From a virus, in the IMG/VR virus record IMGVR_UViG_3300045988_137032, positions 64,001 to 128,000 of that record: a DNA stretch of 64,000 nt, one strand, 5' to 3'. Below the pieces are notes generated by a model. It was not told where the DNA came from. It was given only the letters and a program-made list of their open reading frames with translations, and ran no database searches. The translations under genes and the position numbers were made by a program. Numbering within the stretch: the first letter of the stretch is position 1; the number at the start of each line of letters is the position of its first letter. Shown here piece after piece: positions 1 through 64,000 of this stretch.

Positions 1-662
1 CTTCTTCAAATATCTGGAATGGACGGACAGAAGGTTGCCCGTTCACTGCTGGTAAGAACTTCATTTCTGGTGCTACCGATATTTTGGACGAATATTTTAT
101 CGGTAAGGAAAGTCAGATTCATAATATCTACAATGCTATTCGGGAAGGCAATTATTCCAATAACTTGGTTTCTTGCATCGATCTCCCGGTAGTATTTGCA
201 AAGTATATGGAATATTATGCTGGTATGGTAGACTTTGTAAAAGCTGCTATGTCAGTCAATGATGAAGATGACATGAATCTCAGTGTAGCAGAAATGCGTC
301 TTGACAATATCCTCGAAAAGGATAATTCGTTTGTTGATAAACTCTTCTTCTCTGAAGATTCTGGTGAAGAAATGAGTATCAACGATGCAATGAAGAATGT
401 CGAGATGATTAGTGATCTGATTGATTTTGAGGGTAAAGCAAAAACACAGATTGGTGAGCTCATGAGTATTCCTATGTCTAAGGCATATGCCAGTGTGAAT
501 AAATCTGGTATTGGCTTATACATGCAGTCTGTGTGCACATTTGTCATGGACATGGTGATTAAGATCGCTTATACTTATCACTGTATTTGTGTCAGCATGG
601 CAACTGTTGCAAAATCCAACTTTATTCCCAAGAAGGAAACTCCTGAGTATCAGATCTTCTAA
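1..662 (+). CDS. hypothetical protein, 5' end outside the window
   Basis: Frame 3 is open from nt 3 to TAA 660-662, so the TTG at 84 in the ORF track is probably internal. Hydrophobic C-terminal stretch GIGLYMQSVCTFVMDMVIKIAY. Followed by a hairpin terminator. Confidence 0.6.
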   Translation, partial: SSNIWNGRTEGCPFTAGKNFISGATDILDEYFIGKESQIHNIYNAIREGNYSNNLVSCIDLPVVFAKYMEYYAGMVDFVKAAMSVNDEDDMNLSVAEMRLDNILEKDNSFVDKLFFSEDSGEEMSINDAMKNVEMISDLIDFEGKAKTQIGELMSIPMSKAYASVNKSGIGLYMQSVCTFVMDMVIKIAYTYHCICVSMATVAKSNFIPKKETPEYQIF

Positions 663-672
663 CGGATGACAA

Positions 673-714
673 AAGACGATATACGATGAATTTAATTCGT
701 ATATCGTCTTTTTA
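673..714 (+). terminator. intrinsic terminator
   Basis: 14-bp stem AAGACGATATACGA / TCGTATATCGTCTT followed by a T-run. Confidence 0.8.
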
Positions 715-741
715 ATTCCGTTACTACGGATATAGCTTGAA

Positions 742-753
742 AACAATGCTTTA
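742..753 (+). promoter_or_regulatory. candidate class B promoter motif AACA-N6-TA
   Basis: cttgaAAACAatgcttTAaag, about 110 nt upstream of ATG 852; the same extended motif recurs at 8 other intergenic sites. Confidence 0.45.
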
Positions 754-851
754 AAGTTTGAGCTACTATAGTTACTCTTAGCTAATGATTGCTCAAGCTT
801 TCGTTACTAAGATTAGCTATAATTCTAAATAATAAAGGAGGTAATATCCCT

Positions 852-2123
852 ATGACTTATAGCGAATATTCGCGTATCATGGAGATCACAGAAGCAGAGA
901 CTGATAACGCTATGATCGATATCGATTTTATGTGGGAAAGTGCTTGTGCTTCTCATCGTCTTGATGTAGCGGATCTTGAATATCAGTTTGAGTCTGTGGA
1001 TGGATACGATCAGGATACCATGGTGCGGATGTATACTGAAGAAGCCAATGGCTTTATTGCAAAAGTCAAGGCTGCTTGGGATAAGTTCTGTAAGTGGGTA
1101 AAGAGTATCGTTGATAAGATCTTTAAGAAAACTCCTGATGAGAAAGCAGTGAAAGCTGCATCGGATAATAATCCTGAAGGAATCAAGCTTCCTTTTGATG
1201 TTGAAAAGACATCAAATGAGATGGATAAGGTTTCTTCTATGATGAATCCATCGTACATGAAGCGACTGATGAAGGATGTTGATACGCTTTCTCGCAAGGG
1301 TATTAAGGTCAATATCAATGTGAAGACGAAAAATCATAATTATGAGCACACACCCCTGCTGAACCAGTTCATTACAGGTATCGGTAATCTTCTTTCCGCA
1401 GCAGCAGCTCCTGCTGCAGGAGTTGTAAGCGTTGCTCTTCTTATGAAGCACATCAAGAAGACCGTTAACTTCAGTAAAAAGATTGATGAATGCACTAGCG
1501 GTCTGAAAGATTTTGCTAGTGAATCTCTTGGAGTTATTATGGCTCCTATTCGTGAGCTTCTGTCTACCGCACAGGGTCTCATGACTACTCTTACCGCTGC
1601 GATCGCTGGTCATAATAAGCATGAGCATGATCTGACTAAGAAGCCTGAAAAAACTTATGAGGTTAAATCTTCTAAGGATGTAAAGGGTGCTGCTAGTAGA
1701 TTACTGCTTGCTGCGAAAAATCGTGGTAAGGCGACAGAAAAATATGTAATTGATAGAACCAAGCGTCGATACGATGAATGTGTTAGCACATTTGACAGTG
1801 TTATGAAGACTGCTGGTTCCATTGACGGATTCAATGCATCTGAATTTAAATCTCTTTGTAAGGCTATTTCGGAAAAGAAAACGACTGATAATGATCAGGA
1901 TGTTGTAAAAGCACAGCAGATGATTGATAGTCTCAAGGATGATCAGCCTGAAGAGAAAAAGCAAGAATCCGTCATTAACGATGATACTGTATTCTCTTCC
2001 ATTTTTGAGAATACTTTCGCTAATGCTGATGCTTCGAAATTTGCACCCGATACAACAAGTGCTTTCCTTTCTACTCCTGATCAGAACATGAATGAAATCA
2101 TGGCTCTGCTGGATAACTTTTAA
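852..2123 (+). CDS. coiled-coil protein, tandem paralog family member 1 (putative virion-internal or scaffold-like; function unknown)
   Basis: RBS AAAGGAGG precedes ATG 852; the ORF-track start at 789 has no RBS. Shared amphipathic motif IAKVKAAWDKFCKWVKSIVDKIFKK. Gly/Ala-rich hydrophobic helix AAAAPAAGVVSVALLM. Confidence 0.85.
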   Translation: MTYSEYSRIMEITEAETDNAMIDIDFMWESACASHRLDVADLEYQFESVDGYDQDTMVRMYTEEANGFIAKVKAAWDKFCKWVKSIVDKIFKKTPDEKAVKAASDNNPEGIKLPFDVEKTSNEMDKVSSMMNPSYMKRLMKDVDTLSRKGIKVNINVKTKNHNYEHTPLLNQFITGIGNLLSAAAAPAAGVVSVALLMKHIKKTVNFSKKIDECTSGLKDFASESLGVIMAPIRELLSTAQGLMTTLTAAIAGHNKHEHDLTKKPEKTYEVKSSKDVKGAASRLLLAAKNRGKATEKYVIDRTKRRYDECVSTFDSVMKTAGSIDGFNASEFKSLCKAISEKKTTDNDQDVVKAQQMIDSLKDDQPEEKKQESVINDDTVFSSIFENTFANADASKFAPDTTSAFLSTPDQNMNEIMALLDNF

Positions 2124-2140
2124 GGAAGGAGGGAAATACA

Positions 2141-3139
2141 ATGTTTGATAAAGAAATTCTCGAATATGAAAATCAACTTCTGCATGATGAAGTTGATTTT
2201 GAACAGGCTTGCTATGAGCAGACTTTGAATCTTCGTAGAATCAAGAATAAGCTTGTTTTTGAAGATGCTATCATGGAGTCTGCTGATGTGGAAGAACTCT
2301 ATCTTGCTGAAGCGAAGGAAACGAAGAATAAGAAACAGGGAATCATTTCCCGTCTTATTGACACCATTAAGAATTTTATTAAGAAGATTATTAATAAGAT
2401 CACTGGTGGTAAGTTTGAAGCGAAAGCAGATAAGAAGGTTCCTGGTAATCCTCAGGAGCTCATCAAGTATGGCCGTCAGCTTATGCTGAAGGCAAAGACT
2501 GCATTGACTTCTCCTACTGCTGCAAAGATCGGTAAGGCTGCCGGCATTACCGCTGGTGCTGCGGCTGCTACTGGTGGTACTCTTTTTGTTATTTCTAAGG
2601 CAAAACAGGGTCCTACTCTGAAAGAAATCAAAGAATTCATGAACGATTCAACCAGACAACTTAATGCTTGTCAGGAGATCGTAAATGGTAACTATGTCGG
2701 CAATGTTGATAATGCACAGGCATACATCAATGAATTTGGTACTATCACAAGTCGCCTTAGTAAGATTATGAATGCCATCATGAGTGGTGGAGAACTTGAT
2801 ACACGCTCCAAAGACGATATCCGTCTTGCTGAAGATGGAAAGTCTCGTCTGAATGGTATGACGACTGAAGAGCTCAAGAAGAAGTACAATCAGATCAGTG
2901 AAGAGATTGATATTATCACAAAGCGTAGTAAATCTCTTAGCGTCAAGTATAAGCAGATGAAGAGTGCTCATGCTGATAAGAGTGGATATACGGGAACATA
3001 TATTGGCACTCGTAGAGATGCTGATGCAGAGCGTCTGGCAAAACTTCAGAATCAGCTTACTCAGGTAAAGAGTCTGCTTGCAGCATCTGCAACACGTGAT
3101 GCTAGACGTGATGACGTGGACCTTAATAAAAAGGGATAA
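2141..3139 (+). CDS. coiled-coil protein, paralog family member 2
   Basis: RBS GGAAGGAGGG; motif GIISRLIDTIKNFIKKIINKITG; hydrophobic GKAAGITAGAAAATGGTLFVI. Confidence 0.85.
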   Translation: MFDKEILEYENQLLHDEVDFEQACYEQTLNLRRIKNKLVFEDAIMESADVEELYLAEAKETKNKKQGIISRLIDTIKNFIKKIINKITGGKFEAKADKKVPGNPQELIKYGRQLMLKAKTALTSPTAAKIGKAAGITAGAAAATGGTLFVISKAKQGPTLKEIKEFMNDSTRQLNACQEIVNGNYVGNVDNAQAYINEFGTITSRLSKIMNAIMSGGELDTRSKDDIRLAEDGKSRLNGMTTEELKKKYNQISEEIDIITKRSKSLSVKYKQMKSAHADKSGYTGTYIGTRRDADAERLAKLQNQLTQVKSLLAASATRDARRDDVDLNKKG

Positions 3140-3165
3140 TTCCGCTAATGGAAATAACCCTTAAA

Positions 3166-3177
3166 AACAATAAGCTA
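3166..3177 (+). promoter_or_regulatory. candidate class B promoter motif AACA-N6-TA
   Basis: cttaaAAACAataagcTAag, 61 nt upstream of ATG 3227; an 18-mer TAAAAACAATAAGCTAAG is repeated on the minus strand at about 20958. Confidence 0.45.
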
Positions 3178-3226
3178 AGTTTCTAGGCTATTTTTCTCAA
3201 TTCTAAGATAAAGGAGTTGTAATAAA

Positions 3227-4423
3227 ATGAACGAAATTTTACGTGAGATCAACAGCGCTTATGATATCAATACGATGCGCATCAACGCTGTTGTTGAAGC
3301 TGCTAACCGTCAGCGTGAAATCAACTTCCATGAAGCTGAGCTGAAGGTTATGCAGGAATCTGGTACTGATGACGAACTGGCCATGCTGATCGAGGCTGCT
3401 GAGTCCGACTTCGTTGAGAATATTCAGAAGGCTCTGGATGCACTGCGTCAGGCTGTCATTAAGTTCTTCTCTGAGTGCCGTCAGAAGCTGGTTGATCTGA
3501 TGAGTAAGCGTGATGACGCTAACAAGCTGGATCAGCTGGAGAAGCGTATGAAGCTGATTCCTCTGATCGGCAAGAAGAAGGTCATGATCGAGGATTACGA
3601 TGCTGAGGTTGCTCTGGCAAAGAAGCATCTGAAGGATCTGGCTGGTCTGACTGCTAAGCTGCGCGGTAAGCAGGAAGTTGACGCTTCTGCTGTCGCTGCT
3701 GTGAAGAAGTCTTATGACGATGAGCATGGTGATCTGATCGGTGCTTCTAATGCTAAGACTGTCTCTATCAATGATGCAGTTAAGATGGCTAAGAAGATGA
3801 TTGCTTCTGGTAACGCTGAGCTGAAGGAGCGTGAGGAAACCGCTCTGAAGGCATGTGACGATGCTAAGAAGGACGCTGAGAAGGCTAATGCAAATGTGGC
3901 TAACCAGATTGCTAATGTGATCTGCCATATTTGCAAGACCGCTCAGAACGACTATCATCGTTGTGTGAACGGTATCATGGCTTCTATCAAGAAGGCCATT
4001 GGTGGCTATAAGGCTGAGCAGAAGACCGCTGAGAAGCCCGGTGTTAAGAATGAGTCTACTGACGACAGCGATGCAGAGATGGAGAAGCTTGCTAAGCAGC
4101 AGGCAGATACCAACTCTAAGGATTCTGTCGATGAGGATGCTGACGATGACGATATCGACATTGGCTTCGATATCGCAGGTGATGACGCTCTGACTGATGG
4201 TTTCGGAATTGATGATGTTGATTCCGATGACGACACTCTGGATGATCTTTCCATCGATGTTGACGATGACGACGACGATGAAGATGATGACGAGGATGAG
4301 TCCTGCTGCCGTGAGTCTGCTGATGATGCTTATCTGGCATCTCTGGCAGGCGTTGCTCTGGAGTCTACTCATGAGCATGAGGCTGGTTACAGCTCCCTGC
4401 TCGATGACATCATGAGCCTGTAA
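3227..4423 (+). CDS. coiled-coil protein, paralog family member 3, with poly-acidic C-terminal tail
   Basis: RBS AAAGGAG; motif NIQKALDALRQAVIKFFSECRQKLVDLM; Asp/Glu tract at about nt 4121-4300; strongly GC3-biased codons (a full-length mirror ORF lies on the other strand). Confidence 0.85.
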   Translation: MNEILREINSAYDINTMRINAVVEAANRQREINFHEAELKVMQESGTDDELAMLIEAAESDFVENIQKALDALRQAVIKFFSECRQKLVDLMSKRDDANKLDQLEKRMKLIPLIGKKKVMIEDYDAEVALAKKHLKDLAGLTAKLRGKQEVDASAVAAVKKSYDDEHGDLIGASNAKTVSINDAVKMAKKMIASGNAELKEREETALKACDDAKKDAEKANANVANQIANVICHICKTAQNDYHRCVNGIMASIKKAIGGYKAEQKTAEKPGVKNESTDDSDAEMEKLAKQQADTNSKDSVDEDADDDDIDIGFDIAGDDALTDGFGIDDVDSDDDTLDDLSIDVDDDDDDEDDDEDESCCRESADDAYLASLAGVALESTHEHEAGYSSLLDDIMSL

Positions 4424-4430
4424 TACTCTT

Positions 4431-4475
4431 AACGTGAGTGAGTGACAAAACAAATCACTCACTCACGTTTTTATT
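4431..4475 (+). terminator. intrinsic terminator
   Basis: 15-bp stem AACGTGAGTGAGTGA / TCACTCACTCACGTT plus T-run. Confidence 0.8.
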
Positions 4476-4499
4476 TTATAAAGAAAGGATGAAAATCAT

Positions 4500-5495
4500 A
4501 TGGATGAATCCTTAGATTTCCTTTGTGAAGCAGCCGATTATTTGGATAAATTCATTCCGATCTCCGATACGGATGTTATCCTTGAAGCTACTCCATTTGC
4601 AAAGAAAGCAAATGCGAATAATCAGCAGATGGGTTCTGGTGCAATGGCTTCTATTAAGAAAGCGATCAATGCAATTATGCTTGTCGTTAAGAAAGCAATT
4701 GCAGCTGTTACGAATTTCTTACAGGAAGCTTTCATGAGTAAGGAAGATCGTACGAAGTTTGCATATTTCAAGAAGCTTGCGTCTCAGGATAAAGCATTCG
4801 CAAATAAGCCGATTCGTGTATCCGATTACCGTGCCTATGAGAAAACATATGATGGCGCTTTGAATGAATTGGATCGTCTCTATAAGAGCGGTGCAAGTAC
4901 AGATCAGGTTAGCCCTCTTATGTATAAGCTGAATAAAACTCTTGGTGATATCAAGAATCGTACTGGAAAAGCCGGTGCTGCTGCGATTGCTACTATCGGT
5001 ATGGGTGCTGCTGTAAAACTTGCAAATGATAATGTCATCTGTGCACAGGGTGTGAAAGCAGCTCTTAATGCTGAGAATGGTGCTCTTCAGGATCTTCTTG
5101 CTAAGGCCGCTGGAGATGATCAGGCTGCTAAGTTCAAGGGTAAGGTTGATAGCTATTCCCGTAATGCTTTCTTCCACCGTTGTAAGGTTAATCTTCTGAA
5201 TCGTAAGCAGAATGATATTGCTGCTTGTGGTAAAAGCCTTATGTCTCGTTTGGCTTCTTTTGTCAAGCAGGATGATAACGGTGGATTCCGTATTACTAAG
5301 GGATCTGTTGCAAAGGGTCTTATCCGAAATGCTGATGCTATTGGCGCTGCTGCTCGTGGTGCAACCGGTAATGTTAATAACTCTACCGGTAAGGGCATTA
5401 AGAATGCCGTTAAGGGTGCAGCTAGAACAGCAGATGCTGTAGGCCAAGCAAAGTCTTATGGTAAGGCTGCTAAACGAATCTTTGGAAAAGGCTAA
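4500..5495 (+). CDS. coiled-coil protein, paralog family member 4
   Basis: RBS AAAGGA; motif ASIKKAINAIMLVVKKAIAAVTNFLQEAF; hydrophobic GKAGAAAIATIGMGAAVKLA. Confidence 0.85.
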   Translation: MDESLDFLCEAADYLDKFIPISDTDVILEATPFAKKANANNQQMGSGAMASIKKAINAIMLVVKKAIAAVTNFLQEAFMSKEDRTKFAYFKKLASQDKAFANKPIRVSDYRAYEKTYDGALNELDRLYKSGASTDQVSPLMYKLNKTLGDIKNRTGKAGAAAIATIGMGAAVKLANDNVICAQGVKAALNAENGALQDLLAKAAGDDQAAKFKGKVDSYSRNAFFHRCKVNLLNRKQNDIAACGKSLMSRLASFVKQDDNGGFRITKGSVAKGLIRNADAIGAAARGATGNVNNSTGKGIKNAVKGAARTADAVGQAKSYGKAAKRIFGKG

Positions 5496-5506
5496 TTAAA
5501 CTACTT

Positions 5507-5558
5507 AATACATGAAGCACATTCGTATAAGCCGAATAGTGCTTCATGTATTATTCTT
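5507..5558 (+). terminator. intrinsic terminator
   Basis: 14-bp stem AATACATGAAGCAC / GTGCTTCATGTATT, T-rich tail. Confidence 0.7.
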
Positions 5559-5604
5559 TCGACACAAGAAACATTTGGAGACGGATAAGGAGTGAATTGT
5601 GTTT

Positions 5605-5787
5605 ATGAGGCAATGTCCGAATTGTGGATCTACTAAAGTTTATAAATGCAGTAAATTAAATAAGACCACGGGATATATTGATATCTGGTATGGGTGTATG
5701 CATTGCTCTTATACCAGTGATGCATATCCAAGTGACACTGATAAAGGGATTGAGCTTATGTCTGATTGGAACGATCTAGCATCATAA
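5605..5787 (+). CDS. small zinc-ribbon protein
   Basis: RBS AAGGAG upstream of ATG 5605; CPNC...CMHC cysteine pairs. Confidence 0.6.
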   Translation: MRQCPNCGSTKVYKCSKLNKTTGYIDIWYGCMHCSYTSDAYPSDTDKGIELMSDWNDLAS

Positions 5788-5802
5788 GCAAAATGACTTG
5801 AA

Positions 5803-5814
5803 AACACATCTTTA
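5803..5814 (+). promoter_or_regulatory. candidate class B promoter motif AACA-N6-TA
   Basis: cttgaAAACAcatcttTAat, 56 nt upstream of ATG 5859. Confidence 0.45.
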
Positions 5815-5858
5815 ATACTCCGAATTAAAATTCACTATAATAAAGGAAGGTGTTAGTA

Positions 5859-6671
5859 ATGGTAAGAACTGATCAAGCTTATATCAATCAGTACCTCGTC
5901 TATGACGAGGTGTTTGAAGCTTGTGAAGCATGTGAAAAAGCATGTGTAGAAGCTGATTATTTCCTGCGTAAAGAAGCTCGTAAGAGTTATCTTGATACTT
6001 ACTTTTCTGAAGCACTAAACGTCGGTGCTAAGAAGAATGATAAGACGGAAGATAACATCTTTGCTAAGATCGGTAAGGCTATCGTTGCTCTTATTGAGAA
6101 GATTAAGAAGGGTATCAAGCATATTACCGATGCTATTCTTGGTAGTGAGCGTCGCAATGCAAAAACAAATTCTGCCGTCCAGAAGATCATTGCTGAGAAT
6201 CCTGAACTGAAGAAGGATATCATCAAGGGTGTTCGTAATGAATGGTTCACATCATATGATGTTGCTGGCTATAAGAATGATATCATCGGTCTGATTAATA
6301 TGATTGATCAGGCTAAGATCGATAATGCTACAGCAATGGATAAGTTTAAGATGTCAACCGAGAAGTTCCGTAAAGGCACTGTTAAGGTTATTGCAGGTGC
6401 TGGTGCAGCAACTGCTCTCTTTAAATTCGTTACCGAATTGAATAATCAGCGTAAAGCTCTTCGTGATATGGCTACCGACGTCCAGAAGCTTTGTGAAAAG
6501 AAGAAGGAAGAAGCCGAGAAGAAGGGTAAGGATGCTGGTGTAATTAGCAACGTACTTCGTATTATCACCAGCACTATCCAGGTTCTTTTTGGTATTGATA
6601 AACAGCTTGAAGACAATACTAAGAATATCGAAAACCATGTCGAAAGTGCAACTGGTGTAAATAAATCTTAA
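5859..6671 (+). CDS. coiled-coil protein, paralog family member 5
   Basis: RBS AAAGGAAGGTG before ATG 5859; motif IFAKIGKAIVALIEKIKKGIKHITDAILG; hydrophobic VIAGAGAATALFKFV. Confidence 0.85.
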   Translation: MVRTDQAYINQYLVYDEVFEACEACEKACVEADYFLRKEARKSYLDTYFSEALNVGAKKNDKTEDNIFAKIGKAIVALIEKIKKGIKHITDAILGSERRNAKTNSAVQKIIAENPELKKDIIKGVRNEWFTSYDVAGYKNDIIGLINMIDQAKIDNATAMDKFKMSTEKFRKGTVKVIAGAGAATALFKFVTELNNQRKALRDMATDVQKLCEKKKEEAEKKGKDAGVISNVLRIITSTIQVLFGIDKQLEDNTKNIENHVESATGVNKS

Positions 6672-6693
6672 TCCGGAAAGGAGGTAATATCCA

Positions 6694-9438
6694 ATGGATA
6701 ATGGTCTCCGTATTTTGAACTCGTTTGTGGTTGATCATAAGCGAGCAGAGACTGGCTTCTCTCAGCAGAATTTCATTTCCAATATGAAGTTCTTCTCGGA
6801 AGCATATACTATTGATTCTAAGATCATCAATCAGCTTTACGATTCTACGATCTATGGTCGCTACATTGCTATGGCTGTTGATAATCTCAATGCAATGAAG
6901 TGCGTTGATTACGCATATCTGGATAAGTTCTTCTCTGATGTATATACATCTGCTCCTCTTGAAGGTAAAGGTATTACCATTGGCCTTCAGGATGTTAGTG
7001 AGATTGAGAAGATTCGTCCTGAATATCTTTCCTCTATTCCTGTCTTCTTTGATAATTACCTGAAGGCTATTCTGGCTGGTAATAAGAAAAAGAGCGACAT
7101 TGATAGAGAAGTTCTCAATGGCGCATTTAAGGATCGACTGAAGCGTCAGCTTGTCAAAACAACTCTTACTGTGAATGATACTCGTGATCTTATGAAGCTT
7201 GATTCTCCGAATCTGGTTAAGGTTGATGAGACATTCATTGCAAATAATATCATTCCCTTTATCCGTGCATATGCTCAGGAGGTTGATCTCCTTACTCGTA
7301 TTGCGGAACAGACGATTGCTCGTATTGGCGGTGCCAATGATGACATTAAGTCTTCCATTGAAGCGCTGAATGAGATGATTTCTTCCAATAAGCTGGATAA
7401 TGGTACCATTTATAATACGAAGTATTTTGCATTCAATATGCAGAGTCAGTATATGAGCATTTGTGCTTATATTTCTGCTATGCTGATTCGTAAGATTGCA
7501 TATTATACTTATAATATGCGTGCTATTCAGCATCTGTATAATGTCATCATTGCTTACTTCCCGGAAGCAGAATCTATTCTTCATGAGTCTGTGCTGGATG
7601 GCCGTCTTGATGATATTGATTCTACTGAACTTCTTGATTCTATGATTGGTGATGATCTTAGTATCATCATCCCTAAAATTCGGGATACAGTAAATCGCAA
7701 GAAGATTGAGATTGCCAATCTTGCAGCAAAGCACATGAATATGAAGCTTTCTGCTATGGATGACATCAATCACCATGAAGGTGATTATGACGATACTCCG
7801 TATCTGGAACTGAGTAATACTTTCAATCAGATTGCAAAAACTCTTCATGAGTTTGAGCTGGCTATCAAGAATCCGGAAGCCGTGATGGATGATGTAATCA
7901 CGAATCTCGGTCTTGATGAAAGCTTTGTCACAAAGTACATGGATGTTGTAAATAAGGCTCGTGATACTTCTGCATATGATTCTATGATTAGCAATCATAT
8001 GACGGATGCTGCTGCGAAATCTCTTTACAATGAGATTTCTGATTTTGAGAAGAATACTTCATCCATCTCTTCTACAGCAACCAAGGTGTATCTGTATATC
8101 CAGGCTCTTGAGAAAGCTTATGATGTAAACAATGGTCATCTTGATAATCCGACTTATATCGAGGCTAAGGAAGTCATCGATAACATCATGTCGGATTATA
8201 AGGAGTATTGCCTGTCGGTTGCACGTTGTATTGTGAATCGTCTGGATAACCTGTCTCATATTCTCATTGAGAACTTCGATGACGAGCGTCAGATGATTGA
8301 AGCAACTGTGTATCCTTCTGAGAACGTAGACTTCTATGAAGCAACCAATTTCGTTGCTGAGTATGATTATGTCTTGAAGGAATCTGCTGATCTGTTCACT
8401 GACCTCATGAAGGACTATAAGGCTATGAAAGCACAGCGTGACCGTGGTGTTAAGCTTGTCTATGAAGCTGAAGGTGATCAGAACGGCCAGCAGAATGGTC
8501 AGACAAATGGTCAGCAGAACGGCGATCAGAAGGCTGACGCTGCATCTGCTAAGACTGCTGAGGTTAAGGTTGATGGAACGTCAACTACTAAGGCAGAAAC
8601 TAATGCAAACTCCAATAATGGTAAGTCTGATGCTAATACCAAGGGTATCATTCAGGCATTCATTGACGCTATTAAGAAGATCAAGAATAAGTGGTTTGAT
8701 AAGGTGAAGATGCTTATTGCTAAGCATAGTAACTGGCTGAATAAGGTTAAGTACAAACTTCAAAACGTCGATGCCAATAAGATCACTATGAATCTTGCTG
8801 ATTATAGCGAAGTGAGCGAAAATATTATTACTGGTCATATCAATACTGCCGTTACGAAGATTAATAGTATCAATGCTGATAACCTTCCGAACGAGATTAA
8901 GAATGGTAGTAATAATGCTCAGAAGTTCTTGTTCCCGAATGTGCCGCAGATCAATGGTGCAGAGAATTTCAAGGAAAATCTTTCTCTGTATTATATCTGG
9001 GGTAAGAATGCAAAGTCTGATCCTAAGCAGAATAAGCTTACTACTTATACAGGCGATAGTGCAACTGAAAAGATCAATGGCATGATTGAATACTGTGATA
9101 AGTATTTCACCATGTGTGATAATCTGAATAAGCTGATGGATAATCTGATTAAGGCCGCTGGTGATAAGCAGAAGGCTGCTAATGATAGCAAGAAGGAAGG
9201 AAATACTGACCAGAATCAGGCTCAGCAGAATAACGATAAGACAAATCTGAATCGTGTTCTCACTGATACTTGCAGAGATTTCATGACTTCTACTATGACT
9301 GCTTGTGAGAAGAAGTACATGGACTACATGACAGTTCTTCGCAAGATTTCTCCTGAGAGTGCAGAAACACCTCCTGAGAATAAGGAAGAGAAGCCTGCTG
9401 AAGGTGAACAACCGAAGCAAGAAGAGTCTAAGGGCTAA
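6694..9438 (+). CDS. large (914 aa) protein carrying the family motif in its C-terminal third
   Basis: RBS GGAAAGGAGG; motif GIIQAFIDAIKKIKNKWFDKVKMLIAKH; NGQ-rich low-complexity linker; Lys/Glu/Pro-rich C-terminus. Confidence 0.85.
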   Translation: MDNGLRILNSFVVDHKRAETGFSQQNFISNMKFFSEAYTIDSKIINQLYDSTIYGRYIAMAVDNLNAMKCVDYAYLDKFFSDVYTSAPLEGKGITIGLQDVSEIEKIRPEYLSSIPVFFDNYLKAILAGNKKKSDIDREVLNGAFKDRLKRQLVKTTLTVNDTRDLMKLDSPNLVKVDETFIANNIIPFIRAYAQEVDLLTRIAEQTIARIGGANDDIKSSIEALNEMISSNKLDNGTIYNTKYFAFNMQSQYMSICAYISAMLIRKIAYYTYNMRAIQHLYNVIIAYFPEAESILHESVLDGRLDDIDSTELLDSMIGDDLSIIIPKIRDTVNRKKIEIANLAAKHMNMKLSAMDDINHHEGDYDDTPYLELSNTFNQIAKTLHEFELAIKNPEAVMDDVITNLGLDESFVTKYMDVVNKARDTSAYDSMISNHMTDAAAKSLYNEISDFEKNTSSISSTATKVYLYIQALEKAYDVNNGHLDNPTYIEAKEVIDNIMSDYKEYCLSVARCIVNRLDNLSHILIENFDDERQMIEATVYPSENVDFYEATNFVAEYDYVLKESADLFTDLMKDYKAMKAQRDRGVKLVYEAEGDQNGQQNGQTNGQQNGDQKADAASAKTAEVKVDGTSTTKAETNANSNNGKSDANTKGIIQAFIDAIKKIKNKWFDKVKMLIAKHSNWLNKVKYKLQNVDANKITMNLADYSEVSENIITGHINTAVTKINSINADNLPNEIKNGSNNAQKFLFPNVPQINGAENFKENLSLYYIWGKNAKSDPKQNKLTTYTGDSATEKINGMIEYCDKYFTMCDNLNKLMDNLIKAAGDKQKAANDSKKEGNTDQNQAQQNNDKTNLNRVLTDTCRDFMTSTMTACEKKYMDYMTVLRKISPESAETPPENKEEKPAEGEQPKQEESKG

Positions 9439-9440
9439 TA

Positions 9441-9484
9441 AATACAGGTAAGAATCTTATATTTAGATTCTTACCTGTATTTTT
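9441..9484. terminator. bidirectional hairpin terminator between convergent genes
   Basis: 17-bp stem AATACAGGTAAGAATCT / AGATTCTTACCTGTATT plus T-run. Confidence 0.8.
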
Positions 9485-10769
9485 AAGCCATTACGGTTTT
9501 CTTTAATACCACAGTACTAATTACATCAAACTCACAGTTGTTACCATTGAAGATATTTACACATGTTCCAATTCGATATGTACCACCATACTTACTATGA
9601 AGCAATTGGTTCTCAAAGATTACTGTGCATTCTTTATTCGGAGTTAATCCAAGAATATCGACATTTTGCATAGCAATTGTGAGCATCATGTTATTTCCTG
9701 TCTGGATTGCTTGATATACTGTGGACTTATATGGATTAGAAGAATTATTATACAGCGTCGTCTTATTTGCATTACCAACGATATTCTGTTTGCTTGCTTT
9801 TGCAGTAGATGCACTATTCGCTTTCATATCCACAATGTCTGCTTCTGTACCATCAATGACATTACCAGAAACACTTGCACTATGAATCGAAATACTACTA
9901 CTCGATACGTTGTAGTAGTAATGCTCATCTTTTGGCTTTTCGAGCATATTACTCATATAAGAATGAGTATTCTTCTTATCCATTACATAGAAGACAGATT
10001 CTTTCCATTCTTTCTTCTTGTATGTAGTACATCCGCCTTTACAGTCAATGATATATCCATTATTGAATCCAAAAAATATTGTAGTGCCATATTGATGGAA
10101 ACCTACGTTATTATTTAGATACTTTAATTGCTTATCAATTGACTGCGGAGGTAATACCATCTCAGAATAACTCTTTGTATTCTGCAATGGAGACATCAAT
10201 ACATCACTCACTCCTGCTTGAGAAAGTAAATACGAAATTGCAGTAGTCATATCAACTTCCTGCATAATCACATTTACTTGTTTCCGTAAGCCACTTACCC
10301 AATCTTTTTTGAATAAGAATAGCTCAACCATATTGAGTAGTTCTTCAAGCTTATTGACGTCTTTCTTTGTATCTCCCTCTTCTTTTAGTTGCTGCTCATA
10401 GTCCTGATTTTCATCATCTGCAAATAATACAAATTTTGTATTAAATACATCTCTATCACAGCTCTTACTTTCCGTAAGGGTATTACCGGAATACTTTCGA
10501 TAGAAAGACTGAAGTCTCACGATGATTTCTACTTTATTCTTATTCTTAATCATCGCGTAGTAACGAGATGCTTCAAGTAGCACATTTACTTTGAAGATGG
10601 GGAAAGTAGCATCATCATAATAATTCTCAATCTTGAATGTCTGGATTCTTTCCAGAGGAATTTCATCTTCTTTACCATCGATAGAAATCGTAAACTTTGA
10701 AATCTTGTATTTGTATTCAAGAAATCTATCTTTCTTTTCATCAATGGTAAGGGATTGTGTCGTAGCCAT
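9483..10769 (-). CDS. hypothetical protein (weak resemblance to gpD/gp27-type baseplate hub N-terminus)
   Basis: 428-aa ORF with an upstream GGAAGGAG. The N-terminal pattern IQTFKIENYYDDATFPIFKVNVLLEA is only loosely hub-like, so the function is not established. Confidence 0.7.
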   Translation of the reverse strand: MATTQSLTIDEKKDRFLEYKYKISKFTISIDGKEDEIPLERIQTFKIENYYDDATFPIFKVNVLLEASRYYAMIKNKNKVEIIVRLQSFYRKYSGNTLTESKSCDRDVFNTKFVLFADDENQDYEQQLKEEGDTKKDVNKLEELLNMVELFLFKKDWVSGLRKQVNVIMQEVDMTTAISYLLSQAGVSDVLMSPLQNTKSYSEMVLPPQSIDKQLKYLNNNVGFHQYGTTIFFGFNNGYIIDCKGGCTTYKKKEWKESVFYVMDKKNTHSYMSNMLEKPKDEHYYYNVSSSSISIHSASVSGNVIDGTEADIVDMKANSASTAKASKQNIVGNANKTTLYNNSSNPYKSTVYQAIQTGNNMMLTIAMQNVDILGLTPNKECTVIFENQLLHSKYGGTYRIGTCVNIFNGNNCEFDVISTVVLKKTVMA

Positions 10770-10808
10770 AAGAAAAAAATCATCTCCTTCCTTTTATGAT
10801 GATTTTTC

Positions 10809-11888
10809 TTAGTTTATTAACTCGTTTATCATGATAGGATAGAACTGATACACCGTACGATTCAGTTCTTCCAATGAGTTCCTATCATAACGATCTGTGA
10901 TTTGACTCTTTATTTCAAATGCATCAGATTCTGTCATATCAGAATATTGACTATCCAGATTAATGCACTTGCAATTTGTTTCCATATACTCATCCATCTC
11001 ATTGAAGATAGAACAGCATACTTTAATGGATCTACACTTACTGGTTAACTCTCCTTCTTTGATTGCTTTCTTAATCTTATTTGATACTGTCTTAGGCCCA
11101 ATTCCTCTTACCGAGTTAATATTACGTCTAGTATCACCAATGGATGCAAGGCACATAGAATAAAACATCTTATTGTAAAATACATCCACGTTATTTACTA
11201 CTGCCATATTATCTCGGAAGATCATCGGAATCACTTTACTGAAATCATTTAAGAATAATACTTGCCCAGAAGATCTCTTTACCAGTAGAGTAAAGAAGTT
11301 CTGATAGTTCATATACTGGGTGTCAATGATATCTCCAGTAATAATGAAATTCTTTCTATCTGGATATTCTTTACTAACTGCAATAGGGACCACAGATGAA
11401 TCAATTCCAGTTGTCTTTATGAAGTAAACATCAGGGATGAATTCCATGATAGCACTTACCGTAGGAATAATTTCATCCATGAATTTTCTTCCAATTGAAG
11501 CATATTTACCAGACTTGAATTTATACCGGTAGTATTCACGGTAGTGGTCAATATACTTCTTATTATTAAATTTCCTAGCATCAATGTAACTATAATACAG
11601 AAAGACTTTTGTATCAAGTCCATGCTTACGGAAGAATCGTTTGTAGTGCGCTGCTAGATTGATAATACCAGTTACACATATCTTATCAAAATTCTCATCT
11701 CCTAATGCAATCTCATCAACATCTTTTAGAGTTAATATACTATGAAGCAGAGTTTCAATATTGATGAATACACTCACTTTGTCATCTGGTGATAAGAACT
11801 TCTTTTCTCGTATTATCTGTGCATATTGAAGGTATCGTATCTTCATACTGGAAAAGCACACTTCATATGGGTTTGTGTCACTATTCAT
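10809..11888 (-). CDS. flap endonuclease / 5'-3' exonuclease (T4 RNase H-like)
   Basis: H3TH-type motif VRGIGPKTVSNKIKKAIKEG; acidic motif IITGDIIDTQY; RBS AAGGTGAAAG. Confidence 0.75.
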   Translation of the reverse strand: MNSDTNPYEVCFSSMKIRYLQYAQIIREKKFLSPDDKVSVFINIETLLHSILTLKDVDEIALGDENFDKICVTGIINLAAHYKRFFRKHGLDTKVFLYYSYIDARKFNNKKYIDHYREYYRYKFKSGKYASIGRKFMDEIIPTVSAIMEFIPDVYFIKTTGIDSSVVPIAVSKEYPDRKNFIITGDIIDTQYMNYQNFFTLLVKRSSGQVLFLNDFSKVIPMIFRDNMAVVNNVDVFYNKMFYSMCLASIGDTRRNINSVRGIGPKTVSNKIKKAIKEGELTSKCRSIKVCCSIFNEMDEYMETNCKCINLDSQYSDMTESDAFEIKSQITDRYDRNSLEELNRTVYQFYPIMINELIN

Positions 11889-11904
11889 TCTTTCACCTTC
11901 TTAT

Positions 11905-11953
11905 GAAAAAATAAAGAGACAGTCTGATCCTTAACGTGTCAGACTGTCTCTTT
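11905..11953 (-). terminator. intrinsic terminator of the 12024-12815 gene
   Basis: 15-bp stem AAAGAGACAGTCTGA / TCAGACTGTCTCTTT with a T-run on the minus strand. Confidence 0.8.
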
Positions 11954-12023
11954 CCTACTTACTGTCTACACCCGATAAGTAGTGCTAAATTTATTTGCTT
12001 GGATTAAATCACTTTCGTGTGAA

Positions 12024-12815
12024 TTACAGATTGGTCAGCGAGTTGCTGATCATCTCATTCTCGCTCATGTTGCCGCCATTGTGCTTACCCTTCTTATTCT
12101 TCTTGTCGTTGCGGGTAGCGCACTTAACGATATACTGCCACTTACCAGTAGCAGTTTGCTGATTTGCATGCAGATAGACCTCAAAGGGACGGTTGTTGAG
12201 ATCGGTGACATTCTTGTTTCCAGCTTCCACCATGTCCTTGAACACGGCTTTCGGATCGATCAGAACGATCACGCGAGTGCAACCTTTGTGGAAGCGATGG
12301 ATATGGGGCTTCGCATGCTTGCGAATCTTGTTGACAAGTTCGACATTCAGGTGCATACGACGCATGAAATCACGGTCATAGAAACCCTTCAGATCTTCCT
12401 TCTTGAACATATACTGCTCAATGATGGATGCATAAGGCTCACGCAGAGTAATGGTACCTGCACCAGTATCGCCCTCCTCATCACCCATGTAACGAGCTGC
12501 CATGTTCATCAGATCCACCGTTCCACCAGACTGCTTGTTGTTCTTCCGGTTATCCTGACCATCCTCGAGAGCACTCAGAGGAAGAGTCAGCCAGAAGGGG
12601 ACAAACACAGGTTTGGGATCCTTCTTCATGTAGCTGTAGACACGGGAGACGAGCTGCACTCCTTCATCAGGAATGCTGCCTCCTCTGTTCTTGTTCCAGC
12701 CTGCGATGGCTGCGGACAGACGGGCATTGATGAACTCTTCAGCAGCCTGCGTAGAGCTCTTATACTCGATCTCGTTGTCGATGCGGATCAGCCCGATGTT
12801 GTTGTTGATGTCCAT
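12024..12815 (-). CDS. hypothetical protein, monocistronic unit with strongly biased (GC3-rich) codons
   Basis: RBS AAAGGAGAAAA. Has its own class A motif upstream and its own terminator downstream. A full-length mirror ORF lies on the plus strand. Confidence 0.85.
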   Translation of the reverse strand: MDINNNIGLIRIDNEIEYKSSTQAAEEFINARLSAAIAGWNKNRGGSIPDEGVQLVSRVYSYMKKDPKPVFVPFWLTLPLSALEDGQDNRKNNKQSGGTVDLMNMAARYMGDEEGDTGAGTITLREPYASIIEQYMFKKEDLKGFYDRDFMRRMHLNVELVNKIRKHAKPHIHRFHKGCTRVIVLIDPKAVFKDMVEAGNKNVTDLNNRPFEVYLHANQQTATGKWQYIVKCATRNDKKNKKGKHNGGNMSENEMISNSLTNL

Positions 12816-12970
12816 AGTTGTTTTTCTCCTTTAATAATTAAAATAATTTGTGTTGCAGTATAGCAATTTCACTCGACGGGTAAAATTGTAACCTATACTT
12901 ACTTCCTATCGGAATTAGTTGTTTGTATGTGTAGACATTTGAAATTATACTCTCAACTTCATCCTATGTA

Positions 12971-12980
12971 TATAATATAT
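12971..12980 (-). promoter_or_regulatory. candidate class A promoter core ATATATTATA
   Basis: minus strand reads gattATATATTATAtacatagg; lies upstream of the 12024-12815 gene. Confidence 0.45.
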
Positions 12981-12982
12981 AA

Positions 12983-14287
12983 TCATAAGCCTGATTTGTA
13001 AATATAGTCATTTACAGAGCTTTTCTTAATGGTGATGATCTTCCGAGAATGATCGGGCATAGCATTCAGAGAGATACCATATACGCAATTCGACGGAGCA
13101 AACTTCAGAGTATATAGCAGATAGTTTGTCTTACGATCTTCGCTAACAGCAACGAACTTCGTAGCCATGCTGTTATTGATATCGACCGTTACGATGATAG
13201 AGAGATTGGTATTCCGGAGATTCCCAATATCATTCGCAGACAGTGCGAATTCAATGTCTCTACCACAAACATCGTCTTTGATGTATCGAGCAATTTCATC
13301 AGGAGTGATGAAACGCAATTGCTCAGTAACATCATACAGTTCATCGGAATCCAGAACCATATGGCTATGGACATTTTGGATGATAGAATAACCATTGATT
13401 GTCTGCATATTGCTTGTACGAATCTTCTTATCGGTTATTGAATAACCATATTTCTCTGGATATACCATATAGGAAAGCTGATCGAGTGTATCATCACGTT
13501 CCCAGCAACGCCATACAGCATCAACGAGTTCACGACTCTGACATTGCGGACGCATAGCTAAAAGGAAACGATTTGCATGAGGCTGAGCCTTAGCTCCAAG
13601 CATATGGAAATAGACTGCGATCAGAATTGCAATGTCATTGATATCAGCAGGACCTACATAATCCATCTTACAGATATTACTAAGGCCTGCAACGAAATTA
13701 TACTTCAGGCAGTCACTGTTAACACATGAATCAGGACCATTGCTATTCATCCAGCAGATTTTTGTGTATACATCCAGACAACGAACTTTCCAAGGCATGA
13801 TGTGCTGTGTGAGGAGCATTGCAGAAGTGCGCATTGCTTTAGCAGCCTTCTCATCATCACGACCATCGAAGTAGTGAAGGAATTCACTGACCTTATCTTC
13901 CAACTCATACATGAGCTGGTCCGTATGTGAAGGAGAGTTCATGATAGTCTTCAAGAACTTTACAGGATTCACATCGCCGATGGTAGGAAGTTCATCACTG
14001 AATCGGTCAATCATCAGCATGATACGAGAATATTTTGCCTGATAGGTAGCAGAATCATACAAATCATCATTGATATCTACTACCTTATAGGACATATACC
14101 GTGTAAAGTAATCACGAAGCGTATTATACTTTGCAAACTTTCGAGGACCGGGATGATCAAAAAGTATCTTATCAATCGTAAAGAGATTGAATCGAACGTA
14201 ATTCTCAAGGTCAGCAGGCATACTGGGAAGGCAATCCAATACCTCAGCAGCCAGCCATTTGTCTTTCAAGATAACCGAGTAGTCCAT
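12983..14287 (-). CDS. hypothetical protein
   Basis: 434-aa ORF; RBS GGAGGATCATAGAA before the ATG. Confidence 0.8.
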   Translation of the reverse strand: MDYSVILKDKWLAAEVLDCLPSMPADLENYVRFNLFTIDKILFDHPGPRKFAKYNTLRDYFTRYMSYKVVDINDDLYDSATYQAKYSRIMLMIDRFSDELPTIGDVNPVKFLKTIMNSPSHTDQLMYELEDKVSEFLHYFDGRDDEKAAKAMRTSAMLLTQHIMPWKVRCLDVYTKICWMNSNGPDSCVNSDCLKYNFVAGLSNICKMDYVGPADINDIAILIAVYFHMLGAKAQPHANRFLLAMRPQCQSRELVDAVWRCWERDDTLDQLSYMVYPEKYGYSITDKKIRTSNMQTINGYSIIQNVHSHMVLDSDELYDVTEQLRFITPDEIARYIKDDVCGRDIEFALSANDIGNLRNTNLSIIVTVDINNSMATKFVAVSEDRKTNYLLYTLKFAPSNCVYGISLNAMPDHSRKIITIKKSSVNDYIYKSGL

Positions 14288-14301
14288 TTCTATGATCCTC
14301 C

Positions 14302-15075
14302 TTATACCATGTAAATTGGTGTATTATCGTTCGCAGCAAATTTTTCTTTTGCTGTTTCTAAGTATCTTAAGAAGATTTCATTTTGCTTATTTGTGACCTT
14401 CAGGTAATTAAACTGATTGGAATTTGTCTTCATGACTTGATCTTTAAGTCTTTCTTTTACTTTATCAACATCCTGAATCTTATGGTGCATATTTGGATTG
14501 TCTCCACCATCTTTTACTTCAATCTCCAAATTAAGAGAAGGAATAAAGAAGTCAGGAATGTAAAAATGCTGCTTTCCATCATACATGTAGTTGTACGTAT
14601 GAGGGGAAGGAGCCATGACGTCAGAAGACGGAAAATCCATAATCTTATCAAGGAATTCAAGGAAGGATAATTCATAGCTTCCTGTATAAGGAAGCTTCTT
14701 ACTCCCATCACTCCATGTATAGACGCCGCTAATACTTCTATTAGCGAGCATTTTCTTCTGTTGATCCGGATCATTTAAGAGCGTAATCTTTCCATAGGAA
14801 CCAATCATACGCTTCTTAAACATTTCTCGATATGCAATTTTGCATTTCGGATTATCACAAAAACGCTTATACTTCTTCGTCTTTGGATTCCATCCAGTAG
14901 GTTTTTTGCACATGACACAATTACCATGTGTCCTACCGGTCTTCATATAATAGTAAAATTGATATGCATCCATGTCAGGTGGAATCATGTCAATATGTGC
15001 TTTCTCAAGATGAGCAGCCATTGCATCTGCGTCAGGAAATACTTTTCCGCAGAATTTGCATTTAATTGAAGGCAT
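14302..15075 (-). CDS. zinc-finger protein with TnsA-N/PD-(D/E)xK-like nuclease core
   Basis: C2H2-like CKFCGKVFPDADAMAAHLEKAH and CVMC...CDNPKC. Nuclease pattern GSYELSFLEFL ... YIPDFFIPSLNLEIEVKD (S-x-x-E, PDF, E-x-K). Confidence 0.5.
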   Translation of the reverse strand: MPSIKCKFCGKVFPDADAMAAHLEKAHIDMIPPDMDAYQFYYYMKTGRTHGNCVMCKKPTGWNPKTKKYKRFCDNPKCKIAYREMFKKRMIGSYGKITLLNDPDQQKKMLANRSISGVYTWSDGSKKLPYTGSYELSFLEFLDKIMDFPSSDVMAPSPHTYNYMYDGKQHFYIPDFFIPSLNLEIEVKDGGDNPNMHHKIQDVDKVKERLKDQVMKTNSNQFNYLKVTNKQNEIFLRYLETAKEKFAANDNTPIYMV

Positions 15076-15108
15076 TTATCTCACGTCCTTTCATTAGAAT
15101 TGTAAGCT

Positions 15109-15120
15109 TATTCCAGTGTT
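15109..15120 (-). promoter_or_regulatory. candidate class B promoter motif AACA-N6-TA
   Basis: minus strand reads cttaaAAACActggaaTAag, about 45 nt upstream of start 15075. Confidence 0.45.
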
Positions 15121-15205
15121 TTTAAGGGCTAAAATTATAAATCACCTAAATTACACTCATTTAAGCTTACAACTAGACATATTAATACAGGAGGTGATGA
15201 TACAT

Positions 15206-15619
15206 ATGGCATCTATTAAGAAAAGAGTAGAGCCTAACTTCGGATTAGACGATTTCGGAAAAGCCAAATATTTGAATGAGACGGAAGCATTAGCAAACGC
15301 CATTCTCAATCTGTTATTTGGCAAACCGGGATATTTTCCATCAATGCCGAATCTCGGTATTAATATACAGAGTATTCTATACTCATTCTGGGATGAGATT
15401 AATGTCGATCAGTTGAAAGCAGAGATCGTGGATCAGTGTCAATCGTTCTCTGAATATATTAAGACTGGTGAACTTGATGTCATCAAAACCTATAATAACG
15501 GCCAACCGTTGTTATTGATCGTACTTCCCACAAAGATTCTTGATGGCAAGAAAAGTCTTTCCGTCGGTGTCACCCAAGATAAAAGTGGAAATGTGTCGTA
15601 TAACTACGTCTATATTTAA
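15206..15619 (+). CDS. baseplate wedge protein, gp25/GPW-like
   Basis: RBS AGGAGGTG before ATG 15206. EALANAILNLLFGKPGYFPSMPNLGINIQSILYS matches the gp25 pattern (SIKNSLLGIITTRKGSRPFDPEFG in T4, from memory). Confidence 0.55.
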   Translation: MASIKKRVEPNFGLDDFGKAKYLNETEALANAILNLLFGKPGYFPSMPNLGINIQSILYSFWDEINVDQLKAEIVDQCQSFSEYIKTGELDVIKTYNNGQPLLLIVLPTKILDGKKSLSVGVTQDKSGNVSYNYVYI

Positions 15620-15642
15620 TACTCCAAGAAAGGATGATTACA

Positions 15643-17352
15643 ATGGCTGAAAATATGAATGAAACGGCTGGGACCGTCAATCCCACGATTAATCGGGATA
15701 CTGCAATGGATATTGCATCCCTAATTAAGACCGCAAAGAAGGAGGAGCCTGCTACCAATCCGGTTCCTACTGTGAATGGTCCTATGACTGCTCCGGAAGG
15801 TAAGACTGAGGAAGCGGTTGCTCATAAGACCAAGCTTGAGCAGATGATGGAAGCTCAGAAGACTCAGACTCTGGGCATGGTCGTCAATACTGCTGATCTG
15901 AACCATGATGAAAAGGTTCAGATGAAGAATAAGACTGCTGATGATGCTATGAGCGACGCAGATAAGTATCTGGCTGATATGGATGCTCAGATTGAAGTCG
16001 CTAAGCAGATCAAGGTCCCTCGTCCTGCTAATCCTCAGCAGATGGTTGGTATTATGGATGCTCTGGATCGTGCTGCTAAGAACCCTGAGATTCTGAAGAC
16101 TGGTGAAGCTCCCGCCGAGGAGACTCCGGCTACTGAATCTACTGAGCAGGCTCCTGTTGAAGAGAATAAGACTGAAGAAACTGCTCCTGCTACTGAAGCA
16201 GTAGCAGAAAAGACCGAGGAAGAGAAGAAGGCAGAGCTGAAGAAGCAGGTTATCAATGTCCTTATTGATAAGACTGGTATGGGCGCTGACTTTCACTTTA
16301 CTGATGAAGAGAAAGAGAAACTTACTGTATCAAATGAGATCCATGTAACTGAAGTCGAAGACGTTGATCTGGCTACTATCACCGTTAAGAAGCCTGAGAA
16401 GTCTTTCGTTGATTCTGTCAACGAGTATCAGCTGTCTTCTACTCGTGTTCCTGTGGTCTTTACTGTGTCTCGTTTCCGTGCATATATGACCGGTCTTACC
16501 TATGGTGAGATGTCTGATATCGTGCTGACGAATGAGGCAAATAACTTCGATAAGCTGAATAAGCGTCTGTCTATCATCTATAACAAGATGGTCAATCCTT
16601 CTTGTGGCAAGTTTGATAGCTACGACGACTTCCTGAAGAAGTTTGCATTTGCTGATATGAGCCTTGCTATTTACGGTCTTGTGATCGCAACCTTCCCCGA
16701 GGTTGATGAGATCGGTATGAACTGCAATAACGAGACTTGTAAGAAGAGCTTCACCCATAAGTTCTCTCCTCGTTCTCTCCTGCGATTCGAGGAGTGTGGT
16801 GATAAGTTCATCAGTGCAATGGATGAGATTGTTAATTGCCCTGCTGGTAAGGAAAAGGAGCTGCTTGAGACTTCTCCCTGCCAGAAGCATAAGCGCGTTC
16901 GTCTGCCGGATTCCAAGTACATCATTGAGATTGGCTTTGCATCTGCATACGAGTATCTGTATAATGTCATGGATAAGCTGGATGGCGATAAGTTCAAGGA
17001 AAATCATCCGGATGACGTCAATGGTGTTATGGCAGATATCGTTAGCCTGCTGCCTATCGTTCGTTCCGTGTACGTACCGAATGCCGATAGTTCTTACACA
17101 TGCTACACCGATGCAAACGATATGATCGAAGCACTCTATACCGTTAAGCCCGGTGAGATTAAGCTGATCGTCCAGCTGATGCGTCAGTATGTTGTTGGCT
17201 ACGAATTCGGCTTCTTCCTGACAAATGTCCGTTGCCCGCACTGTGGCTCTCTGTCTAAGATGGTTCCTCTGGATTCCATTGAGAACATGCTTTTTCGTCA
17301 GTATCAGCGTCTAACGAATACGAATCTCGACACAAGCAGTATTACGGAGTAA
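15643..17352 (+). CDS. hypothetical protein with Glu/Pro/Thr-rich linker and Cys clusters
   Basis: RBS AAAGGA before ATG 15643; CNNETCKKSF ... CPHCGS; GC3-rich codons. Confidence 0.8.
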   Translation: MAENMNETAGTVNPTINRDTAMDIASLIKTAKKEEPATNPVPTVNGPMTAPEGKTEEAVAHKTKLEQMMEAQKTQTLGMVVNTADLNHDEKVQMKNKTADDAMSDADKYLADMDAQIEVAKQIKVPRPANPQQMVGIMDALDRAAKNPEILKTGEAPAEETPATESTEQAPVEENKTEETAPATEAVAEKTEEEKKAELKKQVINVLIDKTGMGADFHFTDEEKEKLTVSNEIHVTEVEDVDLATITVKKPEKSFVDSVNEYQLSSTRVPVVFTVSRFRAYMTGLTYGEMSDIVLTNEANNFDKLNKRLSIIYNKMVNPSCGKFDSYDDFLKKFAFADMSLAIYGLVIATFPEVDEIGMNCNNETCKKSFTHKFSPRSLLRFEECGDKFISAMDEIVNCPAGKEKELLETSPCQKHKRVRLPDSKYIIEIGFASAYEYLYNVMDKLDGDKFKENHPDDVNGVMADIVSLLPIVRSVYVPNADSSYTCYTDANDMIEALYTVKPGEIKLIVQLMRQYVVGYEFGFFLTNVRCPHCGSLSKMVPLDSIENMLFRQYQRLTNTNLDTSSITE

Positions 17353-17360
17353 TCAGTGAT

Positions 17361-17534
17361 ATGCTTGCCCTTTTCAAGGGAGAGCTTTCGTACAATGATA
17401 TTATGCGAAGCATGGTATACAAAGACATGATTGCTCTGAGAGACGCCAGAGTTGATCAGATTTTGAAAGAGCGGGACGAACAGGAGAAAGCGGCTCGCGC
17501 TGCAAAGAATAATGCTGAAAATGGAGTAAAGTGA
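17361..17534 (+). CDS. small (57 aa) hypothetical protein missing from the ORF track
   Basis: ATG 8 nt after the upstream stop. Reads MLALFKGELSYNDIMRSMVYKDMIALRDARVDQILKERDEQEKAARAAKNNAENGVK. The overlapping 79-aa minus ORF looks spurious. Confidence 0.5.
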   Translation: MLALFKGELSYNDIMRSMVYKDMIALRDARVDQILKERDEQEKAARAAKNNAENGVK

Positions 17535-17605
17535 GAATACCAACCACCAAAGTTCCTATTTGAATTTTGAATTATTCTTCATTTTTGAATAGGAGTTATA
17601 ATCCC

Positions 17606-17932
17606 ATGGTGAATACATTAGACGCATTTGCAAATGCATTGTGCTGTGATTCTCTTGAAGGATTAGAATGTATTCTTCAGTATCATTATAGGAAACTTAA
17701 GTTCCTTCATAAGCTGGTTTCTTCTCAGTCAAAATTCATTGATGAGATTGCATCTGATTATGATGCAAATACATCATTAATGGTAAATATCACAATGAGT
17801 GATAATAAGGCTGCTAAGAAACTGCGTAAGATGATTGAAAATGCTATAGATGATATCGACGGATACGATCTTATCGTATCAATGAATAACGACACAATCA
17901 ATCTCATTATCGACTGCGATGAAATTCGATAA
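17606..17932 (+). CDS. hypothetical protein
   Basis: RBS AGGAG before ATG 17606. Confidence 0.65.
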   Translation: MVNTLDAFANALCCDSLEGLECILQYHYRKLKFLHKLVSSQSKFIDEIASDYDANTSLMVNITMSDNKAAKKLRKMIENAIDDIDGYDLIVSMNNDTINLIIDCDEIR

Positions 17933-17945
17933 TTGATGATAAAAT

Positions 17946-17992
17946 GAGAACCGAGTATAAGTTACATTAAGACTTATACTCGGTTCTCTTTG
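17946..17992 (+). terminator. intrinsic terminator
   Basis: 16-bp stem GAGAACCGAGTATAAG / CTTATACTCGGTTCTC plus TTT. Confidence 0.8.
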
Positions 17993-17994
17993 AG

Positions 17995-18006
17995 GACAGT
18001 ATCGTA
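17995..18006 (+). promoter_or_regulatory. class B-like variant GACA-N6-TA
   Basis: tgagGACAgtatcgTAat, about 50 nt upstream of ATG 18047; deviates at the first base. Confidence 0.25.
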
Positions 18007-18046
18007 ATTTGACACTATATCATAGAGAAAGGAATGATGAGTTACA

Positions 18047-19594
18047 ATGAGAATTGATTTATTCGATATGGATGAATTTGTTAAGATTAACCATCTTAAA
18101 GAAGTTACATCTCCAGTTCTTTTTGAACGTGGTGGAATTCCGAATCCCAATGGATTGATTTCCAATGAGATCTTTGGTGTTTCTGTGAAATCTCGTAAAG
18201 AGACGTTTGCATACATTAATCTGCATGGTTATTTCTTTCATCCTCATATCTATAAGATCATGAAACGCGTATTCCGTAATATTGATCAGATTGTGGATGG
18301 TAGTCAAACATTTTCCATTCAAGATGGTAAGCTTGTGAAAGATCCAAATGGCGATACTGGAATTAATTGGATCTATAACAACTGGAGTAAGATCAAGTGG
18401 GAAGGTAATGGCGGTATGTCATCTGAACGCTGTGACCTTATCGGTAAGACAAAGAAGAATGAAGTCTTCTTAACAAAGGAAATCGTAATTCCTGCATTCT
18501 ATCGTGATATCAAGACAAGCAAGGGCGGCGGTGGAGAATCCACTGAACTCAATAACCTCTATACGAGATTGATTCGTATGGGAGCTATGCTTGAGAATGC
18601 AGACATGTTTGATTTCTCTTTCCATTCTACAAATGCTACTATACAGAATACTCTGGTTGAGATTTATGATTTCTTCAAGAATAGTTTGGATAAGAAGAAC
18701 GGTATGCTCCGTAAGTATCTGCTTGGTAAGAACGTGGACTACTGTGTTCGTACAGTTATCTCTGCACCGTCCTATAACTGCGAGAATCCGAAAGATAATA
18801 TCGTTGACTTTAAGCACGCAGCATTACCTCTGTCCCAGGTCATCGTTGAAGCATATCCGTTCATTGTGGCATGGGTAAGAAACTTCATTGAGCGTGAAAT
18901 TCTGGAAGTCCAGAATAGTAAGGAAGGTCTTTCTGGTGGTAGCTATACACTGAAGAACCCTGAATCATACTTTAATGATGAATATATCAGGAAGCGTCTT
19001 GGCCAGTTTACCAAAGATCCTTCCAGCCGATATGATCTAGTTACAGTTCCTCTTACCAATGGTAAGGAACTTCCCTTGCAGTTTAAGGGAATGATGGTTG
19101 GTGTATCTGCTGATAAAGCATCAATTGCACGTCCTCTCACTTGGTGTGATGTTCTCTATATGGCAGCAGTTGAGTGTACTCAGGATAAGTATTGTATGAT
19201 TACACGTTATCCTGTCCTGAATAACTTTGGTTTCTTTATTGCAAAGATCAATGTGTCTTCTACGCTTCATACTATTCCTGTTAAGGTGAATGATACCATT
19301 TATAAGTGGTATCCTGACATTGATGTGGATATGCCTAGAAGTCAGGTTGCAAATAACTTCATTGATACAACTCGTTTCTCAGATTCTTACCTGAAGGGTC
19401 TGGATGGTGACTACGATGGAGACCAGGTTACTTCAAAGATTTTCTGGACTCAGGAAGCGAATGCTGAATGTGAGAGAGTTATCAATAGTAAATCTTTTGC
19501 ATTGAATCCGAATGGTTCCAATTGTCGTATTATCGACTTGGAGGCTATCCAGACTTTCTATGTACTTACGAAGGATGCGCCTAAAGTAAGTTAA
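18047..19594 (+). CDS. multisubunit RNA polymerase beta-prime-like subunit, N-terminal half (set 1)
   Basis: GLISNEIFG; LLGKNVDYCVRTVISAP (compare LLGKRVDYSGRSVI); catalytic GLDGDYDGDQV (compare NADFDGDQ). Confidence 0.8.
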   Translation: MRIDLFDMDEFVKINHLKEVTSPVLFERGGIPNPNGLISNEIFGVSVKSRKETFAYINLHGYFFHPHIYKIMKRVFRNIDQIVDGSQTFSIQDGKLVKDPNGDTGINWIYNNWSKIKWEGNGGMSSERCDLIGKTKKNEVFLTKEIVIPAFYRDIKTSKGGGGESTELNNLYTRLIRMGAMLENADMFDFSFHSTNATIQNTLVEIYDFFKNSLDKKNGMLRKYLLGKNVDYCVRTVISAPSYNCENPKDNIVDFKHAALPLSQVIVEAYPFIVAWVRNFIEREILEVQNSKEGLSGGSYTLKNPESYFNDEYIRKRLGQFTKDPSSRYDLVTVPLTNGKELPLQFKGMMVGVSADKASIARPLTWCDVLYMAAVECTQDKYCMITRYPVLNNFGFFIAKINVSSTLHTIPVKVNDTIYKWYPDIDVDMPRSQVANNFIDTTRFSDSYLKGLDGDYDGDQVTSKIFWTQEANAECERVINSKSFALNPNGSNCRIIDLEAIQTFYVLTKDAPKVS

Positions 19595-19612
19595 TGACCA
19601 AGGAGAAAGTAT

Positions 19613-19939
19613 ATGAATGAATTCATCGAATTCTGCAAACACATCGTTTCTGCATTGATCGATTACCGCGATACATTGAAAGAAGAGTATGAGAACGATG
19701 AGAATAAAATTCACCGTTCTAGGATGGATAATATTCCATTCGCATCCACATTCATATCATCGATTACTGCTAATATGTCCGTAACAGCACAAAGAATTGT
19801 GACTGTGGATAACGATATTAACGAGTTAGTTAAACTCATTAGTATTGGTGATATACCAAATATCCAATATTTCATTCAGAATAAACTAATGTATCGAGAG
19901 TATCTCTCTGATGCATTTGAGCAGTTTTTCTATCATTAA
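19613..19939 (+). CDS. hypothetical protein
   Basis: RBS AAGGAGAAAG; 108 aa. Confidence 0.7.
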   Translation: MNEFIEFCKHIVSALIDYRDTLKEEYENDENKIHRSRMDNIPFASTFISSITANMSVTAQRIVTVDNDINELVKLISIGDIPNIQYFIQNKLMYREYLSDAFEQFFYH

Positions 19940-19970
19940 TCCATTTACCGTATTTTCTCAAATTTCAATT

Positions 19971-19980
19971 ATATATAATA
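19971..19980 (+). promoter_or_regulatory. class A promoter core, variant ATATATAATA
   Basis: aattATATATAATAtatgtgaaataag; the same downstream ATGTGAA string follows the sites at 47385 and 51735. Confidence 0.4.
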
Positions 19981-20011
19981 TATGTGAAATAAGAGAAAGG
20001 AGGGATTAAGA

Positions 20012-20047
20012 ATGGATACCGAAGAAACTGTCATTATTGATGAATAA
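20012..20047 (+). CDS. 11-codon mini-ORF (MDTEETVIIDE) in its own transcription unit
   Basis: RBS AAAGGAGGG 7 nt upstream; sits between a class A motif and a strong terminator; coding status uncertain. Confidence 0.25.
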   Translation: MDTEETVIIDE

Positions 20048-20070
20048 TTAAAAGATTCCTCTAAAAGGAA

Positions 20071-20112
20071 AATAAGCCGTACTTGAATCTATATCAAGTA
20101 CGGCTTATTTTT
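20071..20112. terminator. bidirectional hairpin terminator
   Basis: 16-bp stem AATAAGCCGTACTTGA / TCAAGTACGGCTTATT plus T-run. Confidence 0.8.
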
Positions 20113-20571
20113 TTAGTTAACTTTGGTAAAATCACCGAGAAGATCAACGTCAACATCATCAGGATCAATCTCAATCGGATTATGAACAGGAGAAACTACC
20201 GGTTCCTTCTTTTTTTCATATCCAATCTTCTTGATGTTGTTGCGACGCTCCACAATCATACTAGGATTTTCAACTTCCTTCGGTGCGAAGTTGTTAGCAT
20301 TGACATTGGAAATGGTCAGAAGAATTCGTTCACTCGGATTCTTCGGATTGCATTCATACACCTTACGACGGCTATTCACGAGTGCCTGGACGATACCAAT
20401 GGGGAAATCCTGAGGGGTCAGGATAGGGCCACTGATACCACCAAGCTCAGGAATAATACCCATCGTCATAACAACGATTTTCTTAGTGGCAAGCACTTTC
20501 TGATTTGTATTTACCATGATATCGAATCCAGCCTTTCTCATTCCGTTAATTACGGTGCCGAATGTGCTCAT
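20113..20571 (-). CDS. hypothetical protein, ELGGIxGPIL family (paralog of 22302-22703)
   Basis: PELGGISGPILTP, VYECNPKNP and NNFAPKE are shared with the paralog. ATGA start/stop overlap with the upstream gene. GC3-rich codons. Confidence 0.8.
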   Translation of the reverse strand: MSTFGTVINGMRKAGFDIMVNTNQKVLATKKIVVMTMGIIPELGGISGPILTPQDFPIGIVQALVNSRRKVYECNPKNPSERILLTISNVNANNFAPKEVENPSMIVERRNNIKKIGYEKKKEPVVSPVHNPIEIDPDDVDVDLLGDFTKVN

Positions 20572-20891
20572 TCGTCATCCTCATCGTCAAGATCAGCATC
20601 GTCATCATCGGATTCATCACCGCAGATGTTCATCACATCATCGATGGACAGATTCTTCTTAGACTGAAGGATCTTCTCAACCTCCTGATCATCACCATCC
20701 GTAACGGGCAGCTTATCGATCAGGGCTTCGATATCAGCATCGGAAATATCAACGTCTTCCATCATGGTCTCAGGAACCAGAGCACAAAGCGCAGCTTCGG
20801 TTGATTCATCTTCCATCATAGACTCGATGTACAGGCGATCACGCTCAATACTAGCACGCTCTTTACGAACGGACTTAAATGCTTCGATCAT
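20568..20891 (-). CDS. acidic protein with poly-Asp/Glu C-terminus
   Basis: RBS GAAAGGA before ATG 20891 (MIEAFKSV...); ends GDESDDDDADLDDEDDE. Confidence 0.75.
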   Translation of the reverse strand: MIEAFKSVRKERASIERDRLYIESMMEDESTEAALCALVPETMMEDVDISDADIEALIDKLPVTDGDDQEVEKILQSKKNLSIDDVMNICGDESDDDDADLDDEDDE

Positions 20892-20957
20892 AGTTATGTC
20901 ATCCTTTCTTATTATAGTAAAATAGACGAGCAATCACTAGGGTAATACTCGTTAGCT

Positions 20958-20969
20958 TAGCTTATTGTT
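20958..20969 (-). promoter_or_regulatory. candidate class B promoter motif AACA-N6-TA
   Basis: minus strand reads tctaaAAACAataagcTAagc, about 78 nt upstream of start 20891. Confidence 0.45.
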
Positions 20970-21021
20970 TTTAGACCATATAATTAATGGCTCATAACTG
21001 TATTCATCCTATTCTATAATG

Positions 21022-21031
21022 ATATATTATA
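21022..21031 (+). promoter_or_regulatory. candidate class A promoter core ATATATTATA
   Basis: ctataatgATATATTATAttgatatc, 41 nt upstream of ATG 21063. Confidence 0.45.
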
Positions 21032-21062
21032 TTGATATCATAGAGGAAAGGAGGATACAGTT

Positions 21063-21251
21063 ATGAGTACTGTAAGCCATATGTGCCCGAGAGTATTCGC
21101 AGATTTATTCCTGCAATACTACCCGGGCACTGTGCAGCGTACACCTACGGGTAATAGTACCACCATCGCTATGCCTGAAGGATGTGTATTCGTTCCTGAG
21201 TATGAGGTATACAACCTCAAAAACGGAATGAGTTACATTAAGAAGGTGTAA
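21063..21251 (+). CDS. hypothetical small protein
   Basis: RBS GAAAGGAGG; 62 aa; own promoter motif and terminator. Confidence 0.65.
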   Translation: MSTVSHMCPRVFADLFLQYYPGTVQRTPTGNSTTIAMPEGCVFVPEYEVYNLKNGMSYIKKV

Positions 21252-21257
21252 CGCCGA

Positions 21258-21304
21258 GAAGAAAGGATGGATGTGCAACAACCACATTCATCCTTTCTTT
21301 TTTG
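21258..21304 (+). terminator. intrinsic terminator
   Basis: stem AAGAAAGGATG..ATGTG / CACAT..CATCCTTTCTT plus T-run. Confidence 0.7.
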
Positions 21305-21318
21305 TCGTTTTTATAATG

Positions 21319-21328
21319 ATATATTATA
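21319..21328 (+). promoter_or_regulatory. candidate class A promoter core ATATATTATA
   Basis: tttataatgATATATTATAcctatag, 51 nt upstream of ATG 21370. Confidence 0.45.
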
Positions 21329-21369
21329 CCTATAGAATGACCCATAGATATATTGAAAGGAGAGTCATC

Positions 21370-22245
21370 ATGAATAAAAATTCACAGGAAGTAATCGCAA
21401 AAATCAGATCTATTTGCGAAAGTAAAGCAGAAGTCACGCTTGCAAAACTCAATGGAGTTGATACAAGCATCATGAAGGGTAAGCTGAAAAGTGCAAAGGA
21501 GCTTACCAAAACTCTTATGGAATCTGAGAGTAAATTCTGGACGGACACAAAAGCTGCTCCGTCTTCCGCTGAGTTTAAAGCCCGGTTTGCTACATTGCTC
21601 ACTGGATACGTCATTTGCAATCTCGATCGATATATCGAGACTTACTATATGACGGTTACTCAGACAGAAGATGGAGAAAGCGTAAACCTGAAAGAACTAA
21701 TGAATGAGATTCTCGATCTCATTCAGGATATGTGCAAATCGGCAGTTAATGGAAGCAGCAGATTCTATGAGGTCATTTATACTCTGGCTGTCGTTGATGT
21801 CGTAGCCAACAAACCCGAATACAAGCGTTATAAGCGTCTCAAGAAGATCAGAGACAGTATGGAGTCTTTGACTCTTCGTCTGACTTCTGATGCAGATGAC
21901 GATGAAACCTTTGGTGGCCTTCTCAGGCTTACCTATGTATTCTGCACAAGAGTTCCTTCTGCAAAGAATGCGAAACTCTATGTGGAAGGGTATGAGTTTA
22001 ATCAGAAGGCTACTACCTATCGCATGATCGAGAAACTTGGCAAAGTTATCGAAGAAACGATTGCCAAGGTTGGTGTTTCCCGTATCTTCTATATCTTCAT
22101 GCAGTGTAATCCTGCGATTACTACTCGGTGGACTAGAGGAGTTGCTACGAACAAAGATCTTGCACTTGGTTGTTTGTCTCTTTCCTATATGAAGTTCCTT
22201 AACAACGGAACTCCCATTGGAGATCTTTGCTTCTGGTTGAAATAA
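21370..22245 (+). CDS. hypothetical protein
   Basis: RBS GAAAGGAGAG before ATG 21370 (MNKNSQEV...); the ORF-track start at 21271 lies inside the terminator/promoter region. Confidence 0.8.
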   Translation: MNKNSQEVIAKIRSICESKAEVTLAKLNGVDTSIMKGKLKSAKELTKTLMESESKFWTDTKAAPSSAEFKARFATLLTGYVICNLDRYIETYYMTVTQTEDGESVNLKELMNEILDLIQDMCKSAVNGSSRFYEVIYTLAVVDVVANKPEYKRYKRLKKIRDSMESLTLRLTSDADDDETFGGLLRLTYVFCTRVPSAKNAKLYVEGYEFNQKATTYRMIEKLGKVIEETIAKVGVSRIFYIFMQCNPAITTRWTRGVATNKDLALGCLSLSYMKFLNNGTPIGDLCFWLK

Positions 22246-22252
22246 ACCAGAA

Positions 22253-22296
22253 AAGAACCAACGAGTACTATCAAAATACTCGTTGGTTCTTTTTTG
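22253..22296. terminator. bidirectional hairpin terminator
   Basis: 15-bp stem AAGAACCAACGAGTA / TACTCGTTGGTTCTT plus T-run. Confidence 0.8.
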
Positions 22297-22301
22297 TAAT
22301 C

Positions 22302-22703
22302 TTACAGATCGATCGATACGGGATCCATATCCATCTTAGCTGGAGACTTCTGAACTACGCCGTCCTTCTTAATCGTCTTGACGATATCGACATAGATCTT
22401 GTCGTTCTCATCAATATAATTATCGTCCGGCATATCTTCAACGCCCATAACCAGATCACCACGGGGCTTATCCGCATCCGGAGCAAAGTTATTCTTTCTC
22501 CGATAATTCTTCAGAGTAAGCCGCTTCTTCTGCTTACGGTTTTCAGGATTGTGTTCATACACAATACGGCCATTGATCAGAAGCTTGTAAATGGTATTCA
22601 CATCCATAACCACAATAGTGAGGATAGGACCCTGAATACCACCGAGTTCGCTAAAACTACCAGTGCTAGGGACAGTGACCAGTTTAGTATAAACCATAGC
22701 CAT
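22302..22703 (-). CDS. hypothetical protein, ELGGIxGPIL family (paralog of 20113-20571)
   Basis: SELGGIQGPILT, VYEHNPENR, NNFAPDA; RBS GAAAGGAG; GC3-rich codons. Confidence 0.8.
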   Translation of the reverse strand: MAMVYTKLVTVPSTGSFSELGGIQGPILTIVVMDVNTIYKLLINGRIVYEHNPENRKQKKRLTLKNYRRKNNFAPDADKPRGDLVMGVEDMPDDNYIDENDKIYVDIVKTIKKDGVVQKSPAKMDMDPVSIDL

Positions 22704-22735
22704 ACTATTTTAGCTCCTTTCATATGACTTTGAAT

Positions 22736-22747
22736 TATAGACTTGTT
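22736..22747 (-). promoter_or_regulatory. candidate class B promoter motif AACA-N6-TA
   Basis: minus strand reads cttgAAACAagtctaTAat, 44 nt upstream of start 22703. Confidence 0.4.
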
Positions 22748-22792
22748 TCAAGGTCATCTAGGGCTGAAAATAGTATGGCTAAATTTATATAA

Positions 22793-24553
22793 TCAGAAAT
22801 CTGGTAATTCTACACTATTTGGATCAAAGCGATCATATTCGCTTCCATCACCAAGTTGATTCATTTCACTATCCTTTTTGGATTTCCCTACCGTAGGACG
22901 AGGTCTTGCATTTCTGGAAGACGGAGGAGTATCCGTAAACGAATTCGCCAAAGACAACTTACTGACGGGTTCTGGCATATAGATATCATCAATAAGACGA
23001 CTTCCTGTTTCATCGTAAGGATGAGTAAAGTAATCAATTTCACTAACAGCGACATGATACTTGGGATCTTTCTTTGTGTTGGTGGAGCGATAACGACGCT
23101 TCAAAAGTTTGAATGTCAGATACTTATCACTCGTATCAGATCTCGTTTCTGTATTGACCACAATGGTAACGTCGCAGTTCTCTTGGATTTCCCAAGCGCC
23201 TGCAATACCATCACGTCCAACCAGACGAGTAACATCGACTCTGTTAGACTGCAATGCGCCATCCACGATAGATGCTGCATTACGATTCAACTGCTGTGCA
23301 GTAATCACTGCAATGTCAAGTTCTTTCGCAATCGTTTTAAGTTCGTTGGTCACATTCTTTAATTCTTCTTTTTCTGTATCCGCTTTCTCAGAGGGACGAA
23401 TTCTCTTCAAGTAGTCGAGGATCAAAGTAACAACTTCTCTTCCATCATCAAATTCATCCTGAATAATCGTACGAAGATCATTCGTATCAATACTTCTATT
23501 CGGATAATACTTAATGACAATATCGATGTTGTTTTTATCAGTCAGAGTCATTTCACCTTCATCCTTGAGCATCTTTACAACCTGCTCAGGACTATAATTA
23601 CGAATATCGGTACTTGATACACGCATAGCAAAAATACGTTCGATGGTCTCATCAATATCATTCTCCATAGTGATGAGCAATACACAAGGAATCTTACCTG
23701 GATGCCGTGCTTTGACATCGGGATTGTATTTTTTGATATCAAGTGCAGATTTCAAAAGAATCTGACTTTTACCACCACCAGGAAGTGCCAGGAAGCAGTA
23801 AAGACGCTTGCTCTGGAAACCAGGTGCAAGCATGTAGTTTAAGAACTGGATACCAGTTCTAAACACACGGTTTTTATCACTTAAATGCGTAACAGCATCG
23901 CTGACAGCATTTGCAAAATTCTCTGTATCAAGAGAGAAAGTATCATTCTGATTCGTTGTATCGGATTTACGCTTGATATTAATAAGCTCTGTTGCTAATC
24001 TGTAGATGATATTCACACACTTTTTGTAGGAGTGATTATCTCCACCTTCCAAATCCATGGAATCCATTGCTTCGAATAACTTGTCACGGAAATACACGAT
24101 GTATCCATAACGGACTCTATCCTGAATACCTTCCAAAAGATATTTGATATCATCCGTGTCCAACTTCACCATGTTATTGGGAATATCATTCAGAAGTTCT
24201 GGAATGAATGGATTATTGTCTTCACATGCATTTCGTTCTGCAACATGCTCTTTCAATACGGTAAACCCGCTTAACTTATACTCAAACTTTCCCTCCAGTG
24301 TATAATAGATAAGTTTCACACGAGCCATTAACTCGTCATTCTTCTTATACACATCATAATCAATCATTTGAAAAAGTCTATACGTAGTCGAAAGAGCTTT
24401 TCGAGTACGTAAGATCGACGGGGTATAAATAAATGAGATGATGGAATTCAAAACATCCATACTCATTTTTATTTTAACGCGCTTCATAGTTACACCGTAG
24501 ATGGTTGTCGTTTCATCTGAGGTGTAAGATTTTTTAGTTTTCTTCGTTGCCAT
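22793..24553 (-). CDS. DnaB-like replicative helicase
   Basis: Walker A ALPGGGKSQILL; VVTLILDYLKRI (compare DYLQLM); ELKTIAKELDIAVITAQQLNR (compare the DnaB SQLNR motif); RBS GGAGGGA before ATG 24553. Confidence 0.75.
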   Translation of the reverse strand: MATKKTKKSYTSDETTTIYGVTMKRVKIKMSMDVLNSIISFIYTPSILRTRKALSTTYRLFQMIDYDVYKKNDELMARVKLIYYTLEGKFEYKLSGFTVLKEHVAERNACEDNNPFIPELLNDIPNNMVKLDTDDIKYLLEGIQDRVRYGYIVYFRDKLFEAMDSMDLEGGDNHSYKKCVNIIYRLATELINIKRKSDTTNQNDTFSLDTENFANAVSDAVTHLSDKNRVFRTGIQFLNYMLAPGFQSKRLYCFLALPGGGKSQILLKSALDIKKYNPDVKARHPGKIPCVLLITMENDIDETIERIFAMRVSSTDIRNYSPEQVVKMLKDEGEMTLTDKNNIDIVIKYYPNRSIDTNDLRTIIQDEFDDGREVVTLILDYLKRIRPSEKADTEKEELKNVTNELKTIAKELDIAVITAQQLNRNAASIVDGALQSNRVDVTRLVGRDGIAGAWEIQENCDVTIVVNTETRSDTSDKYLTFKLLKRRYRSTNTKKDPKYHVAVSEIDYFTHPYDETGSRLIDDIYMPEPVSKLSLANSFTDTPPSSRNARPRPTVGKSKKDSEMNQLGDGSEYDRFDPNSVELPDF

Positions 24554-24684
24554 GTGAGAGTCCCTCCTAGTTGAATATTTGGGTCGCACTAAGATAATAT
24601 GGAAAACTTTAAGGGAAAATAAGACACACTCTATATACTTTTAAGGAGGGTCTATTAAATCTATCAAAGTGTTACCCGGGGTGT

Positions 24685-24740
24685 AATAAACCAAAAGTAT
24701 AGTTACTGTATTTACTTCACGTATACTTTTGGTTTATTTT
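24685..24740. terminator. hairpin terminator
   Basis: 17-bp stem AATAAACCAAAAGTATA / TATACTTTTGGTTTATT; the T-run is on the plus strand, so the strand assignment is uncertain. Confidence 0.55.
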
Positions 24741-24747
24741 GTATCAG

Positions 24748-24963
24748 TCAGGGAATCACAATACCAATTGCACTCAATGCAGTCTTGATTGCAGTGATGG
24801 TGGTATCATGCTCTTGAAGAATTTTGTAAATCTCTTCTAAGCATGTGACAACTTTCTTTGAATATGTTTCACCAACAGGCTGACCGCTTTTTGAAATCGT
24901 CATTTCCATTACTTTAAGCTCTTGGATCTTGGCATATAAAAGCATCATACTGCCTACGCTCAT
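24748..24963 (-). CDS. hypothetical small protein
   Basis: RBS AAGGAGATG; 71 aa. Confidence 0.65.
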   Translation of the reverse strand: MSVGSMMLLYAKIQELKVMEMTISKSGQPVGETYSKKVVTCLEEIYKILQEHDTTITAIKTALSAIGIVIP

Positions 24964-25001
24964 AATTGCATCTCCTTATTTTTTGATAAGAGAAAAATCA
25001 T

Positions 25002-25013
25002 TACAGGATTGTT
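25002..25013 (-). promoter_or_regulatory. candidate class B promoter motif AACA-N6-TA
   Basis: minus strand reads ccagaAAACAatcctgTAat, 50 nt upstream of start 24963. Confidence 0.4.
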
Positions 25014-25136
25014 TTCTGGGCTATTTTATCCGGAGGGGGTGGATAATGAAATTCATTGAGTTTCAATATCCCGGTGACAGTATCCTAACCGATGGTTTTG
25101 AAAGATAAACCTTATAAGAAAGGAATGGTCCTTATT

Positions 25137-28100
25137 ATGAAATCAGTTAAGAAACGTGATAACCGGATAGTGGAATTCGACCGGGAAAAAATCGTCTCTG
25201 CAATCCAGAGAGCATTTATTGAGGTCGATGGTACACTATCCGATTCAGCCAAAAGTATCGCGGAATCTACTGCGACAAAAGTTGCCCTGATCCCTGAAGA
25301 TATGTCTGTGGAACAGATTCAGGATCAGGTGATCTATTCCCTTATGGATACTTCTCGGAAAGATGTTGCAAAAGCATATACGGAGTATCGGTTCAAACAC
25401 AATTTAGCTCGGGATTTCCGTAACACCACCGATCAAGCTATCATGGACCTGCTTGATCACAAGAACGAAGAAATCAATGGTGAGAATTCCAATAAGGATC
25501 CCGAGATCGTTTCTGTTCAGCGTGATTATATCGCTGGTATTACTTCTAAGGATATTACAAAGCGTATTCTGCTTGACGAAGATATTGTGAAAGCCGATGA
25601 AGCTGGTATTATCCATTTCCATGACTCTGACTATTTTGCACAGAATGTGCTTACCAACTGCTCTCTGTGCAATCTGGAGGATATGCTCCAGAATGGTACT
25701 GTCATTAACGGTACAAAAATCGATAAGCCTCACCGTTTTATCACAGCGTCGACTATTGCAACTCAGATCATCACTGCTGTGACATCTTCTCAGTATGGTG
25801 GTATCTCTATTACTCTGACACATCTTGCACCGTTTGTTCGTGAGTCCTATAATCGGTATCTTAGTAAATACCGTAGCTGGGGATTTGATGAGAAGAAAGC
25901 TGCCAAGTATGCTGATCTGGATACTCGTAAGGAAGTTGAAGACGGCTGCCAGACTTTCATCTATCAGGTGAATTCCATGTCTACAACCAATGGCCAGGCT
26001 CCGTTCCTGACTGTCTTTATGTATATCAATGAGACAGAGGAATATCGTGATGAACTGGTAATGCTGATTGAAGAATTCCTCCGTCAGCGTATTCAGGGTA
26101 TGAAGAATGAGCAGGGTGTATGGATTACTCCTGCATTCCCGAAACTCATTTATGTCCTCGATGAGGATAATATTAAGCCTGGCACAAAGTACTGGGACAC
26201 TACAGTTTTAGCTGCTCAATGTACTGCCAAACGCATGGTTCCTGACTATATTTCAGCAAAAGTGATGAAACAGCTGAAGGGGGACGTGTGGCCGTGCATG
26301 GGTTGCTTTGATGCAAAAGAGGTTGTTTCATATCAATTAAATAACGAGTCTCACGTGAGTACTTTTGAGGAAATGTGGAATTCGTTTAAAGGTAGATTTG
26401 ATATGGTATCTCAGGAAACTGGTGTTGCTGGTGATACCTACATGAATCTTACTGGAGTTAAGATTTACGACCATGTGAATGGATGGACTGATTGCAAGCG
26501 TCTTATCCATAATCATCACGATAAGATGCTTCGTGTCGTCTTTACGAATGGTCGTGTAGTTGAAGTCACTCCGAATCATCCGTTCACAGTTGAAACGAAT
26601 TCCAAGACTGAATCTATCGTCTATGCTGAGAAACTCAATGTCGGTGATACGATCAAGATCGATAGTGAGTTCAAGGCATTCAACGAAGATGATCTGAAGG
26701 TATATAATTCTCCGAATGATGAGAAGCCTGCTATTGCAGCAGAGAATTTCGTTATGAATAAGATTCGTGATGATGAACTTCTCACTCTGGATCTTATCTT
26801 CAATTACAAGAAGGATACTCGCCGTGAATTCCTGTATGGTCTGATTCAGACTATGCGTGACGATCTTGAAGTCGTTAAGAAGGAAGAGACTGATCCTCGC
26901 GATGAGAATCGTTCCTTCATCGATGACTATAATAAGACAAAGGTCATCGGCATTCATTATCTTACTAAGGATCGCGCACTGAAGATCATGATGCTTGCTC
27001 AAAGCGTTGATGTTCATGCGGATATTCATGTGGAAGATGAAGAGTCTCGTCATTATCAGGATCTATATAAAGTACAGATTGCTCCTACATACGAACTCAT
27101 TAAGCTCTGCACGAATGATCAGGATTCCTTCTGGGGAGTCTTCAGTGATTCCGTTATGAATGAACTGGAGAACTCTGAGCTGTTCCATCAGGAATATGCT
27201 TGTGTGGAATCCGTCACTCGTCGTTACGAACTTCGTGAAAGCTATGATGTTACGACTGCCTCTGAGCACTTCAGTGCATCCGGCATTTATACTCATAACT
27301 GCCGTAGTTTCCTTACTCCGTATAAAGATCCGAAAACTGGTAAGGGAAAGTATTATGGTAGATTCAACTGTGGTGTCGTAACCATTTCTCTCCCTGATCT
27401 TGCTTTCTCTTCCGGTGGAGACTACGATAAATTCTGGCAGCTCTTTGAAGAGCGTACTGAGCTTTGCCATAGAGCATTGCGTGCACGTATTGATCGTATC
27501 AAGGATACATCTGTTAACGTCGCTCCCATTCTTTGGCGTCATGGCGCATTTGCACGACTTCCTATGGATGCTAAGATCGGCGATATCATGTTTAATGGAT
27601 ATTCTACTATCTCACTTGGATATGCAGGTCTGTATGAGTGTGTCAAGTATATGACTGGTCATTCTCATATGGATAAGGGTATTGGTACTGAATTTGGCCT
27701 TAAGGTCATGCAAGCTTTGAATGATAAGTGTAATCAGTGGAAGACAGCAGAGCATATCGATTATTCTCTGTATGGTACCCCGATTGAGAACACCACTTAC
27801 AAGTTTGCCCGTTGCCTTAAGAAGCGTTTTGGTAATGATATCTTCGTCAAGCTTGATGGTAAAGACCGTGATTACATCACCAATAGCTACCACACAGCAG
27901 TCTTTGAAAAGATCAATCCGTTTGATAAGCTGATTCAGGAAGCTGAATTCCAGAAGCTTTCTCCGGGCGGCGCTATCAGTTATATTGAATGCTCTGATTT
28001 GACTCATAATATTCCTGCTGTTCTTCAGGTCATGCAGTGTATTTATGATAACATCATGTATGCTGAGCTCAATATCAAGTCTGATTATTGCATGTGCTGT

Positions 28101-28215
28101 GGATTTGATGGGGAGATCAAAGTTATTGACGACGGTGGTAAGTTGGTTTGGGAATGCCCGAACTGCGGCAACCGTGATCAGCATAAAATGAGCGTCGCTC
28201 GACGCACTTGTGGAT
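25137..28215 (+). CDS. nrdD: anaerobic ribonucleoside-triphosphate reductase NrdD, exon 1 (contains an in-frame intein)
   Basis: ATP-cone VKKRDNRIVEFDREKIVSAIQRAF; PCMG...CRSFLTPYKD...GRFNCGVVTISLP; C-terminal Cys4 CMCCG...CPNCG; glycyl-radical motif begins RRTCG at the exon end. Confidence 0.85.
26304..27299 (+). mobile_element. intein (332 aa) within NrdD
   Basis: Starts with Cys (CFDAKEVV). Block B is VEVTPNHPF. Ends YDVTTASEHFSASGIYTHN, followed by the +1 Cys of CRSFL. Degenerate LAGLIDADG-like REFLYGLIQTMRDD in the middle. Confidence 0.8.
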
Positions 28216-28527
28216 TGAATTATTCAATATAGTCCACGTTAAACCTGTTAAACTGCGGGAAGTTCCTTAGAGCTCTAGGTTACCAAGTATAGTTTGGTGA
28301 CAGCTATATGGCTGATTTTAACAGAATCGGATATGGTAAAAAGACTTAGAGATTGGATAATCATCGCATCGAAACTTCTGCGAGTAGAAATACTCGTATG
28401 GATTTATTCCACTTAGGGAAGGACGTTCAACGACTATAATACGGGCGCGCTACTTAGTGACTTCACTAAGCAAGTATGGTATAGTCTACTCCCGTACTTA
28501 AATATCGGGAAACCGAGGGTACAAAGG
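28216..28527 (+). ncRNA. group I self-splicing intron (no internal ORF) in nrdD
   Basis: Removing it restores RRTCG-YIGTHFWSQGRTDEIRNRYVH. The 5' exon end GUGGAU pairs with GUCCAC at 28232-28237, giving a U-G wobble at the splice site. The last intron base is G. AAACUGCGGGAAG and GGUUACCAAGUAU resemble group I core strings. Confidence 0.75.
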
Positions 28528-28637
28528 ATATTGGAACTCACTTCTGGTCTCAGGGTCGTACCGATGAGATTAGAAACCGTTATGTGCATCTGACAGATAT
28601 TCCTGCTGATGGTGAAGAAGTAGAGGAGACTGAATAA
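28528..28637 (+). CDS. nrdD: NrdD exon 2 (C-terminal 35 aa plus the split Tyr codon)
   Basis: T(28215)+AT gives Tyr, then IGTHFWSQGRTDEIRNRYVHLTDIPADGEEVEETE and TAA at 28635-28637, 1 nt before the nrdG ATG. Carries the nrdG RBS GAGGAG. Confidence 0.75.
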
Positions 28638-28638
28638 T

Positions 28639-29319
28639 ATGCGATATGCATCTATCCGAGAAATGGATATTAGCAATGGTTATGGTGTTGGTGTATCTTT
28701 CTTTACTCAAGGATGCCACTTCCACTGTAAGAATTGCTTTAATCAACAGACATGGGATTTCAATGGTGGTAAAGAATACACCAATGAAACGGAAGTAAAG
28801 ATCCGTTCCCTTGTTGATAGACCTTATATCCATAGATTCTCCGTTTTAGGTGGAGAACCTCTGGAATGGTGTAATATCTACGATTTGACAAATCTTCTCC
28901 TTCACATCAAAGAAGATGCTGATCTTACTTATAAGAAAATGGATGTCTGGCTTTATACCGGATATTCCCTTACCGATATTATTTGGAAAGCACTTTTACA
29001 GTTTAATCCACCACAGAAGCCGAAATCCAACTATACTACGGATGATAAAGAAGCTCAGATTATGAGTATGCTGTATTTCGTAGATCATTTGGTTGACGGT
29101 CAGTATGAAGAAGATAAGAAAGATTTTCATTTGAAATTCTGTGGAAGCAGCAACCAGAGAATTATTGATATGAAGAAAACCCATTATAATTATATGAATG
29201 ACGAAGTGATGTGCTACGTTCGTGGAAATCATAATTCAATGAATGCAGCTCAAATCCAGAATGTTATCGATTATATCAACAAGGAAGTAATCGTAACTAT
29301 TCCACAGGAATCGTTGTGA
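28639..29319 (+). CDS. nrdG: anaerobic RNR activating enzyme NrdG (radical SAM)
   Basis: GVGVSFFTQGCHFHCKNCFN (CxxxCxxC cluster); position directly after nrdD. Confidence 0.85.
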   Translation: MRYASIREMDISNGYGVGVSFFTQGCHFHCKNCFNQQTWDFNGGKEYTNETEVKIRSLVDRPYIHRFSVLGGEPLEWCNIYDLTNLLLHIKEDADLTYKKMDVWLYTGYSLTDIIWKALLQFNPPQKPKSNYTTDDKEAQIMSMLYFVDHLVDGQYEEDKKDFHLKFCGSSNQRIIDMKKTHYNYMNDEVMCYVRGNHNSMNAAQIQNVIDYINKEVIVTIPQESL

Positions 29320-29367
29320 TGGGTAATGGTTTTTTCTATTCATAAAACTTTCTCCTTGTTGTAATAC

Positions 29368-29418
29368 AAGAATCCGAGCTAGTAATGACCGCACATCATA
29401 CTAGCTCGGATTCTTCAT
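29368..29418 (+). terminator. intrinsic terminator
   Basis: 17-bp stem AAGAATCCGAGCTAGTA / TACTAGCTCGGATTCTT. Confidence 0.75.
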
Positions 29419-29446
29419 TGCCAGGATCATAGAAATACCACCTGAA

Positions 29447-29458
29447 AACAAACTCTTA
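29447..29458 (+). promoter_or_regulatory. candidate class B promoter motif AACA-N6-TA
   Basis: cctgaAAACAaactctTAag, 54 nt upstream of ATG 29501. Confidence 0.45.
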
Positions 29459-29500
29459 AGCCTTTAAAATTACGTAATTTAGAAAGGAGATACGAGATAA

Positions 29501-32500
29501 ATGGTTTATATTACGTCTCTCCCATATATGAATGCAACAGCACGGAAAGCGTATTTACCGAAGGAAGTAACTCTTCCTGGGGTAAAACCTATGTCTGGAC
29601 ATGGTAATCTTGCATTTATTATGGCTACTACTCCTGCCGAAGTAATCCATGTAATTGATAGGCCGAAGAACTGTATGGCGGGTACTTATTATAAGTATCT
29701 CTATCACAATCTTCGGTATCGTGGTAAGATCGGTAATAGAAGTTATAATTTAAGAGACCTTGATGGTCGTAATAATATTTATGACCGTATTAGTAATCCG
29801 AATATTCATCCTCATCCTCCCACATTACTTAATAAGACTCCTGACTACAATACACTCTTTGATATGTCAACTTACATCAAGCTGTATAATACCATGAGTG
29901 TAAAATTCCAGCCTTCTGCGAGAGTAAATCTCTACTGGAATTATATGAAGACTATTTGGAACGGTGAGCAGACTTCTCAGTATCCGAGTAAGTTTGTACT
30001 GATAGACGTTGATCTTTTTGACAACTTCAATAGTACAGACTTCATGAAGAATATTGAGAATCCACTCTTTATCTTCTATTACTCTATGTCGAGAGAACTT
30101 CCTGCATTCACATCCATCAATATGGACTTCTATTTCTATTCGGATAGCATGATTCTTCGTGTAAATCCGAGTAAGACTTCGAAGAGAGATGCAAGTAATT
30201 TCCGTACCCAGCTTAAAAAGGTATTTAAGCGGTCTACTCGTTGGGAAGATGTTACGGATGAGAAAGAAGTTAGTAGTGAAGTGACGAAGGCTTCCATTAC
30301 TGCTACTCTGAATACTCGTTATAATATGACGGGTAGAACAGAAAATACTCGCCCTGTGGCAACTGATCTTCCGCCTGCTAAGAATGTGGATAAGCCGGAA
30401 CCTGTTGTAAAGACAAGTCCGAAGATTATGCGCCCTGACGTAGTATCTCAGGAACAGAAGAAAGTTGCAGTAAGTCCTGTTACGAAGACTTCTTCTGCAA
30501 AAAATTCTTATGTTGCTACGGATGTAGAGAAAAAAGAAGACATTGAGCAGGCTAAAAAGGTAATTGCTACTAAGATTGATCAGAAGATTGATCAGACTAC
30601 TAAGGAGATTAAAGCAGTTACTGATGCTGCTAAGACTCCTGAAGAAGCAAAAGCTGCTGCGGATTACGTTAAGACAAAATCCGAAATGGATTTGGATAAT
30701 GATAAGGAACTGATTGAAAGCATGTATAAGGTTATGCAGGCTACAACAGTTCCTACCAAGCCTGTTAGTACTGCACGCGATGCTGCAATGCGTAAGCGCC
30801 AGGAAGAAATTAAGCTTGAGAATATGACATTCCAAGACGTCAAGAATATGAATGCCGCAAAGCGTCCTATTCCTGAAAAGGATATCTCTGGTGCTCTTCA
30901 TACCATCAATGATAATATGAAGACCGTGAGATTTGCGAATGTCAATAAGGATTACATTGAGAATGTCATGCCTGCTGACTTAATGAATGCATTCACTTGC
31001 CTTAATAACAAGAGCATGCCGTTCTATGTCAGAGACATTCAGACCAAGGATACATCGGATGAATTGAACTACAAGATGACTATGAAGGTTACTCTGGAAG
31101 ATGAGGCTCATCAGCGTCATGTTGTTACTGTCGATATTCCGAAATTCTTGGATGATAAGTTCCTGTACCTTGGTGGTAATAAGAAGCTTATCAATAAGCA
31201 GAATTTCTTGTATCCTGTTGTAAAGACTGCTCCTGATACTGTGCAGATCGTTTCCAACTACAATAAGATTTTCGTACGCCGTATTGGTGCAAAGAGTATT
31301 TCGTCAGTTGAACGTCTGATAAAATTGATTTATGCAAATCCCGATGCTATGAAACTCTTCACAGTTGGTAACGCATATATCACGAATAAGCAGTATCTTA
31401 CTACTCTTGAGTATGACGAGTTTAGTAAGGTTATTACGAAATTCAAAACTCCTACTTGTACGATTTTCTTCAATCAGGAAGAAGCTACGAAGTATATCTC
31501 AGATCACAATATCGAAGCACCGAAGTGTGATGTAGGTAGTGAGATCTTCATTGGATTCCGTGATAAGAATAGAGAGCTTTGGTTAAACTCTGAAACTCAG
31601 ATGGTTGGCGATGAGCCTCTTTGTGATATCATCGCTGCTGAACTTCCTGAGAATATCCGTGAAGAATACTTCAAGACTCGTAATACGAAGAAGGTTATGT
31701 ATTCCACTGCTACATTGATGAAGCAGTCTATGCCTCTCATTGTATATATGCTGTATTGGGAAGGAATCACTTCTGTATTTAAGAAGATGAATCTGAGGTA
31801 TGAATTCAGCAAGAGCTATCCGAAGTCTGTAAAACCTTCTCAGGGTGTTATCCGTTTCAAAGACTGCTATATGCTGTATGATGCTGATATGGCTACTGCA
31901 TTACTCATGAATGGTATGAAGGTTCTTGATACAGAATCTCATGACCTGAATGAGTATAATAGCGTAGAAGCATACGTGGATTACTTTAAGAAGGTATACG
32001 GTAAAGTATCTATCATGTCTGCTATTAGCAACTACTATGACTTCATGATCGATCCTATTACAGAAGAAATCCTTCGGGATATTAATCTTCCTACGGATTT
32101 GATTGATGTTTGTATCTATGCTAATAGTCTGCTTGTTGATGATAGCTATACCTTTGAATCTAGCCAGCGTATTGCGCGTGTGCGTTCTAGTGAAGTTATT
32201 CCTGCAATTCTCTATTATCAGCTCTCCCGTTCCTATCTTGAATATAAGAATAGTAACGGTAAGAAGAAACTGAGTCTTCCTAGAAATGCAGTCATTAAGG
32301 AACTCATGGCATTACAGACAGTGGAAGATTACTCTACACTGAATCCTGTCGTTGAACTTGAGAAGGATCGTTCCATCTCTGCTAAGGGATATCGTGGTGT
32401 CAACGTGGAACGTGCGTATACAGAAGAGAAGCGTTCTTACGATGCATCTATGATTGGTGTTATCGGTATGAGTACTTCTCCTGATGGTAACTGTGGTATC

Positions 32501-33847
32501 AATAGAACTCTTACTATGGAACCCAATATTACCTCTGCACGTGGATACGTTGATATCAAAGAGAATGAGCGTGATGATCTTAAGGACGTTAACGTATTCT
32601 CTCCCGGTGAACTTCTGTATCCTCTTGGCGCAACTCGTGATGATTCCATCCGTACTGCAATGGCTGTCAAGCAGTCTAAGCATGTTATTCCCGTTAAGAA
32701 TGCAGCACCTGCATTGATTGCTAATGGATCTGATGAAGCAATTCGTTTTGATCTGTCGAGTGATTTCGTTATTAATGCTGCTGAAGATGGTAAGGTTATT
32801 GACTACGATCCAAAGAGCAATATTCTTATGCTGGAGTATAAGTCTGGTAAGCATCAGGCAGTTAATCTTGCACCGAATATTGTGAAGAATGGCGGCGGCG
32901 GTTTCTATCTTTCCAATGAACTTATCACGAAATACAAAGTAGGCGATAAGTTTAAGAAGGATGACGCTATTGCATGGCATAAGGATTTCTTCAAAGACGA
33001 TGGTATGAATGGTCTTCGTATGAATGTGGGTGTTCTTGAGAAGGTTGCTATCATCTCTAGCTACAATACCTACAACGACTGTACCGTTATTACCAAGAAG
33101 CTTGCAGGTGATGCAGAAGCCAATATGACTTTCTGTAAATCTGTAGTTATTGGTAAGAATTCTAACGTCTATGACATTCGTAAAGTCGGTGATCATCTTA
33201 GCATTGGTGATCCATTGATCGCATATGATACTTCCTTTGAAGATAGTGATCTGAATAAGCTTCTTGCATCACTTTCTGATGATAATAAGGAGCTTATTGA
33301 TGAAGGAAGTAAGAATGTCATAAAGAGTAAATACGCTGGTAAAATTGTCGGCATCAAGATCTATTCTGCTGTAGAGCTTGAAGATATGAGTCCTTCTCTC
33401 CGTAAGATTGTGTCCAGTTACTATAACGGAGTTAAAGAAAAGAAGGGATTCCTCGATAAGTATGCCGAGGAAGGTAGCAGCATTGTCAAGTGTGGACTTC
33501 TCGTAAATGAAACTACTGGTAAGATTGAACCTAATATCTATGGCGTTATTAAGGGTCAAAAGATCAATGACGATGGCGTTCTCATTGAATTCTATATCGA
33601 ACACCCGGATATCTTAGGAGTAGGCGATAAAATCGCCTATTTCACAGCTCTTAAGGGTATTATCGGTGAGATTATACCTGAAGGCTATGAACCTTATAGT
33701 GAATTTCGCCCGGATGAAGAAGTTTCTTCGCTAATCCCACCGTCCTCAATTTTGAAACGTCAGGTTCCTTCTATTCTGATCACAGTTCTTGGTAACAAGA
33801 TTATGGTTGAATTGAAGAGAAAACTTGAGGAGATCTACAACTCCTAA
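29501..33847 (+). CDS. multisubunit RNA polymerase beta-like subunit (1448 aa) with a long N-terminal extension
   Basis: SAKGYRGVNVERAYTEEKRSYDASMIGVIGMSTSPDGNCGINRTL (compare ALGPGGL...RDVH..HYGR.CPIETPEG.NIGL); RTAMAVKQSKHVIP (compare NMQRQAVP); YFTALKGIIGEIIPEGYEPY (compare GRHGNKGV..I.P.EDMP). The first ~465 aa are not beta-like. Confidence 0.7.
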   Translation: MVYITSLPYMNATARKAYLPKEVTLPGVKPMSGHGNLAFIMATTPAEVIHVIDRPKNCMAGTYYKYLYHNLRYRGKIGNRSYNLRDLDGRNNIYDRISNPNIHPHPPTLLNKTPDYNTLFDMSTYIKLYNTMSVKFQPSARVNLYWNYMKTIWNGEQTSQYPSKFVLIDVDLFDNFNSTDFMKNIENPLFIFYYSMSRELPAFTSINMDFYFYSDSMILRVNPSKTSKRDASNFRTQLKKVFKRSTRWEDVTDEKEVSSEVTKASITATLNTRYNMTGRTENTRPVATDLPPAKNVDKPEPVVKTSPKIMRPDVVSQEQKKVAVSPVTKTSSAKNSYVATDVEKKEDIEQAKKVIATKIDQKIDQTTKEIKAVTDAAKTPEEAKAAADYVKTKSEMDLDNDKELIESMYKVMQATTVPTKPVSTARDAAMRKRQEEIKLENMTFQDVKNMNAAKRPIPEKDISGALHTINDNMKTVRFANVNKDYIENVMPADLMNAFTCLNNKSMPFYVRDIQTKDTSDELNYKMTMKVTLEDEAHQRHVVTVDIPKFLDDKFLYLGGNKKLINKQNFLYPVVKTAPDTVQIVSNYNKIFVRRIGAKSISSVERLIKLIYANPDAMKLFTVGNAYITNKQYLTTLEYDEFSKVITKFKTPTCTIFFNQEEATKYISDHNIEAPKCDVGSEIFIGFRDKNRELWLNSETQMVGDEPLCDIIAAELPENIREEYFKTRNTKKVMYSTATLMKQSMPLIVYMLYWEGITSVFKKMNLRYEFSKSYPKSVKPSQGVIRFKDCYMLYDADMATALLMNGMKVLDTESHDLNEYNSVEAYVDYFKKVYGKVSIMSAISNYYDFMIDPITEEILRDINLPTDLIDVCIYANSLLVDDSYTFESSQRIARVRSSEVIPAILYYQLSRSYLEYKNSNGKKKLSLPRNAVIKELMALQTVEDYSTLNPVVELEKDRSISAKGYRGVNVERAYTEEKRSYDASMIGVIGMSTSPDGNCGINRTLTMEPNITSARGYVDIKENERDDLKDVNVFSPGELLYPLGATRDDSIRTAMAVKQSKHVIPVKNAAPALIANGSDEAIRFDLSSDFVINAAEDGKVIDYDPKSNILMLEYKSGKHQAVNLAPNIVKNGGGGFYLSNELITKYKVGDKFKKDDAIAWHKDFFKDDGMNGLRMNVGVLEKVAIISSYNTYNDCTVITKKLAGDAEANMTFCKSVVIGKNSNVYDIRKVGDHLSIGDPLIAYDTSFEDSDLNKLLASLSDDNKELIDEGSKNVIKSKYAGKIVGIKIYSAVELEDMSPSLRKIVSSYYNGVKEKKGFLDKYAEEGSSIVKCGLLVNETTGKIEPNIYGVIKGQKINDDGVLIEFYIEHPDILGVGDKIAYFTALKGIIGEIIPEGYEPYSEFRPDEEVSSLIPPSSILKRQVPSILITVLGNKIMVELKRKLEEIYNS

Positions 33848-33900
33848 AAAAGAAAAAAAATAAAGAGTGCACTACCTGTTTATGATAGTGCACTCTTTAT
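33846..33900. terminator. bidirectional hairpin terminator
   Basis: 15-bp stem ATAAAGAGTGCACTA / TAGTGCACTCTTTAT; the upstream A-run gives a T-run on the minus strand. Confidence 0.7.
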
Positions 33901-33926
33901 GAATCCTATATAGGATTTTTTCTTTA

Positions 33927-34448
33927 TCATTCTTCCGTATCGCTTGCAATTATATTTGATGCTTCTTCATATTTCTTTCTGTACTCTGAATATACAGGAG
34001 GAATCTTTCCTGTAACTGCTGCCATATAGCAGTCGAGTACATAGCTCTTTAAGACTTCATCGTCAACGGATCGGATATATCCCTTGATGGCATCTGCCGG
34101 TAAATCAAAGAATTGGAATAACTTGATGCATCCAATTCTTGGTTTCGATTCATCTTTCAGATTCTCGCCAAGATCAACGAAAACGCGTAAGCGATTGACG
34201 ACTTCCTTATCTGGATTGCTTGTACCAACAAACTTGCTGGTTAACATTGCCACCTTAACAGTAGAACTTGATGCGTACCAGTTGTCGGTTGATATGACAA
34301 GTGCCGGATGAGGTTTGCAATTAGGAATAACGCTACTGAAATCACACCAGTAGATATTCCATTTTGAAACCTGTAATGGCTTACGGATTGTAGATACGAT
34401 ATCATCTTTTGTGATACCAAGCATCTGCATTTCTTCGGTTAATTCCAT
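33927..34448 (-). CDS. MazF/PemK-like fold protein (orphan, no adjacent antitoxin-like gene)
   Basis: WNIYWCDFSSVIPNCKPHPALVISTDNWYASSSTVKVAMLTSK compares with E. coli MazF GDLIWVDFDPTKGSEQAGHRPAVVLSP...CVPCTTQ (from memory); RBS AAGGAGAAAG. Confidence 0.45.
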   Translation of the reverse strand: MELTEEMQMLGITKDDIVSTIRKPLQVSKWNIYWCDFSSVIPNCKPHPALVISTDNWYASSSTVKVAMLTSKFVGTSNPDKEVVNRLRVFVDLGENLKDESKPRIGCIKLFQFFDLPADAIKGYIRSVDDEVLKSYVLDCYMAAVTGKIPPVYSEYRKKYEEASNIIASDTEE

Positions 34449-34464
34449 AAATTACTTTCTCCTT

Positions 34465-34526
34465 ATAAATAAAAAATTAACTCCGTGAAAGTAGTCATTA
34501 TTAGACTTACCTTCACGGAGTTAATT
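34465..34526 (-). terminator. intrinsic terminator of the 34538-36258 unit
   Basis: 15-bp stem AATTAACTCCGTGAA / TTCACGGAGTTAATT with a T-run on the minus strand. Confidence 0.75.
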
Positions 34527-34537
34527 ACTAATGATTA

Positions 34538-35398
34538 TTAAAAGCTGATTTTCTCGAGGCTCTCTGCAACAATGTCACACTCACTGTCACTGAACTTATC
34601 GATCTGCTTGTCGCGGATGATCATGCCTTCAACAACCATGTTGAGGATGTCGGTGTTGTAGATAGACTTGATCTTCTCACGGCTGGTCTTGGGCTTGGTA
34701 GCATCTTCAGCAACAACAGCATCCTCTTTGATGTGACGCATAGTTTCGAGAAGCTTTTTCTCGAAAGGATCGTATGCATCAGGATAGTTTTCCTGGACGT
34801 AATCCTTCCAATAGCCATCCATGCCAGGAATGATGTTACGGATTTTCCTGATAGCGTTGATATCCCCAGCAAGCTCAACGAGGTACTTAGCCATGTGATG
34901 TGCTTCGTCCTTCTTGATCTCGTTAATGGCGAGCTCCTCAAAGTCCAAAGGATCACCATCCTGATCGATATACCTGGCATTGATGATAGGCATACGATCA
35001 TTGGGAATGGCAATCTTGATGATGATGGAACTGATATACCTGGGGCTCGTAATGTTCTCGCCAAAGGAAAGCAGCTGATTCCGAAGGATATTGTCGATCA
35101 GAATCGAGAAGTTTCCCTCCGTGATCAGGTCACGGGAAATGCTGTAGTTGTGGATCTGCTTGCAGATCGTGATATGGACATTGATCATTGCAGGAACCAT
35201 GCCCATATCCTTGCTGTTTTCGTTATCCCAGCAAGCACAGACGATATGCTGGTCAACTACGTTGCCGATGAACGGAAAACCTTCGTCTTCCTCATCATCG
35301 TCAATCGGGTTGTAGTGGAGCATCGTTACAGGCCCCTGCCAGACAATGCTGTAGTTGTTACGGGTGAATTTCCATTCAGGTAACTGTTTCTCGCACAT
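34538..35398 (-). CDS. hypothetical protein (distant paralog of 35401-36258)
   Basis: RBS GGAGGAGG lies in the end of the upstream gene. CACWDNENSKDMGMVPAMINVHITI and PIINARYIDQDGD match IHCWQFPDPWDRKQYVPSSVNVNLEV and PIITCRYGLRSGD. GC3-rich codons. Confidence 0.8.
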   Translation of the reverse strand: MCEKQLPEWKFTRNNYSIVWQGPVTMLHYNPIDDDEEDEGFPFIGNVVDQHIVCACWDNENSKDMGMVPAMINVHITICKQIHNYSISRDLITEGNFSILIDNILRNQLLSFGENITSPRYISSIIIKIAIPNDRMPIINARYIDQDGDPLDFEELAINEIKKDEAHHMAKYLVELAGDINAIRKIRNIIPGMDGYWKDYVQENYPDAYDPFEKKLLETMRHIKEDAVVAEDATKPKTSREKIKSIYNTDILNMVVEGMIIRDKQIDKFSDSECDIVAESLEKISF

Positions 35399-35400
35399 AA

Positions 35401-36258
35401 TTATTCCTCCTCCTTGATTTCCTCGATGTCATATTCTTTGAGATTCTTGTTGATAGCGCATTTGGCAGATTCCTCATTCAACTTGAACTTATCGGGATAC
35501 TTCTTTGCCATGGCGGTCTCAATGTTCTTCATGAAGGCCTTGTACCACCTGAACAGCTCAGGGTACTTGGAACAGATCTTATCAGCTTCACGAGTACGAC
35601 TTTCAACGTTGTTGAGAAGTTCAATGACACAAGAATCATCATTACCGACATAGTTGCTACCGTCGTAGCGTGCAGTAATGGTGCTCTTCATGCAATCAAC
35701 ATCATTCTCACGATTGTCATGCCATGCTTCGCTCACAGAGCTTTCGAGGATATAGTCGTTATTGTAATCACCGCTGCGAAGCCCATAGCGGCAGGTGATG
35801 ATCGGATCCTGGCCAATGAAGAGGTACATGTAGATGTTGATGCTATTGAGCTTATAGGGAGCTGTGAGATCATCAAACGGCTTCAACAGCAGTAAAATCC
35901 GATCGATGTCAATCTTCGGAGTAAACTCCATGGTTTCGAACGGGATTTTCACCGTAGGCATCGTGACCTCCAAATTGACGTTCACGGAAGACGGGACGTA
36001 CTGCTTGCGGTCCCAAGGATCCGGGAACTGCCAGCAGTGGATGAGGAACTTCTGGGAGTAGCACTGAGTGGGAATAGAGCCGTTATAGCCATTGCCAGCG
36101 TTTGCTGCCAACTGAGCAGCGGTGGACACATCCGCGGTTGCATAGAAAACAGAGCCGTTGGTGGTTACCTCACGAATCGGGGTAGCAAACGCAACCTCAA
36201 AATTCTTCTCGTACTTATTGCTCTCCTTATCGAATTTACTTTCAAATTTCCATGCCAT
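35401..36258 (-). CDS. hypothetical protein
   Basis: RBS AAGGAGAAAG before ATG 36258 (MAWKFESKF...); GC3-rich codons. Confidence 0.8.
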   Translation of the reverse strand: MAWKFESKFDKESNKYEKNFEVAFATPIREVTTNGSVFYATADVSTAAQLAANAGNGYNGSIPTQCYSQKFLIHCWQFPDPWDRKQYVPSSVNVNLEVTMPTVKIPFETMEFTPKIDIDRILLLLKPFDDLTAPYKLNSINIYMYLFIGQDPIITCRYGLRSGDYNNDYILESSVSEAWHDNRENDVDCMKSTITARYDGSNYVGNDDSCVIELLNNVESRTREADKICSKYPELFRWYKAFMKNIETAMAKKYPDKFKLNEESAKCAINKNLKEYDIEEIKEEE

Positions 36259-36343
36259 AATACTTTCTCCTTGTCTCGCTTTCATTTGATTGATTTTCAA
36301 AATAAGTAAATCTTACATTGGATTCACTCCCTTTCTTCATAGC

Positions 36344-36353
36344 TATAATATAT
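36344..36353 (-). promoter_or_regulatory. candidate class A promoter core ATATATTATA
   Basis: minus strand reads agttATATATTATAgctatgaagaaaggg, about 86 nt upstream of start 36258. Confidence 0.45.
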
Positions 36354-36377
36354 AACTATGATTATTGATTGAATTGA

Positions 36378-37040
36378 TTACTTCTTGATGTCAGCGTAAT
36401 CGTCGCTGGACATGTACGAGAATCCGTTCGTCGCGTCATAATTGGGATCGAAATCATCGGACGAATATTCCTTGGTATCAGGAATGAAGACAAGATACCG
36501 AGTCTTATCAGGTACCTTTTCGTAGGTCTTGGGAGCAGTTTTCAGAACTCCAACGAGATCGGCATAGATTGTTTCACCGGATGCGATCTTGTTGACGAAG
36601 ACTCCCCAATTGTCAGGATTCAGGCCGAGATGTGCTGCGAGCATGTTGAAAGAATCGTATTCACGATCATCAAAATCACCCAGACCAGCATCGATCATGA
36701 TGAATGTCTTGAAGGACTCATTGCTGGCATCAACGAAGATAAATCTCCGATAGAAAAGCTGGAGATTGCCGGTGGGGTGATCAGAGACCAGACGATCGAT
36801 GATGCTGGAGTAAGGCTTCAGTACGTCAGGCAGTTTTGCCTTATCGTCGACATCAATCTGTTTGTCAGACTTCATGCAGCCATCAGTAGAGATCTGATAA
36901 GTGTTGTCGTTGACAACGAAATTCACGCTGTTGTCGATCGCCATACACCCTTCAAAAAGATCGATAGAGCGACCACGCGTGGAAGAAGTCACTTCCACAA
37001 AGTTGGTGGTGGGTTCGGTGTTAGTTACGATTTTACACAT
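36378..37040 (-). CDS. hypothetical protein (paralog of 37551-38222)
   Basis: Collinear matches: FYRRFIFVDASNESFKTFIMID vs FYHWRRFFLVDSDKDQYRIFTMLD, and LAAHLGLNPDNWGVFVNKI vs LAEYLGENSKDWKEFVEYI. Confidence 0.8.
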   Translation of the reverse strand: MCKIVTNTEPTTNFVEVTSSTRGRSIDLFEGCMAIDNSVNFVVNDNTYQISTDGCMKSDKQIDVDDKAKLPDVLKPYSSIIDRLVSDHPTGNLQLFYRRFIFVDASNESFKTFIMIDAGLGDFDDREYDSFNMLAAHLGLNPDNWGVFVNKIASGETIYADLVGVLKTAPKTYEKVPDKTRYLVFIPDTKEYSSDDFDPNYDATNGFSYMSSDDYADIKK

Positions 37041-37063
37041 AGTCGTTTCTCCTTTTTTATAAA

Positions 37064-37522
37064 TTATTTATTCTTTTTCTTCTTATCAGTCTTCTTTTCA
37101 TCGGACTTCAAAGTAGAACTGAAATCTGCGGCGCGGTCTTCGCCACGCACCCAGATATCGACATTGGGTTTCTTGTTACCGGACTGGGATTCTGCGAGAT
37201 TGATGTTGATGGCTTCCAGGGCACTGATATCAATCTCACCAAAGTCAATCCGATTCAGGATAGACTGGATGCGGTGCTTGTTACTCTTGACATCGCCGAG
37301 GATGCTGCAATTGATGGTATCCCGAACCTGAACGGTGATGGGATACTTGACAGGGAACTCACCATGGAGAACGAGGACATAGCTGTCCATCGTCTGGATG
37401 GTAAAGAGGTTGGTGAGATCACGGATAGCATTGCTCCATGCATTGTGCTCACGATAGATGACATCGTACTTAATGTCATCAATCTTAACGGTCTTGTATT
37501 TCTTTGTATCCTTCTTGCTCAT
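37064..37522 (-). CDS. hypothetical Lys-rich protein
   Basis: RBS AAGGAGAGAG; termini MSKKDTKKYK ... KKTDKKKKNK. Confidence 0.75.
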   Translation of the reverse strand: MSKKDTKKYKTVKIDDIKYDVIYREHNAWSNAIRDLTNLFTIQTMDSYVLVLHGEFPVKYPITVQVRDTINCSILGDVKSNKHRIQSILNRIDFGEIDISALEAININLAESQSGNKKPNVDIWVRGEDRAADFSSTLKSDEKKTDKKKKNK

Positions 37523-37550
37523 TTTTTACTCTCTCCTTGTGTTATTTACT

Positions 37551-38222
37551 TTAGCCCATAATGGATTTTACACCATCATGATTCACGTACATGAGTTTAT
37601 TGGCAACGGGATTCGGATCGAATTCAGCATTGTCATAGACTTTGTCATCAGGAATGATGAGAATCTCTCTATCATAGGAAGTGATATGCTCAATATTTCC
37701 TTTCCCAATCGGAACCTTGATTGCATACATCCGGTCACAGAATGGATCTCCTTTGTTGATATACTCAACGAATTCTTTCCAATCTTTGGAATTCTCACCG
37801 AGATATTCTGCAAGCAGGTTGATAGATTCAATATCACGAGCTTCCCGATTAGGAGCCTTGCTCGGATATGCGTATTTATCGAGCATCGTAAAGATGCGAT
37901 ACTGATCTTTATCCGAATCAACGAGGAAGAATCTACGCCAATGATAGAATACATCCATTCCATAAGGCGTATCAGACATGAACTCATGAATGACGTTACG
38001 GTGATGCTGTAATTCATCCGGGATCATACATTCGTTCGTGTTGTAACGCTGGGCAAAGTCATGAGACATGTAGCCATCCACGGTTATTTCATAACCATGA
38101 CCATCAACCATAAAGTCGATATGGTTGTTGATATACATGACTCCTTCCTTGTAGGTTGCGTTTTCACCAATCACCACAATGGATCCAGCGTTCTCAGGAA
38201 TCTGATCTTTCGTATTACTCAT
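37551..38222 (-). CDS. hypothetical protein (paralog of 36378-37040)
   Basis: TAATG overlap with the upstream gene; see the paralog evidence at 36378-37040. Confidence 0.8.
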   Translation of the reverse strand: MSNTKDQIPENAGSIVVIGENATYKEGVMYINNHIDFMVDGHGYEITVDGYMSHDFAQRYNTNECMIPDELQHHRNVIHEFMSDTPYGMDVFYHWRRFFLVDSDKDQYRIFTMLDKYAYPSKAPNREARDIESINLLAEYLGENSKDWKEFVEYINKGDPFCDRMYAIKVPIGKGNIEHITSYDREILIIPDDKVYDNAEFDPNPVANKLMYVNHDGVKSIMG

Positions 38223-38776
38223 TAGAGACTCTCCTTATAACCTTCAGCAAGAACCTCCGTATCAGATTTCTCCACCGGAACATTCTTATTTGCATCGCGA
38301 ATCATCTGGTCAATGACAGCGGCATCCTTCTCCTTATCACTCCAGAAGAGCTTGGAGCAAGAGTACATGAAGTCACCATTGACACCGACCATGAAGCCGA
38401 GATCGTTGATGTGAATGACGATGGCAACGGGAGCAAAGTCCTGAACGCTGAGAGAAGTGACAACCTTATGCAGGAACTGTTGGAACATGTTTTCCTGAGT
38501 GGAACGCTCAACAGCTTCCATGACCTTCTTGAAGTTCAAGGAAGAACCCTTTGCCTTGATTTCGTCGTTGATAACGACATAAGCACGGGTATTGTGCTTC
38601 TTGTTCTTGAAGTAATAGGTACGTGTGGTCTTGTTGCCCTTGACAGTGGCAACGCCATCATCATCCAACTTCATGTCACCGATCTTCACATCAAAGCCAT
38701 CCTTAGCCTTCTCGATCTTGATCTTCATCGCTTTCTTCTCATCTTTCTTGATCTCAACTGCATTTTTCTTAGCCAT
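38222..38776 (-). CDS. hypothetical Lys-rich protein
   Basis: RBS TAGGAGGAAA; preceded by two class A motifs; GC3-rich codons. Confidence 0.8.
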   Translation of the reverse strand: MAKKNAVEIKKDEKKAMKIKIEKAKDGFDVKIGDMKLDDDGVATVKGNKTTRTYYFKNKKHNTRAYVVINDEIKAKGSSLNFKKVMEAVERSTQENMFQQFLHKVVTSLSVQDFAPVAIVIHINDLGFMVGVNGDFMYSCSKLFWSDKEKDAAVIDQMIRDANKNVPVEKSDTEVLAEGYKESL

Positions 38777-38824
38777 TTTAATTTCCTCCTAGAATTTTTT
38801 ACTTGTGAATATACGGATAGATTA

Positions 38825-38834
38825 TATAATATAT
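38825..38834 (-). promoter_or_regulatory. candidate class A promoter core ATATATTATA (proximal of two)
   Basis: minus strand reads aggATATATTATAtaatc, 49 nt upstream of start 38776. Confidence 0.4.
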
Positions 38835-38851
38835 CCTCCTTTCTTCATGGA

Positions 38852-38861
38852 TATAATATAT
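38852..38861 (-). promoter_or_regulatory. candidate class A promoter core ATATATTATA (distal of two)
   Basis: minus strand reads gattATATATTATAtccatgaagaaaggagg; the same CATGAAGAAAGG tail follows the 36344 site. Confidence 0.45.
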
Positions 38862-38863
38862 AA

Positions 38864-39895
38864 TCAACCATACGGGTTGATTTCCATATCATCATCGTCA
38901 GAATCTTCGGCTTTTGCGATGTCAATTAGGATATCATGCCAGTTTTCTGGAGCAGAGATAATGGCATGCATGGTGCCATTGTATGTGATTGCCAAATTCG
39001 TCGGACTTAAGATATCCAGGAATACATAATGATTCTGTACTTCTGGTTCTCTCTTCACTGTTTCATGGATGATATTTTCGAAAATCTCCCGATTGAAGGT
39101 ATTTTTATCTCCATAATTAAGTGCATATACAACGAAGTCGACTGCATATTCATATGCAGATTGATAATCTTCTTTGCTTGCTCCAAAATCATCTGTGTAT
39201 GTGGTGAGAACACCAAAGATTCTACGATCTTTCGGAATCTGGAGATAAGTCCTTGCATTCTCAATGATACCTTTAAAGCATTCTCTTGCTTCTTTCCGAT
39301 GCTCTGCATCTTTGACATTTATGATGATATCAGAGCACTGATACGAATCAATGGAATTCTTCAGAAGATAGAAAGGAGTATCATGCTCCGGATTTCTTAG
39401 ACTATCATCCTGAGAAGGATGATCCTTATCCAAGATAGGAAGAATATTTGGAGATCCATGACAAGCAGGTTTACCATTGAGATAGAGATAGTAGTTATTC
39501 GGGGTTACAAAGATCATTGCTGGAAATGCTTTTGCTTTCGTTTTGCTGGCTTCTTTCACAGCCTCCAAGATGCAATTGTATCCATTATTCCAACGATCAT
39601 CTGGACGGGGAGAATTGGACATGCTGTAAATGATATTACGGCCAATAGACCACATATCATTTTCCGGACTATTGAAGATATGCAGGAACATCTGAATGTC
39701 GTTAGAATCCATGAAAGCTTCCTCTTCTTCAGGAGCAACATGATCAAATGCGTCCTTAGATATTTTTGCCATCTCTTCACGGAAACTTTGATCATGGATA
39801 CCCTTTCCGCCGAGTTCCATGCACATTACATTCTGAGAGTGAACGAAAACTTTATAGTTTTCAAATTCCATGTATCTATAAGTACATTCTTTCAT
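38864..39895 (-). CDS. hypothetical protein
   Basis: RBS GAAAGGAGAAAG before ATG 39895 (MKECTYRYMEF...); the longer ORF-track version (to 39967) would run through a terminator hairpin. Confidence 0.75.
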   Translation of the reverse strand: MKECTYRYMEFENYKVFVHSQNVMCMELGGKGIHDQSFREEMAKISKDAFDHVAPEEEEAFMDSNDIQMFLHIFNSPENDMWSIGRNIIYSMSNSPRPDDRWNNGYNCILEAVKEASKTKAKAFPAMIFVTPNNYYLYLNGKPACHGSPNILPILDKDHPSQDDSLRNPEHDTPFYLLKNSIDSYQCSDIIINVKDAEHRKEARECFKGIIENARTYLQIPKDRRIFGVLTTYTDDFGASKEDYQSAYEYAVDFVVYALNYGDKNTFNREIFENIIHETVKREPEVQNHYVFLDILSPTNLAITYNGTMHAIISAPENWHDILIDIAKAEDSDDDDMEINPYG

Positions 39896-39910
39896 ATTCT
39901 TTCTCCTTTC

Positions 39911-39955
39911 AAAAAAGAATCCGCTGTTGGGTGTTATTGGTTCCAACAGCGGATT
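39911..39955 (-). terminator. intrinsic terminator after the RNAP beta-prime gene
   Basis: stem AATCCGCTGTTGG / CCAACAGCGGATT followed by TTTTTT on the minus strand. Confidence 0.75.
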
Positions 39956-39960
39956 ATACT

Positions 39961-41376
39961 TTAACAAGTGCAGAAGTTGTACAGGTTGATCTTCTCACAC
40001 TTATCAATCATGAAGTAGTTATTCAGTTTACCAGTATCACGACTGATCATCATACGAGAGACGGGATCGAACTTGCGGAATGCATGTTCGAGTTCTTTGT
40101 CCATAAGGCCGATGATATTCAGAATATCACCATCGAAGTCTGCATTCAAACCAGGAAGAACGCTCAGAGGAACCGACAGAGTAAAGTCAGATACATCAGA
40201 CTTAATGCTGCGGATATCCATCAGAAGCATGCTGTAATAGTTCAGAGTAGGATTTCGGTTGATGATAATCTTTGGATGCTCCTTATTGACGATGAAGCAC
40301 ATAACCTGATAAATCTTCGGATCAAACTTATAAGCATTGCGATAACGCTCATAAGCTTTTGCCAGAGGAATATCATCCAGCTTCATCAGCCATTCAATGA
40401 TCTTGAACTTAAACATCTCAAGGAAGGTATTGTAACTCAGATCAACCTCAGAGTCACGCAGAGTAGGATTCGGGATAATGACATTACGAGAGGTGTAGTT
40501 TAATGCACCACCGAGAATCTGTCCACGAATCCAACCTTCCTTACCATTCAAGGCATCGAAGTTTTCATCCCAGATATCATTGACACGACCCTGGATGCTA
40601 TGCAGGATATATGCACGATCAATATCCTCGCTGTTCTTGAGCTTATCGCTCAGACTAAACAGCGGGTTGATATTACGGTCGATTGTATTGTAGTAGTAAG
40701 TATCAGTAGTCGTAGACTGAGGACGAAGAAGAGTAGAGTAGATAGGAATGTGTGAAGTAAACACAGCACTCTTTTCACTCTTAATGCGATCAAGTTCATT
40801 GATCGCACTCTTCTTTTTGGTCTTAACGAACTCAATGATTTCATCGAAGTTCTCTTTGAATTCGACAAGACCAATTCCACCAAATCCACCAAGAGCCGCC
40901 TGCTCTTCAGGATCAAAGTATCTCTTTCTCTGACCATCCACGTCAACGATGTACTTATCGTTGATCATGGCCTCCAACATACCTTTCTTCATACAAGAAG
41001 ACAACTTCTTATAGTAGAAAGGATTGATGATGAAATTATCACCCAGTGCAATCCAACCAGTGAATTCGATGTTGACATCTTCGTACTTCACAGGCTTTCC
41101 GCAGATGGGACAAATTTCACCAGCGAACATCTTCCCTTTGAATGCACCACATTCACAGCGATAACGCTCAATGAATGCGTTCTCGTCTTCGTAGTTCGTT
41201 CCGTACAGTGGCGAACGAGCACCATAAAGACTCTTCTGTTTCGTGTCATCAAACTTGATAACTGCGGGCTCCGTAATGGTAAACCCGTTATTCGTCAGGA
41301 TGTCATTTACATATTCAACGTCCCAATTCAACCGCTTAATACGCACACGGTTTTTCCCATGCTTGTGCTTGCCCAT
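39961..41376 (-). CDS. multisubunit RNA polymerase beta-prime-like subunit, N-terminal half (set 2)
   Basis: Zn finger CECGAFKGKMFAGEICPICG; RGQILGGALNYTSRNVIIP (compare LLGKRVDYSGRSVI); catalytic LNADFDGDILN. Confidence 0.85.
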   Translation of the reverse strand: MGKHKHGKNRVRIKRLNWDVEYVNDILTNNGFTITEPAVIKFDDTKQKSLYGARSPLYGTNYEDENAFIERYRCECGAFKGKMFAGEICPICGKPVKYEDVNIEFTGWIALGDNFIINPFYYKKLSSCMKKGMLEAMINDKYIVDVDGQRKRYFDPEEQAALGGFGGIGLVEFKENFDEIIEFVKTKKKSAINELDRIKSEKSAVFTSHIPIYSTLLRPQSTTTDTYYYNTIDRNINPLFSLSDKLKNSEDIDRAYILHSIQGRVNDIWDENFDALNGKEGWIRGQILGGALNYTSRNVIIPNPTLRDSEVDLSYNTFLEMFKFKIIEWLMKLDDIPLAKAYERYRNAYKFDPKIYQVMCFIVNKEHPKIIINRNPTLNYYSMLLMDIRSIKSDVSDFTLSVPLSVLPGLNADFDGDILNIIGLMDKELEHAFRKFDPVSRMMISRDTGKLNNYFMIDKCEKINLYNFCTC

Positions 41377-41399
41377 ATTAATCAGCCTCCAATCAAATC

Positions 41400-41445
41400 A
41401 AGTGACTAATCTATGCCTTCTCAGGGTAACATAGATTAGTCACTT
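41400..41445 (-). terminator. hairpin between the RNase H and RNAP genes (possible attenuator)
   Basis: 16-bp stem AAGTGACTAATCTATG / CATAGATTAGTCACTT; no clear T-run. Confidence 0.4.
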
Positions 41446-41455
41446 GTCGTTTGGG

Positions 41456-41983
41456 TTATTCGTTTTCATTCTTATCTTTCTTCTTCTCAACGTAAAAGTT
41501 TCCTTCTTTTACGAGAGTATTGCAAGGGTCACACATTGTAGAAGCAAGATAATCACATCTCTCATTATCTGGATTTCCATCATGGCCTTTTACCCAGACG
41601 AAAGATACCTTATGCGGCTCTTTTGCTTTCAGAAGTCTCTCCCAAAGATCCTGATTCTTTACGGGTCCTCCAGTTCTTGTCTTCCACCCATTCCGTTTCC
41701 AGTTATACATCCAACGCTTATTGAAAGCATTGACGATATAAGAAGAATCAGAATAGATACGAATCATGGAAGGCTCTGTGACTCTTTCAAGACCAATGAT
41801 AACTCCCATGAGTTCCATCTTATTATTGGTAGTTACAGGAGAACCACCAGCAAATTCTTCAATGGATTCAAACTCATTGGAATCTTTCTTGTATACCTTT
41901 ACGATTGCTGCATATCCACCAGGGCCTCTCGGATTTGCTTTTGCAGCACCATCTGTAAAGATATCAACGTGACGCATCTCCAT
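41456..41983 (-). CDS. rnhA: ribonuclease HI
   Basis: VDIFTDGAAKANPRGPGGYAAIV; ELMGVIIGLE; IRIYSDSSYIVNAF; VKGHDGNPDNERCDYLA (DEDD RNase H pattern). Confidence 0.85.
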   Translation of the reverse strand: MEMRHVDIFTDGAAKANPRGPGGYAAIVKVYKKDSNEFESIEEFAGGSPVTTNNKMELMGVIIGLERVTEPSMIRIYSDSSYIVNAFNKRWMYNWKRNGWKTRTGGPVKNQDLWERLLKAKEPHKVSFVWVKGHDGNPDNERCDYLASTMCDPCNTLVKEGNFYVEKKKDKNENE

Positions 41984-42165
41984 TAATCTACCTCCTTAGC
42001 ATCAATCGTTATAAATATTGGAACTTGCGGAATATATCCGCATTCTTTACATGGTATCATATCTAGTCCAGCGTGATATGTTTTACCACATTTACATTGG
42101 TAAAATTGTATAGATGTACGTATTCCTCCATCAATGATTTTTATAATTTGAGTTTCTACTTTCAT
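41983..42165 (-). CDS. small zinc-ribbon protein
   Basis: CKCG...CKECG; RBS AAAGGAGG; TAATG overlap with rnhA. Confidence 0.65.
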   Translation of the reverse strand: MKVETQIIKIIDGGIRTSIQFYQCKCGKTYHAGLDMIPCKECGYIPQVPIFITIDAKEVD

Positions 42166-42194
42166 ATTTCAACCTCCTTTCTAAGCTTCAAAGT

Positions 42195-42204
42195 TATAAC
42201 ATAT
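42195..42204 (-). promoter_or_regulatory. class A-prime promoter core ATATGTTATA
   Basis: minus strand reads gattgATATGTTATAactttg, about 30 nt upstream of start 42165 (operon: zinc ribbon, rnhA, beta-prime). Confidence 0.35.
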
Positions 42205-42275
42205 CAATCAAAAGTTTCATTGATTAAAATGAATATCATGTGATACTTGTAAGTAATTAAGCTACGTAGAAAGGA

Positions 42276-42707
42276 ATGGTTAGTGTGTTTACAGTAAAGA
42301 CTCCTCCCTATAATTATATGGCAGCAGATGATGACGAACTTGATAAACCTTTCAATTACAACATGGAGAATCATAGCGAGTGTCCATATAAACCTTATGG
42401 AAATAAACTTGATATCCATTACGCTTATGAGTATGATAGAGCAATAACGGATATCTTTCAGGATATGGAAAAGCGTACTAATGAAGGTGTTATGCTCGTG
42501 AGAAAAGATGTTGGTTCTTACTTCATTACAGTTCTCTATTATATCAGGAGATATGAATCGTATTTCGTAAGTAGAGTTTGTTTTGACAGGCTAAATGAGT
42601 TCAAAGAAGAATTAACTCGTCTTGCATTTGATAAAGAAGTCATGCATTACAGTGGACTGAGATATAGTATATTTACTGATGCATATTTTGAATACTGCCG
42701 TCGATAA
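42276..42707 (+). CDS. hypothetical protein
   Basis: 143-aa ORF; the RBS GAAAGGA abuts the ATG, so the GTG at 42285 may be the true start. Confidence 0.6.
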   Translation: MVSVFTVKTPPYNYMAADDDELDKPFNYNMENHSECPYKPYGNKLDIHYAYEYDRAITDIFQDMEKRTNEGVMLVRKDVGSYFITVLYYIRRYESYFVSRVCFDRLNEFKEELTRLAFDKEVMHYSGLRYSIFTDAYFEYCRR

Positions 42708-42710
42708 AAA

Positions 42711-42747
42711 AAGAAGTGCTATAGTTTCGACTATAGCACTTCTTTTG
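42711..42747 (+). terminator. intrinsic terminator
   Basis: 14-bp stem AAGAAGTGCTATAG / CTATAGCACTTCTT plus TTT. Confidence 0.8.
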
Positions 42748-42758
42748 ACATTAGTTTA
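42747..42758 (+). promoter_or_regulatory. class B-like variant GACA-N6-TA
   Basis: ttttGACAttagttTAag, about 45 nt upstream of ATG 42793. Confidence 0.25.
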
Positions 42759-42792
42759 AGCTTCATTTATTAGAGAAAGGAGAGATTCAAGT

Positions 42793-44019
42793 ATGGCTAT
42801 TTTAATCAATGAGCAAAAGCTCATGGATGATAATGCGTTTAAATTTGAGAATCGATTGAATACTCAGATTACACGCTTTCTCGATAAATCTCCTGTATTT
42901 GTCACATACTACCATGTGAGTGCAGATGAGGTCACAACTGATGGCGGATACAAAGACGTAGAAGAAATCTACGGTAAGAATTCACCTCTTCGTTATAAGA
43001 AGATTGAGAATTTCCCTCTGTATGGATTGGATACAGTCCAGCTTGCTATTCAGGATACAGATCAAGGTCTTGATACAGATTATCAGGGAGATGCAGTATC
43101 TCTTCCCAATACAATCAAACCTCTTCAGAATGACTTCTTTACCATCAATCATGTAAAGAAAGGAACTTTCCTTTTCCGTGTCATTCAGGTTGATTATGAT
43201 AATATTAGACCGGATAACTTCTATAAGATTACCTATCGTTTGGAATCTCTTGAAGAATCCGTTTTGAATAATATCAATGATCAAGTTAATGAGAAATACA
43301 CTTGCATCTTAGAGAATATTGGTAGTGAGAATAACTGTATCATCGAAGAAAGTTACTATGAGCAATTACAGAAAGTGGATGCACTTTACAATGACATGGT
43401 TGATACGTATAAGAGTATCTTCTATAGTCCTCGGTATAATTGCTTCTTAGGTGAGACTGCAATTGGTATGAAGATCTATGATCCGTTGCAGTCCGTTTTC
43501 ATGAATAAGCACGGCCTTCTCACACGAGCTACTGATCTGAGTGCTATCATGCTGACTGAGATGTTTGCTGATAGGAAGCGTCAGATTAAATACGAGAGAA
43601 GTATTTACCGTTTCTTTGAGCGTAGAGATCTCAGTATTATCAGTAACTTCAAGTATTATCTGTATCAGGGAATGGATCGAAAAGATTCTGCATTCTATAT
43701 GTGGCAGGATGAATCTGTCATGTATGTGGAAGTACCTGAGAAGGCTGTATTCGATAAGAATGCTCCAAATGAGCTTCTTCCTATCGAACTCGTAAATAGC
43801 TTCAAGATGAATGCACCTACAGTGTCTCCGTATGTAGATCTCATGCAGAAGTTTATCCGTAAGGATCCTCTTACCATTTACGATATTCCTCTTAACTTAA
43901 ATGAGGAACTTCTTAAATTGGATGCAAATGAGGAAGTGTATTTCTATACACCGATTCTTCTGTATATCATCAAATCTGTCACGGAAGAATTCCTTCATAC
44001 GAAGAAATCCATTTCATAA
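42793..44019 (+). CDS. hypothetical protein
   Basis: RBS GAAAGGAGAG; 408 aa. Confidence 0.8.
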   Translation: MAILINEQKLMDDNAFKFENRLNTQITRFLDKSPVFVTYYHVSADEVTTDGGYKDVEEIYGKNSPLRYKKIENFPLYGLDTVQLAIQDTDQGLDTDYQGDAVSLPNTIKPLQNDFFTINHVKKGTFLFRVIQVDYDNIRPDNFYKITYRLESLEESVLNNINDQVNEKYTCILENIGSENNCIIEESYYEQLQKVDALYNDMVDTYKSIFYSPRYNCFLGETAIGMKIYDPLQSVFMNKHGLLTRATDLSAIMLTEMFADRKRQIKYERSIYRFFERRDLSIISNFKYYLYQGMDRKDSAFYMWQDESVMYVEVPEKAVFDKNAPNELLPIELVNSFKMNAPTVSPYVDLMQKFIRKDPLTIYDIPLNLNEELLKLDANEEVYFYTPILLYIIKSVTEEFLHTKKSIS

Positions 44020-44020
44020 C

Positions 44021-44069
44021 AAAAAAAATCCACAGTGAGTAATCATTTAGATACTCACTGTGGATTTTA
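44021..44069. terminator. bidirectional hairpin terminator
   Basis: 16-bp stem AAATCCACAGTGAGTA / TACTCACTGTGGATTT flanked by an A-run and a T-run. Confidence 0.8.
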
Positions 44070-44073
44070 TCAG

Positions 44074-46368
44074 TTAGGCTTCTCCGCGAAGACCAGTCTC
44101 ATCAACTACGGTATCCTCCTTAAAGGCGGGTACATTATCGTACTCACTCTTATCAGGACCAATCACGTAGTCGGTGTTCTTAAGCTGCTCCATAACAAGC
44201 TTCTTGAACTCATCAGCATCCATAAGTCCCTGATTTGCAAGGACTTCTTTCTCGATTTCCTTCTTACGCTTGAGAAGCATGAATTGATATTCGGTGCACA
44301 TATACTCCTCATCATCCAGAGTATATACGTTGATGTGATCATCGTCATATTCCCGAATCTCATCTTCATCGTCTACGAATTCAATCTTGATGCCAAGACT
44401 CTTCAGATAGACAGCAAAGATTTCATTGACACGTGAAGTGTATGTCTTAGGCAGGACAAATTCATCCTTACCCTCAACAAGGTTCTTTGCGAGATCACGA
44501 CGAGCACCAGAAGATGCACGATAGAACAGGTTGAACAGCTGGATATCTTCAGGCTCCACCGCAATAGAGAAGTTGAGCGTCTCAAACTCGCCAAAACGAA
44601 TCGGAGTAGAAGACCGAAGCTCTGTGAAGTTCTTATTCCGGTAACTTCTTTCCGGAAGTCCCTTCGTATTCACAGAACCAGTGCTACGAACACTGAAGCC
44701 CTTACGAGAAGTCTGCTTCAGTTTCAAGATGTACATCTCTCCACAATACATGGGATTGAGCATCTTTATCTGACGACCAAACCGATTGATGTAAACATCG
44801 TAGGGTTTCAGGAAATCGTACTTATCGAAAATCTTAAGGAACCGATAGAAGATAGGTTCATGCTCCCACATAGGTTTCTGATGAATATAGATACGATTAT
44901 TCATTGCATCGTTGATATAATCATCTTTATCCTTTTCAGAGAGCTTGTCGTAGACTTCCTTCATACGATCGTGCTGTTCGGGGTTAAAGTCGTTGATGAT
45001 ATCGAAAAGAAGTTTCTCACGTTCTTTCCGAGTTTTCTTCATCTTCATCTGATCACGGACTTTATTGCAGATGAAGTTGATTGTGATTTCATAGATTGGG
45101 AATGCAGTCGTACGGTTAATGATTGCCAACACATTGAAGAGCAAGTCAACCGTCACCTTATTACCACAATCATCGAAATAATACGGCATCTGGTCATCCG
45201 GACGAATCTCGGAAATAACGCATTTATTACCGTATCGACCAGTAATCTTCTGACCGATATCCAGATGGACAATACCCTTTACCGTAATCTCGATAAAGAC
45301 ATTGGAGAAGAGAGAATCCTGATTCTTCCAGCGCTTCGTATCATCAAGGAACTCAACTGCTCTCTTGTAGATATAATTGATTTCTTTAGAATACTTTGCG
45401 CCAGAATCAAAGATCTTCTCACAGGCATCTTTGATCTGTTCATAGTAGACTTTCTGGCTATTCAGATACTTCAGAATCTGATGGTTAAACGGAGTATCTT
45501 CCATTTCCGGATTATTCGAATAGATGGTAATATCCACAACCTGACCATTCTTGAAATACGAGATATCGCCTTCTCCACTACGAGACAAAGAGTCGTCTTT
45601 AAATTCACTCAGAAGCTGATCTTTGCTAAGAGCACGTTTTGCTGCTACTTCGCCAGTAGCATATTCTCCAATATCAGGGAACGGCTTATACTCACCGTCT
45701 TCACCATAAAGATTCAGAAGGAATTCGTTGTCGTTCACACTAATAGGAACCTGATTGATTTCGATGCTGTCCATTTTATTCCGCATGCTCTCGGAAATAA
45801 CAGCAGCATCTTCGGACGTGGAGGAATCTGTCACATACATAATGTGGACGTTCTTACCATAACCATAGTTCATGGTTTCATCGTAAGAACGAGACTTCTT
45901 TACAACAGTACCCTTCGGAATCTTATCGCCAATATCGAGTCCATCAATGTACTCGTTATTGTATTCGTATCCGAAGACTTCTGTCAGAGATTCGGAATCT
46001 CCGCGTTTCCATACTTCGTAATAGTCGTTTTTCTTGTCATACACGAAAAGCATGTAAGTAGTAGGATGATCAACGATATCCTCATACTTTACAACTTTAT
46101 CAACGACAACATAGTTACCTTTTGCTTCCCGATAACCACTAGAATGCTTACCAACGACATTTTCGCCATTGGTAAAGACACCAGGAAAGTCAGGGTTTAA
46201 AAGGTTCACAGTCTGCCGAAGATGAGAGGTAAACATAATGGAACGCATTGATGAGTTATACTGTGGAATACCCATCATGGTCATGCCGATTAAGCTATTA
46301 GAACCTTGCAGTTCTTCATTTGCTCTAAGCAGCATTTCCTTGTTAGAATACTTGACGTTTTCTGCCAT
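44074..46368 (-). CDS. multisubunit RNA polymerase beta-like subunit, C-terminal half
   Basis: FTSHLRQTVNLL (compare NMQRQAVP); GRYGNKCVISEIRPDDQMPY (compare GRHGNKGV); MYILKLKQTSRKGFSVRSTGS (compare YMLKL.H.VDDK.HARSTGP); PIRFGEFETLN (compare GGQRFGEME). Confidence 0.85.
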   Translation of the reverse strand: MAENVKYSNKEMLLRANEELQGSNSLIGMTMMGIPQYNSSMRSIMFTSHLRQTVNLLNPDFPGVFTNGENVVGKHSSGYREAKGNYVVVDKVVKYEDIVDHPTTYMLFVYDKKNDYYEVWKRGDSESLTEVFGYEYNNEYIDGLDIGDKIPKGTVVKKSRSYDETMNYGYGKNVHIMYVTDSSTSEDAAVISESMRNKMDSIEINQVPISVNDNEFLLNLYGEDGEYKPFPDIGEYATGEVAAKRALSKDQLLSEFKDDSLSRSGEGDISYFKNGQVVDITIYSNNPEMEDTPFNHQILKYLNSQKVYYEQIKDACEKIFDSGAKYSKEINYIYKRAVEFLDDTKRWKNQDSLFSNVFIEITVKGIVHLDIGQKITGRYGNKCVISEIRPDDQMPYYFDDCGNKVTVDLLFNVLAIINRTTAFPIYEITINFICNKVRDQMKMKKTRKEREKLLFDIINDFNPEQHDRMKEVYDKLSEKDKDDYINDAMNNRIYIHQKPMWEHEPIFYRFLKIFDKYDFLKPYDVYINRFGRQIKMLNPMYCGEMYILKLKQTSRKGFSVRSTGSVNTKGLPERSYRNKNFTELRSSTPIRFGEFETLNFSIAVEPEDIQLFNLFYRASSGARRDLAKNLVEGKDEFVLPKTYTSRVNEIFAVYLKSLGIKIEFVDDEDEIREYDDDHINVYTLDDEEYMCTEYQFMLLKRKKEIEKEVLANQGLMDADEFKKLVMEQLKNTDYVIGPDKSEYDNVPAFKEDTVVDETGLRGEA

Positions 46369-46432
46369 AGTAACCTCCTAAAGAAAATAAGTTTCATGAT
46401 AGAAAGATTCCTTTATAGATCTATCACATGGG

Positions 46433-46442
46433 TATAACATAT
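46433..46442 (-). promoter_or_regulatory. class A-prime promoter core ATATGTTATA
   Basis: minus strand reads aattATATGTTATAcccatgtgatag, about 65 nt upstream of start 46368. Confidence 0.35.
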
Positions 46443-46490
46443 AATTTGAATGCTATATTGGTTGAAAATTATATGGATACCATTATAAAA

Positions 46491-46537
46491 TACGTCAATG
46501 AGAATATTGATTATCAGGCAATATTCTCATTGACGTA
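46491..46537. other. perfect 19-bp inverted repeat (9-nt loop) in a divergent intergenic region
   Basis: TACGTCAATGAGAATATTG attatcagg CAATATTCTCATTGACGTA followed by TTTT; no upstream gene on either strand for it to terminate. Confidence 0.7.
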
Positions 46538-46538
46538 T

Positions 46539-46571
46539 TTTACCGTAAAGTCTCGATTTATAATGATATAT
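46539..46571 (+). repeat. 33-nt promoter-proximal repeat, copy 1
   Basis: TTTACCGTAAAGTCTCGATTTATAATGATATAT, identical to 47358-47390. Confidence 0.85.
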
Positions 46572-46575
46572 TATA
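46566..46575 (+). promoter_or_regulatory. candidate class A promoter core ATATATTATA
   Basis: tataatgATATATTATAatggtgaataa, 85 nt upstream of ATG 46651. Confidence 0.45.
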
Positions 46576-46650
46576 ATGGTGAATAAAAAGAAGGGAATAG
46601 AAATATAACCTTCGAAAATTAACTTTGTATGATCCTAAGGAGGAATCACT

Positions 46651-47004
46651 ATGAGTGCAATCATTATCGTTAAGGAACAGATCAGCTGGAGCTACGACGT
46701 TTCTGATCCCCCTACTATCAGAAGCGTTGATGTATCCGCGTATACCACTCAGGAAGACGCGGTGAAAGGTCTTCACATGTTCATGAACCTTCAGCTCAAA
46801 GAAGATAAAGATCGTCCAACCAGCGTATACAAGCGTGAGGTTGTGTATGATAAAGGGGACCGGGCTAAGATTCGGATATACTATCACCCCAGTAAGCGAG
46901 AGCTGAAGCAGAACCCGGAATGCCCTGACCACATTAGAGAGATTCTGTACACGACCGATGTGATCGGCCTTAATGTAGGATCCGATCGCAATTACGAACT
47001 GTAA
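46651..47004 (+). CDS. small protein with the MKVYAI-type N-terminal module
   Basis: RBS TAAGGAGG; AIIIVKEQ...SAYTTQEDAVKGLHMF; GC-richer codons. Confidence 0.8.
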   Translation: MSAIIIVKEQISWSYDVSDPPTIRSVDVSAYTTQEDAVKGLHMFMNLQLKEDKDRPTSVYKREVVYDKGDRAKIRIYYHPSKRELKQNPECPDHIREILYTTDVIGLNVGSDRNYEL

Positions 47005-47017
47005 GGAGGAAATCACT

Positions 47018-47323
47018 ATGATGTTCGTTTACAACATGTTCCACAGCCTGCCCATGATTGATCAGGTTCTGATCCTGACGATCGTTTCCATCAAGCTCGT
47101 CGACGGTATCTTCTGGATACGTCGGCTTTTCTGGATCGTGAAGACGGTCCTCAACAAAAGCTATGAGCTTCATGGCAACTACGACTGCATCGATGATGAC
47201 GTCGAGCTATTCATGAGCCGCAAAGGCTTCAGCGCTGAGATTGATGGAAAGACAAAGACCTTCGTCCGTGGCACTGAAGTCCTGAGTGAAGGCGAAGCAA
47301 TGATTGCTTTCGCTGAAGCTTAA
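47018..47323 (+). CDS. small membrane protein
   Basis: RBS TAAGGAGG; hydrophobic IDQVLILTIVSIKLVDGIFWI. Confidence 0.75.
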   Translation: MMFVYNMFHSLPMIDQVLILTIVSIKLVDGIFWIRRLFWIVKTVLNKSYELHGNYDCIDDDVELFMSRKGFSAEIDGKTKTFVRGTEVLSEGEAMIAFAEA

Positions 47324-47357
47324 TGTCCGCATATTATTATAAATCGAGACAACGCGA

Positions 47358-47390
47358 TTTACCGTAAAGTCTCGATTTATAATGATATAT
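47358..47390 (+). repeat. 33-nt promoter-proximal repeat, copy 2
   Basis: identical to 46539-46571; here its GTCTCGATTT also pairs with AAATCGAGAC at 47341-47350. Confidence 0.85.
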
Positions 47391-47394
47391 AATA
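47385..47394 (+). promoter_or_regulatory. class A promoter core, variant ATATATAATA
   Basis: tataatgATATATAATAtatgtgaataataag, 113 nt upstream of ATG 47498. Confidence 0.4.
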
Positions 47395-47497
47395 TATGTG
47401 AATAATAAGAAAGGAATAATAAAGCAAACGGCTTTAAAATATCCTTTCTATGATCCTGATTAGAAAGATCAGGAAAAGTACTAGGAGGTACTATAAT

Positions 47498-47818
47498 ATG
47501 TTTACTTTCAACAAGAAGTCCGCTGACACCACCACCGCTATGACCACTGGCGATCGTTTCCACTATCATGCCAAGAAGGCCCTGCACGATACCGCCATTG
47601 CATATGGTGGCAAGTGCGTTGTGGCCGCTGGCTATGGTTGCATCGCCGGTGGCTGTGGCGACAAGACCGCAACCAAGATCGGCCAGGGCACTGTCATGGT
47701 TGGCGGTGCTATGGCACTGGCAGGCTCTGTTGGTGCACTGTACCATGGCTACAAGGCCACGGCTGCAGCCATCGACTACAGCGCCGACAAGATGAATGAG
47801 CTGTACAAGGATCTCTAA
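47498..47818 (+). CDS. Gly/Ala-rich small membrane protein, MF[TG]FNKKSA family
   Basis: RBS TAGGAGG before ATG 47498; MFTFNKKSAD...; glycine-zipper-like AAGYGCIAGGCG and VMVGGAMALAGSVGAL. Confidence 0.8.
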   Translation: MFTFNKKSADTTTAMTTGDRFHYHAKKALHDTAIAYGGKCVVAAGYGCIAGGCGDKTATKIGQGTVMVGGAMALAGSVGALYHGYKATAAAIDYSADKMNELYKDL

Positions 47819-47932
47819 TCCCGACAGTTCATTCATCAATTTCTATGATCCAAAAGATGTTGCGATTGCAACATCTCAAAAATTAAGATAGTGCGCCCGA
47901 CACTATAAAGACTGGGAGAAAGTGAGAAAATT

Positions 47933-48367
47933 ATGTTCGGTTTTAACAAGAAGTCCGCCGCTAACTTCGAGAAGGATGTCAAGAAGTTCAACACTGCATC
48001 CGCAGTTACTGTTGCGGCTCACAAGGTTGCACACATCGGCTTTGGTACTGCAGGCGCAGCTACCACTGTCGTAGCAGGAAACTGCTACTATGCTTCTCAG
48101 AAGAAGCACATGAGCCGCAAGCAGCGGAAGCAGGGTCAGAAGATCAACCAGATGGCTACCGGAGTTGCCATCATTGGTGCTGGCATCGGCAGCGTTGCGA
48201 CTGTGATCGAAGCAGTTGCACAGCCGCTCCCGTTCGACCAGAGCAAGTACCTTTTCGATGATGATATCGACGGCCAGGTCGCTGAAGCAGAGGAAGTAGT
48301 CGATGCAAAGATCGCTCCCGAAGATACTGAGGAGACTCAGGAAGGCGCTGAGCAGAATGCTCAGTAA
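47933..48367 (+). CDS. Gly/Ala-rich small membrane protein, MF[TG]FNKKSA family, acidic tail
   Basis: MFGFNKKSAA...; GFGTAGAATTVVAG; ATGVAIIGAGIGSVATVIEAV. Confidence 0.8.
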   Translation: MFGFNKKSAANFEKDVKKFNTASAVTVAAHKVAHIGFGTAGAATTVVAGNCYYASQKKHMSRKQRKQGQKINQMATGVAIIGAGIGSVATVIEAVAQPLPFDQSKYLFDDDIDGQVAEAEEVVDAKIAPEDTEETQEGAEQNAQ

Positions 48368-48426
48368 CCTTCACCATCCGCTATACGTGCTGGGAGTTGG
48401 ATACCCAGCACGTCCACCTTAATGAT

Positions 48427-48459
48427 AGAAGAGCTGCAATAGTGGCTCTTCTTTTTTTC
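48427..48459 (+). terminator. intrinsic terminator (preceded by a second hairpin at 48385-48413)
   Basis: stem AGAAGAGC / GCTCTTCT plus T7; upstream 10-bp stem ACGTGCTGGG / CCCAGCACGT. Confidence 0.75.
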
Positions 48460-48468
48460 TTTTCGTTT

Positions 48469-48478
48469 ATATATTATA
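48469..48478 (+). promoter_or_regulatory. candidate class A promoter core ATATATTATA
   Basis: cgtttATATATTATAtactagg, about 47 nt upstream of 48516. Confidence 0.4.
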
Positions 48479-48515
48479 TACTAGGTAATACTTACAGACA
48501 GATAATAGAAAGGCG

Positions 48516-48722
48516 GTGAATAATATCCTTATGAATATCCAAAAGATATTAGAACTACCTACCATAGAAATAGTGATTTGCATATTGGTTGCTATTAACA
48601 TGAGACTATTATCGCTCATATCAAAACAGCATATACGTAAGCCGAGGAGAACTTATTCCGGAGCATGCGTTATATTAATTCTATTTTATATGATCCTGTG
48701 GGTGTTGAGCAATATGCAATGA
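48516..48722 (+). CDS. small two-TM protein (holin-like topology; start uncertain, GTG 48516 or ATG 48531)
   Basis: hydrophobic IEIVICILVAINMRLLSLI and GACVILILFYMILWVLS; followed by a hairpin at 48724-48768. Confidence 0.5.
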   Translation: MNNILMNIQKILELPTIEIVICILVAINMRLLSLISKQHIRKPRRTYSGACVILILFYMILWVLSNMQ

Positions 48723-48809
48723 TGAATAGAATATCCCTCTGTATGAAAATACATGGGGATATTCTATTCTCATGTCCACATCAAGATAATGAAAGGAGTC
48801 TGATTATGT

Positions 48810-49154
48810 ATGCAAGAAATCAAATCAATCAAGTTCCACGGATACCTTGGATGGCTGGTGCTTAATACAGGAGAAGAGGTTCCATTGGATCCAGTAACGG
48901 ATAACAACATCATCGATCTTTGTTACAATAAGAAATCGAAGATATTGAAACCGTTACGGGATATCATGGAAGGAATTTACTTCTTAGTAGCCGAATCTCC
49001 ATTGTACCAGCATCCATTGAAAGGAAGAGCAGCTTTTGGCGTATACGTCATTCATTTGGCAACTATGAAATGTGCACCAAGTAAGTACAAAGAACTTGAT
49101 GGTACATACGTGCTATCGTACAACGATAATCGTGTTATGAAAGTGAGAAATTGA
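48810..49154 (+). CDS. hypothetical protein
   Basis: RBS GAAAGGAG; 114 aa. Confidence 0.7.
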   Translation: MQEIKSIKFHGYLGWLVLNTGEEVPLDPVTDNNIIDLCYNKKSKILKPLRDIMEGIYFLVAESPLYQHPLKGRAAFGVYVIHLATMKCAPSKYKELDGTYVLSYNDNRVMKVRN

Positions 49155-49156
49155 TT

Positions 49157-49489
49157 ATGGCTAACAACAACGCAGTATATCAGCAGATGACAAACGTCAG
49201 CATTCCTCGTGATCGTTTGATGTGGCTCGCAGCAGATGATGCTATGAGTAAGAAAGCATACAAGGTAATGCTTTGCTTATTTACTCAGCTGGATGGGTAT
49301 AATAAGATTACCCAAAGACGTACGAAGGATCCTCTCAACTTCAAGATGATCGATTTCAAGGCAATTTCCAGTGCAATCGGTGTTTCCAAGAAAGAAGTGA
49401 AAGAAATCGTCGGTGAACTCATTGATGCAGATTATATTGAGATGGGTTCTTCCGATACGATCAATGAGGGATATCGTTTTACCTTCTAA
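49157..49489 (+). CDS. putative winged-helix DNA-binding protein
   Basis: ATG 2 nt after the upstream TGA. KAYKVMLCLFTQLDGYN...FKAISSAIGVSKKEVKEIVGELIDADYIEM resembles a MarR/replisome-organiser-type wHTH, recognised by pattern only. Confidence 0.6.
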   Translation: MANNNAVYQQMTNVSIPRDRLMWLAADDAMSKKAYKVMLCLFTQLDGYNKITQRRTKDPLNFKMIDFKAISSAIGVSKKEVKEIVGELIDADYIEMGSSDTINEGYRFTF

Positions 49490-49490
49490 A

Positions 49491-49502
49491 AACAATGGTT
49501 TA
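49491..49502 (+). promoter_or_regulatory. candidate class B promoter motif AACA-N6-TA
   Basis: tctaaAAACAatggttTAat, 40 nt upstream of ATG 49531. Confidence 0.4.
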
Positions 49503-49530
49503 ATCTTTTTAGAAAGGAGATGAAATTTAT

Positions 49531-49977
49531 ATGTCTAAGAATAAGAACCGTTCTACGGTTACATTCTCAAATGAGAGCAAGAATACTTCTCCTGAAGTTG
49601 AAAAGCTCTCTGCTATGGTGGATAACGGACAAGTTAATATGGAAGCACTTGACGAAGTTACACCTATTATGGTTTCTGCGGAAGAAGTCCCTCCGATGGT
49701 TATTAACCCGGAAGTGGTAATCACACCGAAGCCTTTTACAATTCCTGATCCCATAATTGATACATACAATATCAAGATGGAGCCTAAGTTCTTTCAGATG
49801 GGCGATATCGTGCGGATTAAGGAAAATACCACAAAGACTGCAACTGGAGCAAATCTCCCTGATTTCGCTCTGAAGAATACTTATCGGGTTTCTAAGATTC
49901 TCGATGATCGTATTATCATTAAAGCTGGTTTCTACCAGACTGCAGTCACCATGAATGATTTAGTATTCGTGGATTAA
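49531..49977 (+). CDS. hypothetical protein (C-terminal SH3/KOW-like beta domain possible)
   Basis: RBS GAAAGGAGATG; FFQMGDIVRIKENTTKTATGANLPDFALKNTYRVSKI. Confidence 0.75.
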   Translation: MSKNKNRSTVTFSNESKNTSPEVEKLSAMVDNGQVNMEALDEVTPIMVSAEEVPPMVINPEVVITPKPFTIPDPIIDTYNIKMEPKFFQMGDIVRIKENTTKTATGANLPDFALKNTYRVSKILDDRIIIKAGFYQTAVTMNDLVFVD

Positions 49978-50003
49978 CCAATAAATAGGTTCGTTGAATA
50001 TTT

Positions 50004-50065
50004 GGTATAAGCGCTTAGACATATCTGATTTTCATCAGGAGTCTACAGCGCTTATACCTTTTATT
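50004..50065 (+). terminator. intrinsic terminator (long composite hairpin)
   Basis: GGTATAAGCGCTTAGAC...GTCTACAGCGCTTATACC followed by TTTTATT. Confidence 0.7.
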
Positions 50066-50108
50066 CGTTCAAACACACATGGTGTCAAAATACGAGGTGA
50101 TATAAACC

Positions 50109-51020
50109 ATGGTTACATTAATGCTTATTGTTTTAGCTTGTCTTTTCGTATTCACCGGCAAGCCCGTTATCAAGCATCTTGAGAAGAGCTATACTCGAAT
50201 GGCTATTGTCATTCTGTATGCTTGCTCTCTGTGGGTTGGAATCGCAACCATCAATCTTGTTGCTCCCACATTTTCTGAGAGCGTAGGTCTATTTAATTTT
50301 GGTCTACGCGCTTATGCATTGGAACCTTCCAATGTCGAAGATGATTCTGAAGAGAATGGAATCATGAATATTTTAAACTTCTTCAATATTTACAAGGTGG
50401 ATGTGAAATCGGATAGTGAGGTAGTAGAATCTATCGTAAATCCTAATCCGATTGTAGAAGAAATGGCTACATCCACAAATACAGATCCCCTTGCAGCGAA
50501 TACTACATACGAAGAAGAAGTAAACCCCGATGAAGTTCAAGGACCTCCGTGTCTTGGTTCTTTTGTAGATGAAGTTCCTGCAACTCCCACCACGAATGAG
50601 GTAAAGCAGGTTGCAACCGCTACGAATATTTCCAGCAAGAAGTCCTATAAATATAACCTTAGTGAAGCTGATAAAATTGCCCTTCAGAAAGTGGCTCTCG
50701 CTGAAGCTAAGTGTGATGGCGTGAAGGGTATGGCTCTCGTTATGAAAGTCATTCTGAATCGTCTTGATTCCCCGAAGTTCCCGAATAGTGTAACAGCAAT
50801 CGTTGCACAGAAAAATCAGTTCAGCACTTATTATAATGGAACTTATCATAAGGCAAAGCTTTGTGATGAAAGTTATGAAGCTTTAGAACTGGTACTTACC
50901 GGATGGGATGAAAGTAATGGTGCTCTGTATTTTGAGCATAATCCAAAAGGTAAAGCCACATGGCAGAGAAAGAACTTGACTACTCTGTTTACGTATAAGG
51001 GTCATACCTTTAGCAAATAA
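50109..51020 (+). CDS. SleB/CwlJ-family cell-wall hydrolase with N-terminal membrane anchor (endolysin candidate)
   Basis: LQKVALAEAKCDGVKGMALVMKVILNRLDSPKFPNSVTAIVAQKNQFS...NGALYFEHNP (Hydrolase_2 pattern); N-terminal TMs VTLMLIVLACLFVF and MAIVILYACSLWVGIATINLV. Confidence 0.8.
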   Translation: MVTLMLIVLACLFVFTGKPVIKHLEKSYTRMAIVILYACSLWVGIATINLVAPTFSESVGLFNFGLRAYALEPSNVEDDSEENGIMNILNFFNIYKVDVKSDSEVVESIVNPNPIVEEMATSTNTDPLAANTTYEEEVNPDEVQGPPCLGSFVDEVPATPTTNEVKQVATATNISSKKSYKYNLSEADKIALQKVALAEAKCDGVKGMALVMKVILNRLDSPKFPNSVTAIVAQKNQFSTYYNGTYHKAKLCDESYEALELVLTGWDESNGALYFEHNPKGKATWQRKNLTTLFTYKGHTFSK

Positions 51021-51035
51021 GTAGTCGTGAAATTA

Positions 51036-51082
51036 AAGTAAGCTAACGGTATAGATACATAAACCGTTAGCTTACTTTTTTA
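51036..51082 (+). terminator. intrinsic terminator
   Basis: 15-bp stem AAGTAAGCTAACGGT / ACCGTTAGCTTACTT plus T-run. Confidence 0.8.
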
Positions 51083-51101
51083 AATGAGAGGAGAATAGTT
51101 T

Positions 51102-51332
51102 ATGCCGTTTAAAGTATATATAGAATCTCTTAATACGGTATACACAAAATGTGAGTCATTTGACTCAAAAGACCTCGCACTGTCATACATGGATAATCTT
51201 GCAGAAGAAAAGAGAAATAAGAACGGTAATAAGTCCGTTCGTTATAATAGGAAAACTGGTCGTATGAAATACAGAGAGAAATCTGTATTCGGGACTTATG
51301 TGACTATTAAAGCATGGATTTCTGAAGAATAA
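51102..51332 (+). CDS. small protein with the MKVYAI-type module
   Basis: RBS GAGAGGAG; FKVYIESLNTVYTKCESFDSKDLALSYMDNL. Confidence 0.7.
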   Translation: MPFKVYIESLNTVYTKCESFDSKDLALSYMDNLAEEKRNKNGNKSVRYNRKTGRMKYREKSVFGTYVTIKAWISEE

Positions 51333-51333
51333 A

Positions 51334-51382
51334 AAATACAGACTGAGATTAGATTTATTTCTATCTCAGTCTGTATTTTTTG
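51334..51382 (+). terminator. intrinsic terminator
   Basis: 16-bp stem AAATACAGACTGAGAT / ATCTCAGTCTGTATTT plus T-run. Confidence 0.8.
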
Positions 51383-51406
51383 TCCGTGTAGTCTCCATTT
51401 TCATTT

Positions 51407-51416
51407 ATATATTATA
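51407..51416 (+). promoter_or_regulatory. candidate class A promoter core ATATATTATA
   Basis: catttATATATTATAgatgtaat, 43 nt upstream of ATG 51450. Confidence 0.45.
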
Positions 51417-51449
51417 GATGTAATATAAAATGAAAGGAGGTGAATGGAC

Positions 51450-51641
51450 ATGTGTATCATTTCAAATACATTTCCATATTGTACTTTTAAAAGTACAGGT
51501 GACATGGAAACATTTGCCAGAATTCACTGCGGACATTTCATCCCGGTGAAGACTGGCAATGCTTCTGTCAGGTCGTGTAATGGTGATAGTGTGACATACT
51601 ATTGCTTCGAACATGACCCGATCAAGCAGTTACAGATGTAA
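51450..51641 (+). CDS. small Cys-rich protein
   Basis: RBS AAAGGAGG 9 nt before ATG 51450; the ATG at 51444 is too close to the RBS. Confidence 0.65.
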   Translation: MCIISNTFPYCTFKSTGDMETFARIHCGHFIPVKTGNASVRSCNGDSVTYYCFEHDPIKQLQM

Positions 51642-51655
51642 TTGCTGACAAATGA

Positions 51656-51704
51656 AGAAAGGTTAGATTGGATCTAGCACATCTGATCTAACCTTTCTTT
51701 TTTG
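51656..51704 (+). terminator. intrinsic terminator
   Basis: 13-bp stem AGAAAGGTTAGAT / ATCTAACCTTTCT plus T-run. Confidence 0.8.
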
Positions 51705-51734
51705 TTGGCATACGTATTAAAACGAATATTAATG

Positions 51735-51744
51735 ATATATTATA
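51735..51744 (+). promoter_or_regulatory. candidate class A promoter core ATATATTATA
   Basis: attaatgATATATTATAtatgtgaaataaag, 67 nt upstream of ATG 51802. Confidence 0.45.
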
Positions 51745-51801
51745 TATGTGAAATAAAGCAGACAAAAGAGTTGCTTTAAAGTGAAAGAGAGGTTTTAAAT
51801 T

Positions 51802-53595
51802 ATGGCAAAGAATACGTGGAATAAAATGGTTTACCCTGAACGTGCTTACGAATGGATTCGCTACTATGTCCTTGACGGTCTGTTTGATTATATTAATGAG
51901 AAATATAATCCAGTCATCCTTCGTATCATTGAAGATTATATTCGTGAATCGGATAATATTAATGATCGTGAAAGAAAATTGTACGATCTATATATCATCA
52001 AGGGGTTAAACCAGGCTGAAATAGCTGTCGAGTTTGGAGTATCTTATGAGAAAATTAGACAGCTGCTTGCAAAACTTGGAAGAAAGATTCATGGTAGGAA
52101 GATAATTTGTGAGATTCGCAAAAGATATGATCTCATGGTAAATCCTGATGAAGTTATGTATAATGAAGAACTGGATCATTATACACAGGATATCTACATG
52201 CCGGAATGGGATAGCTATGCATGTAGAAAACTTCAGAGATATATTCTGACCAGAATCAATGAGTATCTCTATCCCGATTGCCAGATGCGTGAGCCGTCCA
52301 TTTCTGATATCTTGTCCATTATGGAAGATAAGAATATCACCATGGAGGATATGTTTAACGACATTGACGAAAATATGGCTGAGATGCTTAACTGGTACTT
52401 CTCTGAAAATCCTTATCGTACGGAAGAGTATGAGAAGGATGAACCTGCAACGGTTCTTTATCTCGATTATTCTGAAGTGTTACGTCATCGGAAACCGGTT
52501 TTGCCGAAAGGTAAAAAGAGTATCCGTCGTAAGAAGACATCGGAACAATACAAGTCTGAGTATCATTATGGTGAAATGTATCTTGGACCCGATAAAGTTC
52601 CTATGAAGGACGGCATTCCGAACATATCCTTCTACAAACTTGTCAACTATCCGACGAACGTTATATGGTTTCTGCGTGATGCTAAAGTCATTAGTGGAAT
52701 CGATCGGAGAGAGACTAGACTGACGGAGAAGGAATCGGCAGCAAACTTCATGGGATATGTCTACCGTAAGATGAACGATGATAAAGCTGCAGCTGCATTT
52801 ACCCAGTTCTTCATGCACAACGATGATTCACACATTGATGAGATGGCTATCTATAGTCTTTTCTGTGCTGTGAGAAAAGATCGTGATATCGTAAGACCTC
52901 TTGTCTTAGGTGAAACTGATGCTGCCCGTGCTCAGTTTATGCTTGAGTGCGATACTACCTACAAGAATAACTACAATAAGCACATTGATGATTTCTTTAG
53001 AGGTGTCAAGTCGACCAAATACATTGGCAGCTTCTTTAAAAATCATCCGGAGATTCGGTTTGTTGATGACTTCACATGTGGGATTATCAACGGAACCATC
53101 ACAACCGCAAGCTTCAATAATGATGAAGAAAGCGTCCGGATCATCAATACAGTTATCACACAAGCACCTTTTATCAATTACGATGCTGGCGGATTCGATA
53201 CGAGCAAGTTCAAATGCTATAATATCAAAATGCCACATCTGAAGTTCGTTAAGAATGAACGGGTTAGCCATAAGAGCTTTGATGAAATCGTCAATGACAA
53301 ATCAGTGAATGCCGATAAGTTTGATGCAACTCCTTTGACGATGGATACAGCTGTAGTTTATGATCTTAAGGTTTTCGAGAATGAGACTGAATACTATAAG
53401 ATTATTAATAATGCTGAGATCAAAACCATTGGAAACCTGGTACGTGCTGTCATGAAGGATTATGATTTCTGCGGAGATGCTGGAATTAGTATGGAAACTG
53501 CTCGTAGGATTTTCATCTATGTAGCATATCTTGAAGATGAAATCACTGCCGTTAAAACAAGAAAGGAGCAAAAATATGACCTTCTCGGAATTTAA
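51802..53595 (+). CDS. 597-aa protein with a sigma-70 region-4-like HTH near the N-terminus
   Basis: ERKLYDLYIIKGLNQAEIAVEFGVSYEKIRQLLAKLGRKI fits the region 4.2 / LuxR-type HTH pattern; the rest is unassignable. Confidence 0.6.
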   Translation: MAKNTWNKMVYPERAYEWIRYYVLDGLFDYINEKYNPVILRIIEDYIRESDNINDRERKLYDLYIIKGLNQAEIAVEFGVSYEKIRQLLAKLGRKIHGRKIICEIRKRYDLMVNPDEVMYNEELDHYTQDIYMPEWDSYACRKLQRYILTRINEYLYPDCQMREPSISDILSIMEDKNITMEDMFNDIDENMAEMLNWYFSENPYRTEEYEKDEPATVLYLDYSEVLRHRKPVLPKGKKSIRRKKTSEQYKSEYHYGEMYLGPDKVPMKDGIPNISFYKLVNYPTNVIWFLRDAKVISGIDRRETRLTEKESAANFMGYVYRKMNDDKAAAAFTQFFMHNDDSHIDEMAIYSLFCAVRKDRDIVRPLVLGETDAARAQFMLECDTTYKNNYNKHIDDFFRGVKSTKYIGSFFKNHPEIRFVDDFTCGIINGTITTASFNNDEESVRIINTVITQAPFINYDAGGFDTSKFKCYNIKMPHLKFVKNERVSHKSFDEIVNDKSVNADKFDATPLTMDTAVVYDLKVFENETEYYKIINNAEIKTIGNLVRAVMKDYDFCGDAGISMETARRIFIYVAYLEDEITAVKTRKEQKYDLLGI

Positions 53596-53797
53596 GCATA
53601 TTCAATCTGAATATGCGAGGCAATTGGAGAACCTTGAAGATTCGTACCAGAATAAGAAAATTTCTGATACGGACTTCAAGGTTCGTTTCCGTTCTCTTAT
53701 TGAGAACTATCTGATGCATACCAGACCAGATGATGTAATTGACACTGATGTTTACATCATCCAAAATGGTCATGTAGAACTGAAAGTGATTCACTGA
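53576..53797 (+). CDS. hypothetical small protein
   Basis: RBS AAAGGAGC before ATG 53576; overlaps the end of the upstream gene. Confidence 0.65.
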   Translation: MTFSEFKHIQSEYARQLENLEDSYQNKKISDTDFKVRFRSLIENYLMHTRPDDVIDTDVYIIQNGHVELKVIH

Positions 53798-53803
53798 GAA
53801 AAG

Positions 53804-53846
53804 AAAGAAGGTTGTGTATGCAAATTGTGCACAACCTTCTTTTTTA
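53804..53846 (+). terminator. intrinsic terminator
   Basis: 13-bp stem AAAGAAGGTTGTG / CACAACCTTCTTT plus T-run. Confidence 0.8.
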
Positions 53847-53909
53847 GGATCATAGTAAATAAGATCGCTTTTGACTATCCAGTAATCTGTATACTAGGAG
53901 GTCGATATC

Positions 53910-54230
53910 ATGCCATTCAGATGGGAAACTAGAGAAATCCATGATGAAAACGGAAACGCATACAAGCTATCATTTGAAGAAGCCCAAAAGAAGTATGGCT
54001 TAAAACTTGAATTAGCACCAGACTATATTTGTGATGAATTTAGTAATGATGTATCCGAATACTTCTGTAGCATAAATATAAATGCAAAATCTATTTATGA
54101 GCATAAGAAGTATATTGTGGAAAATTGGCCAGCCACTTCTATTGGCTATATGATTACATTCAAAGAGGCTCAAGATAAATATGGTTATCTTCTTGAAAAA
54201 GCACCGGATGCTGTAAAAAATAGCATTTGA
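53910..54230 (+). CDS. protein with two SFxEAQxKYG modules
   Basis: RBS TAGGAGG; LSFEEAQKKYGLKLELAPDY and ITFKEAQDKYGYLLEKAPDA. Confidence 0.8.
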   Translation: MPFRWETREIHDENGNAYKLSFEEAQKKYGLKLELAPDYICDEFSNDVSEYFCSININAKSIYEHKKYIVENWPATSIGYMITFKEAQDKYGYLLEKAPDAVKNSI

Positions 54231-54305
54231 GTGTGAAATAGAAGATGAATCTCAAGATATTACTTACGGTGATATGATCACTATATGATTAAGGAGGTTT
54301 TTATT

Positions 54306-55163
54306 ATGACTTATGAAAGCATTGAAATTATAAAAAAACCTGATGGTACTACAGAATCGCTTACCTTCAGTGAAGCACAGATGAGGTATGGCGATTTCCT
54401 TGAGAAAGGATACCATGAACTTTCGGAACGATTTGAGCCGTGCTTAGTCCATTTCAAAGCAATGAATGCCATTGGCAAAAATGGTTATGAGTTACAAAAG
54501 CTTTTGGCTACAAAGAGGTGTACTCTCATTGATAGCTTCGAAAAAGTGAATCTTACGTTCGGCGAAGCTCAAGAAAAATATGGATTCGATCTTGAGTTTC
54601 TTCCTAGCTATGCAAAAGATGTATGGAAAGACATCTTAGAGAAGTATAACTATCTTACTGGAAAAAAGAAAGATATTGATATCACTACAGTAGATATGAA
54701 GAATGTAAATGAAACTACTGAGACCAGTGATACCAAAATTACTTTTCCCAGTATTTATGTCATCACTTGTACACGTGTACAGATTCCTGACTATACGTAC
54801 GACAATCCTGACGTCTGTGTCAATAATCCAAATATGGAATTTATCTCCACAGAAATCTATGAGGGAAAATACTATACGTCTTCTCGTGAAGCATTAAAAG
54901 CATTGAATTACTCTTATGAACTGGATCTTGATCTTCAGAAGCGTAGGCCGAATTTCTTCCATGTAAGCAAACTCAATACGCACAACTACGTATATTCTGA
55001 AGTTAGTAAATCGCTTAATGGTAGAGATTACTATATCTATTCCATTTCCCAGCTTTCTAAGGAAGGAACTGCTCTTGACATTCAGCATATCTTTGATGAT
55101 ATTGAAGATACGATGTTTAAAGTGAGTGGTCATAAATATAGCAAGAAGGAGTTGTATGAATAA
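54306..55163 (+). CDS. protein with two SFxEAQxKYG modules plus a C-terminal MKVYAI-type module
   Basis: RBS TAAGGAGG before ATG 54306; LTFSEAQMRYGDFLEKG and LTFGEAQEKYGFDLEFLPSY; IYVITCTRV...YYTSSREALKAL. Confidence 0.8.
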   Translation: MTYESIEIIKKPDGTTESLTFSEAQMRYGDFLEKGYHELSERFEPCLVHFKAMNAIGKNGYELQKLLATKRCTLIDSFEKVNLTFGEAQEKYGFDLEFLPSYAKDVWKDILEKYNYLTGKKKDIDITTVDMKNVNETTETSDTKITFPSIYVITCTRVQIPDYTYDNPDVCVNNPNMEFISTEIYEGKYYTSSREALKALNYSYELDLDLQKRRPNFFHVSKLNTHNYVYSEVSKSLNGRDYYIYSISQLSKEGTALDIQHIFDDIEDTMFKVSGHKYSKKELYE

Positions 55164-55690
55164 TGGCAGTTATAGTTACCGATGATAATGGAAAATCCCG
55201 TAGTGTAGATATCTCTTTTGAGGAAGCCCAAAGAGTATTTGGACCTATGCTTGGTGATGCACCGGAATTTCTCAAAGCAAAATATGCTAGTCGAATTAAA
55301 GCTGTTCGGGATTGCTTATGTGAATTGGCTACATCTAATTCAAATAAAGAAACCTGTGGAGATAAAATGAAAACTATGTACATTATTAGCAAAGCAAACG
55401 TAACCGTTGATAATACAGGATGTATCCGTAATATTATATCTAGCATCCATGGTGATGCTTATAACACTATCGAATATGCTGCTGATGAAATTATAAAGCT
55501 AAGTAAGCATTATAGCACCATTAGCAGTGAGCTTGGTCTTAATCTTCAGATTTCTATGAGTACTGATGAAGAGACTGGCGAGAGATGTCTAACCGTTTCT
55601 CATGTATCGTATACTCCCCAAGGAAATGGAGATAAGATGTTTGAATGCGAAACGATGGTTGTCTTTAAGATCTGCGAGGTTACTGTATAA
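55163..55690 (+). CDS. protein with one SFxEAQ module plus a C-terminal MKVYAI-type module
   Basis: TAATG overlap; ISFEEAQRVFGPMLGDAPEF; MYIISKANV...AYNTIEYAADEIIKL. Confidence 0.8.
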   Translation: MAVIVTDDNGKSRSVDISFEEAQRVFGPMLGDAPEFLKAKYASRIKAVRDCLCELATSNSNKETCGDKMKTMYIISKANVTVDNTGCIRNIISSIHGDAYNTIEYAADEIIKLSKHYSTISSELGLNLQISMSTDEETGERCLTVSHVSYTPQGNGDKMFECETMVVFKICEVTV

Positions 55691-55965
55691 TGGATGAATG
55701 GTATCTCGAAAAATACACCATGCAGATGAAAGACTCCATTTGCATTTCCATACTGGCGCAAGCTATTATGAGTAGTTGGAATGGAATGGGTGCTGCTGCA
55801 TATGATGATGAAGCTACACGTAAAAAGCTGTCAAGAGCTATGGACATTGCAAAAGATGTCTATGATAAGAAACTGAGGACTTATCAAAAAGACAGTGATG
55901 GAAACTATATAGATAGTAATGGAGATCACAAAAATAAACCCGGAGTGTCTGTGACATTCAAATGA
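55690..55965 (+). CDS. hypothetical small protein
   Basis: TAATG overlap; 91 aa. Confidence 0.7.
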   Translation: MDEWYLEKYTMQMKDSICISILAQAIMSSWNGMGAAAYDDEATRKKLSRAMDIAKDVYDKKLRTYQKDSDGNYIDSNGDHKNKPGVSVTFK

Positions 55966-55970
55966 TAAAA

Positions 55971-56018
55971 ATCACCTAGATACGTTGAATATGCGTATCT
56001 AGGTGATATTATTTTTTT
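55971..56018 (+). terminator. intrinsic terminator
   Basis: 14-bp stem ATCACCTAGATACG / CGTATCTAGGTGAT plus T-run. Confidence 0.8.
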
Positions 56019-56048
56019 CATAAAGCATTTATAGATTTCAATTACATC

Positions 56049-56090
56049 TCAAAAAACCTAACAAATGCTATGCATTTGTTAGTTAAATAG
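56049..56090 (+). repeat. 42-nt cassette leader repeat, copy 1 (contains the 11-3-11 palindrome at 56058-56082)
   Basis: TCAAAAAACCTAACAAATGCTATGCATTTGTTAGTTAAATAG, identical in all three copies; palindrome CTAACAAATGC tat GCATTTGTTAG. Confidence 0.9.
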
Positions 56091-56122
56091 TTGACAAATG
56101 AATGCTAGAAAGAGGTGAGACT

Positions 56123-56443
56123 ATGAATGTACCTATAACACTAGCAAACGGAAATACCGTTGAACTTAATAACATCACTGAATCTGGTAATGGGTATATC
56201 AGATTCAGTGATGGTACCCAGATATGTTATGCTGTATATCAGCATAATAATGAATTATCAACGTATGTATCATTCCCAAGATCATATGCTAAACATATTC
56301 ATGTCATAGCAACACCAATAGATTATAATGATGGAGCTGAAACTATAGTTAATATAGGCCATATAGATCAATATGGGTTTTTATCATATTCGAATTCTAA
56401 TAGTGCAATCATTAACTATATTGCTATAGGTCGTTGGAAATAG
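56123..56443 (+). CDS. stand-alone tail-fibre knob-like domain protein, cassette 1
   Basis: RBS AGAGGTGAG. MNVPITLANGNTVELNNITESGNGYIRFSDGTQICY...VSFPRSYAKHIHVIATP...NYIAIGRWK resembles the gp53-like C-terminal knob pattern (G..IQWG...V.FP..F....V...IAIG). Confidence 0.75.
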   Translation: MNVPITLANGNTVELNNITESGNGYIRFSDGTQICYAVYQHNNELSTYVSFPRSYAKHIHVIATPIDYNDGAETIVNIGHIDQYGFLSYSNSNSAIINYIAIGRWK

Positions 56444-56453
56444 CCTCTTTATA

Positions 56454-56491
56454 AATGACAGTGTAGATTTTTTAGTCTACACTGTCATTTT
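56454..56491 (+). terminator. hairpin after cassette 1
   Basis: 14-bp stem AATGACAGTGTAGA / TCTACACTGTCATT. Confidence 0.65.
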
Positions 56492-56518
56492 AGCACTTGT
56501 ATAGTTTTCAATTGTATC

Positions 56519-56560
56519 TCAAAAAACCTAACAAATGCTATGCATTTGTTAGTTAAATAG
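56519..56560 (+). repeat. 42-nt cassette leader repeat, copy 2
   Basis: identical 42-mer; flanks also similar (tagttttcaattgtatc vs tagatttcaattacatc). Confidence 0.9.
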
Positions 56561-56599
56561 ATGTAATTGGTTGACAAATGCAAGAAAGGAAGTGGTAAA

Positions 56600-56986
56600 A
56601 TGAATGTACCGATGTCATTATCCAGCGGTAAATCCATTGAATTAAACAACATCACTGAATCTGGTACTGGGTATATCAGATTCAGTGATGGTACACAAAT
56701 TTGCTATGGAATATGTAATGCGTTGAATGAATCAGGAATAAAATCAGATAGAGTTGCTGGTAAGTTTACATATCCAAAGTCTTTTATTAGTACGCCTGTA
56801 TGTAGCGTCATTAGACAATATGACAACTATAGTGAAAATATTGATAGTCTTAATAAAAATCTTACAATTGATCGAATCGTATCAAGCAGTTCAATTTGTT
56901 TATTTGATATTGTATGTACAACAGGCGAAATCGTTTTTCCTGATATAACATCTGCTAAATATATAGCAATCGGCCGTTGGAAATAA
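56600..56986 (+). CDS. stand-alone tail-fibre knob-like domain protein, cassette 2
   Basis: MNVPMSLSSGKSIELNNITESGTGYIRFSDGTQICYG...FTYPKSFISTPVCSVI...KYIAIGRWK. Confidence 0.75.
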   Translation: MNVPMSLSSGKSIELNNITESGTGYIRFSDGTQICYGICNALNESGIKSDRVAGKFTYPKSFISTPVCSVIRQYDNYSENIDSLNKNLTIDRIVSSSSICLFDIVCTTGEIVFPDITSAKYIAIGRWK

Positions 56987-56995
56987 CTTCCTTAG

Positions 56996-57030
56996 ATTGA
57001 CACTGTAGATGTGTGTTCTACAGTGTCAAT
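56996..57030 (+). terminator. hairpin after cassette 2
   Basis: 14-bp stem ATTGACACTGTAGA / TCTACAGTGTCAAT, no T-run. Confidence 0.5.
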
Positions 57031-57075
57031 TATCATCCATTTTCTATCGTAGCATCGTTAGATTTCAAAACTTTT

Positions 57076-57117
57076 TCAAAAAACCTAACAAATGCTATGC
57101 ATTTGTTAGTTAAATAG
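57076..57117 (+). repeat. 42-nt cassette leader repeat, copy 3
   Basis: identical 42-mer. Confidence 0.9.
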
Positions 57118-57144
57118 ATGATAAACGGTTAAAGGATGTTTATC

Positions 57145-57549
57145 ATGATTACTAATATGCAACTATCAGATGGATCATGGTACCAAATTGGTGATATAGA
57201 ATCAGTGCATTATGACGATGGTCAAACTGTTATTCGATATAAAAATGGAATCCAAATATCTATGGTCGGTTCTAATATAGTATTAGGTGATGCGAGTTGT
57301 CATAAGATTAATCTAGTACGTCCTTTTGTTGAAGATTCTTTTGTTACGTGTGTTGTATCAGCGAATAACTCAAAGGCTAGTGATGAAAGCAATATCGTTG
57401 AATCAACGGCACACTTAAATTCTTATCTACAGATAGGATCTGTTTCAACATGGAATTGTTTATATGTCTATCCTCAGTGGCTACCAAATGTTCCTACAAT
57501 AGATATTCAGGCCGGAATCCACGCAATTTTATTCGGCCGATGGAAATGA
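57145..57549 (+). CDS. stand-alone tail-fibre knob-like domain protein, cassette 3 (most diverged)
   Basis: RBS AAAGGA 8 nt before ATG 57145; MITNMQLSDGSWYQIGDIESV...GQTVIRYKNGIQISM...HAILFGRWK. Confidence 0.7.
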   Translation: MITNMQLSDGSWYQIGDIESVHYDDGQTVIRYKNGIQISMVGSNIVLGDASCHKINLVRPFVEDSFVTCVVSANNSKASDESNIVESTAHLNSYLQIGSVSTWNCLYVYPQWLPNVPTIDIQAGIHAILFGRWK

Positions 57550-57594
57550 GTGTACACTATAGAACTCTACGGGAAGAAATTCTATAATGCACAC
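57550..57594. terminator. imperfect hairpin between cassette 3 (+) and the tRNA (-)
   Basis: GTGTACACTATAGAA / TTCTATAATGCACAC (2 mismatches). Confidence 0.4.
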
Positions 57595-57599
57595 TCAAA

Positions 57600-57673
57600 T
57601 GCGCTCGGTGGAAGTCGAATCCACACTGAACGAAGCTTAAGTTCGTTGCCTCTGCCAATTGGGCTACCAGCGC
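57600..57673 (-). tRNA. tRNA, anticodon UAA (Leu by the code) with a short variable loop
   Basis: Minus strand reads GCGCTGG TA GCCC AATTGGCAG AGGC A ACGAA CTTAAGC TTCGT TCAGT GTGGA TTCGACT TCCAC CGAGCGC A. The T arm and anticodon arm are perfect, with a TTCGA T-loop, GG in the D-loop and A73. There is one G-G mismatch in the acceptor stem (6:67), a 3-bp D stem, and no encoded CCA. Confidence 0.7.
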
Positions 57674-57711
57674 GTATCTTTTAACTAACTAATAGTTTGT
57701 ATTATAATAAG

Positions 57712-57758
57712 AAAAAAGAAGGAACCTAATCGTTTTGAATTAGGTCCCTTCTTTTTTT
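57712..57758. terminator. bidirectional hairpin terminator ending the small-ORF array
   Basis: stem AAGAAGGAACCTAAT / ATTAGGTCCCTTCTT (1 mismatch) with T-runs on both strands. Confidence 0.75.
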
Positions 57759-58113
57759 AATCCCTATTGTATCCTGTAGACAGTTTCACTCTCACAAGGA
57801 AACTTTCTCCATCCATACCGCTGTCTTTTACATCCATTTCATATTTACATCCATCCACTAATGCATTCACAGCACCAATGAAAATGTCATCATCGAATGC
57901 AATCACGTTCATGACATATCGTTCCGGGTTTAACGAAACACAGCGTCTTTTGTCGAAGTGCAATACCTTTGCATATGCATCTAAGATGATATCTTCTTTC
58001 TTACCATCTTTCTCATATTCCAGTTCATAGTTTTCGTCAGTAATCTTTTTGAATATGATCTTATCATATCCATGGAAATTACTCTCTTCACGAAATACAA
58101 CGGGTTTTATCAT
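57757..58113 (-). CDS. small protein, last gene of the array
   Basis: RBS AAAGGAGAAAG before ATG 58113 (MIKPVVFREE...). Confidence 0.7.
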   Translation of the reverse strand: MIKPVVFREESNFHGYDKIIFKKITDENYELEYEKDGKKEDIILDAYAKVLHFDKRRCVSLNPERYVMNVIAFDDDIFIGAVNALVDGCKYEMDVKDSGMDGESFLVRVKLSTGYNRD

Positions 58114-58126
58114 GTAGCTTTCTCCT

Positions 58127-58678
58127 TTAATGAATATCAAAATCCTCCAATTTCTTGGAAGCAGGTAATACCGGATGAATGAACCATGCTTTCACAATTC
58201 TTCCCTGAGGATCACGAATATACGTAACCATGCAATTCTTTGCATAGAGCATAATCTGAGGAGACACACTATTCTTGCCAAGACCCAGTTGCTTAGCTTG
58301 CTGATTAGCCTGCTCAAGCACATAGCTAGTAGCAGACTCACAAGTATATTCATACATAGGGAGAATCTTGGGATACCGGTTACTATAAGCAACAACAGCC
58401 ATATCATTCTCCATATCATAGTCTACGCTGGTAACGATATATCCAACCAAGGGAATATCACAGGGGTCTTCACCATCCAGTTCACATTCAAGTGTATAGT
58501 CGTAATTGCGAATGTATTCGTCTTCATCTTGTACGCGTGTTTTGCAATGCAAGTCTGCTCTTTCTTTATTCCCAAAGAAGAATGGGAATACGGTATCAAC
58601 GCAATGATCCGGAGTCATGTTATATGCGTTCATAGAAGTATTCCGGATGCAATGGTTAATCACAACGTATGCTTTCAT
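58127..58678 (-). CDS. small protein, MKVYAI-type family
   Basis: RBS GGAGGAAA before ATG 58678; MKAYVVINHC...FGNKERADLHC. Confidence 0.75.
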   Translation of the reverse strand: MKAYVVINHCIRNTSMNAYNMTPDHCVDTVFPFFFGNKERADLHCKTRVQDEDEYIRNYDYTLECELDGEDPCDIPLVGYIVTSVDYDMENDMAVVAYSNRYPKILPMYEYTCESATSYVLEQANQQAKQLGLGKNSVSPQIMLYAKNCMVTYIRDPQGRIVKAWFIHPVLPASKKLEDFDIH

Positions 58679-58710
58679 AATAAGTTTCCTCCATGTGTTA
58701 TATAAGTTGA

Positions 58711-59184
58711 TTATCCCCAAATAACAGCGTTATTTGGAAGATGTACGTTTTGAGCTACCAATTGATATTGGGTTCCTTCACTTACCATTTTCACATAATG
58801 GTCTTTTACAGTATGCTCATCATTGAGCATTTCAAACCCCTCATAAATACGATGTTCTACTTCCTCTTTGATGTCATTGACAACGGCTTCCTCTGTAGGA
58901 TATGCGTAGCACTTTGCATAGAAAGGAGAGATGATGCAACTAGCACCTAAGTATCTTGTATCGTAAAGAATCTCAATCCAGATATTTCTAGTCCATCCAA
59001 TCAGGGTATCAGAGAAATTCTTCTCATTAAAGATATCTACCTTAATCGGACATACTTTCCATAATACGGAATTTGAAATGGAATGAGAAGCATATTGGAT
59101 AGCTTCCGCTTCTGTAGTAAAGGTCTTGTCATGCGCCCACATGAAATCACCATTTCTACATACGATGGCATATACAGTCAGCAT
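58711..59184 (-). CDS. small protein, MKVYAI-type family
   Basis: RBS AAAGGAGAT; MLTVYAIVCRNGDFMWAHDKTFTTEAEAIQYASHSI. Confidence 0.75.
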   Translation of the reverse strand: MLTVYAIVCRNGDFMWAHDKTFTTEAEAIQYASHSISNSVLWKVCPIKVDIFNEKNFSDTLIGWTRNIWIEILYDTRYLGASCIISPFYAKCYAYPTEEAVVNDIKEEVEHRIYEGFEMLNDEHTVKDHYVKMVSEGTQYQLVAQNVHLPNNAVIWG

Positions 59185-59199
59185 TTATCTGTATCTCCT

Positions 59200-59715
59200 T
59201 TATTCGATATATCCAATTTGATCGATATTAGCAACTCGGATGGGAATGATCTTACACCAGCACTTCTTAGTCCGAGTGGAATCAGAAAGTACCGCACTGG
59301 TATCGTATTTCTCAATGACAGTGTCAAGACACTCATCAATACGATATTTGGGGCGATACACAATATCACCAAGCAATGTCATAGCCATTGTCTTAGTAGG
59401 AATGATCTTAGAGCAGAAAAGAGAATGGACCGGATTCAACGGGCCTCCTTCTCTCACATTGAAGTTTGTCTTAAAGACGATGACGTAAACAAAGTCGCTC
59501 CAAGGGATATCATTGAAAAGTTTAATCTCCTTTTCATAGCATGCATACTCAATGGTAGTATGATTCATATCAAGATCCGTCTGCTTTGTAAGCCATGTAT
59601 TATATTGCGCGATAGCTTCATCAGAAGATTTGTAGGTTTGTGTAAAACCACTAGGGCTATGATGATCGGGATTGTCATCCTTCACAATGTCAAGTAATAG
59701 AAGATAGACTTTCAT
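59200..59715 (-). CDS. small protein, MKVYAI-type family
   Basis: RBS TAGGAGGAAG; MKVYLLLLDIV...TYKSSDEAIAQYNTWL. Confidence 0.75.
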   Translation of the reverse strand: MKVYLLLLDIVKDDNPDHHSPSGFTQTYKSSDEAIAQYNTWLTKQTDLDMNHTTIEYACYEKEIKLFNDIPWSDFVYVIVFKTNFNVREGGPLNPVHSLFCSKIIPTKTMAMTLLGDIVYRPKYRIDECLDTVIEKYDTSAVLSDSTRTKKCWCKIIPIRVANIDQIGYIE

Positions 59716-59736
59716 AATACTTCCTCCTAGAGTTAT

Positions 59737-60012
59737 TTAAGATGCAATATATTCCACACAAATGTGCTCAAACGTATTGTTGCCTATGAAGTTATCGTAC
59801 TCCAGAGCAAGATCATTGATACGGTGAATATTATTCGCATCACTATCTTTCATGAGTACTTTCTCATCAAAGATAGATTGAATCACAGCTTCTTTTCTTG
59901 TATAATGCTGGCAAAAGTTTGTAGTAATGGTCTTAAGATTCCCATTACTATCTTTGAAAGATACCAGCTTCCTACAGAAATATTTCCTTCTCTTACTGGC
60001 TTTGAAAAACAT
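59737..60012 (-). CDS. small protein of the array
   Basis: RBS AAGGAGAAT; ...QHYTRKEAVIQSI. Confidence 0.7.
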   Translation of the reverse strand: MFFKASKRRKYFCRKLVSFKDSNGNLKTITTNFCQHYTRKEAVIQSIFDEKVLMKDSDANNIHRINDLALEYDNFIGNNTFEHICVEYIAS

Positions 60013-60026
60013 CTATCGCATTCTCC

Positions 60027-60323
60027 TTAATAATAGTAAATTTCGGTAGACTCAATGTGGTATTTATTCATACCCTTCTTTCCATCAACGTCATAGCTGA
60101 CAGTAAGAGTATTATCATCAGGACGATCGATGTCAAGCTTCATATCATGATACCCACGGAAAGTTTCTTCCAGAGAATCAAGATAATCAACTGCGTCATC
60201 CTTATTGTAATATCCATGAAGTACTTTACTGGGAACACAAACTACTTCATTCCCAGAAGTAGTATCATAGATATCGTACATGATAAGGTTGACGTTAATG
60301 GTTTTTACTTCAGGATTTTCCAT
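60027..60323 (-). CDS. small protein, MKVYAI-type family (diverged)
   Basis: RBS AAGGAGAT; LIMYDIYD...GYYNKDDAVDYLDSL. Confidence 0.7.
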   Translation of the reverse strand: MENPEVKTINVNLIMYDIYDTTSGNEVVCVPSKVLHGYYNKDDAVDYLDSLEETFRGYHDMKLDIDRPDDNTLTVSYDVDGKKGMNKYHIESTEIYYY

Positions 60324-60337
60324 AAATACAAATCTCC

Positions 60338-60619
60338 TTATACATATCCTTCGTCTTCTACACGAACTTTTTCAATTTGCACGGTATGGACTTCTTGAAT
60401 TACTTTAGATTCTGCTCCAGGAATCATATCGCATGCTGTGATACGTTTCGTATAAGTGAGGCCCATTCCATCCGGATGCATCATAGCGGTTAAATTATTC
60501 TTTGAAAACTTCTCCAACCACTTTTGTGCATTCAGCAAACGATAGAATGCGGAATTTACTTTTACTTCAATTCCGTATCCATATTCTTCTCGGTCGATGG
60601 TTTCAAGTATTACGTACAT
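60338..60619 (-). CDS. small protein, MKVYAI-type family
   Basis: RBS AAGGAGGA before ATG 60619; MYVILETIDREEYGYGIEVKVNSAFYRLLNAQKWLEKF. Confidence 0.7.
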   Translation of the reverse strand: MYVILETIDREEYGYGIEVKVNSAFYRLLNAQKWLEKFSKNNLTAMMHPDGMGLTYTKRITACDMIPGAESKVIQEVHTVQIEKVRVEDEGYV

Positions 60620-60645
60620 AAACAATCCTCCTTGTGTTAATATAA

Positions 60646-61143
60646 TCAATAAAGGTTCATACCTTTTATCAATTCAAAGTTAAAGCAATAATACGTATCA
60701 TCTCTTGACGTATATGCTTTAATCGTACGAGGAACCCCATAGGTTGCAACTACTTCAGGAGAAGCAAGATCAGCATTCTTATTGATCTTAAGAACGATAT
60801 GACCTTTTGTATTCATCAAAGAAACCATATTAGGAATTTTGATCATCATTCCTGCTTTATAATAAGTGACCTTATGAGATGGATCATATCCAGTGGATTT
60901 TCGGCGGAATGTAACGGTAGCAATCTCATTATCGGGAGCCACTTCTACATTCGTTTCGCCATTGTAATTGCGTTTGAAGTATTTATCTTCACAATCACAA
61001 ATCAGTTTATTCCATGTGATATTTCTTGCAGTAGGTTTCATATACAGCTTAGACTGATACAAAGAGAATTTAGGTGCATAAGAACCATCATAGGATTCTT
61101 TCTTTTGAAGAATGGCAAATACTGCCATTTCTGTTTCAAACAT
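60646..61143 (-). CDS. small protein of the array
   Basis: TAATG overlap with the upstream gene; 165 aa. Confidence 0.7.
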   Translation of the reverse strand: MFETEMAVFAILQKKESYDGSYAPKFSLYQSKLYMKPTARNITWNKLICDCEDKYFKRNYNGETNVEVAPDNEIATVTFRRKSTGYDPSHKVTYYKAGMMIKIPNMVSLMNTKGHIVLKINKNADLASPEVVATYGVPRTIKAYTSRDDTYYCFNFELIKGMNLY

Positions 61144-61415
61144 TATTCGTCCTCCTCAACAAGAGTTTCCTTCTTTACCATCACGCGGATATCAACCGTT
61201 TTATCCGGATATTCAAAAGTTTGATGCAATATGCGATTGAGAAGTTTATTCAATGTGATGAAAGGAGATTCACATCCATTCGCATAATACTCCACAAGTC
61301 TATCATGTGCCAGTTTAATGGAAGCATATTTCTTTCCTTCAGTATACATAATGACATGATCTTTTGAAGTATCTTTAATATAAACATGAATCTCATAGAT
61401 AGGTATTTCTTTCAT
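61143..61415 (-). CDS. small protein of the array
   Basis: RBS GAAGGAGAG in the end of the upstream gene; 90 aa. Confidence 0.7.
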   Translation of the reverse strand: MKEIPIYEIHVYIKDTSKDHVIMYTEGKKYASIKLAHDRLVEYYANGCESPFITLNKLLNRILHQTFEYPDKTVDIRVMVKKETLVEEDE

Positions 61416-61420
61416 AGAGT

Positions 61421-61711
61421 CTACTCTCCTTCATCAAATTCACATTCCTGAATTTGTGCTACTATGAGTATACAACCATACTTCTTGATATCACTGTAAT
61501 TGTAATAAGAAGCATAGCAAAACACGGTACCGTCATCTTCATTGACTTCAAATGGCGTATGCTTGAAAAGACTATGAACGGAATCACCATCTTTATTAAA
61601 GTCATCTTTAATGCGATAAAGAGCTTTAATTGCTTTCTCTCTATTCTTAAAGACTTTCTTTAAGATAGATGACGAATGGTTATTCGTAACCATAATGACA
61701 TAGGCTTTCAT
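61421..61711 (-). CDS. small protein, MKVYAI-type family
   Basis: RBS AAAGGAGG; MKAYVIMVTNNHSSSILKKVFKNREKAIKALYRI. Confidence 0.75.
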   Translation of the reverse strand: MKAYVIMVTNNHSSSILKKVFKNREKAIKALYRIKDDFNKDGDSVHSLFKHTPFEVNEDDGTVFCYASYYNYSDIKKYGCILIVAQIQECEFDEGE

Positions 61712-61742
61712 CTATTTAATACCTCCTTTAATGATCTATAAG

Positions 61743-61752
61743 TATAATATAT
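61743..61752 (-). promoter_or_regulatory. candidate class A promoter core ATATATTATA, internal to the array and embedded in a hairpin
   Basis: minus strand reads ttaatgATATATTATActtatag; flanked by the inverted repeat CCTTTAATGAT / ATCATTAAAGG (61727-61761). Confidence 0.4.
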
Positions 61753-61754
61753 CA

Positions 61755-62042
61755 TTAAAGGTTTCTTATTTCAACCCATACGGAAATCACTTCAGACGTA
61801 CTGGGTTCTTTTCCGTGATACACCATATCATGATAAATACACATCTTGTCATCATTTACTTTGTATTCAGAGAATTCAAAGTCTTTATGCTCAAGATGTG
61901 TATTATTTTCTTCATTGAGATTCAGTGTATCACAAATCTCATGAAGTGTATTGAGGGCTTGATCTTTTGAATAATACAGAGGATCATACAAATGATGGAT
62001 TCTGTCAGGATAATACCCTGATACGATAGCATAAACTTTCAT
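61755..62042 (-). CDS. small protein, MKVYAI-type family
   Basis: RBS GAGG; MKVYAIVSGYYPDRIHHLYDPLYYSKDQALNTLHEI. Confidence 0.75.
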   Translation of the reverse strand: MKVYAIVSGYYPDRIHHLYDPLYYSKDQALNTLHEICDTLNLNEENNTHLEHKDFEFSEYKVNDDKMCIYHDMVYHGKEPSTSEVISVWVEIRNL

Positions 62043-62054
62043 AATTAAACCTCA

Positions 62055-62339
62055 TCATTCTTTAGTAAATTCTGATGTATTTTCTGTATACATTTCTTTT
62101 GCAAATGCACTAATATTCGGTTCCTTAGAATCTTTCCAGGTTTCAATAACAGAAAGATCCTCTTCATCAACTGTGTAATACACATGACCATTTTCAACAG
62201 AAATAAGCTGTGACAGTGCGTTCTTTATTTCGTTAAGACGAGAAATACAGCTTTCTTTCGTTGTATAAACCATATCCTCTATCCGAGCAATATTCTTATA
62301 AGGCCCACCATAGGTATGGCAGATAGCATAAACTTTCAT
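62055..62339 (-). CDS. small protein, MKVYAI-type family
   Basis: RBS GAGGT; MKVYAICHTYGGPYKNIARIEDMVYTTKESCISRLNEI. Confidence 0.75.
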   Translation of the reverse strand: MKVYAICHTYGGPYKNIARIEDMVYTTKESCISRLNEIKNALSQLISVENGHVYYTVDEEDLSVIETWKDSKEPNISAFAKEMYTENTSEFTKE

Positions 62340-62341
62340 AA

Positions 62342-62617
62342 TTAGTTTACCTCAAATTCACGAATATATGCTACAATAATATTATGCTTAAGCTTAGGAT
62401 AATCTTTATATTTTATTGGGTAAAATATCGTCTCGGCCTTTTCATCAACTTCATACGGCTCATGTAATTCAGCAGCCGGTATACGAACCATTCCTTCATT
62501 ATACTGATTGCAAAGTTCATGAAGACGATCAATTGCTTTATCATGATCAAAATGGAATGATTTTATCTCAGGACCATTATTATTAATCAAACTAACTACA
62601 AAATAAACTTTCGTCAC
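62342..62617 (-). CDS. small protein, MKVYAI-type family, first gene of the array
   Basis: RBS GAAAGGA. A GTG start at 62617 gives MTKVYFVVSL...FDHDKAIDRLHEL. The ORF-track start at 62626 is an alternative. Confidence 0.7.
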   Translation of the reverse strand: MTKVYFVVSLINNNGPEIKSFHFDHDKAIDRLHELCNQYNEGMVRIPAAELHEPYEVDEKAETIFYPIKYKDYPKLKHNIIVAYIREFEVN

Positions 62618-62658
62618 GGTAAACACATCCTTTCATATTTAACCGTCTACTATGATAT

Positions 62659-62712
62659 GAAAAAATAAGCACACAAGCCGGATATAAAATCACAGCTTGT
62701 GTGCTTATTTTT
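62659..62712. terminator. hairpin terminator downstream of the tail-fibre gene
   Basis: 15-bp stem AATAAGCACACAAGC / GCTTGTGTGCTTATT with T-runs on both strands. Confidence 0.8.
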
Positions 62713-62854
62713 GCATTTCTTAGTTAGTTATTAGATGACTTTGTTAAAAGATGATAAAGGGGTTTTTGTTATATTTTTTTTTTGAAAAATTTATTGATCC
62801 TAAATGACAAAAATCAATAAATTGTTAACAATTTAAACGTGCATAAAAGTATAA

Positions 62855-64000
62855 TCATTCTCCGTTACCATTCGCTGTAATAATGCTTGTATTACCGAAT
62901 CCAATTTCGATATTCCAGGAATTGCACCAATGAGATACAATTTCAATATTACCTGATGGAAGCATTTCGGTTTTATAATCATTTGGTCTAAAGCCCAAGT
63001 TGCCGGTAAAATCAATAACAAGCTCTGTATTCGGCTTAACTAAGAATGACTCCTCAATATCCGTAACACTAATAGATTTAATATCCCTCTCTGTAAAATT
63101 AACCGTTGAATGATCTGATGATATTCTTCCTTTCACATACACATTAGATTTATATGATTTCAATAGATTTACAATTGTACTATTTTTAAATTCATCGCCT
63201 ATATTAAAAGTAAATTTTACCGTATCGGATTTATATCCATTATAATAGTAACCACCATCACTATCAGTTTTTATTGTATACATGTCAGCAGCCAATCCCC
63301 AATGAGACCTAAAATAGTTCTCATTTTTTGAAAGTTTTACATTTTCGACTATAATAAATCTTTCTTGAGCTGTATATTGCCCGCTTTTTACAGTGATCAC
63401 AGTATCGACTGTATTGCCTGTAACTTCACTATACGACATATCGCCAGTGGACGAATTTACATTGACAACTGAATTATTCGAGCTATACGAAATCGGACTT
63501 GATTGCGTGCATGTATCAGGTGTCGGCTTATACCTCAGGGTGCATGATTGCGCAATGCCAGGAATATAATATACACCACCAAAGTTACCATAATAGTATG
63601 GCCATGAACCACTTACTTTAGCAATACCAGTCTGAGCAACGCCCATATTATTCAAGTCAAGAATCTGAGAGAAAGTCTTCCCTCCATATTTATATGCAGC
63701 ATTCGATCCAGGATTGTCTTTCACCATGATATAATTTAAAACCCACTGCAATGTACTATAGTGGTCATTTGCGGTAGATATTGCATCAAATTTTGATTTT
63801 AAAGAATTTACAGCATCCGATATCGTAGAATCTTTCTGATCAACTTCGAATTGTGTGTAATATCTATCATCATGATTATGTGCTTCAGGAGGATATGCGG
63901 TAGGCTTATTGGTCACATTAGACCACGATATACCATCGGATGTTGTTACGATTTTAAACCATTCGCCAAACGAATTCGTTGAATCGCCATGTGCTTGTTT
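62855..64000 (-). CDS. tail fibre protein, N-terminus outside the window
   Basis: The frame stays open to nt 64000; the GTG at 63916 is internal. SDGISWSNVTNKPTAYPPEAHNHDDRYYT is the W-x-N-[IV]-x-x-KP...H-x-H motif common in phage tail fibres. Confidence 0.7.
   Translation of the reverse strand, partial: KQAHGDSTNSFGEWFKIVTTSDGISWSNVTNKPTAYPPEAHNHDDRYYTQFEVDQKDSTISDAVNSLKSKFDAISTANDHYSTLQWVLNYIMVKDNPGSNAAYKYGGKTFSQILDLNNMGVAQTGIAKVSGSWPYYYGNFGGVYYIPGIAQSCTLRYKPTPDTCTQSSPISYSSNNSVVNVNSSTGDMSYSEVTGNTVDTVITVKSGQYTAQERFIIVENVKLSKNENYFRSHWGLAADMYTIKTDSDGGYYYNGYKSDTVKFTFNIGDEFKNSTIVNLLKSYKSNVYVKGRISSDHSTVNFTERDIKSISVTDIEESFLVKPNTELVIDFTGNLGFRPNDYKTEMLPSGNIEIVSHWCNSWNIEIGFGNTSIITANGNGE

Follow-up and report, generated by a model that had tools for sequence, protein, structure and literature searches.

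Free-standing fibre-knob genes behind an invariant palindromic leader: a putative recombining cassette array in an uncultured gut jumbo phage

The PeSL (promoter-early stem-loop) cassettes of T4-like phages (Arbiol et al. 2010, PMC2839356; Comeau et al. 2014, PMC4122927) consist of short repeated non-coding units, a promoter and a stem-loop that may sit inside it, placed right upstream of variable accessory ORFs, and recombination between copies accounts for insertions, deletions and replacements among close relatives. Their promoters are host sigma-70 early promoters; the units number ~50 per genome, precede unrelated ORFans and have loosely conserved, G/C-rich stems. On the protein side, the Gp53-like_C/H-lectin tips of phage and pyocin fibres (AP22 gp53, 4mtm; the R1/R2 pyocin foot, 6cl5/6cl6; the F2-pyocin side fibre, 25ve) place a beta-sandwich domain at the C-terminal end (~100 residues) of a long fibre trimer. 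The gp38 adhesins of T2/T6-type phages, for which attachment to the fibre tip has been proven (Trojet et al. 2011, PMC3157838), are small, separately encoded proteins; the fibre itself comes from another gene and owes its receptor specificity to them. T2-type phages carry one copy beside gene 37. In phage AR9 the late promoters, used by the non-virion polymerase, read AACA-(6N)-TA/G (Lavysh et al. 2017, PMC5312081; PMC7598289), and the early consensus is AAATATATATTAT-(6N)-G (PMC5312081).

The window, a 64,000-nt stretch of DNA, derives from an uncultured human-gut jumbo phage of ~262 kb with AR9/PBS1-like multisubunit RNA polymerases, whose nearest named relative is AR9/PBS1 (34% identity in the RNA polymerase beta subunit). 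GenBank phages (INPHARED collection) gave no match to the region with megablast or blastn, or to ORF1 with tblastn, and the group is absent from that collection. The window holds three cassettes, in each of which a control region of ~65 nt is followed by a ribosome-binding site, a knob ORF of 106-134 aa and a stem-loop, the presumed terminator. As in PeSL cassettes, short repeated non-coding units lie right upstream of variable ORFs; in contrast to them, the units match no sigma-70, early or late consensus, occur 2-5 times per genome, precede one gene family only and have an invariant stem sequence. The knobs share with Gp53-like_C tips the beta-sandwich domain, the end motifs (G-Y-I-R-F-x-D-G-T-Q-I-C-Y-G and Y-I-A-I-G-R-W-K) and a hypervariable middle, but here the domain makes up the whole protein (106-157 aa), and the paralogues, several in number, have a control region and a terminator apiece. 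The gp38 adhesins, which are modular and fast-evolving host-range determinants as the knobs would be, are unrelated to the knobs in sequence and fold and serve as a working analogy only. AR9 late promoters resemble the window leaders in having AACA followed by TA 5 or 6 nt on, yet most leader copies have N5 as the coding-strand spacing, the context is CTAACA, and late promoters have no counterpart to the leader's second arm, TTAAAT flank or upstream box.

Each control region is built from a TTTCAA(TT/AA)AC box, 12 variable nt, a perfect 25-bp palindrome and TTAAAT. The 42-nt leader TCAAAAAACCTAACAAATGCTATGCATTTGTTAGTTAAATAG reported in the original prediction does occur three times exactly, on the + strand at 56049, 56519 and 57076 (expectation from shuffles, 0), and the similarity noted in its upstream flank extends to a 75-nt repeat family of 84-85% identity. 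The 11-3-11 palindrome was likewise recovered, as CTAACAAATGC-tat-GCATTTGTTAG at 56058-56082 and again at 56528-56552 and 57085-57109, with no further copy in the 64 kb; TTAAAT follows every copy directly (56083-56088 in the first) and is invariant. The upstream boxes, all on the + strand, are TTTCAATTAC (56036-56045), TTTCAATTGT (56506-56515) and TTTCAAAACT (57063-57072), the T of TTTCAA being fixed 22 nt before the palindrome. Among 25 aligned leaders the box stands at this distance in all 25 as (A/T)TTCAA(TT/AA)AC, with TTTCAATTGT of window leader 2 as the one variant, and the 12 nt between box and palindrome vary. Measured up to the start codon, the leader (~50 nt) is similar in length to those of the window's late genes, and in the third leader a 10-bp hairpin (57118-57147) encloses the Shine-Dalgarno sequence and start codon of ORF3.

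A stem-loop is present after each ORF, as had been predicted; the three contain ACAGTGTAGA, ACACTGTAGA and ACACTATAGA in the order of the ORFs, and all lie on the + strand. The first, AAATGACAGTGTAGA / TCTACACTGTCATTT at 56453-56490 (-23.4 kcal/mol, z -8.1), is a presumed terminator, and the second, ATTGACACTGTAGA / TCTACAGTGTCAAT at 56996-57030 (-22.2 kcal/mol, z -6.5), differs from it by one G:C to C:G swap. The third, at 57550-57594, is imperfect (core CTATAGAA...TTCTATA; -11.7 kcal/mol, z -4.6) and belongs to a family of closing hairpins that end the arrays of all relatives in their 3' flanks. A further stem-loop on the same strand, 15 pairs followed by the T-run ATTATTTTTT (55971-56007; -25.7 kcal/mol, z -8.7), terminates the upstream early-type operon and was used as the control hairpin in assessing the palindrome.

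The proteins encoded by the three ORFs (56123-56443, 106 aa; 56600-56986, 128 aa; 57145-57549, 134 aa; all on the + strand) belong to the fibre-tip family and share its fold. Their lengths and N-terminal motifs agree with those first described, and the C-terminal pattern [IL][AF][IF]GRWK holds in general, ORF3 departing slightly from it with ILFGRWK. ORF1, a free-standing Gp53-like_C/H-lectin-like knob preceded by the Shine-Dalgarno sequence GAAAGAGGTGAG, and ORF2, which has a longer variable middle and shares 48-52% identity with ORF1, according to the alignment used, both match the last ~100 positions of PHROG 2712 ('tail fiber protein'; E 2.7e-12 and 4.9e-11, respectively). The family profile aligns with residues 256-363 of the 363-residue F2-pyocin side fibre (E 1.2e-12), with residues 986-1090 of the 1090 in 9cod_A (E 2.4e-7) and, at E 0.08, with AP22 gp53 (4mtm). 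The AlphaFold2 model of ORF1 is all-beta (pLDDT 81) and superimposes in Foldseek on the R2 pyocin fibre foot (6cl6/6ct8; TM 0.65, rmsd 2.0-2.1 Å, 85 columns) as well as on the R1 foot, H-type lectins and many phage fibre tips, the E-values against the PDB being modest (1.6e-3). Against BFVD it gives 56 matches with E<=1e-3, the best 50 of the 56 being mostly annotated as tail-fibre or receptor-binding proteins. The Pfam model Gp53-like_C (PF21882) scores ORF1 at 18.1 bits (E 0.0039), below its cut-off of 24.9, and does not match ORF2 or ORF3; among 36 aligned knob relatives it matches 12 (best E 4.5e-7), and H_lectin matches 2. ORF3 is a divergent member, its type being joined to the other knobs by hhalign (probability 95.9%, E 5.8e-9), and its AlphaFold2 model (pLDDT 72.5) finds fibre tips in BFVD. 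The resemblance to fibre knobs originally proposed from the ORF motifs is thus borne out by profile and by structure.

The observation that the domain is encoded alone was also correct, and this stand-alone form is the rule in this phage group only. Elsewhere among phages the domain mostly forms the C-terminal end of proteins of 180-820 aa, whereas the knobs have just ~20 residues ahead of it, so that the placement at the end of a shaft is not found, and they contain no recognisable attachment module. A docking peptide shared between the N-termini of the knobs and of neighbouring fibre-like proteins was sought and the similarity was not significant (hhalign probability 2%). The missing shaft and anchor, together with the position of the array in the window's clade, where it comes after the early-type operon and not after fibre genes, would suit proteins that are not part of the virion at all, being instead soluble lectins, intracellular or released, that mask receptors against superinfection or keep progeny off debris, or assembly helpers for the true fibres. 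We consider such a role unlikely. In fold and family the knobs correspond to the distal tips of fibres and pyocins, and in the second clade of relatives the array lies directly downstream of Phage_fiber_rpt genes in the same orientation; in the window a fibre gene stands 5.3 kb off. Short stand-alone homologues elsewhere in phages carry receptor-binding or tail-fibre annotations (themselves predictions), and the knob proteins show no signal peptide, membrane segment or match to a defence-system model. To our knowledge, the known fibre chaperones are not homologous to the tip domain.

Conservation of the control region can be judged from relatives of the phage. Units of box, palindrome and terminator flank every knob ORF in 6 phage contigs; the arrays of related contigs comprise 2, 3, 4 or 5 cassettes, and a 250-kb relative has 4 palindrome copies, each upstream of a knob ORF. 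Only the 22 cassettes of the window and five loci ascertained via their proteins were counted as unbiased, because copies found by DNA pattern had been selected for the arms. The leaders are kept in related genomes, as would be expected from the original prediction: in all 22 cassettes the palindrome arms are unchanged and the 3-nt centre is TAT, TAA or TTA, while the ORFs behind them are 20-88% identical. Comparison of the window with two relatives (L002 and L003) gives a divergence of 24-43% at the synonymous sites of the flanking genes, at which rate a neutral palindrome should have accumulated ~10 changes per 25 nt. The dN/dS ratios of the cassettes (0.19-0.57, against 0.06-0.30 for most neighbours) never exceed 1. 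The control region is thus under extreme purifying selection at the sequence level while the genes behind it diverge and get replaced.

Invariant arms around a free centre are the usual pattern of dimer-bound operators. We infer that it is the DNA sequence of the palindrome that is recognised, most likely as a double-stranded operator bound by a symmetric dimer and overlapping a cassette-specific promoter, whose AACA...TA core would put the transcription start at the centre of the palindrome. The principal alternative for the palindrome itself is that it acts in the mRNA, with a promoter near the TTTCAATTAC box, a start just upstream and an 11-bp hairpin at the 5' end of the message, which could serve as a stabiliser against 5' exonucleases, as an RNase III site or as a translational operator for an RNA-binding protein. 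The RNA hairpin is stable (-12.6 kcal/mol, z -6.0) and forms in 3/3 full leaders, and the upstream box resembles the upstream half of an early promoter, ATTTCAATTA at 19962, in an alignment that puts the start near the hairpin; the core early motif ATATATTATA is nevertheless not in the leaders. Hairpins under structural constraint in these genomes change by compensatory pairs, as do the 3' stem-loops of the cassettes, which covary among relatives, and the control terminator 50 nt upstream, in which the second clade has both partners replaced at two base pairs, whereas the 22 stem positions of the palindrome never change. The part that does vary is the loop, the reverse of most known protein-hairpin recognition, and the spacer before the palindrome differs between the clades (A6 against T6), a minor change for DNA and a major one for RNA. 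Because the arms never change, the loop does and the nearby terminator shows compensatory pairs, the 5'-UTR hairpin that had been put forward as an equal option becomes less likely, and we regard action in the mRNA as distinctly improbable.

Two other RNA structures involving the palindrome were considered and dropped. In one, the right arm would pair with TTGACAAATG, which lies downstream close to the ribosome-binding site; this fold forms in cassettes 1 (z -2.6) and 2 (z -3.9) and was set aside because it is absent from cassette 3 and most relatives. The palindrome together with T6 scores as a minus-strand terminator in the window's clade, which is not a conserved function because the T6 lies on the other side in the second clade.

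As to the promoter with which the proposed operator would overlap, it appears to fit neither the early nor the late motif of the phage. The early motif, TAATGATATATTATA, resembles the AR9 consensus and occurs elsewhere in the window, not in the leaders. The late motif, [GA]AAAACA-N6-TAA, is found at 8/18 AAAACA sites in the window, and a canonical late promoter in the leaders is ruled out on spacing and on the AAAACA context. A consensus scan for sigma-70 promoters placed no site in the leaders, where TTTCAA-N17-TAACAA matches 3/6 bases per hexamer. The coding strand carries AACA-N5-TA in 24 of 25 leaders; the original prediction had this + strand spacing right and overlooked the AACA-N6-TA on the opposite strand. 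The AACA-N5-TA core could still fire, since 17/118 AR9 late promoters have off-consensus spacing or bases (PMC5312081).

The presence of AACA on both arms, with one strand always AACA-N6-TA (the AR9 late consensus) and the other AACA-N5-TA whether the loop is TAT, TAA or TTA, might alternatively mark a hairpin or cruciform promoter for the non-virion multisubunit RNA polymerase, firing from the centre, possibly both ways, with no need of a regulator. In keeping with such a promoter, the AR9 enzyme reads the template strand and is able to start on single-stranded DNA (PMC7598289), and AR9 has off-spacing late promoters as well as antisense promoters (PMC5312081). The phage's own late sites, however, are strictly spaced as [GA]AAAACA-N6-TAA, as against CTAACA in the palindrome, and the consensus spacing is usually antisense to the ORF. 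Moreover, a promoter accounts for one arm and not for two invariant arms plus TTAAAT and a fixed upstream box, and we know of no multisubunit polymerase that needs a hairpin promoter. This explanation seems quite improbable to us; were it true, a cellular-type polymerase would use an N4-like structured promoter reserved for swappable receptor-binding tips.

Of the two proteins originally named as possible binders of the palindrome, a winged-helix protein of 110 aa (49157-49489, + strand; Pfam CvfB_WH, E 4e-5) is a reasonable candidate reader on account of its conservation: it is 92% identical to its second-clade homologue, compared with 40-83% for 16 other matched proteins, and it has no homologue in GenBank phages. 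Its best Pfam match, the CvfB-type winged helix, comes from an RNA-binding protein family, which would also suit a role of the palindrome in the mRNA. The sigma-like Sigma70_r4 protein (51802) is a poor candidate, because its versions in two phages that have the same palindrome are only 24% identical.

The original suggestion that the leaders act as recombination substrates gains support from hybrid leaders, arrays of 2-5 cassettes and a replaced cassette among the relatives. Between L002 and L003 the leaders are 98-100% identical, the ORFs of cassettes 1 and 2 are 64-75% identical and the fourth cassette is unrelated, that of L003 having been replaced between conserved flanks. The second leader of another relative (L092) joins the upstream half of cassette B of L089 to the downstream half of the window's cassette 3; window leader 1 equals L002 leader 1 in its distal part and L002 leader 2 in its proximal part; and L140 has a leader that is a hybrid between the two clades. 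In addition, a ~6-kb block containing small genes, the tRNA and the array is inverted between the clades, with leaders at the block ends. These comparisons identify the leaders as crossover points as well, at which cassettes were acquired, lost or exchanged and the ~6-kb block was inverted.

Varying cassette number and order, hybrid leaders, an inverted block that ends at leaders and the half-palindrome-like CTAACAAATG after the stop codon of several second-clade cassettes could also be explained by a dedicated site-specific recombinase (integron-, shufflon- or invertase-like) that excises, inserts or inverts cassettes at the palindromes, but this is very improbable: crossover positions differ (in the box in window leader 1, within the palindrome in L092) and therefore fit homologous recombination and not a fixed cleavage point, the repeats of the array run in the same direction, each ORF is a whole gene that has its own start, a GTTRRRY core is lacking, and no recombinase domain was found among the neighbouring ORFs scanned. 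The crossover centres of tyrosine recombinases span 6-8 bp and those of serine recombinases 2 bp, and the odd 3-nt centre of the palindrome fits neither. Specific systems of this kind were rejected individually: integron attC sites (the palindrome lies 5' of ORFs with their own ribosome-binding sites, GTTAGTT misfits GTTRRRY, and no integrase is among the ORFs scanned) and invertible tips of the Mu Gin or P1 Cin type (the cassettes are complete and direct, the centre is 3 nt against a 2-bp crossover, and no invertase is among the ORFs scanned). A diversity-generating retroelement was rejected as well, there being no second copy of any cassette 3' region in the 64-kb window and the paralogue differences not being confined to a block of ~100 nt, as were origin iterons or a packaging site, the copies being ~500 nt apart with genes in between. 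What may be a relic half-site, located after the fibre gene (62713-62723), was too weak for use.

Taken as a whole, the locus is best explained as a co-regulated, recombining cassette array of tail-displayed lectin-like knobs, an explanation that we hold tentatively, at just short of an even chance. All knob paralogues would be switched on together by virtue of the shared operator and promoter, probably late; the knobs would form trimers and be exposed on the tail, where they would act as alternative adhesins and broaden or shift the host range; and homologous recombination between leaders would shuffle the knob repertoire, as PeSL elements do in T4-like phages. If this is right, the uncultured human-gut jumbo phages of this group maintain a small stock of free-standing receptor-binding tips; a single dedicated switch, extremely conserved, governs them, and recombination there reshuffles the stock. 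The array would then be a compact host-range module and, since one tip could replace another between flanks that stay the same, an existing blueprint for engineering the specificity of phages. The AR9-like transcription programme, so far little studied, would gain in the leader a third type of control region besides its early and late promoters, and one that comes with an obvious candidate regulator, while the 25-bp signature could serve as a specific marker for the phage group and its cassette repertoire in metagenomes.

Beyond this group, a search of 185,579 bacterial and archaeal genomes for the palindrome returned 0 matches. The 18-nt palindrome core was also sought in metagenomes, where 61 of 66 matches lacked the flanks and were unrelated; a rough estimate puts the chance expectation for a collection this large at about that number. 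The P0050-type knob gene of L086, more distantly related, stands without the leader of the window and has a different, longer palindrome. In an Rfam scan of the window a tRNA alone passes, the remaining matches lying far below threshold. This tRNA-Leu(UAA), detected by ARAGORN at 57600-57673 on the - strand, is convergent with the array and marks its end both in the window and in the four relatives in which ARAGORN detects it (L092, L090, L004 and L137).

The cassette feature is real and non-random, and its original description was largely correct. The 42-nt leaders said to be identical are exact copies at 56049, 56519 and 57076 on the + strand (shuffles expect 0), and within them lies the 11-3-11 palindrome CTAACAAATGC-tat-GCATTTGTTAG (palindromes 1-3: 56058-56082, 56528-56552 and 57085-57109), which has no other site in the 64 kb. 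Leader similarity extends further upstream to give a 75-nt repeat family with 84-85% identity. The leaders precede ORF1 (56123-56443, 106 aa), ORF2 (56600-56986, 128 aa) and ORF3 (57145-57549, 134 aa), with a stable stem-loop on the 3' side of each (for cassettes 1, 2 and 3: -23.4, -22.2 and -11.7 kcal/mol; z-scores -8.1, -6.5 and -4.6), while a tRNA-Leu(UAA) on the - strand (57600-57673) forms the closing element of the array. The C-terminal pattern described for all three proteins is slightly missed by ORF3, which terminates ILFGRWK. Cassette 3 also carries a 10-bp hairpin (GATGATAAAC / GTTTATCATG, 57118-57147) with the Shine-Dalgarno sequence inside it and the start codon base-paired; it may be a translational brake peculiar to this type of cassette.

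Leaders of this kind are conserved in related genomes. The window and five loci of related phages hold 22 cassettes (L092, 2; window, 3; L002, L003 and L090, 4 each; L089, 5), and since the loci were reached via their proteins the palindrome played no part in their selection. It is nevertheless present in 22/22 cassettes without any difference at the arm positions, while the loop reads TAT in the clade that includes the window, and either TAA or TTA in a second clade of related phages. A pattern search of metagenomes added twelve copies on five contigs, and a 250-kb IMG/VR genome found in this way has exactly four palindromes, each 5' of a knob ORF encoding a free-standing fibre-tip-like protein (three in an array, one solitary). 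Another 61 matches cover the 18-nt core without the flanks and were set aside as unrelated, about as many being expected by chance on a rough estimate; the pattern had no match in 185,579 bacterial and archaeal genomes. Alignment of 25 leaders defines their architecture: a box, (A/T)TTCAA(TT/AA)AC, begins 22 nt 5' of the palindrome (the exception is the window's leader 2, with TTTCAATTGT), a spacer of 12 variable nt follows (A6 in one clade, T6 or mixed sequence in the other), and directly after the palindrome come an invariant TTAAAT and 25-40 variable nt that include the ribosome-binding site.

In the flanking genes, 24-43% of synonymous sites differ when the window is compared with L002/L003 (dS 0.29-0.65), so that about 10 differences would be expected in 25 neutral nucleotides, whereas the palindrome has none in orthologous pairs. 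The cassette proteins are 20-88% identical among themselves. L002 and L003 share 92-95% DNA identity overall, 98-100% in the leaders and 64-75% in the ORFs of cassettes 1 and 2, and the fourth cassette, at 33-46%, has been replaced. The terminator hairpin 50 nt 5' of the first leader has two pairs altered on both sides between the clades (A:T to G:C twice) and the 3' stem-loops of the cassettes show compensatory swaps too, indicating that hairpins kept for structure only drift and compensate here. Recognition of RNA hairpins by proteins mostly depends on the loop, and fixed arms around a free centre are the usual signature of duplex DNA bound by a dimer. The palindrome, with its sequence held and its centre alone free, thus has the appearance of a duplex-DNA site for a symmetric dimer.

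The window encodes split β and β' subunits of a multisubunit RNA polymerase, an anaerobic ribonucleotide reductase and a DnaB-like helicase, and the polymerase β subunit is 34% identical to those of Bacillus phages AR9 and PBS1. A protein identical to ORF1 is present on a 261,761-bp human-gut metagenome contig, and 50,697 GenBank phage records contained nothing similar at the DNA level or for ORF1. Two promoter classes can be proposed from motif similarity. A repeat family of about 45 nt, whose core is TAATGATATATTATA, precedes genes (19944-20004, 21015-21031, 21312-21328, 46539-46599, 47358-47418, 51380-51440 and 51713-51756 on the + strand; about 61743-61758 on the - strand) and resembles the AR9 early (virion polymerase) consensus, AAATATATATTAT-(6N)-G (PMC5312081); it is probably the early class of this phage. 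The motif [GA]AAAACA-N6-TAA occurs at 8/18 of the window's [GA]AAAACA sites, 35-100 nt 5' of start codons (about 739, 3163, 5800, 29444 and 49488 on the + strand; about 25016, 20972 and 15123 on the - strand), and also upstream of a 727-aa gene in L086, a locus of another phage. It is the counterpart of the AR9 late (non-virion polymerase) motif AACA-(6N)-TA/G (PMC5312081), but longer and stricter, and probably marks the late class. The reductase gene, nrdD (25092-28232, + strand), appears to be interrupted by an intein (Intein_splicing match at residues 451-736, E 6e-6, below the Pfam cut-off).

Most cassettes are cut off from upstream transcription by strong stem-loops, cassette 1 being preceded by a canonical terminator with a T-run, and each should therefore depend on a promoter of its own. 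No sigma-70-like site falls in the leaders, and those of the window contain neither the early-type TAATGATATATTATA nor the late-type [GA]AAAACA-N6-TAA motif. They carry CTAACA in place of AAAACA; the N5 spacing to TA originally described for both strands holds on the coding strand, but the other strand does have AACA-N6-TA. Of 118 AR9 late promoters, 17 deviate in spacing or bases, and 7 drive antisense RNA (PMC5312081); it is therefore conceivable that transcription starts at the centre of the palindrome from a late-type core of non-canonical form. On balance we favour, with reasonable but limited confidence, action at the DNA level, in which the palindrome would be an operator overlapping a cassette-specific promoter. 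The second-ranked reading, a 5'-UTR RNA hairpin, was originally given equal weight and now seems unlikely: a palindrome fixed in sequence with a free loop is the reverse of what most protein-RNA hairpin recognition involves. Third, and more doubtful still, is a structured promoter that works without any regulator. A terminator on the minus strand was rejected: the palindrome together with GTTTTTTGA scores as an intrinsic terminator in the window's three leaders, but the second clade has its T-run on the opposite side, making the feature clade-specific.

If the palindrome is an operator, the winged-helix protein encoded at 49157-49489 (+ strand; 110 aa; Pfam CvfB_WH, E 4e-5) is a candidate reader by virtue of its conservation. 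It is 92% identical to its second-clade homologue (L160 1501-1830), the highest of 17 proteins compared, the 16 others being 40-83% identical; protein identity between the clades is typically 40-55%. It has no homologue among GenBank phages. The Sigma70_r4-like protein of 597 aa (51802-53595, + strand) is a poor candidate, being only 24% identical to its counterpart in L003 (1056-2828), helix-turn-helix included, despite the common palindrome. L002 and L003, at 92-95% DNA identity elsewhere, share about 40% in the gene for this protein, which looks like allelic replacement of a putative transcription factor.

The suggestion that the leaders serve as recombination substrates is supported by hybrid leaders, a replaced cassette and an inverted block among the relatives. 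The upstream half of the second L092 leader is that of cassette B in L089, and its downstream half is that of cassette 3 in the window; leader 1 of the window joins a distal part as in the first L002 leader to a proximal part as in the second; and a leader of L140 has a window-clade upstream half joined to a second-clade loop and downstream half. In the fourth slot of L003 the leader and closing hairpin are unchanged, but the gene between them is a different one. In the second clade about 6 kb of small genes and a tRNA are bracketed by a solitary cassette, kept after a 91-aa gene, and an oppositely oriented array that adjoins the fibre genes, whereas in the window's clade this block of about 6 kb is inverted and the array directly follows the 91-aa gene (about 13 small genes, tRNA-Leu and knob array; L137 1-9000, L004/L005, window 55690-62855). 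Because the breakpoints vary along the leader, homologous recombination between repeats is indicated rather than a site-specific enzyme; that the palindrome is a dedicated recombination site is the lowest-ranked reading and highly improbable. Promoter/stem-loop (PeSL) cassettes of T4-like phages show similar recombination behaviour (PMC2839356; PMC4122927), but the present leader differs in serving one gene family, in having no host-type promoter and in its invariant sequence. A TAACTAAC(A/T)AATG-like string, akin to one palindrome arm, lies right after several cassette stops and after the window's fibre gene (window 62700-62740, - strand; L002 5822-5850; L004/L005 cassette 3' ends); it may be the footprint of old recombination, a signal too weak to call. 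At the tRNA-Leu position of L002 (about 7480-7590) and L089 (about 6005-6115) the sequence differs and is longer, and ARAGORN reports no tRNA; this may be a type-II tRNA, missed or disrupted.

The proposed resemblance of the ORFs to fibre knobs is backed by family, profile and fold. PHROG 2712 'tail fiber protein' aligns over its final ~100 positions with ORF1 (E 2.7e-12) and ORF2 (E 4.9e-11), and Pfam Gp53-like_C gives 18.1 bits with ORF1, under its 24.9-bit threshold; among 36 aligned relatives of the cassette proteins, 12 match Gp53-like_C (best E 4.5e-7) and 2 match H_lectin. The family profile matches the C-terminal ends of the F2-pyocin side fibre (E 1.2e-12) and 9cod_A (2.4e-7), with AP22 gp53 at 0.08. 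The AlphaFold2 model of ORF1 (pLDDT 81) is all-β and can be superimposed on the foot that ends the R2 and R1 pyocin fibres C-terminally (TM 0.65, rmsd 2.0-2.1 Å), as well as on H-type lectins and dozens of predicted phage fibre tips. ORF3 is 21-26% identical to ORF1 and is tied to the family by hhalign (95.9% probability); its model matches the same fibre tips, with the reservation that its input alignment contained ORF1-type sequences. Across 80 IMG/VR loci the domain is usually C-terminal in proteins of 180-820 aa, few being about 100 aa, whereas the closest 84 database relatives are all 106-218 aa, several on 250-270-kb contigs. Free-standing knobs are thus the norm among these phages but exceptional elsewhere.

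The knobs are probably alternative adhesins displayed on the virion, since by family and fold they belong with receptor-binding fibre tips, the variable part is the middle of the domain, and the second-clade array lies directly 3' of Phage_fiber_rpt genes in the same orientation. The separate gp38 adhesin of T2-type phages (PMC3157838) provides a working analogy. Against display on the virion, the knobs lack a shaft or recognisable anchor, their N-termini bear no significant resemblance to neighbouring fibre proteins, cassette dN/dS (0.19-0.57) is above that of most neighbours but below 1, and the window's array comes after an early-type operon. That they are instead non-structural lectins is a minority possibility; the cassette proteins have no hydrophobic N-terminus, and defence-system models gave no match. 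Fibre-tip paralogues and repeated regulatory cassettes are known kinds of element, but the available literature and sequence collections yielded no earlier description of an array of free-standing knobs, or of an invariant, family-specific palindromic control element in an AR9-like phage. How the palindrome acts and where the proteins reside is what we infer.

A long tail-fibre protein runs off the window, which includes its C-terminal part at 62855-64000 (- strand; motif WSNVTNKPTAYPPEAHNHDDRYY). The tip of this fibre has no relation to the knob family, and the protein's L092 homologue has 613 aa with Phage_fiber_rpt. A more distant knob gene (P0050, 169 aa; L086 4460-5640), from another phage of about 260 kb, is without the leader but has, about 200 nt 5' of the start codon, a palindrome whose arms are about 29 nt long and include the common core TAACAAAT / ATTTGTTA, and direct repeats of about 110 nt with hairpins occupy both flanks.
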